This document shows, in pieces, positions 1 through 64,000 of a DNA stretch of 64,000 nt. This DNA comes from Perkinsus chesapeaki ATCC PRA-425 (lineage: Eukaryota > Protista > Perkinsozoa). The notes under the pieces are model-generated. The model made no database searches. It saw nothing but the letters and a program-made list of their open reading frames with translations, and was not told the DNA's origin. Within the stretch, counting starts at the first letter, position 1. Each line of letters begins with the position of its first letter. Made by a program: the position numbers and the translations under genes. The DNA is taken from assembly GCA_013115145.1 (NCBI GenBank), contig JAAPAO010000094.1, forward strand, positions 16,080-80,079, read 5' to 3'.

Positions 1-404
1 CAAAAGCATGTCAGCTTTACACCTTCTGTGCCTGGTTACCGACCGGAGAAAGGTAACCGATCCTTCCCCACCGAATTTTGTCTCCTCCTCGCTCGGCGAA
101 CATCGCTGTTAGCATTAGCTTCGAATCTTCATAGTAGACGGCTGTCGTTAGTGACCTGCTTTTGCAGTCGAACCGAAGCCAGAGAAGAAGCGGCTAAAGT
201 CAGCGGAGAGCTTCACTGATTTGGATTACGAGCTTGCCGAGAAACGTGAAGCACAGCTGGAAAGGATTCAAGTGTACGTTTATAGCAAGGCGGCTTTGGT
301 TTCTGCGGGACTTTCATCCGCTTTTCCCGTAGACGAGCAGAGACTGGTGTGACTTTGGTGATCAGGTATCGGTACCACAGGCGGGCTGATGGAGCGTCAC
401 ACAC
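1..404 (-). CDS. Possible exons of an unidentified protein running off the left edge of the window
   Basis: Protein-like minus-strand reading segments (PSARLWYRYLITKVTP...; TAVYYEDSKLMLTAMFAERGGDKIRWGRIG) separated by intron-like sequence. No recognisable domain. Confidence 0.3.
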
Positions 405-808
405 TGTCAGAATCGGCCTCCTGGAAAGTGTTATGAAAAGTACCGCATGAAGCTAGCAATGCGATGTCATTGGTTGGCACTTTGAAGAGTTCGTATTAGA
501 TTGGTTTGATATTTCCGTTTGCAATCCAAGAGTCAAGCTCGGATAACATGGCAACCTGTGCACATTGATAGATTTGCGTACTTGGATATTTCGCCCACTT
601 GGCCTCAGCGCATCGTCAAATCGCAGGAATGATAGGGCGCTGAGGGAGTCAGCTCAACTATCAGGTTCCATGAGCTCGGCTGACTCGCGGTCCTTATCTC
701 CTGGGCCATCTATCGGTAGCGATATTATGCTTCGGAATTCATCCTCAGAGTAAGCCTGAGTGTTCAGTTGCCTTGACCTATCCCGAGTCTGCTAGATACA
801 TCAGCTCT

Positions 809-3461
809 ATGTACAGCGCGGAGAGTGTGTTGGCCCAGCGCAAGCAGCAGGCGAATGATTGGCGAGCACGGAGGGATCTTACTGTAGCTGGACGAGTCGA
901 AATTCGAGGTGGCCAATGGTAGTCATTCAGATAGAGCGCCTACTGGCGATTGAAGCCTTCAAGGAGAGTCGCTTCGAGCTAGCACTGTACCGCAAGGCCA
1001 GACAGGTGAGTTAAATTGGTCGTGGCTTGAGAACGGTTTGGCATTTTAAGGTGGAGGAGCTCGAGAGGAGGAAGATGCACTCTAGAGCCTATGACCAGAT
1101 ATTGTCCTGTCAGCGGAACTGGCTGGTACGTTCCTACAAGTGTTCTTATCACCAAGACCAGTGCTGCTGCACAATGTACAGTGCACGTATTCTTTTACCT
1201 TTCTCCTCTCGCAAATGCCCTACGTGAAGCATTAGAAACTCGCGAAGAAAGAACCAAATGTTTTCCAGTATTAGCGATTCTTTATCGACCGCTAGTTCAG
1301 TAGCCGCTGAGTTGGTTGTTTCGTGTGGGAACAGTCAAGTTTTCTGACCGGTGGAGGATCCTGTTTTGATACTGTCAGGGCGCTCTGGCCTTCGCTAGCT
1401 TCATGTCCTTTGTGTCTGACGAAGTCAACTTGATACGATTGAAGAGCGGTAGTTATTTGTTGAGCTGCTGGAGGAGAGAGACTCCCTTCCCGTCCATCAG
1501 GTACCGGAGGAAATAAGAAAAATTCGAGACAGGGTGGGGCACCTCGAACGACAATAGCCAAGTTACAGTGAGTGTTTTGCTGCTATTTCCGTTTGATAAG
1601 TCTGGCCTTCAGATACGAAGCCGTTCTCGCGAAGCAGCAGGAACTCGATGAGCTCATGGCCGACGCGGATGTCCAGAGGCTTGTGCCTCTTCTTCAGGCC
1701 CACTATTCTCTCCGGTTCAGAATAAGGTAAGTCTGATTCATCGCAAGTGTGTAGCATTCCCTTGTAGGCGTCGAAGGAGAGCGGCGGCGGTCGTCATGGC
1801 CTGCTTGAAGTCGTGGAAGTACCAAGTCTGGCAACCTCGCTGAGTTTATTGACCCTTCAGGACGGCAGGAAAGATTATGCTGGCAACAAGGAAGTTCCAC
1901 GAGCGTTGCCGCCGCATACAGAGATTTTGGCGCGCAGTGAAGCGGCGCCTTGACAGGATCATACAGCACTGCTGTGACAGATGGGTGAAGCTCGAGCGAC
2001 AAGTGAGCTGAAGGCTGCTCGAGAGCACGCAGCGAGCTCTGGTTGATAGATACTGTCAAAGGAGCTCAACGTTGCGCAACCTCCTGCTGGATCTGGTATG
2101 TTGTGGCTCCGTGATGAGCGGTGAAGCTCCTCGTCAGGGAACAATGCCCCCTCTAGTCGACGGGCAAGCTTCAAACCGCAACGGACTCGGCGTGCGTCTT
2201 CAAAGTGTGTCGAGGCCGTCCAGCTGACTCTGCAAGAGAGAGTGCAACTTGCTCTTCTTCCTGATCAAGTCAGGTAACTATTAATTACTTTTGTTGGAGA
2301 GCCATGCGCTCATGTCGTCAGGCGAAGGTTCGTCGAGAATGAGATGAGATTCCGCCGTTTCGTTCTCCTCCCTGAGATCTACGCATGGCATGACGCTATG
2401 GAAAAGTAAGGGAGACTGCTTTATTATTTTGATACTTTAGTTCCGGAAATTGGACCATCCTGACTCAGGACACCAGTGGTCGGTCGCACCGTCGCTTATT
2501 GTGCAACTCTCAGTATCATTTTACCACACGACCGTTTTCTAGATCTTATCTAGAACACATCCTCGAACTTGCTCTCCATATCTTTTGTGAATGAGTCTTG
2601 TATCCATTGCCTTTCGTCGGGGTAGAGTATTGAATATCTTTATCACAGGTATCAAGATGATGTTGAGAGTTGGCGCCAGCATCGGTTGGCGGCTCGAGCA
2701 ATGCAGGCAGCAGAAGGCAAGCAGACCAGATTCAGCACCGGCGACGTAGGGGCATCTCTTGCCATTTAACCGTTCACAATCCAGGTGTTCCGAGTTCCCG
2801 TTCGACCGGCGTGCCCTACTCACATGCCTACTGACGACAATCTGATCGAGTGGTTCGCCCGATGCCGGAAGAATCCCTCGGCTTACTCCAGGATCGGCGA
2901 GGGCAGCTCGAAGGCGGCAGCTGCTGCGTTGAAGCGGTATGGCGGTGGAGAGATGATTTCCAATGAATAGGCGTTTTCGTCCAGATTCAAAACTCGACAT
3001 TTCATCCTTCCGGAAGGACCGATGACAAGCATCGACGACCTTCGATTCACTCGCCTAGATGTTGACGCCCCGAGGAATGCCAAGATCAAAGTTCGAGGTT
3101 GGGAACTCAGCGAACCCTGCCCGATGTCGCATGGTGGTTTCAGGAGTGAATGATGCGATGGAAGGCATCCTGGTTCCGGACATGACTTCATTACCCGACC
3201 CTTAGGTCTTTGACCATGTCACTTTGTGTACTTGGATTATGGTCCATTAAAGCTGTCTGGCGTGTTGTTAGTTTTCAAACCACTCTATTGGTCGATATGA
3301 AGTCTTTCTATACTTGTCGAGATACCTGTTATTACCTGGTAACACTCGAAGTGCTACCCATTCTCGCCATCACGGGTTTCCAGCTTGGCGACGTTGAAAA
3401 GGGCCGGATAGCGGTCCCTAGGCCCTACCCTGCTCACTGGCCATCCAGGAAGCTTTCATAG
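809..3461 (+). CDS. Multi-exon hypothetical coiled-coil protein with an IQ-like motif; 3' end uncertain
   Basis: ATG at 809 (MYSAESVLAQRKQQANDWRARR). Spliced segments include IERLLAIEAFKESRFELALYRKARQ, RKFHERCRRIQRFWRAVKRRLDR and FKTRHFILPEGPMTSIDDLRFTRLD, separated by short GT-AG introns. Confidence 0.55.
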
Positions 3462-4009
3462 TAAAATCAGCGTTCCTATGATATGGCGTGGGACCGATGC
3501 CGGCTGTGATGCGTAACTATCATTGGGTCGACAAATCTACAGTCGCACGGCATTTGCGCACGCGTGCAGCTTGCACGCATGCGCATCTCAGTGGCATCGT
3601 TTCACTGTCGTTGGCTCGGTAACAGGTCCTCGGCTGACGCTCCTTGCCGAGGGTTAAAAAGGTCGAAGCAAGCTCTTTGTTGGGACATTTGCCCACTGCG
3701 CAGGCGTTTGGCAGTGGTCGGTTGCCGGTATGAGCTTCCTTCGGGATATGCCACGTGAGGGACTGTTAGGCCTGGTTACAGTGTAACCGTTACACCTCAG
3801 TCCTCCTGGACTCTTCCCGCCTACTATGGTGAGAATCTAGCTCTGAGCTCTATCTTGGACTTATGTGATCACCAATTCTTCCCAGTCCGGGAGACAGTTT
3901 TTGTGTCGGCCCCGTTGGCTTAAACGCGAACGGTGTCTCAAAGGGTTTCGGCCTCTGTGCGCAGCCTCTCATCGGTATACCACTACAGTCCTGCGGTCGC
4001 CCCTTACCA

Positions 4010-7000
4010 ATGACCACACTCGGCAGGATTCCTTCCGTTCTCGCTACTGGACTACTAGGAAGGAGCCCAATGAGGCTTAGCGCTGCTGCGCTCTCTCGAG
4101 CAGGCATGACCATAGGCGCGCGGTGGGCTCCGGTCGCTTTGGGAACTCGAGAGCCCATGGGATTCGCGGGACACCAGACGGCTGGCTTCGCTTCAACCAA
4201 AGAAGTATGAATGCTCAGTAGTCTTGCTCCGTCTACGACACCGGTCACGATGGTTCGGCTAGTATTCTGGCCCGGCTGCTGGGGACACATGGAATGTTTT
4301 TCACAGGTCTCATTATCTCATTCATCGATCATGTCCGGTTCCGGAGCCCAGCCCAACGCTGCTCGATACGTGCTACCCGATAACATTGCTATTAGCGAGT
4401 ATGCCATTCACCTCAAGCCCAATTTCGACAACTTCCTCTTTCAAGGATCCTCAAAGATTTCACTTGCTGTGACGAGGCCCACGAAGACGATCAAGCTCAA
4501 TGCTAAGGAACTCTCCATCGACCCTAGCGTAGGCCCGTACGGGTGGGAGAGATTGGGCGTATGTGTTGTTGGTGCTCAGGTGACCTATACTCCCGTTGGT
4601 GGTTCACCTATCACAGCCTCATCCGTTAGTGTGTCTAAGGCCGCTACGGAATGCACATTTGAGTTCCCCGAGGAACTTAAGGTTGGTGAGGGTGAATTAG
4701 CCATTGAGTATGTTGGAACACTTAATGATCAAATGGCTGGTTTTTATAGATCTGGGTAATAATACAGTACAAGTGGATGATATATACTTTAATAGATACG
4801 TTGACCAATTTGGTAAAAATAAATATATGTTGAGCACCCAAATGGAGTCTATTGATGCTAGAAGGGCGTTCCCTTGTGTGGATGAACCCAACCGGAAGGC
4901 TGTGTTCAGAATCACCATCACCACCGATGCCAGCTTGCAGGTTTGCACCCTCAGCTTCCATTGGGCTAATTGTTGGTAGGTTCTATCAAACATGCCCGAG
5001 GCCTCCCGTACTGTCTTCAATGGCGGGTCAGCAGAGAATCCCGTGTCCTACCAGACCGTGGAGTTCATGCCTTCACCGAAGATGAGCTCCTATTTGGTCG
5101 CTTTCTGTGTTGGGCAGTTCGAGTTTGTCCAGGATACCACAAAGAACGGGACTCTGGTAGAGCTGGTATCTTCACTACTTCCGAAGATTCAAAACTGCTC
5201 AGGTTCGTGTCCTCTGCACGCCAGGCAAGCAATCTCAGTGCGGATATGCCTTGGAAGTTGCCACCAGAGTCCTCGCTTGGTAATCTCATACCGTCTAGCG
5301 CGCCACCTGGACCGCTCCTCAGGTACGAGGAATTCTTTGGGATTCCCTATCCGCTGCCGAAGCTCGATCTCATCGCTGTTCCTGATTTCGCCATGGGAGC
5401 CATGGAGAACTGGGGCCTGGTCACCTACAGGGAGATAGACCTGTTGTGCGACGTTGAAAAGGTAGCCTGCGGGCAACTTGATTGTATGTCATTCTTGTGT
5501 GTAGCTATCAACCAAGCGTCGTGCCCGTATTACCTCGACTGTTACCCATGAGCTGGCTCATCAGTGGTTCGGCAATCTTGTCACCATGGACTGGTGGGAT
5601 GGCATCTGGCTCAACGAGAGCTTCGCTTCCTTCATGGAGAACTTGAGCGCCGATGCGCTTTACCCTGAGTTGGGCATGTGGAACACGTAATGAGATAGGC
5701 GGCTGTCGATTCCAAGTAGGTAGTGATACAACAGGTACATTCATCAGTTCTTCGAGGGCGGGCTGGAACTGGACAGTCTTCGCTCCAGCCACCCCATTGT
5801 GGTGCCCATCTATCACGCTGAGGAGGTCGATCAGGTAGGCTCCGGGCTGCGGGCGACTATGTAGAGGTTCGAGTTAGGTCTTTGACCATATCTCTTATGA
5901 GAAGGGATCGGCAGTAGTAAGGCAGCTGTGGGCGGTCCTTGGAGGCGACAAGTTCCAAGAGGGCGTGCGAAGGTATATGAACGCGCACATGTATGGCAAC
6001 TCCGTAACAGAGGATCTGTGGGATGCCCTGGAGAAGGTAATGGTTTGAGGAGAAGTCGGTGGAGTCGGACTGGTGGGGTTTCGTGACAGGTATCTGGGCA
6101 ACCAGTGAGGGAGATGATGGACTCATGGACAGATCAGATGGGATATCCTTTATTAGAAGTTGGTCCACGTGATACAAATGGTAACTGTAAAGTTACTCAA
6201 AGTTGGTTCCTATCTGATGGGTCAATAAAGCCAGGAGATGATGATAAGAAATGGGTTGTACCGATACTTATTGGTGATGATAAAACACCGTCTAATGAAA
6301 TGGGTAAATTAACTATGATGAGAGATAAGACACAAACCATTAATGTTGGCAATGGTAAATGGGCTTTGTTAAATTATGGTGCTTGGGTGCCGTATAGAGT
6401 TCATTACACTTCATCTGATGAATATAATAAAATCCTCGCTGGTGTAACTGATAAGACTGTTCCCGTTCCCAATAGAGTTAACCTTTTGGGTGATATCTTT
6501 GCTTTAACCAAAGCTGGACGTGTTAGCCCTGAAGATGCTCCTCGAGTATCAAAGGCGTATAGCAACGAGACCGATGCAGATGTATGGGATGCTTTATCTA
6601 ATCTTATCGGTGGACTTTCGACTATCTGTACTGGTCTTGGTCGTACGGCTGAACTCGATAAGTTGGTATCTGATATGATCGCTCCTCAACTTAATAAAGT
6701 TGGTTGGGAAAGGAAGGCTGGCGAAAGTCCAAAGGATCGTCAGCTGAGAGCTTGCTTGGCTGGTTTGGCATCCCAACATTGTGCTTCCGATAAGTCACTC
6801 GCCACGAAATGTGCCGAAATGACTCGGGCATTCCTTGAGGATAAGAGCTCCCTTGCTGAGGACGTTCGTGTTCCTGTGTTCCGATTAGCCTTGGCCGGCA
6901 GCGATCCTTCAGTTGGTGAGGAGTTGTGGAATGAGCTCATCAAGGTGGCCGAAACCTACGAGACCCCACAGGGCTGCCGGATGGATATTTACGTCAGTAT

Positions 7001-7449
7001 TGGTTTCATTGCCAGCCCTGCCCTCAAGAAGCGCACCCTCGACATGTGCCTTACCAACTTCATCAAGCCTCAGGATTACTTCTACCCCATGGGCGGCGTC
7101 CGTATATCCAATCAAGAGGGATCTGATATGACATGGAAGTGGCTCTTGACCAACATAGAGGCCTGCAAGGCTCGAGTGGCCACGGCCAGCTCCTCCCTGT
7201 TAGCTGGTGTGATGCTCAACTGCACCAGGAGAGGCCTCACCTACGACATGGCGGACAACGTGGAGAAGTTGGCCAGGGAGCACGACCTTGCCTCAGTAAG
7301 CCATCCCGCCGACCTTCCTCGATTATTGTTGCTTTCAGATTTCCCGAACCATCTCCCAGATAGTCGAGAACATCCGCTCCAACGCTGCCATGGTTGAGCG
7401 TGCTAGAAAGAGCGCCATCTCCACCCCGGAGTACTGGGCTGATCTCTGA
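4010..7449 (+). CDS. M1 family (puromycin-sensitive type) aminopeptidase, copy 1, with a putative mitochondrial presequence exon
   Basis: Motifs [36 protein letters not shown]...WLNES and SYEKG, followed by an ERAP1_C-like tail. Leader exon 4010-4204, intron 4205-4306, in-frame internal ATG at 4331, stop TGA at 7447-7449. Confidence 0.95.
4556..4888. repeat. About 333-bp near-identical block shared by copies 1 and 2 (partner 8205-8537), including an identical AT-rich intron
   Basis: Direct sequence comparison. The intron gtaataatacagtacaagtggatgatatatactttaatag occurs in both copies. Confidence 0.9.
6121..6262. repeat. 142-bp near-identical core shared by all four aminopeptidase copies (also at 9761-9902, 13566-13707 and 17345-17486)
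   Basis: Direct comparison: copies 1 and 2 are identical, copy 3 has two A/G differences and copy 4 has one G/A difference. Flanks in copies 3 and 4 are highly diverged. Confidence 0.95.
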
Positions 7450-7592
7450 GCCCCCACCAAAGGGCGTTATCGTCCTGCTGAGCTATCAGCAATGCTTCGC
7501 TACAAATGTGCGTCCGTAGATACCTTGTGCTACCGAGTTTCTTAACAACCGTATCCCTTACCCGCGGTATGTTGTGTTCCTAACGGGAGGCC

Positions 7593-10500
7593 ATGTGCTC
7601 TTTTCGACCAGTTTTCCTCGAAAAGATGCCACTGCCAGTCCTGGGCAGCCGATTGGGCCGTCCGTTGGCTGCCTTGTCCTCCGCAATGGTACCGTTGTGT
7701 AGACCACTGTGTGCATCGTTGAAGCCGCCTCGGTGGGCTGGACTGGTTCCAAGAGTGATCTGTACGAAGACTGCTACATCAGATTTGGTATGACATGTCC
7801 ATGCTTTGTGTGACCTTTTCGATCTTTGGTGTTGCGATGGGAGTGCTCCAAGTGGTGCGCGGTGATTGAGCTAGTGGAATCTTGTGAAACGGGAGAAAGA
7901 TGCAAACTAGGTCGATTCGGAGCCCAGTACTTTTCCTAGATAATGTGATATATTTTGTCGTGTAGGTATCGGCAGCAGCTTCCCGTTCATCTATGGCCAC
8001 ATCATCTCGCTATGTCTTACCGGACAACATCGATGTCCGCGAATACGACATTCATTTGAAGCCCAGCTTCGAGACCTTTCGCTTCCAGGGGACCTCCAAG
8101 ATATCCTTGGCCGTCACCAAGCCTACAAGGGTCATCAAGCTGCATGCGAAGGAGCTTGCTATCGACCCTAAGGTGAGCTTGAGAGAATCTTGGTGGGACC
8201 TTTTGGCGTATCTGTTGTTGGTGCTCAGGTGACCTATACTCCAATTGGTAGTTCACCTATCACAGCCTCATCCGTTAGTGTGTCTAAGGCCGCTACGGAA
8301 TGTACATTTGAGTTCCCCGAGGAACTTAAGGTTGGTGAGGGTGAATTAGCCATTGAGTATGTTGGAACACTTAATGATCAAATGGCTGGTTTTTATAGAT
8401 CTGGGTAATAATACAGTACAAGTGGATGATATATACTTTAATAGATACGTTGACCAGTTTGGTAAAAATAAATATATGTTGAGCACCCAAATGGAGGCCA
8501 TCGACGCCAGAAGGGCGTTCCCTTGTGTGGATGAACCAGAGCGCAAAGCTGTCTATAAGGTTACCATCACCACCGAGGCCAACCTCCAGGTGGGTCGCTA
8601 CGGTCCCTACGTTTCTGAGAGGTTGATTATCTAGGTTATCTCTAACATGCCTGAGTCCTCTCGAACCATCTTCACCGTCGACAGCGGTGATGCCGCCAAA
8701 GCCTACCAGACCGTGTCGTTCATGCCCTCCCCCAAAATGAGCTCCTATCTGGTTGCTTTCTGCGTGGGAGAATTCGAGTACGTCCAGGGGACTACCAAAA
8801 ACGGCACTTTGGTGAGCTTTCAGTAACCCCGGTGGCCCCAGCAGAGCTCTTCTCAGGTTCGCGTCCTTTGTACTCCAGGCAAGCAAGCTCAGTGCACCTT
8901 CGCCTTGGACGTGGGCATTCGCTGCCTTGAATGGTACGGCGACGGCCCCTAGTGCTACAGTTTGACCTCAATACGTCAGGTACGAAGAGTTTTTCGGAAT
9001 TCACTATCCTCTGCCTAAATTGGATATGATTGCTGTTCCCGATTTTGCCATGGGGGCCATGGAGAACTGGGGCCTGGTCACCTATAGGGAGATAGACCTC
9101 TTGTGCGACGCCGATAAGGTAGACCGAGCTCCCTTGTGTGTTTGTGGAAGCTGCCCTCAGGTTTCTGTAAATCGTCGCGCCAGACTGGCCACTGTTGTCA
9201 CCCATGAGCTAGCCCATCAATGGTTCGGCAATCTTGTTACCATGGAGTGGTGGGATGGCATCTGGCTTAATGAAGGCTTCGCTACCTTCATGCAGTATGC
9301 CTCCGCTGAAGCCCTTTTCCCCGACTGGGGCGTTTGGAACTCGTAAGCCGCCTGAGCCAATTCTCTTGTGACTGCCAACCTCAGGTACATCCACGAATCT
9401 TTCGAGCGCGCCTTGGCCTTGGATGGCCTTCGGTCAAGCCATCCTATTGTGGTCCCGATCCACAAGGCTGAGGAGGTCGAGCAGGTAAGCTGAAGGATGG
9501 CGCGGTTTCACAAGTTGCCTGTTGGTAGGTTTTCGATGCCATTTCCTACATGAAGGGCTCAGCAGCGGTACGGCAGTTGTTCGCCGTGGTCGGTGCTGAG
9601 AAGTTCCGTGATGGAGTTCGCCATTATATGAAGACTCACCAGTATGGGAACTCGGTTACAGATGATCTGTGGAGAGCTTTGGAGGAGGTAGTCTGAGGAG
9701 CGGTCGTAGAGCACAACGGGTTTGGTCAGGTATCTGGGCAACCGGTGAAGGAAATGATGGACTCATGGACAGATCAGATGGGATATCCTTTATTAGAAGT
9801 TGGTCCACGTGATACAAATGGTAACTGTAAAGTTACTCAAAGTTGGTTCCTATCTGATGGGTCAATAAAGCCAGGAGATGATGATAAGAAATGGGTTGTA
9901 CCGATACTTATTGGTGATGATAAAACATCATCTAATGAAATGGGTAAATTAACTATGATGAGAGATAAGACACAAACCATTAATGTTGGCAATGGTAAAT
10001 GGGCTTTGTTAAATTATTGTGCTTGGGTGCCGTATAGAGTTCATTACACTTCATCTGATGAATATAATAAAATCCTCGCTGGTGTAACTGATAAGACTGT
10101 TCCCGTTCCCAATAGAGTTAACCTTTTGGGTGATATCTTTGCTTTAACCAAAGCTGGACGTGTTAGCCCTGAAGATGCTCCTCGAGTATTAAAGGCGTAT
10201 AGCAACGAGACCGATGCGGATGTATGGGATGCTTTATCTAATCTTATCGGTGGACTTTCGACTATCTGTACTGGTCTTGGTCGTACGGCTGAACTCGATA
10301 AGTTGGTATCTGATATGATCGCTCCTCAACTTAATAAAGTTGGTTGGGAAAGGAAGGCTGGCGAAAGTCCAAAGGATCGTCAGCTGAGAGCTTGCTTGGC
10401 TGGTTTGGCATCCCAACATTGTGCTTCCGATAAGTCACTCGCCACGAAATGTGCCGAAATGACTCGGGCTTTCTTGGAAAATCCCGACGCCCTCGCCGAC

Positions 10501-11367
10501 GATGTTCGTGTTCCTGTGTTCCGATTAGCCTTGGCCGGCAGCGATCCTTCAGTTGGTGAGGAGTTGTGGAATGAGCTCATCAAGGTGGCCGAAAGATACG
10601 AGACCCCACAGGGCTGCCGGATGGACATTTATTTGAGCATCGGCTATATTGCCAGCCCTGCCCTTAAGAAGCGCACCCTCGACAAGTGCCTTACTAATTT
10701 CATCAAGCCTCAGGACTTCTTCTACCCCATGGGCGCGGTTCGAACCTCAACCGTTGAAGCGGGCGATTTGACCTGGCAGTGGCTGTTGTCGAATTTCGAT
10801 GCCTGTCGATCTCGAGTGGCCACCGCCAGTCCTTCCTTGCTCGCTGCAGTCGTGTCCAGCTGCGCGAGAGGCTCAGTTACCTATGAGATGGCCGACAATG
10901 TAGAGAAGCTGGCCAGCGATAAGGGACTTACTTCGGTAGGTTATGGGATACTTCCTCCAACATCCAGGTTTGGAGAGTCTCGATTAGTCCCTTTGAATCT
11001 TAAGCAATGTACCCTTAATACGAACACATTCGATTCTTGCGGTTTTTCTATCCCCTTTTTGATGTGGATTTTTTTCCGAGGGAATAAATTTAACAAAATG
11101 TGGCATTGCCTGTCATTTCGAATGGCACGGAATTTAGCCTGTTTTTCCGCCTTGCAGCACTCAGAAGTGCATTGGCTTGACACCGTTGACGGTGGGTAAC
11201 TCGTCGGGCTCAACAACTGAGAAAGGCCAACGGATATTCCATTATTTTTTCATCAGATATCGCGAATCATCTCCCAAATATGCGAGAACATCCGATCCAA
11301 CGCAGCCCTGGTCGAGCGTGCTAAGAGCAGTGCCATCGCCTCTCCCGCATTCTGGCAGAGCCTCTAA
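7593..11367 (+). CDS. M1 aminopeptidase, copy 2, with a putative mitochondrial presequence exon
   Basis: Motifs [31 protein letters not shown]...WLNEGF and SYMKG. Leader exon 7593-7787, intron 7788-7965, internal ATG at 7993, stop TAA at 11365-11367. Confidence 0.95.
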
Positions 11368-11573
11368 GCTCTGCAGCGTTTTCCCCGACTGCCGGTCAAA
11401 CCGTCATTTTCGGGCTCCCGCCCGCTCCACTATGAACACCATTCGTGGAGCGCTATTTTTTCTGTGATATCTTTGCTCCGTGTGTAAGGAGATTTTTGAG
11501 GTAACCTTAATAGGATTGGCGAGTTGTGTTTTCAAATCTTACGAGGCAACAGGAAAGTATTTTTTAAACGACA

Positions 11574-14500
11574 ATGACAGACGTTCTACCGAAGAACATT
11601 TCGGTAAAAGAATATGATATCCACATAAAGCCCAACCTGGAAACGTTCCAGTTCGAGGGTTCCTCAAGGATCTGTTTAGCCATCACTCAGCCGACAAAGT
11701 CTATCAAGCTGCACGCGAAGGAGCTGGCTTTCGAGCCTAAGGTACAACCGTCCGGGTATGCGTCACGCGCCACAGCCGCTGTCCCCTTTACAGGTTGTTT
11801 TTGCTCCTTCTGAAGGCGAGCCTATCGAGGCCTCGTCCGTCCGGCTGCTCCCAGACTCCAGCATTGTCAGCTTCGAATTTGATGAGGAACTACCAGCCGG
11901 ATTTGGTGTACTTAGCGTGGAATATGTCGGCACTATAAACGATCAGATGGCAGGTTTTTACAGATCAAGGTGGGCGGCTGGACACTCGTAGCTGGGCTCA
12001 TCTGCAGTGTTCAGTTACACTGACCTAAACGGAAAACAGCGATTTATGGGAACAACGTTTTTTGCACTGATCCATGCCAGAAGAGCCTTCCCTTGCATTG
12101 ATGAGCCCGAGGCCAAGGCCATTTTCAAGATCACTATATCTTGCGATGCCCGGTTGCAGGTAGTCGAGAGCTCCAGCGAAATGTGTTGGGCATGTGCTTT
12201 TTCTAGGCTATCTCTAATATGCCCGAGGCCTCCAGAAGCCTCTACAATGGCGGCAGTCCAGATGCCCCTGTGCCCTATCAGAAGGTTGAGTTCATGCCCA
12301 CCCCCAAAATGAGCACCTATTTGGTTGCCTTTTGTATAGGACAGTTCGAGTACCTTCAAGCGACCACTAAGAACGGAACTCTGGTAGCCTTTCGGGGCGC
12401 ATCAATCTTACATTCGGAATCCATTTAAAGGCGAAGCTCGCACCGACTGCTTAGCGACGCCAGCACGACGTTTTTCGAAAATTCGGCTCTACCCTCCCGT
12501 TGGAGCTCCTTATTTCGAGGTGTATCGGAAAATACGTCTTTACGAGGGTTGAGAATATGATTCTTAAGTTCAGGTTCGAACGATCTGCACCCCCGGGAAG
12601 AAGGATCTCTTGCACTTCGCGCTTGACTGCGGTGTGAAGGCGATAGAATGGTGAGCGGTCTCCGCTACTCACATCATTGAGATGCTCCTATCAGGTACGA
12701 AGACTTTTTTGGTCTCCGTTATGCCTTGCCCAAGATGGACATGATCGCTGTTCCTGATTTTGCCATGGGGGCAATGGAGAACTGGGGCCTGGTCACCTAT
12801 AGGGAGACCGACCTGTTATGCGATCCTCGAAAGGTAGTGGTAGATCGCCGCTTGAAGTTACCGCGTCCCTTTAGGCCTCTGTATCTCGTATGACACGTGT
12901 CGCCACGGTTGTTGCCCACGAGCTGGCTCATCAATGGTTCGGCAATCTTGTGACCATGAAATGGTGGGATGAGCTTTGGCTTAATGAAGGCTTCGCTACC
13001 TTCATGCAGTATCTTTGCACAGATGCTTTAATGCCCGAGCTGGGCGTGTGGAATATGTAAGGAAGGCACCAAATGAGCTCGGATATTGAATCGCAGGTAT
13101 ATATCGGACACGTTGGAAGGAGCCCTCGGGTTGGATGGATTGAGATCAAGCCATCCTATTGTGGTCCACCTTGATAGCGCCGAGGAGGCCGAGCAGGTAC
13201 TTGGGAGCCAGGGAGGGCTGGGAACTTGCTCACACTTTACAACCACCTGGTATTCACGTGAAATCAGCCGCAGAGTTGATATTACTTCATAAGTTCCGCT
13301 CGATATTATACTATGGGCTTTTATAAGGTGCTCGACTACATATCCTACAGGAAAGGCTCTGCAGTGGTGAGGATGCTTTGGAGCTTCGTTGGTGGCGAGA
13401 AGTTCAGAGAGGCTCTCCAGTTGTATATGAGGACCCACCAGTACGGTAATGCTACCACAGATGACCTTTGGAACGCTGTCGAGGAGGTACGCGGCCGAGG
13501 GGCCACTTACTGCAGTACATTTGGTGGATGTCAGGTATCCGGGCAACCGGTGAAGGAAATGATGGACTCATGGACGGATCAGATGGGATATCCTTTGTTA
13601 GAAGTTGGTCCACGTGATACAAATGGTAACTGTAAAGTTACTCAAAGTTGGTTCCTATCTGATGGGTCAATAAAGCCAGGAGATGATGATAAGAAATGGG
13701 TTGTACCAGTCTTGGTCGGTGACGAGTCAACACCAGCCGAGTCTCTCGGACGCCTAACTCTACTGAGGAGCAAAGAAGCCGGTTTTAGTGTTGGTCCCAG
13801 CAAGTGGTATATGTTTAACTGGGGGGCGTGGGTGCCATACAGAGTGCTCTACACCTCATCCAGCGACGTTGATGCCATTCTCAAAGCGATTGCCGCCTTG
13901 GAGATTCCCGTGGCCAATAGGATTCATTTCGTTTTCGATGCTCTGGCGCTCTGTAAAGCCGGTCGGGTGCCCCCAGAGGAGCTACCGAAGGTGCTTCTTG
14001 CCTACAGGAACGAGACCGATCCCGATGTCTGGGACGCTCTGGTCCGCGTGATCGGTTCGCTGAACCTAATTTGCTCTGGCATCGGTAAAGGAAAGGATCT
14101 CGAGAATCTTGTCTGCGGAATGATCTCGCCGCTGTTGGCGAATTGTGGCTGGAAAACTAGGAATGGTGATACTGCGAAAGACCGTCAGCTGCGGAGCGCC
14201 ATCACAGCCCTGGCCAGCAGCTATTGCCGGTCGGATAAAGCTCTTGTTGATTCATGCGTGGAAATGACTTTGGATTACCTCGATGACCACAAGAGTGTTG
14301 CCGACGACGTCCGGCCATCGGTGTTCAAATTGGCCCTTGCTGGCAGCGATCCAGCTAAGAGTGAGGAGCTTTGGAGGGAGCTTATGAGGAGGGCAGAGGA
14401 CAAAGGGACACCACAGACGGAGAGAGTGGATATATATCATGCTATAGGGTAATACTTCAAGGCCACCGATCGATATTGAAATCACGCGGGAAGGGGGGCT

Positions 14501-15272
14501 GTGATTAGCGGTAGCTCAATTGTGGAGCTCCGAGAGCGCGAGCAAATATTTAGTACCAGTTTGTCACATGTCTGTTGTGCAAATTGTCCCCTTTTCCAAC
14601 AGCCCATCCCGGATGGCAATCTAGATCTAGAAGGCAATCTTCGGCTCGGGATAGGATTCCTTTCTGTATTTTTGAGCGGAGCGATGCTAACAGTAGTTTC
14701 TCTCTCTTCAGATTCGTATCTAGCCTTCCCCTTAAGCGTAAGGTCCTCGAGTGGTGCCTTACCGATACTGTGAAGACCCAGGACTTCTTCTTCCCGATGG
14801 CCAGCGTCCGCATTTCCTCCGAAGAGGGTGCCGATCTCGCTTGGAACTGGTTGGAGGCTAACTTTGATGCTGTTCATAAGAGAGTTGCCACGGCTAGTTC
14901 GACACTGCTGGCATCTGTTATAGGAAGCTGCTCGAGGAACGCGTGTACAGAAGACATGGCTCAGCGAGTTGAGCGCATCGCAGCGACCAACAATCTCAAG
15001 GAGGTACTATCAGGAATGGGTACCAGTGTGGCGGGTCGGGGTGAAATGCCTGAGGGGCAGCTTGGTTCACAATTGCCGATCCTGTATCGTGAAACGTCCA
15101 GCCTCAGTATCTTCCTCTAGTTGCATGCCATATCGTCTGTCTTTGCCAGATATCTCGGTCAACATCGCAGATAGCGGAGACTATCCGATCGAATGCAGCC
15201 GTTGTTAAGAGAGCAGCGGAATCGCCGCTCGCCACCGAGGCGTATTGGCAAGGCCTCTTCACCACCCTTTAA
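11574..15272 (+). CDS. M1 aminopeptidase, copy 3 (variant [10 protein letters not shown] motif)
   Basis: Start [14 protein letters not shown]. Motifs [18 protein letters not shown]...WLNEGF and SYRKG are intact. Stop TAA at 15270-15272. Confidence 0.93.
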
Positions 15273-15390
15273 GTGTTTGATATGTTCTCATAAGTTTATC
15301 ACAGTACTGAGCGTTGAGCGTTGAGACGGCCCGTGGGTGATTTTTCTCAGTGCATAACTACACTGGACTCCTTACCCTCATTTCCCTATA

Positions 15391-18300
15391 ATGGCAGATA
15401 ACACCGCCAGTCTACTAGACAGCCACGTACACGTCAAGGAATACGATATCCACCTCAAGCCCAATTTCGACACTTTCCGCTTTGAGGGAGCATCACAGAT
15501 ATCTTTGGATGTCGCCGAACCGACCAAGGTCATCAACTTGCACGCCAAGGAGCTGGCCATCAATGCCGGGGTGAGCTGATCACTCGCTAATCCCTATTCA
15601 GTAATATTACTGATAGGTAACTCTCGAGTACCCATGCAGCGGAAAGGTGTATCAAGCTGACTCTATAGCAGTCAGCGAGAAGGACACCACTTGCACCTTC
15701 ACCTTTGCAGAGGAGCTTACCGCTGGTGCAGCAATCCTCAAAGTGGACTTCGTTGGCACCCTGAATGATCAGATGGCCGGCCTTTACCGCTCAGCGTAAG
15801 CCGCGTGAAGCTAAAGCCACAGACTCCGTTGGCAGGTACGTCGACCAGTATGGCAAACCGAAGCATCTGTTGTGTACCCAAATGGAGGCCATTGATGCCC
15901 GACGGGCTTTCCCTTGCATTGATGAGCCCAGCGCCAAGGCCGTATTCCGCATCACAGTCACGACCGAGGCCTATAGACAGGTACGCAGAAGCGAGGTGGC
16001 CTAGTCGAATGTTTCGGTCCAGGTCATTTCCAATATGCCAGAGGCCTCGAGGGCTCTCTTTGCCAAGGAGAACAGCGATAGTCTCATGCAGCGGGTTACC
16101 TTTATGCCCTCTCCCCTTATGAGCCCCTATCTTGTTGCGCTGGTCGTTGGAGAGTTCGAATTCTTACAGTCCTCGACCAAGCGTGGCACACTCGTAAGCA
16201 CTTCATCAGCCATTTTGACCAGCACCATTGGCCATTCAGGTCCGGGTGTTGGCGACACCAGGAAGGAAGGAGCAGTGTCACTTCGCCCTGGATGTTGCTA
16301 CTCGTGTCTTGGAGTGGTAGGCCATCCGTCATCGACCAAGTGCTCCACCTTCCCTCAGGTACGAGACGTTCTTCGGCATGCCTTACCCTCTGCCGAAGCT
16401 CGACCTTGTTGCCATTCCCGATTTTGCCTGTGGTGCTATGGAGAACTGGGGACTTGTCACCTTCCGAGAAGTTGACCTCCTTTGTGATCCTGCCAAGGTA
16501 AGCAAAGGCTGGTTCGTGAGCATCGGTGGATCTCGTGCGAGGCTCAATTTTAAGGCTGCATGCTAGGATTGATTATCTTCAATGGTGGCGGTGCGAAAAG
16601 TGCGATTAAGCCGCAACCTTGTAAAATAATGTGTTTTAAATAGCCCGAGCACATCTCATTAGTTCCCACGTAGTAGTGCTCCGCTGAGAGATATTTCCAA
16701 GCCATTTATTGTGCTTTTCACAAGCTTTTTGTTCAGGTGTCAGTCGGCACCCGCAAGCGCGTGTCTACTGTCGTTGCTCACGAGCTGGCTCATCAATGGT
16801 TCGGCAATCTTGTTACCATGGAGTGGTGGGATGATCTCTGGCTTAATGAAGGCTTCGCTACCTTCATGGAAAATCTCTCGACCGACGCTCTCTTCCCCGA
16901 TCTTGGCGTCTGGAATATGTAAGCCTCCTTGAAGCGCCTCCACTGCTGTTGCTCAACTCGCTCGCAGGTACGTGAGCTCTGATCTCGAGAGCGCCCTCCA
17001 TCTCGACGGCATGAGGTCCAGTCACCCAATAAAGGTGCCGATCACCGCTGCCGAGGACGTTGATGAGGTGAACGACAGCCGGCCATCTGAGAGACACTTT
17101 TTGTGTCATAGGTGTTTGACGCTATCTCCTATGAGAAGGGGTGTGCCATTGTGAGGACCCTGTGGGCCGTACTTGGGCCTGATGCCTTCCGTAAGGGTGT
17201 GCAGATCTATATGGATCGTCACCAGTACAGGAATACACAGACCTCTGATTTGTGGACAGCCTTCGAGGAGGTAAAGGCGACAAGCCAGCCATGCGGGATT
17301 GCGATTTCATCAGGCCTCGGGGCAACCGATCAAGGAAATGATGAACTCATGGACAGATCAGATGGGATATCCTTTATTAGAAGTTGGTCCACGTGATACA
17401 AATGGTAACTGTAAAGTTACTCAAAGTTGGTTCCTATCTGATGGGTCAATAAAGCCAGGAGATAATGATAAGAAATGGGTTGTACCGATACTTATTGGTG
17501 ATGATAAAACATCATCTAATGAAATGGGTAAATTAACTATGATGAGAGATAAAACTCAAACCATTAATGTTGGTAATGGTAAATGGGTTGCCCTTAATTA
17601 TGGTTCCTGGGTCCCGTACAGAGTGTACTACAGCAGCCCTGACATGCGAGCTGCCCTTGCTCAGGCAGTAGCGGACAAAACTCTCCCCGTGGCCGACAGG
17701 ATACAGCTTCTCGCCACCACTAGAGCTCTGGCTAAAGCAAAGCGCTTGACAGTGTGCGAGGCTCTGAACCTTCTCACTTTCTATAAGAACGAGGACGATG
17801 CTGATGTATGGGACGCCATAGCTATCGCCATCTCTGCCCTCGATACCGTCTGCATTGGTGTCGGACGCGGTGATGAAATGAACAAGCTGGTTACTGAGCT
17901 CATCGAAGGCCGCCTTGCTCGGGTTGGTTGGGACTCCAAGCCCACGGACAAGTCCAAGACCAGACAGCTTCGAAGCACTCTGGTGAGATTGGCCAGCAAG
18001 TACTGCCACAGTAACAAGGAGATGGTAGAGAATGCCTGTCAACGTACCCAGGCTTACTTGGAGGATCCCTCCTCGCTCCCGGCAGATATCCGCAGCTCGG
18101 TCCTGAAGCTTGCACTGGCCGGTGGCGGCAACTTCTGGAACGCTCTGAGGGAGCGTGCTGAGCGCTACGATGTTACCAAGACTGAGGTTGTGGACATTTA
18201 CGCCTCGTTGGGTTACGTCAAGGATAAGCGTCTCAAGCAGCGCACACTGGAGTGGAGTCTCGATCCTATCGTCCGACCTTCCGATTACTACACAGTGATG

Positions 18301-18685
18301 GCCTCTGTACGGTCCTCCTCACCTGAGGGTGCCGACATGGCCTGGAACTTCCTCGTCACCAGATTTGACGAAATTAAGGGCAGAGTGTCGACTGCCTGCT
18401 CATCGCTCCTGACATCTGTCTTCTATTCTTGCGCGGGAGGAAGCTCCGATGCCTCACGGGCAGACACACTGGAGCACATGCGAACTGAGAAGAAGCTGAA
18501 TGCTGTAAGTCTTTGATTGGCCTATGCGAGTCCTTTATTTCCTTTTGCCTGTTCAGATAGCACGCGCGCTCTCGCAACTGGTCGAATCGATTCGGAGCAA
18601 TGCTGCCGCAGTGGAGCATGCCCGGGATTCCGATGTGACCAGGGACGAATTCTGGAGTGAGCTCTTCTCAATGCTCAACAACTGA
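15391..18685 (+). CDS. M1 aminopeptidase, copy 4
   Basis: Start [18 protein letters not shown]. Motifs [31 protein letters not shown]...WLNEGF and SYEKG. Stop TGA at 18683-18685. Confidence 0.95.
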
Positions 18686-18801
18686 TATAAGATACCCGAG
18701 ACAGTTTCTCAGCCTTCCCAATTTGAAGGCCCTCCACTACGTTTGTGTTCGTCTCATTCTTTATACTAATAGATGGCGTTTCATTGAAATACATTTCGTT
18801 T

Positions 18802-19972
18802 ATGTTGAGTGTCATTCCCGGCCCGTTGCCTGGAGTAGTGCTACCCGCCGCTTTAGTTGCTCCAGGTGGAATGTCTGTGACTCCCACTCTCCGGATTTCG
18901 CGTTCGGCGGGGCTCCTGACTCTTCCATCAGACGCCGACGCCCTCGTTAGTTTTGTCAAGAGATCGGTGTCGCACAAAGTTATGGATGCAGCTGTTTGGA
19001 ACGGCGTCGCGGCCAGATCGATGGCCATGGGTGACGTGCTCAGTGGCCAGCAGCTCACCTCGGTGGTCCGAGGCTTCAACAAGATGAATCTCAGCCACAG
19101 CGACATGTACGTCGCAAGCCTCGCACGGCAGTTGAAGCCGCTCCTCAGTTATCCTTTTCTGGAGACCTTCATCCCGCCACGATTGCCGAGGTTCACCCCG
19201 ATGGACCTTTCCCATTTGATTAGCGGTTACGTTCACGTAGCGCACCGGAGTGACGAGACGTTCCTTGGGGCATGTGCCGATGATCTATCCTGCGATAGAA
19301 GGAAGTTGGCCAGCCGGCAAGGTAAAACGTACAACGACTGGTAAGGCGCCACTGGTGACCGACTCCGGAGAGATTGCTTGCGCAGGCGTGCGTGGGAGAA
19401 TTTGGTTGTCGCCTACGCAGATGCGAACGTGAAACACAAAAAGCTCTTTGAGACCGCTGCCCCAAAGCTTTATGAGAATGTAAAGGACTAGTGCTGGCGA
19501 ATGAGTGGTTGATGGTCTATTCAAGGTCCATCTTCTTAAGGGGCACGACTGTGCTCGGATACTGACGGCCCTGGTCAAATGCGGATTCGTTCACAAGAAA
19601 CTTGTATCACTTATCAGGAAAGGCCTACCCACAATGACTTGCAGTAAGAACTGTGGGCTCAGCTGGAGGGTCTCGGAAAATCTTCGGAAGTTCATGACCG
19701 TGGATTGACCATACGCATGCCTTGTGTTGATTGCTTTTCAATGAATCGCGTTTTCGGAACATATGCAATTTTGAACATGACATTTCCACGATTAGGATCG
19801 TGCAGGTATTGGCGTTAACAACGGTTTACAGTGTGCATCCCTGGGATTGGTAGGTACAGATGATCTAGAGCAGATCTGCCGATTATTCAACAGTATGGGG
19901 ATTCAAGACGAGTTTGCAGAGAAGCTGCTGCGGTATAGAAAGGCGGAAGTACTGGACGATGTGAAAACATGA
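18802..19972 (+). CDS. Alpha-helical repeat protein (HPR/OPR/FASTK-like), possibly an organellar RNA-binding protein
   Basis: Repeated helical units of the type LSGQQLTSVVRGFNKM, FTPMDLSHLISGYVHV and LKGHDCARILTALVKCG. Stop TGA at 19970-19972. The family assignment is by resemblance only. Confidence 0.6.
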
Positions 19973-20156
19973 GTGTTTCCGAACACCACGTTGCAGCGTT
20001 GCTCTTAGTTGATCCCCGTACTATTCAGGACTGGGAGACTGAAGGGAGTTACTCCCAATCCTCAAAGGCTTGCCACCTGTTGTTCAACACTCTCCCGGCT
20101 CACTGCATGTACTTAACTCAATACACTATCATCCACGACGCCATCAACCGGTTGGT

Positions 20157-20821
20157 TCATCTAGGAACCTCTAAGACGAAGTATCCATATGGAGAACCTC
20201 TTACAAGAGTATACAGAACTGTTGCACCGGGCAGGCCACATGTATGACAAATATGTTCCGCGGTAGACTGGACACTATACTTATCAAGATACTCGTTCTC
20301 GCCATTAACACACAGCAGAGCTCGAGTGCTACCGATATTCGTATTTTGAGCGCACATATCCAAAAGGCAGAACTCCAGCATCTCTTTAGTCCTATCTATC
20401 AGCGAAGGCGTGACACGGAGACCATGCGACCACTGGCGAATCTTCGTAATTATGGCATCGACTTCGGCGAAGGAAGGTCCGGCTCGTTCCCGAACAATGC
20501 CAACAGTCTCTGGTAAGCCGTAGAACCTATCTCGGCGTATTTCACCAATCAGGGATTCACTTACCGAGAATCTCTTTCAACGTCGGCCAAAGGGATAGAG
20601 CTCGGCACAATAATGGACTCTGACGGATCCCTCAACCATCTCAGAACGAGACGAAAGACGTCTGGATCCCGATCGATGAAGATCGTGCCTTCTCCTTGGG
20701 GCCTCCAAACGTCTCTCGCCAAGGCTGCCAACATGGTATCCTGTTGCCGTAGGAGCGTGGACTCAGCGACCTCGAAGCTGACGCCTCCAACATTCAGCCG
20801 GATAGACCTCGTACAGGCCAT
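20157..20821 (-). CDS. BTB/POZ (KCTD-type tetramerisation) domain protein, two exons
   Basis: IRLNVGGVSFEVAESTL...IFIDRDPDVFRLVLRWLRD, spliced to FYGLPETV...VLEVPR*. Confidence 0.85.
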
Positions 20822-20893
20822 CGCCCCAACTGAATATCACTTCTCATTGACGTAACGATCGATACAATAACAAGTGAAACATCGTTTTGACAA

Positions 20894-23800
20894 TCAGTGC
20901 TTTTTCGAGGCTTCAAAGGACGTCTTAAGCTCCTTCGCGAGCTCCGCCTCTTCCTCAGTGCTCTGCTGGCAGCTGCGCCATTCGAGCCTTTCCTTCGGCA
21001 GGCCCATGCATTTCACCTACAACTCGCTTGCAGCAGCGGCACGCCTAATTTCCTATTAAACGTACCACAACTTCCCTGCAAAAGTTCATCGGCACGCTGG
21101 TACTCCTCGTTGGTGTCAGCAGCACTCTAGCCTTATTAGGGCCCGGAAGCTGCATGTAGATGTATGGCGGTGTGCCAGTCTCGGTTGTGGTCTTAGCGAC
21201 CTCTGAAAGCACTGTACCGCAGGCTCACCTCTAAGGCACTGTAACTTACCTGCGATTTCTTCTTGAGAATATCTTCCCAACTTATGCAGCTTAAGCTCAT
21301 GATCATCGGCCATAGCCGTAACCTCCTTCAACCACTCTTCAGTATTTGCCGACTGTCCACCCTCCCGAGCCACTCCTATCAAATGCACCTGATTGAACAC
21401 ACAGGAGAATGTGCTTTTTTTCCGATAGCTTTCTCAGTAAGGCCAATACGTTCACGACACTTAATAGCGTTTGGAAGCTCTTGAAAGTGATTTTCAAGCG
21501 GGTTCACCATTGGAGGAGTTGGCAGGAAATGTTTTCAAAGAAGCAGTTGAAATAGGCAGTATGTGCATATATCTACATTCATACTTGTATTGTTATATAT
21601 AGGTATTATAATATTAAAGGTTAATAATGACGGTTGAGTAACAGCGGGAGCCCCACCTGCATGTGCATGGCTGCCGAGCTTCGCATCTGCGCCCAACGCT
21701 CGAAGACTACTATATCAGAGTTGTGCTGGGTATCCAACATATATGTTACTTCATCAATGTACCTACACCAATACCTATACCTTACATGACGTTGAGTACC
21801 TTACTTGTTCATAGCTGTAAAGACCTGTTCAGAGCAGTGTGTGCTGCAAGCGAAGTGGGTGACGGGGCACAGAATCATATGTAAGTCATTTATCGGGCCC
21901 TAAGCTTCGCAATCATTCCAGAACGCTCTGTCATTACGGCTCACCTTTGCCGTCGAAAGATACGCCTCTAGATTGGCCGCGAATATCATATGACGCTCAA
22001 GGTTGGGATTTGCCAGACAGAACCAACAGTCCTGGTGTGGCGAGCTGTCCAACTGCTTCACATCGATCCCTCTGACGTCGGCACCTTCCTTCGGTCGACT
22101 GAATCTCACGATAAGGCGGCGGCCACCCATGTCGAGTTCTTGGCTCTTCTCTCGTGCCAATGTGGCATCTTTCAACGTGGCAAACCGAACCCAACCGAAA
22201 CCTGAACTTCGAGTTCGGACTAGGGCGAGTGAGAATTTACCTCGAATGGAGTCCACGTTAACCCGCTTGAAGCCCGGCATCCCCTCGAAGACCTTCGTCA
22301 GGCTCGACCAAATTGCCTCCTCATTTGACTTGTTCTCTTGCTTAGGAAGATTCGGTATGAAAAGCTCCGTTGAGGGGGTTTCTGGTGCATGCCTTTTAGC
22401 ATCGTGCTGCTGCTGGTGGTGGTAGCCTTCTGGATGCGGTCGCTTATGCGAATACTGTTGAGGATCTATACAGGTAGTATCATATCACATCTAAAATACT
22501 CCTTGGTAACATGAGCGACAGAGAAGCCCCGAGGTGACACTATTGTCACCGTCCATTGACCGCAGTGCTTTACAATCCTCAAACTGTTAATCACTGTTCA
22601 AAGTGCAAGAGTGTTGAACCATTGTTAGAGCACCATGGAAGCGACATAAAAAGGAGTGCATTAAACGCAAGCGTTCCGATGCTCACCAGGACCATCCGCA
22701 AAAGGACATCGCGTTAGGTTATCAGGCATACGAACATCGTTACTTAGGGAGATATTGAGAGCATGAAGCCACCTGGAAGGCAATTAATGCGAAAGTGAGG
22801 CATAAATTTACCTTCTCTCTTTGCCAGTACTGCCTACTTTACCGACACATATCATACGGCAAACTATCTTAGAATCAGGCCAAACAAAGGGCTGCCTCAG
22901 GTAGTACCTTAAAAGAGGACTGTCATTACACAGAACAGGTGATAGGTGTATTTTTTATATGTCAGTGTTGAGCTTGATAATATTATGCTATAGTCTAGAG
23001 GCTTAACTGTCAAAGAAACATCAACAAACTCCTCAAATTGAAGGAAATGTTTTAAAATTGTGTGATGTTCTATTATTTCGTAACGGGGTTCAGTTTTATA
23101 TGAGGGGACTATATCGTATTGTAGAAGCATTCTAGAATCTTTCAGAGGGATTTCACAGAGTTCCGATAAATACCACTAAGGTAGCTTTGGAACAATTATG
23201 CTTTAAAGATGTTATCGATACCTAGGTTGCAGGAAGTATCTTCCCTGCCAACATACACTCGCACAGATCTTCTTCCCAACCCAGCGAGAGCCCCCATGTT
23301 TGCCCTTTACTACATATCAGCATGCCCACAAACAATGTACCGTGGTTTCAGCAACACTGCCATCCGTGATACCTTGATAAGGTAGTAAAGTACTGCCCAA
23401 ACTTCAATCGGCAATATTACCTCCTTGCTGGTAGTAACGTGGGTGACATCAGGAGGGACGCCAGTGATGTCCAGTCCGACGCCGTAGTCGGCCGGCCAGT
23501 CATTGGTAAGCAACACGTCTATCGTAGTGCTCAACGATGAGAAACTATTAGGGGCTTCCGGGAATGCTCGGTGCGGTGTGAATTACTTTTTCTCCAGGGC
23601 AGCAGCGTCCTTGTCATCGGTAATGGCGGCTACGGTGAGCCCAGCAACTTGAACGATGGAGCCACCCTTGATCCCATCCAGATTGCCAACTGAAGGCTCT
23701 TCCAGTGTAGAGGAAGAGGGAACTGTATAGCGCATCTGAAGACACTCGCTTTTCATCAACTCATTGGAGTTAGATAGTTTTCTCGCAAACGTTCAGGGAT

Positions 23801-24242
23801 GACGAGCCAAACATCCGGGTGAAGTTACTTTACCGCCGCCTCGAGAGCCAACCCTTTACAACCGCTGTGCGACAGTCCGTTCGCTCGGATGAATCATCCC
23901 CTGCGTAAAATGTCCCGGTTACCCGAATGCTACCGGTAAAGGAATATTAAGTGTTCCATCGACAAACGGTTTCAAACAATCACTTGCGGACTTGCCGAAG
24001 AAATCGCCAACACACAGGCAGATGTCGAACTTACCGACCTGAAAGACATGGTATACTCTAAGGCCGTTGTGACTCTGCCGGCCAACCGGACCCTCGAATA
24101 TCTTTACTGTCTACAGGCGCGAGATGTTCCTATTTTTGCTGACCTTCTGGATCTGTTTTTCAGTTGTGGACACTAATCTTTCCAAGCTTCCCTGCACATC
24201 TCCGCTCAATAGGACCTTCACTGTCTGATTCGGCGCTGCCAT
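20894..24242 (-). CDS. CWF19L1: CWF19-like protein 1 (Drn1-like): metallophosphoesterase-like N-terminus, internal RRM, CwfJ C-terminal domains
   Basis: N-terminus MAAPNQTVKVLLSGDVQG / VGKFDICLCVGDFFG. RRM segment GFGWVRFAT...GGRRLIVRFS. CwfJ segment DCWFCLANPNLERHMI...YLSTAK. C-terminus LEWRSCQQSTEEEAELAKELKTSFE. Confidence 0.85.
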
Positions 24243-24334
24243 TATACCAGAATTCCCTAGGCTTGAGAAATACACTTAACACAACTCATCTGCTAGTGTT
24301 GCTGGTAAAACTCAAGTGTGTTGTTGGTAATAAT

Positions 24335-25720
24335 TTACTCAGTTTCATTCTTAGTATCGATCAGGTCCTCCCACCATTGGTTCTCCATGTCCTTCTCCAT
24401 CGTGATTATCAAAGTCCCATCATCAATCATCCAACCACTGCCGTCAGTGTCGACATGCCCCCACAACGGTCCTGCCAAAATGATCCTCATTAACCCAGCA
24501 CCAGCACGTCTCTACCTTCAATAGTGACCGGCATGCCGTTGATATGAACTGATATAAATTTAGATTTTATCGTAACCTTTATGTCCTTCTTCGACACTCC
24601 ATCGGTGAGCGGGATATCAACTTCAACCTGCCTCCGGCGTCTGTTCGATGCCCCACAGATTTCGTACCTCATCACGAGTCTGCCGATAAGAGTAGCCTTC
24701 CCGATGGACAGGTGCCTCCCTATTAGGCATGTTCGCTACAGACGTCGGCGCCGCTACCTCCGAGTTCGACCCTAAACACCCCGAGCTATACGCCATCTTG
24801 TACGCCTTTTACTACCCATGCCATATTGGCTGGTAAGAGCGCTAAGGGTGGTGCCTCCGCCTTGCCTCATATTAATAGACTTGGCGGCAGCTATCCACTC
24901 CAAACCAGAGTTCATATCCGATTCCTTGAAGTCCATTCTGAAACCACCGACCTGAGCTTCCCTGTCCAATACTCAGGACTACCTGAACCACTCATCCTTG
25001 CCATCATCGAACATCCTGCCCACGAAAGCATCGCCTCGAATTTGATTGCCGACGAGGCCGCATGCCGAAGTCAACCCTTGTGCTCGGCTAACAGAACCGA
25101 TGAAAGCAACCATCTCCATTGCCGTGCTGTTACGTGTTCACTGGGAGGTTCTTCGCTACGCCTTTATCGTCCACATACATACTCACGCCGATATACTGAG
25201 TCTTTGGGACCGGGAGGGCCAATGTGAGAATGTCAACCGTTGTCATTGACATTAGCTGAGATCAGTCGGACATAAGGAGGGCTTGTTGTACTGAAGAATA
25301 CCTTATTTAGCATGTCCGGGTTCACTGACTTCGTTACGTCCTGTTTAGCATGGGCTGAAAGCTGAGCCAAGAACTGCTCTCTGAAAATAACAATATAGCT
25401 TTCTTTTATATTATTTATACATACGCACGGCATCAAAGCGCAGACCACAAACTAACAAGAGCCGTAATGTATGTACATTCAGTATTGTAGGGCAGCAATA
25501 ACAGCGGAGAGGAGACAGATCCCTACTTATCGAGACTTTTCTCATCGCTCTTCGATGTGAAATAGACCTTCAGTTGTTTGACAAACGTATCATTCTCAAG
25601 CTCAACTTGAGGGCTTTTAAGCTCCTGGATAGGTTCATTGTTGTCTGCTGGTATGAGCACCTGATCGATCAATAGAACCTCCGTTGAACTGAGTAGGAGC
25701 ATATTCAAATGTGGATTACT
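24335..25720 (-). CDS. Protein with a C-terminal CS (NudC/p23-like) domain; start uncertain
   Basis: C-terminal EVDIPLTDGVSKKDIKVTIKSKFISVHING...GPLWGHVDTDGSGWMIDDGTLIITMEK...WWEDL. The middle contains SMYVDDKGVAKNLPVNTRAQGLTSACG. Confidence 0.7.
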
Positions 25721-26095
25721 AGTGAACGATCAAGCTGGGTGCGTAATAGCGCGGCAACTACATTATATCCTATAAAGGAATCCAGGTTTCGTATGAGAAG
25801 TTATAATGTAAATACATGAGAATACGGAGCTAGGCCCAGACTTTTGAAAGCCCCGGATTCGAAGAAGCTGCGGAAATTGAAAGGGAACTCCTTGGACTGG
25901 TTATTACATAAGTGAACTCCGCAGGCTTATTTGGTATACTAAAAGACATATACACAGTCAAACTATGAAACTGACAAGTGAACCCAAGATACCATTCAAC
26001 TGGCTAGTCAAAACGCAAGACGACCACCGGGTGGATAGAAAAAATATACCGACGAACTAGTTAACCATCAGCAGTGATTCAAGACACTACAGCGA

Positions 26096-27657
26096 TTAGA
26101 GACTATGGATAAGCTGCTTAGTCTCCTTATATGCCATACCAGCAAGCATTACTGCACTGATACCAAGTGCAATAGGAAGAAGTACGAAAACTGCACCCCA
26201 ACTTAACACCTGTGCGATGGCAGTTACTAGCAGTTGCATCAGAGCTGCCCCAGCAGCGCCCATACCGTCTATTATTCCTGAGACTTGGCCCACTGCCTTC
26301 TTGGGCATCTTATGGCCGAGATCGGCGCAGACAGCACTGGACAAGACATTGGATACTGAGCCCACCAGGAACCCACAGGCGAAGACTGTAGTGGACAAAT
26401 AGGCTGTCGAGGGATGGTCGACACGCAGCATAGCAATTGGTATGATAGCCAATATTAAGAATGCAAACATTGGAGGTGCTCGACAAGAGTCACCACATTT
26501 AGCTGTACAATAATCAGATATAATACCTAATACGAGAGTACCAAATATAACACCCAAATTAAATAACATATCATATCCATTTGCTTCAGCTGATGTCCTA
26601 CCAACATGTTCAGTTAAATATAACGGTAACCAAANNNNNNNNNNNNNNNNNNNNNNNNNNNNNNNNNNNNNNNNNNNNNNNNNNNNNNNNNNNNNNNNNN
26701 NNNNNNNNNNNNNNNNNNNNNNNNNNNNNNNNNNAATAACATATCATATCCATTTGCTTCAGCTGATGTCCTACCAACATGTTCAGTTAAATATAACGGT
26801 AACCAAAAGAACATTGCGTAATTCACGCCCTTTATACAAGCATAAGAGAAAGAATAACGGAGGACACCCGGAGCCCTCCAAGCAGCGAAAAAGTCAAGCC
26901 TATCGCTGTCGGCGTTTTCCCTGGCTTCGGTTTCTGCCCCTCCGTTTGCTGGGTTCAAAGGCTCCTGTAATGGATCGTCGGAGTGTATGGAAAGCCCAAC
27001 TGATTGAGGGTCTCTTGGTAGGAAGTATAGCATACCAGCAGATACCACAACAAGTACTATTGCTGGTCCAAAGAACTGCCATGGTACCGATGCTTTATTA
27101 CCAAATAATTCAATCATTAAAGTGCACATAGCAGCCCCCAGAATGTTACCAACGTTCGAGTCATTAGACCAAATGCCGAAGACCGTACCATAGTACTTGG
27201 GCAGGAAATACTGCCCGACTATCAGAATCCCTGCCGGCCAGCAACCGGACTGGAAGACTGCATTGATGACCCACAGGAAGTAGTAGAAGTAATACCATCC
27301 ACCCTCAGTTGCAGTGGCGACCATTGAACCAAATATGAATTGAGTTATACAGCAGAGCGTCGTCATTAGAAAGAAGATCCTTACCGGATGGTAGAGGTCC
27401 CCTAATGGACCAGTAAAGAACATACCGATAGCATAGAACAACATAAATAATGTATTCATAACACCAAAGAAGGTAGTAGAGTACCCATAATATTCCTTCA
27501 TATTAGGGGTCGCATTTGAGAAGGCCTTTCTCACTGCATGCAGACAAACATAGGTCAGAAATGTCCATAAGAATGCCGACGCTTGGTAGTATCGCTTGCT
27601 GTGCCGAACGCCCGATGACGACGGCCGTTGCATCAACTTTGGATCCTGTTGAGTCAT
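26096..27657 (-). CDS. MFS sugar-phosphate/glycerol-3-phosphate transporter (SLC37/GlpT-like), copy B, interrupted by an N gap
   Basis: TYVCLHAVRKAFS, QSGCWPAG...GTVFGIWS...NVGNILGA and YAMFFWLPLYL, continuing after the gap to VSGIIDGMGAAGAA. Intronless. Confidence 0.85.
26635..26734. other. Assembly gap (100 N) with a 73-nt duplicated overlap on its flanks
   Basis: 26562-26634 is repeated at 26735-26807. Confidence 0.95.
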
Positions 27658-27774
27658 GTAATGAACTACGAGTGAGTATCTTCCGCTATCTTAGAAGGTA
27701 CAGAGGAATTCAACGCTGTGTTGGGAGTAAGATGAAACGCATATTCTCCACAAAAAAGGACAATTTCGACTGTA

Positions 27775-29274
27775 CTAAAACTGCTTGATGAGATCCCTGG
27801 TCTCCTCGTAGGCAACCCTGGTCAGAGCTACTGCACTCAATGCCAAGGCGATCGGCAATACAATGAACACATCACCCCAGTTTAAATACTGTGCAATCAG
27901 CATCACTAGCAGTTGCATCAGCGCCGCCCCGACAGCGCCCATACCGTCTATTATTCCTGAGACTTGAGCCACTGCCTTCTTGGGCATCTTATGGCCGAGA
28001 TCAGCACAGACTACACTGGAGAGGACATTCGCCACGGAGCCTACCAGGAAACCACAGACGAAGACTGTGATAGCTAAGTACAGGGAAGATGGGTTGCTCG
28101 CACGCAGCATAGCAATTGGTATGATAGCCAATATTAAGAATGCAAACATTGGAGGTGCTCGACAAGAGTCACCACATTTAGCTGTACAATAATCAGATAT
28201 AATACCTAATACGAGAGTACCAAATATAACACCCAAATTGAATAACATATCATATCCATTTGCTTCAGCTGATGTCCTACCAACATGTTCAGTTAAATAT
28301 AACGGTAACCAAAAGAACATTGCGTAATTCACGCCAGAAATACACGCGAAACAGAACGAGTACATAATAACACCGGGAGCCCTCCAAGCTGCGAGTAAGT
28401 CCAGCTCATCATCAGCGGCAACATCTACCCTTGTAGCCGGCGATTCCTGGCCGTGGCCAACCTCTGAGGTGGTGAAAGACACTCCCCTATCGGAATTCAA
28501 AGGCTCCTGTAATGGATCGTCGGAGTGTATGGAAAGCCCAACTGATTGAGGGTCTCTTGGTAGGAAGTATAGCATACCAGCAGATACCACAACAAGTACT
28601 ATTGCTGGTCCAAAGAACTGCCATGGTACCGATGCTTTATTACCAAATAATTCAATCATTAAAGTGCACATAGCAGCCCCCAGAATGTTACCAACGTTGG
28701 CATTATTAGACCAAACGCCGAAGACCGTACCATAGTACTTGGGCAGGAAATACTGGCTCACAATTACCACGGATGCCGGCCAGCATCCGGACTGGAAAAC
28801 TGCATTGATTGCCCATAGGATATAGTAGAGGTAATACCACCCACTTTGAGTTGCAGTGTCGACCATGGAACCAAATACAAACTGCGTGATGCAACAAAGA
28901 ACGCTCATTAGGAAGTAAACCATTACCGGATGGTAGAGGTCCCCTAATGGACCAGTAAAGAACATACCGATAGCATAGAACAACATAAATAATGTATTCA
29001 TAACACCAAAGAAGGTAGTAGAGTACCCATAATATTCCTTCATATTAGGAGTTGCATTAGTGAAGGCCTTCCTCACTGCATGCAGGCAGGCGTATGTCAG
29101 GAATGTCCATAACAGCACAGACACCTGATAGTAACGCTTGCTGTGCCGGGCACTGGTGGTGGATGATGACTTTGACGATAAGAGTGTCATTACCAACAAC
29201 AGATACCAAAACTGTAATGAGCAATGGAACATACCATGGACGAACCAATCATGGATAAATCGCGGTACACCCAT
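27775..29274 (-). CDS. MFS sugar-phosphate transporter (SLC37/GlpT-like), copy A, intronless; likely start at ATG 29190
   Basis: 499-aa ORF with the same motifs as copy B and about 12 hydrophobic segments. Confidence 0.9.
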   Translation of the reverse strand: MGVPRFIHDWFVHGMFHCSLQFWYLLLVMTLLSSKSSSTTSARHSKRYYQVSVLLWTFLTYACLHAVRKAFTNATPNMKEYYGYSTTFFGVMNTLFMLFYAIGMFFTGPLGDLYHPVMVYFLMSVLCCITQFVFGSMVDTATQSGWYYLYYILWAINAVFQSGCWPASVVIVSQYFLPKYYGTVFGVWSNNANVGNILGAAMCTLMIELFGNKASVPWQFFGPAIVLVVVSAGMLYFLPRDPQSVGLSIHSDDPLQEPLNSDRGVSFTTSEVGHGQESPATRVDVAADDELDLLAAWRAPGVIMYSFCFACISGVNYAMFFWLPLYLTEHVGRTSAEANGYDMLFNLGVIFGTLVLGIISDYCTAKCGDSCRAPPMFAFLILAIIPIAMLRASNPSSLYLAITVFVCGFLVGSVANVLSSVVCADLGHKMPKKAVAQVSGIIDGMGAVGAALMQLLVMLIAQYLNWGDVFIVLPIALALSAVALTRVAYEETRDLIKQF

Positions 29275-29499
29275 GTCGGAGTAGGTAGTAACTATGCCAA
29301 TTCGGAACCCGTGGCCCTCCCAGATTCCGCTATAGGTATCGGATCATGTACCGTCGTTATAGGCGAGCTGTCGTACTGTAATATCATGCGATGAAAGATG
29401 CAATTCGAATAACGGATTCCACTTTTGCCACATCTGTTCTTGTCGGTCATAACTAACTCATTTTCATCATTGACCACAGCCAAGTGACGGAATGCTTGT

Positions 29500-30235
29500 T
29501 GGCCTCCCTCAACTGAGTTCTGCAATTTCCCCTACTCGATGCTCCGAGCCAAGTGGCTCTTTACGTGCGGAAGGGGCAGAGATGCCTCCAGAAGACGCCC
29601 CTGGAATTTCGGTAAATTCCCTAAAACTTTTATCACCAACATCCCTAGGCGGCCTTGTAATTCTGAGCTGGTATCGAAACTTCCCAGTACGATCTCTTAT
29701 CAACAGGCATACCTGTTCCTGCGGTACGTTCGTATCGCCGTCGTCAACCCTCGTAGGTTTCGAGTGCTTACCAGATGCTCCAACGGCATGAGGATCATTG
29801 CATAGGCTTCGGTTTGGGAGTCCTAAATTATGACGTATCTATCATCCATTGGAAAAGTTATTGGTAGACCGATGGAAGCAGCTAGTGGCGTTTCAGTTTA
29901 TCGAAGAGAACCACGTATAGTTAATTATCAAGTTGAAGCACTCGTTTATCTATCAAGGTCGCTTAACCATATTAATGTAAGACTTGATCATATGCTAATA
30001 TATAACCTGTATAATACCTATATGATCCACCTATGAATGTAGAGAGCAGCCAAGGCACTGACGAATGTCATTAGCGCTCTCGGGACCAACCATAGGGAAT
30101 ACTTCCTATACCGCGACATGAGGCAGCTGCTCAACTCATGTCTGCATCTAGCCTACGCCAAGTACCTGGCCTCATGCTCTTCTCAAAGTTTTCCATCTCA
30201 GGCTCTCTGATCAACTCTGTACATGACTCGACCTC
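29500..30235 (+). other. Possible gene fragment or hypothetical gene with an AT-rich middle exon
   Basis: Short protein-like frames (GKVIGRPMEAASGVSVYRREPR..., AAKALTNVISALGTNHREYFLYRDMRQLL). No domain recognised. Confidence 0.3.
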
Positions 30236-30475
30236 GAAGCCGCACTATATTTACTAATTTTTCACTTTTTATTATACTTATTACTTTACTAGCTTTTACT
30301 TGACTATATATATATACTAATTTTTCACTTTCATATATTAGTCACCAAAATGTACTCGTCCCCACCGATTTCACGGCGAGCGCGATACACGTTACACCAG
30401 CGCTCGCCGCGTCGTGTTGAGAGGGGTGGGTACCCTACAGACGGGAACATTTATGGAGGTGTTGAACTTTTAGTT

Positions 30476-32793
30476 ATGAACCCATATATTAATTATAATA
30501 ATTACAATCCATCAGTAACTCCTGGTAGACCATCCCCTATGGTCAGCGGCACAGTCGTGAGTGTTGGAGGCAGGCCTGTTGAGGTGATAAAGGGACACAA
30601 TAGAACATTTAAAGCTCATTCTGGCACTTTCCCAAAATCTGAGTTATCTCTGGTCGACCTTAGAGCTCTGGTCCATCGGCTGTATACGACATGAATGGTA
30701 ATCTAATTGCCCCATCAAGCGGGCCATCACCCTATCCAGCAGTTATGGGGACAGTCATTCAACCTTCGGCTCCCCCGGCACCGCAGCAGGTAATATTAGG
30801 GGAACCATGGGAAACCAATGCTCCATTTCACGCCTAAAAGCACGCCAGTGTAAATTTAGTAGTCCATAATTTTCGCCACGCATGTTGGCGAGGGCAAGTA
30901 AATCATTTTCCAAAACGGCTTCTGTCTGATGCAAAGCTCGGAGGGTGTTTTCCGGCAGCGGAGGTGGATGTCGTGTGTTCAGGTGTCTTGTAACCTATCA
31001 GTGAATGGAGGTATTCATACCGTTACCTCCGCTATGTCCCTTCTTTATACCAGCTCTAAAGCCGAAGAGCATGCTGAGTGTGCCATTTGCTATGATACCT
31101 TACCTGGTAAACTACATAACCCAAGTAGTGTACAAATAATGGAAGGCTCTCATTCGATAGGTAAAGCCAATGCCCCTGTCTGCGTGCTTACCGGCTCCGA
31201 CGGCCGAAGAGTTTGTCCTCATTACTTTCACGTTGACTGCGTTAAATATATGCTCTCTGCCGGGCAGAGACAATGTCCATTATGCAGGTAATAGTGGCCT
31301 TACGGTAGTGTAGTGCATAGGGGCTCTCAGAACTCCGTACCGGAGCTACCTTACTATACCGGATATCGACATGGATCCTCAAGGATGGTTCAAGGTACTA
31401 AACGACACCGGGAAACCACATACATCCGCCCGCAGGCCGTCGACCTCAATGGAGACGGCAAACTGGACAAGCAAGAGGTCATGTTCGTGCTGAAGTCCAC
31501 ACTACCGATAAATCACCAACGTCTAGGTAGTATAATGTTTGTTTCTGTTTTGAGGAGTGTTTTTCTTAGAGAAAGATTTCGATAAACTATTCCGAAGGTG
31601 GGATGTCAGTGGTGATGGGTATATTCAGTATAGGGAGCTCATGGGCCCTGGAGGACTGGTCAGTTTCGTCAGGTAGGCGGCGGCTTGGCGGCAAACTCTG
31701 CGAAGCTCACGCTGTATGAGACCAGGGAGTCGAAGGAATGCATTCGAATGGTCCTTTTGGTCTAGGGCTTTTCTTCCTATTGAAATCCCCGTTGTATCTC
31801 CGCAATAGAAATACTTCAGTATTTTCAAAGAACACATTTCTGACTCCCTTATCCTGTACTCGTTTAACGGTTGCCTTTCCAAGTTTACTATATAAGAGTA
31901 CAGCGTTCGATTTTAGGAGTAACTTCCGAAGAAATACCAAGGATCTTTCACAGGGCATGTCGGGCATGCCGAACCTCAGGGAGAATAAGTCAGCCTGGTT
32001 CAAGTAACATATACCTACTGGCGGTCTGCCGTATATGTTACTCAGATATTGGGATGAGGACGGCAATGGCGTGCTCGATAGGGAGGAAGTCACCAGGGCG
32101 TTGATAAAGACCTTTGGCTGGCAAAGGGACTCCTTGGACCAAAACTCGGTAGGAGATACCAATTATTGTGGGGGACTTAGTTGTCGTCTTCAGACTGCCC
32201 GAATGGTGATCGATGCTTTGTGGTGCGACTTTGATACTGATGGTGATGGTACCATAGATAGTATGGAGTTTTGCAGGTAATATATTCCGGGCTTCCACTG
32301 TGGGGAGGGGCCGGGCAAAGCCACTCGGGTAGACCTTGTAGAGGGTACTAAGCTGCATAGGAGTATTATGTTTTATAATAACTATAGTATTACGAATAGT
32401 TAATATAAAGTAAGACCTAGTTACTACAGAGAAATCGGAAAACGAGAGAAATACCCCATTTTGTTTCTTCGCGAAACAACCCGAATTCGAGGTGAATATA
32501 AATGTTGAAGCTAAGATGGTGCATTTCTCCCTGTGCGTCATCACCCCGCTCGACCAAGCTGATCGCAGCCAGCCTCATAACAACGAGGGTTTTGCGGACT
32601 GTTATATAATTCAATCTGAATAGTCGCATAAGATAACACTACATCTAATGTACCCGTAATTAATGATAATTGTTATAGGATAGCAGTAAGTGATATATGT
32701 GATTGGATTCATTGGTTTCAACTTATACAAGTTCCCTTCATTAGGTCTGGCTCTGGATTAGCTGATACTTTCCTCGCCAACACCGCTGCATAA
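30476..32793 (+). CDS. RING finger plus four EF-hand protein (putative Ca2+-responsive E3 ligase); an upstream ATG at 30350 is an alternative start
   Basis: RING: CAICYDTLP...CPHYFHVDC...CPLCR. EF loops DLNGDGKLDKQE, DVSGDGYIQYRE, DEDGNGVLDREE and DTDGDGTIDSME. Stop TAA at 32791-32793. Confidence 0.85.
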
Positions 32794-33000
32794 TAAGCCT
32801 AAATAGAGGCCCGATTTTGTACTAGAATGAAGTTGCTCATTAAACACTGATTTCTTCGGGCAGCTCGAAGGCTTCGAGTCGAAGCTGCTAGCACTATGAG
32901 CCCGTTGGTGGCTGCTAAGTTGATTCATAATGAGAAGCTCGGGGGTCTGCGTTGGGGAGCTCTCTGAGTCGACTGTAGTTCCTTGCCTTTACGGATATCA

Positions 33001-35332
33001 ATGGCGCCCCTACCGACTAAAGAGACTGTCAAACAAAAGCATCGACGGATGGAGCTCACATTAGAGGGCCCTTCTAATCCTCAAACTGCCGATGACTCTG
33101 GAGTTTATGCCAGTGTAGGTGTGGATAACAGTTATGATCGGGAGGAATTCCAGAGGAGGCTGAAAATGAAGGTAATAGCGGTCGGTCATTTCAGTTGGAC
33201 TCTTTGCGCCGTTTTGTTTGGAGTTTTTATTAGAAGTTCAGAAATAAGAAATTGATTTTAGGTCCCGCATATTGAAAAGCACATTCTGCGCTTGTGACCA
33301 GGAATCGGGGAATGATCTTCTGATCTCAAGTGGTCTGTCGATAGTGTATGGCATTCAGGTTCAGAGGGCTAGTGACGAGGTAGTCGAGGTTGATGTAGTT
33401 GGTATTGATCCACCAATTGCCAATGCATTAAGAAGGATTATGATAGCAGAGATACCAACCATAGCTATTGAGAAGTGCTATGTGTATCAGAACACTGGCG
33501 TTATTCATGACGAGGTGAGTTCAACTATTATACTGTATTATAGATATTGATAATATCAATAATATAATCAATACTATATCAATTTGATATAATATTGATT
33601 ATATTATTGATATACAGGGTGTCCCAAAAAATGTGGCGAGAGTAGGGTATGAAAAAATTTTACAAGGCAAAATCTGACCTTTTCCATTGAAACCGATTTT
33701 TTGGAATTTTAAAAACTAAATTTCTCGCCAACCCAATCGAATATCATCGTGGGCCGTATGCGTTTAGAAAGTCCCTCTTGAGGGCTTTCGAACGTCGCAC
33801 GTGTCGTCGAAATATTCGCCCTCCTGAGGAAGTTATTCAAAAAAGCACATTTCTGGGGGGAAACCCTGTATATTATTTACTGCATATATGACTGTTGTTA
33901 ATTATTATTAGACCGTAATAAGATTGTGAATCCTTATGGAGATGGATTACCCTATTGGACTTTAATAGAGGTGCTATTCAGGTTCTGGCCCATCGTCTTG
34001 GTTTGGTACCAATATACTGTGACATTGACTCCTTGAAGATGCGTGATGAGGATGCACCACCGGAGCAGAGGGATGATGTTACTGATCGTAATAGGTGGCA
34101 GCAATTGGTGGGGAAAATGGTACTGTCGTTATCATGGCCGCGTATGGACCTGAAACCTCGGCCGGTCGATAACCTTTTAAGGCGAATTTTAGGAATGTAA
34201 AGAGTTGGTAGTATCTTTTCTGTTTTAGCTGACACCTGGATATGCTTCCAACTGGATAAGGTGTGTCCCCAGAGCCACCCTCCAAGGGAGTCTATGCCGG
34301 TATATAGCGGAGATCTAAAGTGGGTGCCACTTAATGCTGAACAGGAAGAACGGTATAAGGATGATGTAATACAGCTGGGAAGTTCTTTATAGTGCGCAAG
34401 ATACGCGTATTCAATGGAATCTCAGCCGCCTCGTCCTGTATATGATGACGTCCTTATCACCAAGCTCCGTTGTGGCCAAGAACTCGAGATCAAATGCTTC
34501 TGCTGCAAGGTAGCCTATTTATCGTATGGGTTGAATAAGTTGCCATCCTTTAGGGTATCGGTAAAATCCATGCAAAGTGGAGCCCAGTATGTACTGCTAC
34601 ATATAGGCTGATGCCTGATATAGTGATCAAGGAGGTAATCCACACGGCTGAAGAGAGATCTGAAATTTTATATATAACCTTATAATGATTCTTATTGAGC
34701 ATCGTAGGAATGCTGGTTGTCATTTTTACGTTTGTTATAGGCGCGAGGGTATTCACTAGGTGTTGCTTTGTTATCTCTATATACATTCTTACTTTATTTT
34801 ACGTTGCCTTTAGCCGGTTGAGGGAGCCGAGGCGGAGAAGCTTAAAAAAGTGTGCCCCATGGGAGTGTTCGATGTTGAGGACGGCGAGGCGATAGTAAAG
34901 AACCCCCGAGCGTGCACTACCTGCCGACAGTGCATAGAGCCCGGCAATGGCTTTGGTAGTGAGGCGCATACCGCTCTTTCGTGGAATCACGGTCTGGTGA
35001 CTCTTGCTTTCTTGATCAGCTGATAAGGTGTCGCTCGGTAAGCTGAAGGATCACTTCATCTTCACTGTAGAGTCGGTCGGCCAGATCCCCGCCCCGCAGA
35101 TCTTCGCTCAAGTAAGGGGGCGGTAACAGCTTCAAAGCTTCGATTCCCTCATCTCTCTCAGGCAGCCGTGGTGATGCAGAACAAGTGTCGTTTGGTGAAG
35201 AAGAGCTTGGAAGATCAAATGGGCAAAAAGGCATTACGTCACGTAAGGCAGGCAGGCCTGATATTCTTTGAATGCGAGGTCCAGGTTAAATCTTCGGACG
35301 ACGGAGCGGAGCCTATGGAGGTCGATGGCTAG
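33001..35332 (+). CDS. RPAC1: RNA polymerase I/III shared subunit AC40
   Basis: [51 protein letters not shown]; [18 protein letters not shown]; [12 protein letters not shown]; [11 protein letters not shown]. Stop TAG at 35330-35332. Confidence 0.95.
33615..33868. mobile_element. 254-bp Tc1/mariner-type MITE in an RPAC1 intron
   Basis: Imperfect terminal inverted repeats CAGGGTGTCCCAAAAAATGTG and CACATTTCTGGGGGGAAACCCTG. TA on both sides (33613-33614 and 33869-33870). No ORF. Confidence 0.85.
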
Positions 35333-35494
35333 GAAGAGCACCGGCTTGAGCAGCCACAGCTGGTGCAGACGTAAATAACTTTACCACAACTACTACTACT
35401 ACTGGTACCTTACGTTAGGCAACGATATCATCGTTTCCACATCACACAAGCATTGTGTTTTGTCGGTTCAATTGGAGATATAAGTTGCATTTAT

Positions 35495-37517
35495 ATGGCG
35501 TCTAAGGACACTTACAAACTTGCTATCACCGCGCTGGCATGTGCGGTCACTTCAGCCTTCACGTGATAAACTGGGCGAATTGGATCTCAAAGTACTCTGG
35601 CGGCAGGTATAAGACGTACCAAGATGTTTACGGTAATCGGAGTAAAAAGGAGGCTGATAAGTTCATTGAAGTTTTGGACCCAGCATTGGAATTGGTACTA
35701 CCGGCGGAGGCACGATCTCTTAGCGCACTGCTGCTGTGTTGTATATTGGAGCCCGAGGGCTCGCTCTACTCTTGGTCGCCCTCGGAATGCCTCGTAGTTT
35801 ATATAATGGTTAGCTTAGAAAGTGGATAGCTTGGACTGAACGATCCACTCATCAATTGCGCTGCGAAGTTATTTATTATGTACGGCACATGCTGAGCAAC
35901 TGTGACCGGTTACGGGCGACACATTTTCCCTTATTCCTGTGGTTGAATCGGCCGGTGGTATTCGTAGCAAGAAGCTCCGTAAAAACGTCTTATTTACGTT
36001 CGGATATTTTGTTGTTGCAGTTGAAGCCCAAGACGTATTCAGCGGACGAGTTCAAGCCATCTACAGACTTTGAAGGTCCAATGGAAGGATATGTGTTTAA
36101 GCGAGATAAGCTCGGTGTGGGGTACTATAAGGATAAGGAGTTTGATGCAGTGCTGCAGCCGGAGATAGAAGAGCAGCGACGACGGCTGGCGGAAATGCCG
36201 CAGTAGTGAACATGTTTCTGATCTCAGCGGTTTTGATCTTCTGGATGGGCACGAAAGGGATCACTCCCTGGGAAAGCGACGTTGTGAGGAGCTGCTGTCA
36301 TTTTGCGGGGAATGAGCGGAGAATACGGTATGGTTTAATGAGCACCATTCAACTGTTGGATGTTCTCGAAGGGGCAGATAGTAAAGTCAGCCTGCTAAAT
36401 GTGACCTACCTATGTGAATCGGGGTGTCATTCAGTTCCTACGTACTATGTCCGCAGAGGGAACAGCTGGTCCTTCGACTGGCAGCAGCAGCAGCCCGGCG
36501 GCCCCTCATCGCAAGAAGGCAGACAATCCTTCTGTGTTGGAGTCCCTTGGAATAGTAGTTGCCAAGGGATCGAAAAAACGTGTCAAGTTGGCTGCGAGCG
36601 AGTCTCGACGTGTGAGGGTGAGACGGGAATAACGCCGCACGGCAGTTGGAGAGCCTGGCAGGCGCGGACGAAACAGCGAAGTGCTGAGGAAGAGCAACGG
36701 TTGGCTGTGCTACGAGAGGATAAGGTTCGGCAGAAAGCCGCTCAAGTGAGACGCTGTGAAAGTTGCTTAGCATTTGTAAGTGTCAGGAGCATCCAATGAA
36801 TGCGTTGCTGGCTGCTTGTCGCAGTAACGACTCCCTCACTATCGCTGATCTCATTGGCCACAAAGTAAGTGCCGCTGCGTCACTGTCGACTGATAAGCTG
36901 AATTCAGGAAGTGAGCGCAAATGTGAAGTATCCGTACCCTATAGATGGCCTTGGTGTAGGGGCAGCTCCGATTCATGTAGCAGCTCAATACGGTGCAACG
37001 AATGCTATTATAACTCTCTTGGATGCTGGCGCCGATAAAGAACAGGTATTCTTACAGCTTTGTTTGGGGATGTATTTCTCAATGCCGTTTGTTTCTTATG
37101 TATGAGTTTTGCTCTTCAAAGCTCTACAGTGTGTTTAATTAATATCTGATGTTTCGGTTTAGGTCACCGACCAGTCGCAGACGGCTTTACATATTGCGGC
37201 CAAACGAGGGCTGCCGGCAACATGCCAGCTGTTAATTCAGAAGGGATGCAGTCTCAACGTGAAGGATAGATTTGGGTAGAAGGGAAATCGTTTCGTTGTG
37301 GAGCACTGTGTTCAGGTCGACTCCGTTGGACTTGGCGAGGCGGGAAGAGCATCGATCGACATTTCACTCGGAAGTGGTGAAACTGCTGAAGAGGACAGCT
37401 AACCAGCTGCGTGAGAAACAAGCACCTTCGGACAGTGAGCATTCTGGGGGAGGATTGGATAAGGGAATTATTGCAGGTCGAAAGAAGGGGCGAAGACGTC
37501 AAAAAGTTTACCAGTAA
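35495..37517 (+). CDS. Multi-exon protein with a C-terminal ankyrin repeat region (one gene or two adjacent genes)
   Basis: Ankyrin-like GAAPIHVAAQYGATNAIITLLDAGAD, QTALHIAAKRGLPATCQLLIQKG and STPLDLA. Upstream exons include FEGPMEGYVFKRDKLGVGYYKD and a charged helix. Confidence 0.7.
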
Positions 37518-37979
37518 ATGAATCTCATGTTGCGTTGTTCCAGTACGCGGGGGACGGTATGGGGTCGTCGGAAATAAGTTGACTGCTGAATGGGAGTTGT
37601 GACAACTCAGTTGTCGACAACGTTTAACTGCTTCATGTGTTGCTGGTTGGCTCGGCTACTTCGGGTCACAAAGCCTGTATGCAGCCAAATACAATTTCTG
37701 TATCGAACACACATAATCATAATGAGTAGCTTACTCGACACAACGCCTTTACTGGTGCAGTGGTAACCTCTTTTATGTATGTATCGGGCTTCTCTATATG
37801 TTCGATCGGTAGCCGAGACCAGCTCATTCATACATAAAGGGAAGTCACACCAGAGAGTGCCGAGCGCCACTGCTACGGTATGCCACACGGGTTAGACAAA
37901 CTCGGTCGTTAAAGCTCATTTGTTAGCTCACTAACTTGCAAGTTGCCCGACAGTTGAAGTCCACTCGAGAAAAAGTGGA

Positions 37980-38593
37980 GTCAAATGCTTTTCCCAAAGT
38001 GGCCAGGCAGGAAGGTTTGTTCGTGACGTAGAGTGAAGGTAGCTTGTCCATTTCAGCACTAGTCGACCTTGCCGCGCTTTACCGGGAGATTGTTTCTGAG
38101 GTCCGTCGGCCACATTACACTGCGTACGAGTTCTCCGAGATTGCTCTGACCTCAGCAAGGGCCCCGAGCCTACGCGGCGCTGCCGAGAATGTTCTTCGGA
38201 TGATTCTCGATGAAGTTGTGAAGCGGCAAGAACCGGTTAATTGCCGAGGGAAACGTGAGGCTTGCCATTTCACAGTTGAGCATCGGTGCTTGTTTAGTCG
38301 GGCGTAGTACATACGACCTGTTGACCCGTGCGGCTAACGACCACGTCTCGGCCCATTCTCCGGGGGATTTCTCGGAGAACGTGCCCCTCAATCAGGGATG
38401 GACGATGGTGTCCTTGAAGAATCTTACTGCTGCTTTTTGTAGCCCTAGAGGTTTGCGCATCATGGCTGAGAAATCCCTTGGTGGGAAGCTCATTGCCGAA
38501 TATGTCGGGGACAGAGTGGTAGCCTTGCTGCCTTGCCTGTCGCAGTGCGGTCTACAATTGGATTCAGGTTTTGGCATCAGAGGCTGCCGTTGA
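37980..38593 (+). CDS. Hypothetical protein exons
   Basis: Protein-like frames ALVDLAALYREIVSEVRR... and YDLLTRAANDHVS.... No domain recognised. Confidence 0.35.
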
Positions 38594-39289
38594 GCTTAGC
38601 AGTGGTCTTTCAGGGCGCGGCGCAGTACAGATGTTAACAGGGATTTGCAATTACACACTGCACTACCCCGCCCTGGACGCCCAAGGGTCAGATTGGGTTG
38701 TACTTGTACCTTCGCCATGATTGGTATTAGGTATGAAGCTGTAAGCACTGCCGTATGGATTCGCCTGCTAAGCGTAGCATCACGCCATTCAGTCACGGAT
38801 CTAGCAATGAGTGATTTCTCTATTCTTCATCGGAAAGTAAGTGCTTTGCGTAGTTGTATTAGTACTTGTTATTTAGATCGCAGAGGTATTGCCCCACGTC
38901 GCCAGCTGCAGCCGGATCGATGTCGCCAGAGCAGCCGAATGGTTGCTGATGTACGCAGAGGAAGAAAACATGTCGGAATAGTTTCTGAATATATAGTTTT
39001 GTGTTGAGTGTCTGGCTAGCTGCCGTCTACGGCAGTTAGCCAGGAACCCTACTAGGGTTTCGGCTTCTGATACTTGTACTGAGGGTAGTTTAACGACCCT
39101 GCACCAAGCTCCGAGCTTGGTGCACGATGCTTTTCTGACAGTCGAGCTTGAAGCTCGACTCGAGCTGCTCGTGGACTCCACGGATCGTGGACCGTGACCG
39201 CCATTGTTGCCCTCGGCATCGTCGCCGTCATTGTTGTCCCTGGGGGCATCCCCTATAGGGTATAACCCAAATTCATCTGGGCGTTTTCG

Positions 39290-39515
39290 GCTTTCAGAGC
39301 TGCTATACCGCCGGTTACCGGCCGGTATAAAGGGAAGGAGTCGAGTAAAGAGGTTATGCCTCCACCTATCACGGTAATAGTATCACCCCATCAATAGTAG
39401 AGTTTTCGATGCTCACTAGCTCTAACAGAACCTCCTCTCCAATCCTGTGAGCAAAGCCTCGGTTTGACATTTGATAACCAGCTTTCAGAGCTGCTATACC
39501 GCCGGCTACCGGCCG
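39290..39515. repeat. 35-bp GC-rich direct repeat (39290-39324 and 39481-39515) at the distal end of the hAT relic
   Basis: gctttcagagctgctataccgccgg[t/c]taccggccg occurs twice with one mismatch. Confidence 0.9.
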
Positions 39516-39589
39516 CAGGCCGGTATAGCGGCGGGGAATTTCCCCGGTGGAAATCATCTTCCAATAACTGCAGCGTAACCATGTCCTTC

Positions 39590-42250
39590 TTTTTAGCATT
39601 GGAAGGCCGACCAATAAGATTTTCAACAACCGTAGAACACCCAGTCGTGAAAGTGCGATCACCGATCATGCCACCAAGCGTCCTGGCCAAAAAGGTTTGG
39701 GATATATCCGCTTTGTGTTGCCGCTCCATAGCCGTAGAGACAGACAACTTGCTTTTTGAAAAAGCAAGGATAAGTTAACTCAAGTATAACTCGAGGGAAT
39801 AAGTTCATACTACGCGACAGAGGCTTCATCTTCTGTTTCTTCTTCCACCTTTGGAAGCTATTTGCGCTTTCCCGGGTAGCACTGGTAAAGATGCGCAAAC
39901 TCGGATTAAATCTAGAAGAATACACAATTTTATATCATCGCTTTTGGTATTTTCGCTAACACCACCTCTGTTACAGCGATACTATGAATGTAGCTCAATA
40001 AGTATCAACAATATCAATCCTTTTCTATATTTTCGGAGCCATACATGCACGGTACTGAAAGAATAGCGAGAACGCTCAACGCATCTTCCAAATTAGCGAT
40101 GGATTGTATAGTCCACTGGACCGTGTTCTCCTGACATTGTGCCAAACTTCTTCAGTGCTTCTGTCGCCGCTCCCAATTTTGCTTCCAATAAATCCCCGTC
40201 TAGTTCTAGATGACGTACATAAATTATATAATATAATACATGTCATGTATGTCCAACAAATACTACTCGCGCAACCTCTCGATTTCAAAGTCGAAGTACC
40301 TCTCCGCTATACTTTTTCGAGATGAAGGTGAGAAATTCTCACTGAGAACTCTTTTTGGAAAAGACTTTTCCTTGCATGGCGCTGGTTAGGCATTGTTGAA
40401 CTTCCCGTAGACCACCGAACAGTGACATATCATTGCACTGTAGTTTATTTATCAACGTACTGAACGTCTCTAATACTCGCAGAGCGGCTTCCACCTTGTC
40501 AGTGACAAGTTGTCACGCATACTCCGGTCCTCTAGTATAGTACTTGAATCGCAATGCAGGTCTTTTATCTTCTGACTAGCGCTTAGCCAGTATTCTTCGT
40601 CGGACTTGACTTGCTCGCACTCGGCACAAGCCATCCCAACATTTAGCGTGGGCCGAGTAGGCGGCTATGGAACTTGACCAACGAGTCACACAGATGGATG
40701 GTATTCTCGACAAGGTCGAGAATACCATTCATCTGTTCACTACAAAAAATTGAAGGGTCGGCTCGACCCTTCAATTTTTGGTAGCACCTATCAATCGAGC
40801 CCAAACGAATCCAATGCCTGGCACGCGTCGGCAGCGCAGATATCCATGAGAATTGCCCCAGGTAATTGCTTTCATCCGTCAGAGATGCAAGAGAGTTTTC
40901 AGTGTCATCTGTTGGTTTGGCATCGTTTCGCTTCTTTATCCCCGTCAGGTCCGAAATTAACAACTGAATTTCGTCGCTAGACAACCGGCGGCCAACGGAG
41001 CGGCCTTAATCCTAGCGCAACCATTGGTTTCTCTCAGCTTCATGGTTTTCTGAGTGTTGCCGACGATGCAACTAGCGGCTAGTTGCTAGCCGTCTCTCTC
41101 GCACGTACACAATTGCTTGCACCATCTGTCATGAACCCCAGTGCCAAGAAGCCATCTGAAGCAATACGTGGATAATGGCAAATTGGGACCGTCAACCACC
41201 TGATTACATTTATGAAGCATCTGAACATTTCGCTGTAACCCAGATGATATCGTTGGACCGGTTTCGCGCTCTCCGACCGTTAACTGCCGCGCGGAAAGGG
41301 GTATACAGGTGACTGACCCGCGGTCTCGATAGGCGACTGCGCATGTCATCAGCTGGCCACGCCCGTTGAGACACGACCACGAATCAAATAAAATAATAAC
41401 CCACTCGCAGTGCTGGACTGCCCTCTGCATCGCACTGTTGAACTCTATATCGAAAATGATATTCTTAAGTCTTCGAACTCTTTGGATGCTCAGAACCCCA
41501 CTGAAGCCTCCTCGTTTGTTCTTCATTCGCATTTCGACCATTCGGGACAAGCTCATCAATCGCTTCCTGGAATCCCCCACTAACAATGCTCCTCACTGAC
41601 CACCCGTTAATCATGCTGCAGACAATTAATTTTATATTGAAACGTTCGCTGTCGTTGAGGGACTCACCAGGGGAACATATAGATACTACGTTGCTTGTAT
41701 CTGAAAAGTATCGAGTCCAACACTCGGATTGCTTGATAACCGAAAGGCAGAAGCTGGACGACCCAGGAATCACCGGATTTGCCATAATGCTAATAATGTG
41801 TGTCAAAACGCAAGTTGAGCTTTCCAGAGATCGAATGCAGAGTAGACTACTCTGAGTAGTTAGTGAGCATTGCACTACCCGCCTTGGTGCCAATCTTTCG
41901 TGAATGATGCTTGAGTAAATGCTCACGACACTGAGTGACGTTCAATCTTTGCCTTAACTTCGGTTGTGGACACAAGTTGTGTCACACAACTTGCATTGAT
42001 ATATGCTGTTTTTACTGATTGTCACGTTCTTAAAGTATGAACGGGTTTTCTCCACCGAAACGGATCCGGCCATGGAAGAATTATGCGTGCGAAGCCTATC
42101 TCCGTTATCTTCTCTAAAATCCACTTCACTCAACACTGAATTAGACTTGGTTTGATAAACAGTGAAACTGTTCCTTACAGTCTGTAACTTACAGTTTATC
42201 ACAAGAAATCGGGGGCTACGGTAGAACCCAAGAAATGTTGTTGACAAGTT
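39590..42250 (-). mobile_element. Decayed hAT-superfamily transposase pseudogene
   Basis: Across frameshifts: BED-like CKLC...EHLLKHH; LIVCSMINGWSVRSIVSGGFQEAIDELVP; catalytic-like IILFDSWS; ETGPTIS; MTDGASN; and a dimerisation-like tail GGMIGDR...VVENLIGRPSN. Multiple stops. TIR and TSD not resolved. Confidence 0.75.
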
Positions 42251-42814
42251 CTTAAGAGGACTGTTAACTATGGATGATTAAACCGTTAAGATTTTACGCA
42301 CATATATATCACATTGGCTGTGGGAAACAATCATTAAGCCCTCAGTGATGCTCGCTTAGCCGCCGAAGGCGGGAAATTTAGATCGTTTTGAGGGCTTTAG
42401 GCCGAAATTCCCGCTATTTCCAGTACTTTCCGGAAATGTTCCAACGAAATTTCCGAAACGGAAATTTTGTCGCATTTCAGTCTTGCCACACAGCTACGCT
42501 CGATCGATAATATGGTATTACCAATCGATTCCTCTTGTCGAATGGCTATAGCCTTCGAGTTTTCATATGAGTTTGATCATTCATACGAGATATTCAATTT
42601 CTAGCAACTTGCCCAAAGAATGCGAACGGCGTTAACCTGTGTGCCACAGGTCGCACAACAATGGATTATTCATAACTCTCGCTCTCAGGCTTCGACTGGT
42701 GTACCGTTCCCTCACAACAGAGTTAGAAGTTTCAACTTGGAAAAAACTCAGATAGGTGGAACAGTTCGGAAACAATTGATAAAAATCTATCATGTCGACA
42801 CCAAGTACCATGCG

Positions 42815-45590
42815 TTAAAATAAACCTTCGACCTTGCCAGTTGCTGGGTCAATATCCACCTAAAGGAGCGATTCGCAACCCTCGCAGAGCGTCAAAAATT
42901 TACATCATAGAAGCACGGGCGAGTAGGGAGACCTGGCATGGTCATAATTGGACCCAAGAGGGGATAGATGAAACCAGCACCTTGAAGCAAACTGATATAC
43001 TGAGACAGCACTGTGAACTCACCGGCGGCCGCACGACAGTTCTTCACTTTAATCGTGAATCCAGTAGGCCTACCACGCAGGCTCGGATCAGCCGAGAGAG
43101 AGTATCTGAAGTCCCGTCTTGAGTCAGGGAGTGAATGACTTGATCCACTCACTGCGTCTTAGCCATACAGATCGGGAGCCCTCCAAGACCAGCTTCTTCG
43201 AATCGCTTAATAGCAGTTTCGGCCGCCTGGGCAAAATGCCGTATTGGACTATTGTGTGTTATCCCTCACCTCTTCGTATTCCACATTGGCAGCTCCGTAG
43301 ATCTTCGTGCAAATTGCGGCGATCTTGTCCTTAATCGGGAGCTCCAGCGGGTACCTGTACCGCACCTTAACCAACTCCGTACGTCGAAGCCTCCTCCGTA
43401 CGTAAACTTGAAATTGGGCTTTTTAGTGTCACAGACTTCGATCAGCTTCTTCGCGATATCAACCGCACCTTCGCCACCGCGAGCCCAGTGATCCGATACC
43501 ACCGCCGCAGCAGCTCCGCTCTTCAAGGCATCGTCAACTAAATTACACACATTCGGTTACCGAATTTCGGTGAACTCTATATACGTATCTACCAATTAAT
43601 TTCAACTCGGCATCCGAGTCTGTATTGACCTTATTGACGCAGACTATAACTGGCACCTAACGAGCCAAGCTACTCCACCGGCGACAGAGGTGAGATCAGT
43701 CTCACTCCGAACTGGTTGCCGATATCTATGTGAGCCTGAAGATTGCTGAGCCCATTCTGAATAAGATCCAGTCTTTCACTGGTATATCTGAGGGGCAAGC
43801 GTCATGCTGTAGATCGATCCGCCGCGATAGCCCACGCCTCGTTCATCTTCTTTCCAGCCTCCACAGGGGGACCACCGCCGTGGCTCTTCAGTGCGCGCGC
43901 GGTTGTAACAAGGACCTGCTCAAGTAGCCTCTTCCTCACCGCCAAAACGTTCAAGATTTACAATAGCATCTGGGCGCAAACCGCTGTAGCGACATTTGAT
44001 GTCCATGAACTTCTCCATTCCGATGTCGGACCCGAAGCCAGCCTCGGTGAGGACCTGATCGAGTTCTAGGGTCGAAAGGAAAGGGAGGTTGGAGCTCACG
44101 TAACCGTCCTCTCCAACGAGTTTGAGGGCAACTTGGTCAGCTACTATAGAGGAGTTACCATGAGCTATGTTGGCGAAGGGACCAGCGTGCACCTAGTCCT
44201 CCAGTGGGAGTGGGTGAAAGGATATGACATACAAAAACGGGTGTTCCCTCCAGAGTCTGCATGAGTGTAGGGTTAATGGTGTCCTTCAATAGGACCGTCA
44301 TAGCTCCAGCGACACCGAGATCGTCGGCCGTCACAGGCTCACCGGACTTGCTATACGCCACCACCTTGAATGTTCACATAACATCGAACAGCAATAAAAA
44401 ATACCTACCATCTTTCGTAGCCTCTCACGCATGTCCTCCAGGCTGGTAGCAAGGGCGAGGATGGCCATGCACTCGCTGCCTGATAAACCATCTTGAATGA
44501 TTGCGACGCAACAATTGTCCTACTGACGGCGATGTCCACCTGAGTCTCTCTTGTCATTCCCTTCTCGTTCGGGCCCTGTCCAATCGTAATCTTGCGGAGC
44601 ATACGGTCATTCACATCAACCACGCGGTTCACCTGAAATGGCATGCTGGAAGCAAAGTTCGATAGCGGCTCACCATGATAGTAGATGGATCGATGTCGAG
44701 GCGGACCAATCGAGCAATGCCTTCGTCATCGAGCTTGCTCACGTCAGCTGGCAGACCCAGGCGCTCCAAGCGACGGAGAATAGAAGCGGATACTTTGCGA
44801 TGGCCGTCCTTCATTATTGGACAAATACCTGTCAAGGTGAACTATAGAAATGGAGATCAGGTGGGCTTACGGTCAAAGAGAGCCTTGTTAGACTGCGTGT
44901 TCTCGTGAAAAATTCTTGTGTCGAGCTGAGCCACGAGGAGATTATTGGCGATAGAGATGGCATGGATGTCACCTACAAACGACATCTGCGTGCACATGTG
45001 TAATGAACTCACCGGTGAGATGAAGATTAAAGTCTTCCATAGGAATGACCTGAGAATAGCCACCACCAGCAGCACCACCCTTTATGCCGAATGTGGGGCC
45101 CATCGATGGCTGTCTGATGCAGGTGAATACCTAACGTTCAATGCGCATGCTGCAGAGCCTTCGAGAAAGCCTTACTTTCTTGCCTAAGTGTGCCCCTAGG
45201 CTCTGGCTGAGTCCAACGGTGCAAGTGCTCTTACCCTCACCAAGAGGAGTTGGAGTGACTCCGGTGACAACCACATACCTGCAAAGATGCGATGCGAAAC
45301 AACGGAGCAAAGCGGCTTACTTCCCATTGGGCTTATCTGAGAGCTTCCCACGGACCGAAAGATTGACCTTAGCGTTGTATTTCCCGTAACAGTCGTAGTC
45401 CTCCTCCTCGAGGCCGAGAGACTGGCAAACGGCACGGATGTGGACGGGGGCGACCTGAAGATGTCACACAGCGTTGAGGATTAGGGTCCTCGCGGCGCCC
45501 TACGCTTTGGGCAATCTCGATATCTGACGGTACAGGGGTACGAAGAGCTTCGTTGGTTAGAGGCCTAGGAAGAACAGTGGAGGGAGCCAT
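42815..45590 (-). CDS. fhs: Formate-tetrahydrofolate ligase
   Basis: PSDIEIAQ; [26 protein letters not shown]; [18 protein letters not shown]; [26 protein letters not shown]; LPICMAKTQ; [15 protein letters not shown]; KVEGLF*. Confidence 0.96.
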
Positions 45591-45789
45591 TAACCGACAA
45601 GCACGTATAGTGAAATAAAAACTGACAAGTAACACCATGAGCCCCTCGGGGACCATCAACGAATACGAAGCAGTCGAACTGGTCGAGTCAGCGGGTGAGG
45701 AGGAACGGTGTTAATGCATAATAGAATGGTAACAGCACCCGTTGTTGCAACAGAGGAGCCGAGAGGGAGGTAGAGAGCTCCGATCAAAC

Positions 45790-46834
45790 CGGAGCTCAGA
45801 TTTGCTTCCAGTACAGTTTCTAGCTCAGAGTTACTGTTGTAATGACTGGTAAGCCGAAACCCTGCTTGCTTGCCTTACAAGCCCATTGAAAAACATTAAT
45901 TTGATATTCGCAAAGAAACACTCAATAATTGTACAGTCAGTTCGAGCTGGAGCTCCGTTCATTGACATTGGACAGTTGGGTCTTGAGCTTCTGATTTTCT
46001 CGGGCCAAGATGGACATCTGTTCTCGGAAGAAGTCAATACGGCCATCCTCAGAATCCGTCGTTCGTGTCACAGCCCGGGCCAACACGGACTCGTGACTAT
46101 TAGCCTCGCGCCGCCGTTCCTTCATAGCCTAAAAGTGACGCCAAATGCAACTTTTGCACGCGTGCGCACCGACAGCGCCAGGCATGAAACAGTACTTCAA
46201 TCTGCGCCCGTAGCTGTGCGTTTTCGGCTTTGTACTGCTCCGCTTGAGCGCGCGCTGTTTCTAATTGATCGGAAAGAAGTCGCCGTTGGTTCTTCAGTAC
46301 CATTTGGCTCTCCGTCAGAGAACTTACCTGCCATGAACAACAACCTATGCGAAATACCGATTTCAACAAACGCGGTACTTTCTGTTCTAGTGAAGCCTTC
46401 TCCCGTCGAACAGTGTTGAGCTCGGAATAGAGGCCTGGCAGCTCGCCATCGGCAGAGGCACGCCGTTGCTTAGCCGGGCCCGCAGCATCGCTCGAGGGCG
46501 ATGATGGAGTGAGGTTGACAGCCGCGTTGGTTTGGGGGCTCTTCATTGTCCCACTGGTCCGTTGCTCACTCTGGCCACCTGAAGCAGTAAGACGCTCGAA
46601 CCTGAAATCAGATTTTTCCGTACTCTTATTGCCGGCGCTATACAGTTGCTCGTAGGTCTTCACTGACTCCCTGTAAAAATGGAGTACGTCATCCTGACTC
46701 GGCTCCAATTGCACCACTCGGTCAGGTGTTAACCCCAATTTCTGACGCAGGCGAAAGTTTTCTAGAATCTCCTCCACGGACAAGTCGGCTGTCGCGGAGC
46801 TCCTGCCGTTGGGCAGACTGTCCGTGTTTGCCAT
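45790..46834 (-). CDS. Hypothetical coiled-coil protein; 3' end uncertain
   Basis: Heptad-rich segments ELNTVRREKASLEQK, LSDQLETARAQAEQYKAENAQLRAQIE and REQMSILARENQKLKTQLS. Confidence 0.6.
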
Positions 46835-47134
46835 CAAGGGTGTTTATAAAAAAACAAGCGGAGCGATGCACCGAGATTCAAGACCACTGAATACGCCTCA
46901 GGCGAAACTCAACTCGACAATGTATAAATCAAACTGACAGCACGTTCCTTGTCCTAGACAAGACGAGGAGTTTAGCTACTGGCATTAAAACAGTAGGCAG
47001 ACCTCATGGAGTACCTGATTCACCATCACTGGAAACCAAAGAGGCGAACTGACTTACGTTATTTCATAAGCGCAATGATATAGTCGAACGACGCTTCTGG
47101 GAACAGCGAAGTTGAAGTGTTGATGAGCCTCGAG

Positions 47135-49375
47135 CTATCTTCTATCCTTTTTCCTCCTCCGCCGACTCCTCCCTCCCTTCCCAGTGTTTCTATCGTGATT
47201 GTGCATTGGCGCTCCGAGCCGAGCAGTGGGATCGTTCAGAACCAACAGCCTGTTCAATCTCTCATCAACACTCTCCTTGGACGCCACAAGGTCATCGCTG
47301 TCTGCCAGGCTAGGGGCGGTGAAGTAATCTTCACTCACCGTGCAGGAGGCTGCTCTGTCCCTGCGATCTCTGTCAGAGACATCGTCGGGGGCCCCTCTAG
47401 GCGAATTGAAAACCGCCGAGTCGCTTCCGGTCCCATCGTCATTCGGAAGCAGTTCTTTAGTAATAGCTTCTTTTGTTAACCGCAAGTCAACAGTCTCAGC
47501 TGCACTTGAACCATGCAGTGCGGCCGGTGCGAGAACCGCCTCCTTGTCGAAGGTGGCGGAATTTCCTCGCTCAGAAGTAGCCTGAGTCCTCGGCGATGAC
47601 ATTGTCTCAACTACAGTGGAGCGACTTTGTTGCTCCATAACAGCCTCAGTGCCAAGCGTTGCCATCTCCTCAACAACGGAATGAAGACCATCGATTGAGC
47701 AACGAGGCTCGACCACCTCTGTCGATGCACCATACTGCTTTGCATCATACTCAGTGTTCGGTGATGCCGAATCCTCAACTATTAAAGAGCCTTTTTCACC
47801 CGAGCAGTTCTCATTGACCGGTTCCGCACTGTTTTCGGCCTCATCTGAACGGGGCTTCGAGTCCACAGCGGAGGCATCTCCAACGTCAATAGCCGATGTG
47901 AAGTTCATAACGGTGGCCTCGAGCTCAACTAGGTTCTGCTCCTTCTCGGCAGGGTCGACCTCACTCGCCATATCGTCATACAAACTCGATATGTGACCGA
48001 AGCTTCCCTCATCATCCTTGGGAATCCTGCGCCACATAAAGCTGGCCTCAGCTGAACCATAATCGTCAGCATTAACGATCACCGGCGCCGCTCGGGGCTC
48101 CTGGCTCTTCAGCGGGACTTTCCCCGATGCATTGTCCGAAAGTCGTAGGTCAGCGACAGAGCACTGCGGTTCAGCGTGGTGATGCGGCAGGCCAGCATCT
48201 TCCTCCCAGCGGTGTCTGCTCTCAATAGCGGCGATAATCTCCTGAGCTTGGGGCGAATAACGGTTGCACCAGCCATTCCTGCGTGGCGGGGCGTAGGCGG
48301 CGGGTGGCTCCACCGGATAGTGATAGGGTTCGGGTGGCGAGTAGCCGGAGATATCGGCCTCTTCAACGACCCTCGCAGCTTGGAGTCTATATGATGGTGT
48401 TGTTGGCGAGTATATTTTCGAAGAGCTAGCCGAGGTGCTGGCACTGGGAATGGTACCCGACTTCTTGTGGTCGATCTGCAACCGGTACTCGTTGCCGTGT
48501 GTGTCGGTAACATATGTGACGACACGTTCGATCGAGGCGTCAGGGATGTCGACAAGCTCCTTGATGAAGTCTTCTCCTCGCCTGCTCAAATGCCTTGTGC
48601 TGCTAGTGTGCCGTTCTCTCCTCTCCGTTGAATCACATCTCCGTCGGTGGGAATCAACCCTACCGCTCGGCCTTCCCGACCCATACCGCTCCCTCCTCCC
48701 ATCGCGCCTAGGTCTCCTAGAATGCGCGGGACTCGAGCTCCTATCGTCGCGTGAGCGACGGCGCCTGTGGTGACTAGACCGGCGCCGCTGCCGGCGTACA
48801 TGATCACGGTATCCTCCATCAGAGCCACGATGACGTTCCCGTCGATCAGCGTGGCCCCGGTGTCTAGAATGCTCGCGACCATAACCAGCACCGCCTTGAA
48901 AGCCCGGTTCCTGAATGCTATCGTTGTCCACATTGTGCCGCATATCCCTGTAATCTCTGGGCTCATGGGGGACAGCAGTAGGCCACTCCGCACAACGCTG
49001 CGCAGTTCTGTCGGCGTCACGTACATCAGAGCTTCCGTAGCCGACGTCGTACTGCTCAAACGGCTGGCCGTCCTCGAAGCCCAAGGAGTTGTGGTAACCG
49101 TCCATACCGTAGGCAGATGCAGAGGTGTACGTAGTAAGAGGAGGGTTACCATAGGAAGGATAGGAACCGTTGTACTGCATGCTCCCCGGATATGGCACCT
49201 GACCACCATGGTCGATGGGTGGCCGTCCTTGAGAGTAGTGGTGCACTGATCGAGCACCGTGTACAGCTTGCCGGGCTTGTCGATAAGACCGGGGTGGCAC
49301 ACGAGGACAGTACACATTGGGAGGAGCATAGGAAGGGCCAGACTGACGTTGTTCATAGTAGGAGGGACTTGACAT
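47135..49375 (-). CDS. Intronless low-complexity (Y/P-rich, R/H/S-rich, acidic) hypothetical protein
   Basis: Uninterrupted ORF of about 746 codons from MSSPSYYEQ. Confidence 0.7.
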   Translation of the reverse strand: MSSPSYYEQRQSGPSYAPPNVYCPRVPPRSYRQARQAVHGARSVHHYSQGRPPIDHGGQVPYPGSMQYNGSYPSYGNPPLTTYTSASAYGMDGYHNSLGFEDGQPFEQYDVGYGSSDVRDADRTAQRCAEWPTAVPHEPRDYRDMRHNVDNDSIQEPGFQGGAGYGREHSRHRGHADRRERHRGSDGGYRDHVRRQRRRSSHHRRRRSRDDRSSSPAHSRRPRRDGRRERYGSGRPSGRVDSHRRRCDSTERRERHTSSTRHLSRRGEDFIKELVDIPDASIERVVTYVTDTHGNEYRLQIDHKKSGTIPSASTSASSSKIYSPTTPSYRLQAARVVEEADISGYSPPEPYHYPVEPPAAYAPPRRNGWCNRYSPQAQEIIAAIESRHRWEEDAGLPHHHAEPQCSVADLRLSDNASGKVPLKSQEPRAAPVIVNADDYGSAEASFMWRRIPKDDEGSFGHISSLYDDMASEVDPAEKEQNLVELEATVMNFTSAIDVGDASAVDSKPRSDEAENSAEPVNENCSGEKGSLIVEDSASPNTEYDAKQYGASTEVVEPRCSIDGLHSVVEEMATLGTEAVMEQQSRSTVVETMSSPRTQATSERGNSATFDKEAVLAPAALHGSSAAETVDLRLTKEAITKELLPNDDGTGSDSAVFNSPRGAPDDVSDRDRRDRAASCTVSEDYFTAPSLADSDDLVASKESVDERLNRLLVLNDPTARLGAPMHNHDRNTGKGGRSRRRRKKDRR

Positions 49376-49793
49376 CACAAGGCGGGCCACAACAAACAAA
49401 CTGAATAGGCGTATCTTACAAAAACACTACACCGAACTTGTGGACTGAAGTTCGGTTGCAGGTATTCGATTTGGACATCACTGAGACGTAGACGCTGACC
49501 TCGATGAGCGAGTGTACTGCACAACTGCCTAGACATCTCGTGCGATGCCAACCATCGAAGTCCTGTGAAAGCAGAACCGCGAATATAAAGGGGGTGGTGC
49601 AATCCCGCCGAGCTCGCTGAGCTTATAGTAAAGTCGAACCGAAGTGGAGTGCTGTTGCCCCACCTGGCTCAAACGTAACCGGTTTACATAATCTCAGCAC
49701 CAGAAGTTCTATAGAAGTCGCACCGGTCGTCCATTGGTGAGATAAGCTCAAGACAGGGAGTGACAACAGAAATTCAACTACATCGCAATGATT

Positions 49794-52102
49794 TCAAAAT
49801 AGGTGTGACAGCTGTTTAAACATCTTGAAACGGAAGGGCGGAAAGTGCTCGTGATTAGGCAGCTTTATGTCTTCAATCAAGTCGGGCGGAGGACCTGACG
49901 CACAGGAAATGAAAAAAGGCGGAGCGAAGCTGATAACGTTACTCAGTTCATCCAGCACAATATTATCGTCTTCTGGAAGGTCGTCCATTCGTTCGAGATC
50001 ACGTAGGACATCCGCCAGTACAAGGTTGCCGTCTGGAAATGATGCAGAGATTCTCATGAAGAACTGCGTAAGTGTAGCTTACCACTCTGAGCGTTAACCC
50101 GTCTGAGCTGCGCCAGCAAAACTTCCCTTCGAACGGTCCGTTCATCCGCGAGCCGCTCAGCCAGCGCACGCCGGGACCAGTACCGATAGCTGTCAAAGAG
50201 TAGAGTGGGGATGACAGTGACATGCTAGTTACCTTTTCCATCTTAGTCGATAGCCTGGCCTCGATCTAGCTGCCTCCACTCCCAACGTGCCAACCCATTG
50301 CTCACCACCATCGGTGAACGTGAACTCTAATGTGGACTGAAAAGGGCTTTCCATCAAGAGCGTATAGGAATGAAGGAATCGCCTCTAACGGGGGAATTAA
50401 CCTAGTCGAAGCTTAGTAGGAAACTGAGTTTAAATCGACGATCTCCGAGAGTTCATGGCTCGAAGCTCATGTGATCAGCCGTTTTCAGGGTACCGAGTAA
50501 TATTAGATAATTTCGATGTGGTCTGTCGCACTGTTGTTGAGGGTAGGACATGCCCCATAAAGGTATGGTTTTATTGCCCTGAGCCTGTGGAACCCTGAGC
50601 AAGCTGCTCAAATTACACAGGTGACCGGAGCCGAGGCTGAGGTGGGATTATGTGCGGGTACGGAGTAGCCTATATCGCCATAATAATCTCCATGAAATGC
50701 TAACTAGTTAGTATCGGGGAAAATAACAAACACAATATTAACATTCTGGCTACATAGTAACCACCGTGGAGCAAATGCGAGGACATCTCACCTTATCGCC
50801 CTCGGGATAACTCCATTTGCACTCTGAGACACCATCAACAATTTTCTGCTGTTTGCTAGACACCACACCAGTGAAACCGCGAACGGGGTCATAGTCCCGA
50901 AGAAGCTGAACAAAAATAAAAAACAAAAACTACGCTCCGCTAGGCTTACATCGATCGCGGCTTTTACCGGCTTGTTGGCCGCCTTGGCTATCTCCAGGTT
51001 CCTCACAACCGCTTCTGGCAGCCCCCTGAAATAGACAATCAGATTCACCACAACAGGGCGCATTGGTGAAACGCTAGAGCCATCATACTTACGATGCGGA
51101 ATGGTTATTGGCCTGTAGCTGCGACATGGTAGGAAGCTGAGATGGCTCACAACGTAACATTAGCATCTTTCCAGAGGGAAGAAACCTAACACAGCTCCTT
51201 TTGACCGAACCGTGTAATTACCTACAGGCTTACCGCACCAACCTGTAATATGTGACGGTCAGTCTTTGCCTGTTGTCCGTCAGAGACGCTCCTTCCTGGA
51301 TGCGTCTAGTGTATTGGCATTTGGAGATGTAAAGGCCATCGTAACGCACGCCACTGCGATACTTACACAGCTGACGACCTTCAATGGGATCTCGACTCTC
51401 TGAAAGAGACACCATTATCATACCGCTCCTTCCTCGAGTCCCACTAGAGTATCGCATCCACACTGAGCTCTGGCGAGAGGCAGAATAAAAGGCCGAGCAT
51501 ACTGTGCTGACACGCTCCAGAGAAGGGATATCTAGGAACCTGTCGACACAGCTCGGAGATGGAATTGCCTTAACAATCTCTAGACGACCGATGACAAGCC
51601 GAAAACAGCGGAGACGCCGACGCGAGGGCATGCCGAAGATTGCACCGCAATAAGCAAGATACTCCTTGAGAAAGTACAGGCAAGCAGAGCATGGGAGATT
51701 AGCTCGGTTATGTCCTTACGATAATGGTCCTTGCAGCATCTCAAATGGAAGGTCAAGGATACTGTTGATTCTTGGAGCCAAGAAAGAGAGGCTCCTGATA
51801 CCCCCGACCACTGGGGCACCCGAGGAACTGCGAACTCGAATGATCTGAGGCTGCAACCTGAAGAAAAGTAACTCGACTCCGCGTGCATTTTACAAAGGGG
51901 CAAATAACAAAATTGCGAAACGAATAGCACTAATAAAAGGAAATAAAAGAGAGGACTATTTCATATTGTAGGCTTACGACGGCGCGCTGTGGTAATAGCG
52001 GGAGGAGGAGCCGATGCTCTCGTCCTCTTCCTCGTCATCATCCTCATCATCATCTCCGCCGTTTCCCCTGTAAGCGTTCGCACCATTTTTCATTGATGAC
52101 AT
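49794..52102 (-). CDS. FBXO9: FBXO9/Hrt3-like F-box protein; whether the 3' exons belong to this gene is uncertain
   Basis: FLDIPSLERVSTVCSAFYSASRQSSVW and VRYDGLYISKCQYTR...VTYYRLVRF resemble the FBXO9 family. Acidic N-terminal exon from ATG 52102. Confidence 0.65.
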
Positions 52103-52841
52103 GCTCTTTGCTTAAGATGGTCAGAAATGAGGGTAGCCGATCATGAAAGATCAACTGATACCAACCACTTTCGTTGAGTTTGCCGCAGCCGCTTGAACAC
52201 TTGGGCCGTTGTTGCTATCGTTGCGACGTGAATTATACCAGGGACTCGGACTATGTAACACATTCAATGATCACATATAGCATATTGCTGATCGCGCGCA
52301 ATGTGACAGACTCTTCGTGCACTCAATACATACCTATAAACAAGAGGCAAAATGACCTAAGTATGGCCTCCCAGTGTACTTATACCTATAACATAAAGTA
52401 AATACAATATCAAATGACACACATGATAGGAATACGACACTATATACAAGAACGCCTACAAGCACGTCTAGTAGTAGCCTTGCGTCGATCTACCTTTACC
52501 TTAGGTCGATTCAAACTTTTCAGTGGTACAAATTCCTAACACTGCTATGCGACGTATTCCCATAAACTAATGGGTACGATGACCCAGTATAGACCCAAAA
52601 TCAGAAAGGCGTGGACTGGAATCACTAGGGATCAAGCTATTCGCCTCTGGTCTGAATAGGTTTTGGGGAACTTTTCACATGGAGGATGCCTGCCTCTAGG
52701 GAATCATCCACAACACAAGCAACTGATTGAATGTAGGACGTGCAGATCACAATGGATTCGCAATTCTGCGGATTGTCAACACAACTCAAAGTAATCACTC
52801 ACGTCTGTGCATAATGGTAAAACTGGTAAGTGTTGGTTGCT

Positions 52842-55375
52842 CTATTGGTAGCTCCAACGATGAACAGCGTTGTCGTAGAAAGAACAGCTTACAACACCTC
52901 CTGTCTTGGACACCGAGGTGATGCCGTATGCCATACTCTCGTGACCGGTGTACCTGAGGGAACCGCAAGAGCTACACTTCAAAGAAAACCGAGACGTCTC
53001 AAGCATTCAGATAATTCGAGTGGGTATGGAGAATGCATCTTGTGACACACTGGATCCTTTAAGCTAGGAATACGTTCTCTAGACCATATACTTCAAGATT
53101 TTTATACCGTTGTTGTCAAGGCAGCGAAAAGCAAACAGTGGCGGACGGATTAAGATCCCGCCACACCGTGAGTTTCAGCGAGCAGTAACTTGCCACTAAA
53201 CATTATCTCTACCGTGGGAGGTTATTTGCTGTAGAGAAGCCTTCAAGATAGTAGTTCGCGAATCGGTAGTCGGCCAACTTACTCCCCAATTCTCTCTGCC
53301 TCCCTTCCATGCAGTAAGTCATCCAAGCGCCAGACTTCACAGCCACCATAACACCCTGCTATCAAGAGGTCCTTGCCCGTAATAGACCGCTTCATTCGCC
53401 ACACGCCACCAATCTACAGCGTTGAGGAAACGCAAGATACCGCAAGATGAGCAAGATATCATTACCGCAGCTTGGCGAACAACACACTGCATTGAGCTAG
53501 TATCGCAGGTTTGATCAGCAACACCATAACGTAAATCCCAAACTCTCACCTAACAACAAATGACAGTAAAACCTGCAACTAGTAGCAACTTCAAAATTTC
53601 AATCCTGTAACTTCTTCCGGGGTGCTGCTCACGTGGCTCCGAAACTTAGCTCTTATGCCGCTGACAAGCCGCACCTAGGAATCAACGGCGCGTTCTTACG
53701 TTTTCATCGTAGCTGCCTGTCAGTAATCGACGACCATCATCAACGAACAGGTATGCTGTTATACCAGCTTCGTGCTCGCGACGATCCAACACAATCTGAA
53801 ATTACCAGAGTGTAAATGGAAGGATTCATGAGACCATTTACTTGCAACAACGGTATTAATTACAGTGGCCGAATACAAGTGAGAAAAGAGAAGATACTAA
53901 GGGGAATAAAAAAGGAAGAAAAATTACCAAAGTAGGTGAAAAAGGAAAAAGGAGGAAACTACTGAGGGAAACTGAAAAGGGAAAAGGGGAAAAGACAAGG
54001 AATACTTAGGACAATAAGAAATGAAAAGAATGCAAAAATAATAAAAAATTTATACAATAGAAGATATCAACACACAGTGCGTTGCCCCCCTCACCGGTGC
54101 ATCTGTGTTAGGGGTTCTAACATCCCAAAGCTTCATCCTGCAATCGTCTCCTCCAGTAGCAAGAACACTCTCATCAGGAGAGAGACAACCTGGGAACAGC
54201 AAACTGGGAAACAACCACATTGCGTTTCGTGGAGGAGCATGCTGGCAGGCTCGGAAGATACAGCCACAAGCAATTCCCTAACAAAACAAGCTTAGTGTGC
54301 CTCGGTGGAACTAAGACGAGACAATTTCTCACAAAGAGGCTGCCAATACTATCTGAGTATATCAAGGTATACTAAAAAGATTTTTACGGTTTGCCCAAGA
54401 AAAATGCTGACCGTGCTACGGAGACGATGTCCTGAAACCGAAGCTGAACGGTTCTGCATTTTACGATCAAAAAGCACGTAATGAAGGTCGGCCAGCTCCT
54501 TACATGTCCATGATTCCATCTTGGGATCGTGAGCTTGCCATGAGCTCACGACCTCCCCTCTGACACCATCCACCAAGGCAACTTCGCCTCCAGTCGCTAA
54601 AGTCGCTATGCGACGGCCCCCTAAGGAAGAGCAACTCGCAATGCATTTCATCGTACACATGGGGCTCCTTAGCGGAAGCCCTCGGAGTTATACGATCATA
54701 AATAACTTATAATATAGCCTGGAAGTATGAGGAGAAAGAACACGAGTAGATCTTGGGAATCAGATTGCTGGCAGAGATCAAACTTGAACCGTCGGTAACC
54801 ATCAGACCAAAGATTCTATACGCTGACGGTTCGCTTCCGCCTCCGTAGAAACTGGGTGAGTACGCTTCTCTCAGCAGTTCGACTATGCAGCCCGTTTTAC
54901 TTTTCGAAGCGTCCAATCCTATAGCAACTCCCTTGGCCCCCTCCTCATGGAATACAGGCAATCTTGACGTACAGTCGATTTTCCGACCATCTTCAGAGAC
55001 CGTAAAACTAGATAAGAAAAACGGCTCGTACGCGCTCAGGTGCATGCTATCGCCTACAACTCAAGGCCTCCCTCAGCGGTGCAGGCAACTAACGTATCTT
55101 CTCCGGTCCACCGAAGGTCAAGTATCTTAGCTTGATGTATGCACCTCGTACCCAGGCACTATAACCTACCCCGGTGCAATCCTCTCCGGTCATTTCAGAC
55201 AGCACACTGCCGTCTCCAGCGTCCAAAATCACAAGGCCCCCTTCGCGGACGCCTGTAGCCTCATCAAATTCGTACATACCTGGAGGGCAACTCTTTTTAA
55301 GAACATTGTACGGTAGTGCGAGGACATCCCTGTCAAACCCCACAATAGCATGTGAATCTTAATGCCATCGCTCAT
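52842..55375 (-). CDS. DPH7: Diphthamide biosynthesis WD40 protein; start uncertain
   Basis: GMYEFDEATGVREGGL; SWQAHDPKMESW; LATGGDDCRMKLWDVR; EHEAGIT...LLTGSYDENVRVWDLR; HESMAYG...SCSFYDNAVHRW. Confidence 0.8.
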
Positions 55376-57532
55376 GCAACGCTAACCGTTTTCTCACTTC
55401 TAGGTTGCTATTATATCTTCACAATACTCTACAGCGCATTCGCGTTTGTTGGGCAAGTCGATTAGAATCGAACATTTCACGTAAGAGTGATCAAAGTGAA
55501 CCTTGATATAGCTATTAGACGAGAGGAATCGATTGGTATAATGGAATTCATGTAGTAGTGCGCAGATTTGATACATTGCCGAAAGCAAGCAAGTCGTTAC
55601 CTACCAATCGCTAGTCGTCGCTGATCATCTAAATCAGCTTCCACTACATCAGGATGGAATGGCGCTGTCCATTTCCAACGAAATGAGGATGATTCGATAG
55701 GCATTAAGAAACACGACAACTTAAATACGACAACTATATGGCTGAGCGTAATCCTGGTACATCGCGGACGCCGAGTTCATGATAATATCACTGTTAATAT
55801 TGCTAACATTGACCGTTGATCGTTGACAATATAATTGTCAACTTTAAAAGTAGCGCGAGACGAATATAATTCTAATAGACTGCAGGAAGTATCCAACCAG
55901 ATTTTGCAGCAACGTACATACCACAACTCCAATCTTAGGAGATACATTCAACGATTCCCGTAGCTCTTGCTGAGACCCGCCCTTGGCGAGGCCGCCGATT
56001 CTGTCACGTCTCGGGAAATAGTTCGTATTCACGTGACGAGGCTACTCGTCCCATTCCCAATAGTGCTTCGTGAATACACAAAATACAATTGTTGATAGTT
56101 GATATATTGTTATCATATAATACTAATACATTGGTAATGTCCAATGTCATTGTTAAGGTTGCGGATGTACCAGAAATGAAGTAAAAAACGGTTTGAAAAC
56201 TCAACCTGTGACGTACTTCAACGAAACAACAGTCTTACGAGGGTATATACACAAAAATACTATGGTGAAGTGCAGCGGATGGGGAATAGAGATAGATACT
56301 CAACCCAACAGGATAGGCTCTGAGAGCAGCTTATCCAATGCTTTATATACTTAGTATCGGTTCACATGAGTGATACATGAAACCGTTCATGCAAAGATAT
56401 GCACTAAGATACTTATCACAATATTCAGCGTGCGCAGGCAGGAGGGAGTATCCTCCAGAAGAAGCTATGGCATAGCTCCTTCACCATAGCTGCTATGCCG
56501 GTGACACCAAACGCGCGCTTCGGGTTGCACGTATGGTTACGCTTTTTGGTAGCCGACCACTGGCTGGAAATGTTATCCGGATATCTTTATGATATAACTG
56601 CAACTACATCGGGTATAAACAAGTCGAAGCATCCGAGCCAAGCGTACGAGTGACTGTTTAATATATTATAATATTTTATTAAAATGAATCAACTAAACAG
56701 TAAAATTCAATCAGTAAAATTTAATCGAGCACAGTGTGGACTTCATTACCGAACTCCACTGGCGTAGCCTCCACGCCGTTCTCGCAATAGAAGTGGGAGC
56801 GATGACAACTGGGAGAGTCAGCTGGGCGAACGGCAGCACAGTTGCCGACTCGACTATCTCGGCAATGCCGAGATCCACACAAAAAGCAAGGTCCACAAAA
56901 GCATGTGTGTATGCTAGTCAGGTTGCATGACCCGGGGCCCGGGCACACAGGTGTCATAATATCGGTAATATAGGAGAATAACATATCGGCCAGAACAGTT
57001 TCCTACTCCGGTCTGAAAGTCCCATGCCAGATGCCGTGATGAGTGACGCGATGCGTGACGTGACCGGCGGTTCTGGTTCCCTCTTTGAAGGCACTTCCAC
57101 TTCTGCTCCATTGGATTCGTGCCTGCCAAATTTCAACCGTTGCACATGGGCCCGCGCCTGTTATATTGTAGCGTCGCTTTTCGGTTACATGCCTCAGAGA
57201 GTATCTGGAACCTCCCAGCTCGACCATCTAGGGAACAGTTACGGCCTTGGGATGTGTGCACGCATGCACCGAAGCCACTTGACGTGGCTCAAGGGCAAAA
57301 ATACCGGGAAGTTTTCAACCTCAGTTTGAGGAGCAACTTTGGCAACATTTACCGTAGGGCATCAGCATACTTCCGCCACTTACACTGTACAAATGGGGTT
57401 AACTCGCTTTTAAAATGTAGACTAATACTGGAGAGGAAGAATGGATGGGGCACCCATCCATTTCAAGTACTGGGAGGAAGGGGAATAGACATTCAAAAAG
57501 TATCATATTAAGCATAATCTTTTTTCCAACCT

Positions 57533-58525
57533 ATGTCGTTCATTATCTTCACATCCTGGGTTGTCGGGTCAGTGATCGGCATGCGAGACCTCGAGAAATT
57601 TCCGGTGGATAATAACCTCCCCGTCAACGACCCGCTATACAAGAAGCAGCTGCCTTACCTCCAAGCCATTGGTGTCCCAGATGCGTGGAAGCGCTTAGTA
57701 TCAACTCCAGTTAAGAGGGAGAAGGTTACCGTAGCTGTCATCGACAGCGGTGTGCAGTCGGACCATCCCGACTTGGTTGCCAATGTTATCAAAGGCTATA
57801 ATGTTATTGACCATAACGATGATACCCATGATAGGAATGGGCACGGCACTAAGATGGCCGGTGTTCTCGGTGCCACTCTTAACAACTCTATCGGTTTAGC
57901 AGGTGTGATAGATCTTGTAAAAATCATGCCAATTTTCGATGGCAAACCTGTTCTATCTACAGCGACGACTGATGCCGTGGATTACGTCATCCGCAACAGG
58001 AAAGAGTTCAACATCAAGATCATACTGATGGCAACTACGTTTGAAAGAGAGGATAAGGCGCTCACTGATAAAGTAAAAGAGGCTACTGAAGCAGGAGTTC
58101 TGATAGTAGTCCCTGCTGGCAATGACGGGGAGAATATCAGCGTTCGGAAACGTTACCCGTGCGCTTTTACTGAGAAGCTTAAGGGAGTGCTGTGCGTTGC
58201 TGCCACCGAGAAAGCCGAGGCGAAACTTATGAAGGAGTCGAACTTCGGAAATTACGTCGATATTGCTGCTCCGGGTCGCGATATTATCGCCACAGGTAAG
58301 AATAGCGAGTATACATCGGTGTATGGTACTTCCCCAGCATCAGCCATTCTTGCTGGTGTGGCTGCGATGCTCTACAGTCTCGTTCCCAATCTAGCTCCTG
58401 GTGACGTTAAGAAGATACTTAAGGATACTGCCAAGGTGCGTGTGAAGGATTCAAGTGGAAAGATAACTTTCCCCTTTGGACGTGTTGACGCTGGCCAGGC
58501 TGTAGCAAAGTTGATCCCCGGTTAG
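57533..58525 (+). CDS. Secreted subtilisin-like (S8) serine protease, intronless
   Basis: Hydrophobic N-terminus; catalytic motifs VAVIDSG, NGHGTKMAG, PAGN and YGTSPA. Confidence 0.92.
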   Translation: MSFIIFTSWVVGSVIGMRDLEKFPVDNNLPVNDPLYKKQLPYLQAIGVPDAWKRLVSTPVKREKVTVAVIDSGVQSDHPDLVANVIKGYNVIDHNDDTHDRNGHGTKMAGVLGATLNNSIGLAGVIDLVKIMPIFDGKPVLSTATTDAVDYVIRNRKEFNIKIILMATTFEREDKALTDKVKEATEAGVLIVVPAGNDGENISVRKRYPCAFTEKLKGVLCVAATEKAEAKLMKESNFGNYVDIAAPGRDIIATGKNSEYTSVYGTSPASAILAGVAAMLYSLVPNLAPGDVKKILKDTAKVRVKDSSGKITFPFGRVDAGQAVAKLIPG

Positions 58526-59126
58526 GAATATTATATCATCCCACATCATAAGTTAAAGCCTGCATTTTACTAAATGGTTTCCCACTTTTTTGCACAGAAA
58601 AAAACCGTGGTCTCTGTGACGGCTGTGAAACATGGCAAGGTGTTGTAGCTGCTTCTGAAGATACGGTCATATGCCCTTTTCACATTTCCCTGCTTACGAA
58701 GGCATGCTTTCACGCGTGATGCACTAACAAGTTTACTACACTTTGCGAATTTCGCTCCACTGGAGCGAAAGCCTGGCAGGCTTTTTCATAGTCATCTGGC
58801 GGTTCGTGTTATCTTAATATCACAAGCACACCTTGTACTGGAAAAAAAGATATACCGGCGGGTTCTCGGACCACTCACCAACGGCAGGGCGGTAAACGAA
58901 ACGTCCATCTCTAGTGAGCCACGTTGCGGATACCAGCCAAATACGATATACATTCACATTGTTAGAAAGCTTGTCATCAGCGAAGATAGAATCTCACTTC
59001 GGCGATATGACCAAACCAAATGCGATACAATCCATAGGATGAAGAAAGTCTACCGAAACCACTGAGTGTCCAAACTTGACACAACAGGTACATGATCACA
59101 CACTTCTCAGTTAACATGTATTCCAC

Positions 59127-62100
59127 TCAACGTAACCGCCGTCCTGAATCACTTCCCTCCAATAGACGCCTCAGTGCATTCTCCTCCCCTTGTAGCCTAT
59201 CGCTCAATCTAATCAAGTGCATACTCGTCAACTCGTCAATTTCGGCATTACGCGTATCCCAACTTGATCATTTCAACTTCCCCTCTGCCATTCACTGCAA
59301 CCCACAGCTGACGTTGAGTTGGATTACTTACCAAACTGGTACACCCTCCCTTCATTCCCATCGTCACCACTGGCACGTGTGGCCCCGACTTGGAGAGGTC
59401 GTAAAATACAACACCACCAGCATCGCCGGCAACAATAGCAGCGCCAAGAATAGCCGGGCGACTTCGAGACCAACTCAATGCGGTGATCGATATGTTGCTG
59501 CCTTCAGTTGCTCCGTCAATGGTAGGCCAAAGGCTCAGTACAGCTGTGCCGACCAGACCCTGCAAGAGACCGCTATGTGTCAGACATAAGCATATTCTAC
59601 ACTAGGATGGAATGAAGAACAATTAATCTGCCCCAAATCACCAAGTACGTACAAATCAGTACCAGCGACTCGCTGGCAGCGAGCGCTAGTTAGTAGTATT
59701 GTGATTATACAAAGTAAACTGGCTCTACTATGTGTTCCAAGCCTTATAAGGAACACTTACTGGTCGATACATTCCTCAGTATGACGAGCTGTAAATATAA
59801 GGGTAACTTCCGTACTCCGAGAAGCATCGCATTGGTGTTACGTTAAACAGCATAACTTTCCCATCAGCTCCTCCTGTTGCATATGCCCGTGGAATGAACG
59901 GTGAGAAGTGGATAGCAGTAACAGCAGTAGATGGTGTGTGGCCTTGGCATGATGATGATTTACTTGGGGAAGGATATATTAGTGAGATTGCCGGCTGTGA
60001 ACTAAACAAACCCAGAACTGCCAAGCTAACAAATTTGAATACGATGTAATGTGTAGAATGAACGCTTAATAATAGTTGATGCTAACAGCAAACAGTCTTC
60101 GCCGAGTGCTAGATTACAGAGATTAGAGGGTCATCCAGCGTCATGCGGATATGCTGAAACTATGTAGGATCTTAAAATAGCGATATTAATATAAGTATAT
60201 ANNNNNNNNNNNNNNNNNNNNNNNNNNNNNNNNNNNNNNNNNNNNNNNNNNNNNNNNNNNNNNNNNNNNNNNNNNNNNNNNNNNNNNNNNNNNNNNNNNT
60301 AATAAGATTTTAAAGTAGCTATATAAGTATATAATAAGATCTTAAAGTAGCTATATAAGTATATAATAAGATTTTAAAGTAGCTATATAAGTATATAATA
60401 AGATCTTAAAGTAGCTATATAAGTATATAATAAGATCTTAAAGTAGGTATATAAGTATATAATAAGATCTTAAAGTAGGTATATAAGTANNNNNNNNNNN
60501 NNNNNNNNNNNNNNNNNNNNNNNNNNNNNNNNNNNNNNNNNNNNNNNNNNNNNNNNNNNNNNNNNNNNNNNNNNNNNNNNNNNNNNNCTATATAAGTATA
60601 TAATAAGATCTTAAAGTAGGTATATAAGTATATAATAAGATCTTAAAGTAGGTATATAAGTATATAATAAGATCTTAAAGTAGGTATATAAGTATATAAT
60701 AAGATCTTAAAGTAGCTATATAAGCTGCTTGCAGTCCATCACAACTATTGTAACATACGCTAGAATTCGTTGCATTCCATCATCGTCCAACTCGCTCCTA
60801 CCTGTACACAACATCCGCATTGACAGTATTAATAGCCTGTGTTGAACAGTATCCCTCGACATGCATTATCAGCTTCTGTCGTCCCTCCTCAGGCACTCCT
60901 CTAATCATTCTAACAGCGTCTTCCTTCCACACCAATCTACTTATCAGTTCCCGTCATCGCCCCAATTAAACCCTACTACGTTGAAGTAAACGGCAAATGT
61001 TTTTCGTGGGAAAATAATTCCCCCAGTCGCAAAGGTATTCCTGCCAAGGCCATTGACACTCCGAGATGAATTATTTTTTACTCGAAACACTGCCGGAATC
61101 TCCTCCAACTACACAGTGCGTCACAGCTGATCCGTCCGCAATCGGCATCCCGACACTGCAGCAACCTTCACAGAGCCAATCTTGCATTTCAGAACAGCGT
61201 GGGAGAAAGGGCAAGCACGATTTCATACCGTGTCTCACTACATTCGAAACTGTTCATTGTCAATCACATTAGTAATTCCCGTGGAAAAAATGAAATTTTA
61301 TAAAAATTTTCCCCTACCCTCCAACATGCTTCCCGCCATCCATCTCTGTGCCTTCTTCCGCGGTATAGTGAAACCGGCCACCGGCATCGGTTCGCGATGC
61401 GAGGACAGAGGAGGAGCTTTCACGGCCGCTAGGGGATCCCACAACAGGCATTTCCCGTCCGCACTTGCAGCACACAAAATCATATCTTCATCTGATGTGG
61501 ACCTGATTGTCCTTTTATCATCTACATAGTTTGTTTATGAAGAGAAGTTGCGCGGCACGAAATCTGCATTTACGGAACTGTAAAACTAATGAATAGCTTG
61601 GCCCTATCAAATAGATCAACCGTTTCACGCTGTCTTACCCACTAATTGCCGAGCTACGAGGGAGCCATTGGAGTCCATAGACCTCCTCGCCATGGCTGTA
61701 CTTCATGTCCGCTACAGTTCTGAACACCAACTGAACATAACACCTTAATGATACGCCCAGCTTAAAAGATGCTTATCCACGTAGTTCTACCCCATTTCGA
61801 TATCCCAACGCTTCTACGGTTACCGAAACCCGAGAAGGATCATCGAAGCCTTAAGCATCGACACAATCCTTCTTACCATCTCATCAATAATCTGCTCACC
61901 TCCATCTTCACTTCTTTCACGGCCTTCTCGACGACTGGACCTATATAGTGTCGATTCAATAACACAGAGGTATTCCTAAGCATCAACAGTCGGTCTTTCG
62001 AATTTGTTTGCGGTGCTGTGAATTTTGAAGTCCTCGACGTCCTCGAAAGGCTTTCATGCAGGCAACACACCCCGAAGTTTTGACAAGTGACGAACTTCGT

Positions 62101-63410
62101 GATTCCTTCCAAATCTCACCTGTCCATGTCCCACACATATATCTGACCGTAGTTAGTGCCAGCAGCGATAATAGATGATCGTTGAGGATGGAATGCCACC
62201 GAAGTCGCCTGAATACATCATCATTCGAGTTAAGTTGCACATGCAAAGAAGTTGGTGTCAGTGTGATGGGCCATCACTGATAGCCATGCCCCCCGGTTCA
62301 CAGTAGGGCACAGTAGAGGCAGCTATCCGTCACGCTGGTTGGGGCGCCGTAATGTACGCAATTGAGATCTCCTCACGAACGTCATTCCGTAGTCCACCTC
62401 ACAGATGAAGTGACGCTATCAGGCAATGCCTCTCCAGTTCATTCAACAGTGTCTATGGAGACACTCTAGAACTATGTAACAGCACTATTATACGGACCAT
62501 CTCAAAATGATAAAAAAATGGCTGAGTGATGATAGCAACTACTACTCATAACTTAGCCCATTGATTCCCCAATTTATTAATCACAGAGCTCCGTGGCAAT
62601 TACACTTCCAAATATTCCCATAATTTTCGATGGCCTCAGGGCATCATTCTCCTCCACTTCCTGCCTATCATGTCTAAATGGCCGCCATACCGCAATGTTA
62701 TGCTAAAAACCGAATTATCCGCTTCGCTCCGCCTCTCCTATTTACAGTATCCTTGCCAACGCCCCACCCTTTCTGGTCTCGTTCTCCCATACCGCCGGCG
62801 AGGAGCATGCCGTTTCCGGACCAACTCACGCATGTGCCTGCGTACCAGCGCCTTTGGTATCTCCCGACGGTGGAAGTCTCAGCGTTACATCTTTCCAGCC
62901 CTGGCGAATCCTCCTCTGTCAAGTTTGCGAACTTCCGAACTACTTCGATAACTTCTTCGGAATAGTCAAGCTCGGATGGGACGGAAAGATACGCATCCTG
63001 ATTTCGGGATGCGCACTGCGAAGAATTTGACCTTTCAAGAGATATCTCACTCTGGAGTCTGCTGCTTCCAGTGCTCGCGTATCCTCCAGCTCGGTCAGCA
63101 TACGAGGTGTCACGTCTCTACAACCCGCTTCGATATTCACGCGCCACAAAACTCACCTCAGAAAGGCCAGGAGCTTCTCCTCGCTAACCGGAGCGCAAGC
63201 CTCCGGTAGCAAGTCGATTTCTGATACTTGAGCCTGATAGAGGACAACATAAACCCAAGGCACGTGAAGGACGACACTCAGGAGTAAATGTGAATTACCA
63301 CATTTAACGGAAGGGATGGCATTTAGGGTAGGATTTTCCGCTAACTTGAGCAAACATCGACGATCGCACGGTGCGCCAAAATACAAAGTGCCCTGGGAGA
63401 AAATCGCCAT
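59127..63410 (-). CDS. DYNC2I2: Dynein-2 intermediate chain WD40 protein (WDR34/FAP133-like); start uncertain
   Basis: LLAFLRDVTPRMLTEL; CVSWSGNGMLLAGGMGERDQKGW; CAASADGKCLLW; AVTAIHFSPFIPRAYATGGADGKV; ITALSWSRSRP. Confidence 0.75.
60187..60724. repeat. 32-bp AT-rich tandem repeat (taataagatcttaaagtag[g/c]tatataagtata) in a DYNC2I2 intron, broken by two N gaps (60202-60299 and 60490-60587)
   Basis: Period 32 read directly, for example units starting at 60601 and 60633. Confidence 0.95.
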
Positions 63411-64000
63411 ACACAGGGGTGAGTCAGGGCTCTATTCCCAAAGTTTTAGCTTCATATTCGATCTGGGTGACTCAAACTCGATAGCTAAATATTACACTGT
63501 GTAATTCGGACGAATAGTTAACTAATGACGCAGACTAGCGGCAATTGCAGCACCCTCCCGAGCTTATCGCAGGGTAAGCTCAGTGCTGAATTGCGTGAGC
63601 CGCTCACGGTGAGCGCTGAGCGGTTGAAACTGAGTCGGAGCATACTAAGAAAATGCTCATATGGATAGAAGACTTTTGAGTTTTGTTAAATCAATCAATG
63701 TGTTTGGGAACTGTTGAGCAGTTTATTGAATAAACTTTAGATATATGTCGGAGTCTAACACGTGTTATCTTTAGGCACATGTAGGACATGTAGGCAAGGG
63801 ATTTCAGCCTGCTGTACAATCGGGCGAGTTGATGGGTGCCGTCATTGGAATTCACCCGAAATCTTTTGGGTCATGGGGTTTATGCCCCAACTGTAGAATT
63901 GCTCTTGGAAAGTACGCGCTCATGGAAGGAGAAGTATATTCCTCGAGGCTTCATTCCTTACGCCTGGACGAACCAGCCTAAGAAATTGAAGGGTGGATGG

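Follow-up and report, generated by a model that had tools for sequence, protein, structure and literature searches.

In Perkinsus chesapeaki, an oyster and clam parasite, segments of tandem genes that are nearly identical between paralogs are shifted towards A/T. A fixation bias, i.e., AT-biased conversion between paralogs, fits the substitution patterns best and is favoured here at about even confidence. The 64,000-nt contig window analysed carries two tandem arrays, one of four M1 aminopeptidase genes and one of two MFS transporter genes, and the shift was studied in these two families. In both, GC3 is 0.10–0.35 where the copies are 97–100% identical and 0.55–0.75 elsewhere in the same genes. 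An earlier note on this DNA had tentatively ascribed the pattern to a RIP-like mutation system; its tract-linked AT shift stands and is found in the second family, while the RIP-type mechanism finds no support in transversions, sequence context, indices, intact copies or substitution rates.

Gene arrays and converted tracts

Coordinates of the genes and tracts are given in Table 1. Aminopeptidase copy 1, with many GT-AG introns of 40–50 nt, is the ortholog of the first gene in the P. marinus (Pm) array (L001). Copy 4 is orthologous to Po4 of P. olseni (Po; 77%), and RNA contigs confirm seven introns in it (joints 15569/15616 through 17268/17312). Outside the core of tract B, copy 3 groups with Pm3 and Po3 (65–66% identity versus 45–55% to the other copies). 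P. chesapeaki (Pc) proteins named on the contig are FOL47_011153, FOL47_011155 and FOL47_011156. MFS gene A is broken by a scaffold gap, in which an N run (26635–26734) is followed by a duplicated 73-bp flank (26735–26807).

Table 1. Genes and near-identical tracts in the window.
Feature	Coordinates	Strand	Evidence and properties
M1 aminopeptidase copy 1	4211–7449 (limits approximate)	+	Pfam Peptidase_M1 and ERAP1_C matches; ORFs
Tract A, copy 1	4553–4852	+	97% identity to copy 2 tract A
Tract B core, copy 1	6087–6262	+	97–99% identity across all four copies; GC3 0.26–0.30
Tract B extension, copy 1	6263–6830	+	99–100% identity to copy 2 (9903–10470)
M1 aminopeptidase copy 2	7993–11400 (limits approximate)	+	ORFs; Pfam matches
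Tract A, copy 2	8202–8501	+	97% identity to copy 1 tract A
Tract B core, copy 2	9727–9902	+	Identity profiles
Tract B extension, copy 2	9903–10470	+	Identity and GC profiles
M1 aminopeptidase copy 3	11574–15230 (limits approximate)	+	ORFs
Tract B core, copy 3	13532–13707	+	Identity and AT-richness both stop at 13707
M1 aminopeptidase copy 4	15391–18620 (limits approximate)	+	RNA contigs; identity comparison
Tract B, copy 4 (core 17311–17486 and extension common to copies 1 and 2)	17311–17624	+	92–93% overall identity; GC3 0.26–0.27
MFS gene A	26096–27657	-	Ortholog: P. olseni L003:2479-3861
MFS tract 3, gene A	26455–26634	-	98–100% identity to 28134–28313, gene B
MFS tract 2, gene A	26959–27138	-	100% identity to 28501–28680, gene B
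MFS tract 1, gene A	27379–27498	-	98–100% identity to 28921–29040, gene B
MFS gene B, glycerol-3-phosphate-transporter-like, single exon	27775–29190	-	Ortholog: P. olseni L003:627-2006

Composition follows paralog identity

According to identity and GC profiles, GC3 of the aminopeptidase tracts is 0.15–0.35, and normal values of 0.5–0.8 are found outside them. In the big exon, tracts contain 272 codons ending in A/T and 113 ending in G/C, versus 179 and 297 in non-tract sequence (Fisher p = 3e-22). A fall of GC3 with rising identity to the best paralog, a relation that the earlier note had proposed to check genome-wide, is observed in both families (aminopeptidases, Spearman rho = -0.70, p = 2e-12; MFS pair, rho = -0.54, p = 8e-6). 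This correlation is seen only in P. chesapeaki (-0.70 and -0.54 versus +0.17 and -0.02).

The 142-bp core reported earlier (6121–6262, 9761–9902, 13566–13707 and 17345–17486) indeed differs between copies at three sites only (6131, 6152 and 6240), all of them A/G. Recounting gave the same codon numbers as before: 34/42 A/T-ending codons in 6162–6287, and 22/30 in 6387–6476 versus 10/30 in 17611–17700. The points at which normal GC3 had been said to return are likewise reproduced, at 13707 in copy 3 and at about 17605 in copy 4 (GC3 about 0.6); in copies 1 and 2 the return is gradual, after about 6710–6830. In the copy 1 extension GC3 is 0.2–0.35 up to about 6710 and then 0.45; past 6830 the two copies are only about 85% identical, with GC3 of 0.5–0.7.

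The MFS pair represents a second family with the aminopeptidase-like pattern, with P. olseni as the control. The recurrence claimed for this pair is borne out, low GC3 lying within segments of 98–100% identity. The shift is mild in tract 1 (GC3 0.45–0.50 versus 0.55–0.65 in P. olseni); in the other two of the three tracts GC3 is 0.10–0.25 (tract 2, 0.25 versus 0.45–0.75; tract 3, 0.10–0.25 versus 0.25–0.70).

One rival explanation is selection for A/T-rich sequence in these particular segments of P. chesapeaki, which could concern, for instance, the structure of the mRNA, the speed of translation where two domains meet, or a signal in the nucleic acid itself. In its favour, the start of tract B coincides exactly with that of an exon, the tract spans the boundary between the catalytic domain and ERAP1_C, and silent sites of the tracts show unusual conservation when P. 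marinus is compared with P. olseni (third-position divergence 0.33–0.37 versus 0.53 in unique sequence). Against it, the same shift occurs in unrelated protein segments, the MFS membrane helices, and its length follows the conversion boundaries copy by copy (50 codons in copy 3, 95 in copy 4, about 200 in copies 1 and 2) rather than protein features. Amino acids in the tracts have themselves moved towards A/T-richer codons (E>D, V>I, R>K, G>N). The shift also includes a 40-nt intron inside tract A (about 4757–4796) with GC 0.23–0.28; the values for its homologs are about 0.50 (Pm1/Pm2), 0.62 (copy 3) and 0.55 (copy 4), and homologous and neighbouring introns together range over 0.39–0.62. The process thus operates at the level of DNA, and codon selection does not account for it. 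Selection of this kind is considered very unlikely.

Assembly and expression

The sharply different codon usage of the blocks could also be explained by an AT-rich donor (an extra paralog, or a segment that is introgressed or foreign) or by an artefact of assembly or polishing, and the assembly does contain at least one scaffold-gap artefact (26635–26807). De Bruijn contigs were built from two DNA samples and from RNA. Every junction is reached from its unique side by contigs from the two DNA samples, and RNA contigs carry the junctions too; the doubt, raised earlier, that the identical blocks are assembly artefacts is thereby answered, as it is by copy number. The 142-nt core forms its own unitig at 299x against a single-copy depth of 72x, i.e., 4.1 copies, and the next 96 nt are at 200x (about 3 copies), so no further donor copy is present. 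The single-copy contig of copy 3 begins at 13678, k-1 bases inside the tract. The tracts have not diverged further from P. marinus and P. olseni than the unique parts have, and their boundaries coincide with GC-normal tracts in those two species. Donor and artefact are therefore largely refuted and are the least probable of the explanations considered. The block is covered by RNA contigs that splice into it, which shows it to be expressed; reading frames are open in the tract-bearing copies.

Comparison with P. marinus and P. olseni

The same arrays occur in P. marinus and P. olseni, with tract boundaries identical to those of P. chesapeaki and copies in concerted evolution. Among three species with four copies each, core identity is 97–99% within Pc, 95–98% within Pm and 97–99% within Po, versus 76–93% between species. 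Within the core, grouping follows species; beyond its limits, copies 3 and 4 join their orthologs. This is concerted evolution by interlocus gene conversion, and the same applies to the MFS pair in comparison with P. olseni.

Tract GC3 is 0.26–0.33 in Pc versus 0.62–0.71 in Pm and Po; non-tract sequence of Pc has 0.56–0.72. A single-copy paralog elsewhere in the P. chesapeaki genome (L008) has GC3 0.57–0.65 over the homologous codons. Since the sister-species tracts keep GC3 of 0.6–0.7, the AT shift belongs to the P. chesapeaki lineage alone.

Substitution pattern

Changes on the P. chesapeaki branch were counted at positions with the same base in Pm and Po, S>W denoting GC-to-AT and W>S AT-to-GC changes. 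S>W per S site is 0.244 in tracts versus 0.112 in unique sequence (2.2-fold up, p = 5e-5), and W>S per W site is 0.022 versus 0.091 (p = 0.002); these estimates are drawn from a few hundred sites close to saturation, and, the two outgroups being each other's closest relatives, part of the branch may belong to the Pm+Po stem. Third-position W>S is 0.044 in tracts (2/45) versus 0.50 in unique sequence (p = 1e-5), and W>S is thus 4–11-fold lower in tracts. Total branch change barely differs (0.176 versus 0.131).

These figures bear on the main rival explanation, AT-biased mutagenesis associated with conversion or triggered by homology, in which later conversions spread the G/C-to-A/T mutations. 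It generalises the model of the earlier note. Each round of ectopic recombination could add the mutations by way of resection, single-stranded DNA and error-prone synthesis, or a RIP-like homology-sensing deaminase or methylase could do so. Limitation of the shift to homologous tracts and the approximately 2-fold higher S>W per S site agree with it; so do the polarisable differences between copies, few and mostly G>A or C>T, the somewhat lower CpG observed/expected ratio in tracts (0.44–0.76 versus 0.58–0.88), and the slightly higher S>W transition:transversion ratio (about 2.8 versus 2.0, not significant). However, the CpG deficit is not CpG-specific, since GpC too is depleted in the aminopeptidase tracts. 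The differences left between copies in these tracts are few (about 14) and do not tell a mutation bias from a fixation bias. Purely added S>W mutation predicts third-position W>S of about 0.34, against the 2/45 seen (binomial p = 2e-6; still p = 0.003 under a conservative expectation of 0.2). Divergence is not raised overall, third positions of tracts and of unique sequence differing from P. marinus by 0.56 and 0.57, respectively. The loss of W>S changes, which is the main change in rate, comes without a rise in overall rate, unlike what an added mutator predicts, and such mutagenesis is possible but clearly less probable than biased conversion.

Comparison with repeat-induced point mutation

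Fungal RIP, dependent on RID/Masc1 and DIM-2, produces C:G-to-T:A transitions only, in a preferred dinucleotide (CpA in Neurospora). The copies mutate independently at an enormously raised rate, diverge and are inactivated. The P. chesapeaki tracts resemble RIP in the homology-dependent A/T enrichment, which is confined to duplicated sequence. They lack the transition-only spectrum, context, inactivation and raised rate.

The transition excess expected by the earlier note is not seen relative to unique sequence: S>W changes at fourfold sites comprise 41 transitions and 22 transversions (35%) in tracts versus 39:30 in unique sequence (p = 0.37), with 12 G>T and 11 G>A in the tracts. The dinucleotide context that it had suggested examining gave no CpA or CpG preference among the C>T changes (14 CpA, 14 CpC, 14 CpG, 21 CpT). 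By the cut-offs of Margolin (TpA/ApT >= 0.89; (CpA+TpG)/(ApC+GpT) <= 1.03), RIP indices are negative in the tracts (0.69–1.0 and 1.15–1.25, respectively). Neither RIP-style divergence or inactivation of the copies, which are 97–100% identical, intact and expressed, nor a strong rise in substitution rate was found in the tracts. Transversions, lack of context, negative indices, intact identical copies and unraised rate speak against fungal-type RIP, also as a form of the mutagenesis discussed above. The proposed cytosine modification or deamination (5mC, RID/DIM-2-type system) thus failed every test run; no paper on Perkinsus DNMTs turned up in the literature search. A RIP analogue outside fungi, i.e., a homology-sensing DNA-modifying or mutagenic pathway gained by P. 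chesapeaki, which would act on duplicated or freshly converted sequence and whose damage would be hidden by purifying selection and conversion, is disfavoured by the data, with rate estimates from a few hundred sites close to saturation, and appears improbable.

Proposed AT-biased ectopic gene conversion

Under AT-biased conversion, the conversion tracts would be long-lived and would go back to the ancestor that P. chesapeaki shares with P. marinus and P. olseni. When slightly different copies convert one another, A/T would be favoured over G/C, in the P. chesapeaki lineage alone, as a mirror image of GC-biased gene conversion (gBGC). A G/C-to-A/T variant arising in one copy would preferentially spread to the others, and A/T-to-G/C variants would be eliminated. 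Over many cycles, synonymous, replacement and intronic sites in the tract could fall below the neutral GC level of the genome, the copies remaining near-identical and functional throughout. The bias would probably be located in heteroduplex repair or transmission and not in mutation.

Several observations are consistent with such a process. The shift is confined to converted tracts, coding and non-coding alike; in a small near-saturated sample, S>W is up and W>S down for transitions and transversions alike, with the total unraised. Some recently homogenised stretches are unshifted (6730–6830; MFS codons 40–80 and 400–420), as expected if the AT shift accumulates slowly.

Relation to known conversion biases

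GC-biased conversion is known in concertedly evolving families, including mammalian histone and Hsp70 genes and duplicated yeast and Arabidopsis genes. As with gBGC in multigene families, the shift in P. chesapeaki is confined to exchanged tracts, reaches replacement and non-coding as well as synonymous sites, distinguishes strong from weak base pairs whether the change is a transition or a transversion, and raises one substitution direction while lowering the other. Unlike gBGC, it is directed towards A/T and is absent in two congeners with the same tracts. Biased conversion is considered to be GC-directed in nearly all eukaryotes and is a major explanation of GC-content variation; gBGC is described as the general rule (PMC10463633, PMC4524490).

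There is little precedent for AT-biased conversion of nuclear DNA: the papers found call such bias exceptional and place it in plastids only. The case proposed for tobacco plastids (Khakhlova and Bock 2006, cited in PMC4524490) was deduced from transgenic start-codon reversion and is described as exceptional and possibly confounded by selection. Conversion would favour A/T in that case as well; it concerns a many-copy organelle genome, whereas in P. chesapeaki tandem nuclear paralogs are involved and the bias is deduced from substitution patterns. Mammalian tandem arrays are AT-richer than single-copy genes (PMC10463633), a likeness to the AT-rich tandem duplicates described here. In mammals the bias extends over entire isochores and has been put down to low recombination, with little gBGC, and to relaxed selection (PMC10463633), in contrast to the sharp-edged tracts of a few hundred bp within otherwise GC-normal genes of P. 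chesapeaki.

The nuclear conversion tracts of P. chesapeaki would thus be driven opposite to the usual way, the same tracts of two congeners serving as untouched natural controls. If this is true, the direction of conversion bias is evolvable, and three Perkinsus genomes could be compared for the direction-setting repair component (G:T or G:U glycosylase, mismatch-repair factor, deaminase). In the P. chesapeaki genome AT-rich islands within genes would mark paralog exchange, and the AT drive would alter amino acids in conserved enzymes.

Paralog families and homogenised tracts

The contig from which the window comes, JAAPAO010000094.1 of assembly GCA_013115145.1, is 80,079 bp long, and its proteins are named Perkinsus chesapeaki in NCBI. 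The shift toward A/T was examined in two gene families, the M1 aminopeptidases and the MFS transporter pair, which together contain all low-GC segments of the window with recognisable coding content. Seven introns of aminopeptidase copy 4 are supported by RNA contigs. Tracts of the aminopeptidases kept identical among paralogs were defined by repeat finding, self-BLAST and unit alignment.

Features of the window (positions in nt unless stated)
Feature	Position	Description
M1 aminopeptidase genes (Peptidase_M1 + ERAP1_C)	4.2-18.6 kb	four, tandem; many 40-50-nt GT-AG introns
Tract A, copy 1	4553-4852	97% identity to copy 2
Tract A, copy 2	8202-8501	97% identity to copy 1
Tract B, copy 1	from 6087 (exon start)	~740 bp
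Tract B, copy 2	from 9727 (exon start)	~740 bp
Tract B, copy 3	from 13532 (exon start)	176 bp
Tract B, copy 4	from 17311 (exon start)	~300 bp
Core of tract B, copy 4	17345-17486	142 nt
Identical, unshifted stretch	6730-6830	
Variant stretch, copy 3	12007-12110	15 residues
AT-rich stretch in CS/CwfJ gene	22921-23220	~300 bp, GC 0.33, minus-strand open
MFS transporter genes	26-29 kb	two, tandem, single-exon, minus strand
N run	26635-26734	100 N
Duplication flanking the N run	26562-26634 = 26735-26807	exact, 73 bp
ORFs	30293, 32041, 38600, 42727	no Pfam match
Tandem repeat arrays	60300-60724	two, AT-rich, 32-bp unit; 5.9 + 4.2 copies, 97-99% matches

In the codon alignment, aminopeptidase GC3 is 0.15-0.35 inside the tracts vs 0.5-0.8 outside; 272 tract codons end in A/T and 113 in G/C, compared with 179 and 297 non-tract codons (p = 3e-22). 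GC3 falls as identity to the best paralog rises, with rho = -0.70 for the aminopeptidases. The earlier note had claimed that the coupling recurs in the MFS pair, and it does: rho is -0.54, and GC3 is 0.10-0.25 in two of the three identical segments. Its counts were reproduced as well, both for the core shared by all four copies (three differing sites, all A/G) and for A/T-ending codons in the three stretches it named (34/42, 22/30 and 10/30).

The stretch 6730-6830 and MFS codons 40-80 and 400-420 are identical between paralogs yet unshifted. Such stretches fit a slow cumulative drive and are at odds with copying of an AT-rich template.

The shift extends beyond synonymous positions. The 40-nt intron within tract A has a GC content of 0.23-0.28; its homologs have 0.50 in P. 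marinus copies 1 and 2, 0.62 in copy 3 and 0.55 in copy 4, and the other introns of copy 4 have 0.39-0.60. Tract amino acids are also shifted to those with A/T-rich codons (e.g., E>D, V>I, R>K, G>N). Selection on codon usage is thus ruled out; moreover, the shift tracks conversion boundaries, which differ by copy. Selection acting on the segments themselves is unlikely. Simple relaxation to neutrality provides no explanation either, since tract GC lies under the non-coding baseline.

Assembly, copy number and expression

The region 13300-18300 was compared with Logan contigs from two DNA samples. Single-copy contigs enter each tract by k-1 bases (e.g., 13678-16808 and 16839-17374). The core forms its own unitig at 299x, against a single-copy depth of 72x, which corresponds to 4.1 copies; the 96 nt after it are covered at 200x, or about 3 copies. 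These depths indicate that the genome has exactly the four visible copies, with no additional donor of AT-rich sequence. Expression of the AT-rich version is shown by RNA contigs, which enter the block by a splice joining 17268 to 17312 and also span 17374-17552. An assembly or consensus artefact is rejected by the junction-spanning contigs from both DNA samples together with RNA, and an extra AT-rich donor copy by the depth of the core and its extension; explanations of either kind are highly improbable.

One contig of RNA run X6 departs from the assembly past 17589 and carries a third codon version, also AT-rich (...NYGAWVPY). It may represent another allele, or a strain with a different tract end.

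Comparison with P. marinus and P. olseni

A syntenic four-gene aminopeptidase array is present in P. marinus (locus L001), and P. olseni has both the aminopeptidase array and the MFS pair (L002, L003, L009). The same segments are homogenised in both species, with the same boundaries as in P. chesapeaki: in the big exon, copy 3 departs after ~50 codons and copy 4 after ~95, while the sequence shared by copies 1 and 2 extends over >240. Core identity within species is 97-99% in P. chesapeaki, 95-98% in P. marinus and 97-99% in P. olseni, and 76-93% between species. In codons 100-240, copies 3 and 4 are closest to their orthologs (65-77%), with 45-55% identity to other copies. An identity matrix of this form is classical for concerted evolution.

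Base composition differs between the species. GC3 of the tracts is 0.26-0.33 in P. chesapeaki vs 0.62-0.71 at the same columns in P. marinus and P. olseni; the non-tract parts of P. chesapeaki have 0.56-0.72. A negative control within the P. chesapeaki genome is provided by a single-copy paralog on another contig (L008), with GC3 of 0.57-0.65 at homologous codons. In neither P. marinus (rho = +0.17) nor P. olseni (rho = -0.02) is GC3 correlated with paralog identity. The shared boundaries and the normal GC of the sister-species tracts indicate that the tracts are old and shared, and that the AT shift is derived in the P. chesapeaki lineage. The broader idea of the earlier note, an AT drive coupled to homology, is supported, the sister species now serving as natural controls.

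A generic effect of concerted evolution, whether relaxed selection or GC-biased conversion, is excluded, because the P. marinus and P. olseni tracts are concerted yet unshifted and because tract GC is below intron GC. Introgression or foreign origin is likewise rejected, as GC-normal tracts with the same boundaries occur in the sister species and divergence is not elevated. In the big-exon codon alignment, P. marinus and P. olseni diverge at silent sites by 0.33-0.37 in tracts vs 0.53 in unique sequence; judging from these alignments, tracts seem to evolve slower even without the AT shift.

Several observations accompany the arrays. P. marinus has a second M1 aminopeptidase region (L005, GG677256.1) with two tandem copies adjoining an MFS gene, and P. 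chesapeaki has one more distant copy with normal GC3 (L008, JAAPAO010000247.1). At the variant stretch of copy 3, TQME(A/S) and ten further residues stand in the remaining copies and in the sister species. One P. olseni assembly (JABANP010000010.1, from L009:4157 on) has copy 2 frameshifted ~110 codons into the big exon, with merged or split models for the adjacent genes; the frameshift is probably an assembly error, because copy 2 is intact in another assembly of this species (L002). A fourth Perkinsus-like lineage, represented by a Logan contig (L006), is of little further use as an outgroup, its distance being similar to that of the others.

Substitution spectrum and rates

The earlier note had proposed a RIP-like mutation system. 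This mechanism finds no support, strict fungal RIP failing in four of the five defining features open to test. Where the amino acid is conserved, fourfold sites of the tracts show 41 S>W (GC-to-AT) transitions and, unlike the products of fungal RIP, 22 S>W transversions, with G>T (12) about as frequent as G>A (11); the same class in unique sequence gives 39 and 30 (p = 0.37 against tracts). C>T changes in tracts show no preference for a 3' neighbour, and the RIP indices are negative (TpA/ApT 0.69-1.0; (CpA+TpG)/(ApC+GpT) 1.15-1.25), again at variance with fungal RIP. CpG is mildly depleted in tracts, as is GpC in the aminopeptidase tracts.

Rates were taken from differences of P. chesapeaki from a state shared by P. 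marinus and P. olseni. These two outgroups are much closer relatives of each other, with 89-93% identity in the core, against 76-81% between P. chesapeaki and either of them.

Rates of change in P. chesapeaki (counts from a few hundred sites, with roughly 50-60% third-position divergence)
Change	Tract	Unique	p
S>W per S site, all positions	0.244	0.112	5e-5
W>S per W site, all positions	0.022	0.091	0.002
W>S per W site, third positions	0.044	0.50	1e-5
Total change	0.176	0.131	

By a two-state calculation, the tract rate is ~1.7x unique for S>W and ~0.07x unique for W>S. A model with added S>W only expects ~0.34 W>S at third positions, whereas 2/45 are observed (p = 2e-6; p = 0.003 at a conservative 0.2). 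Raised S>W and strongly lowered W>S with no gain in total rate form the signature of a fixation bias.

The best-supported reading, to which about an even chance could be given, is an AT-biased form of ectopic gene conversion with its origin in the lineage of P. chesapeaki. Its main rival, a possible though doubtful one, is a conversion-linked or homology-triggered mutator. Such a mutator could account for the 2-fold S>W excess and for the differences remaining between copies, which are mostly G>A and C>T, but it leaves both the collapse of W>S and the unchanged total rate unexplained.

The finding is best described as a variant of biased gene conversion with the direction reversed, apparently undescribed. 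In the papers found, GC-biased conversion is treated as the rule (PMC10463633, PMC4524490), and the single AT-biased case that has been proposed, that of tobacco plastids (cited in PMC4524490), is regarded as exceptional. According to a review, RIP is mostly confined to Ascomycota, and a similar process in non-fungal species is only speculated. No earlier description, and no account of nuclear AT-biased conversion between paralogs, was found in full-text literature covering gene conversion and DNA methylation in Perkinsus, AT-biased conversion, and RIP in organisms other than fungi.

Other AT-rich and irregular features of the window

The N run and its flanking duplication in the MFS region are a scaffold-gap artefact unrelated to the AT shift. 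The gap splits the frame of MFS gene A, and deletion of 26635-26807 makes it continuous again. The AT-rich stretch in the CS/CwfJ gene probably reflects an insertion or the enlargement of an intron, because ~510 nt of the window at this site correspond to ~150 nt in P. marinus. The GC content of only 18-26% at 60-61 kb is due to the two AT-rich repeat arrays located there; a tandem array of the same 32-bp period at L008:6148-6457 has normal GC.
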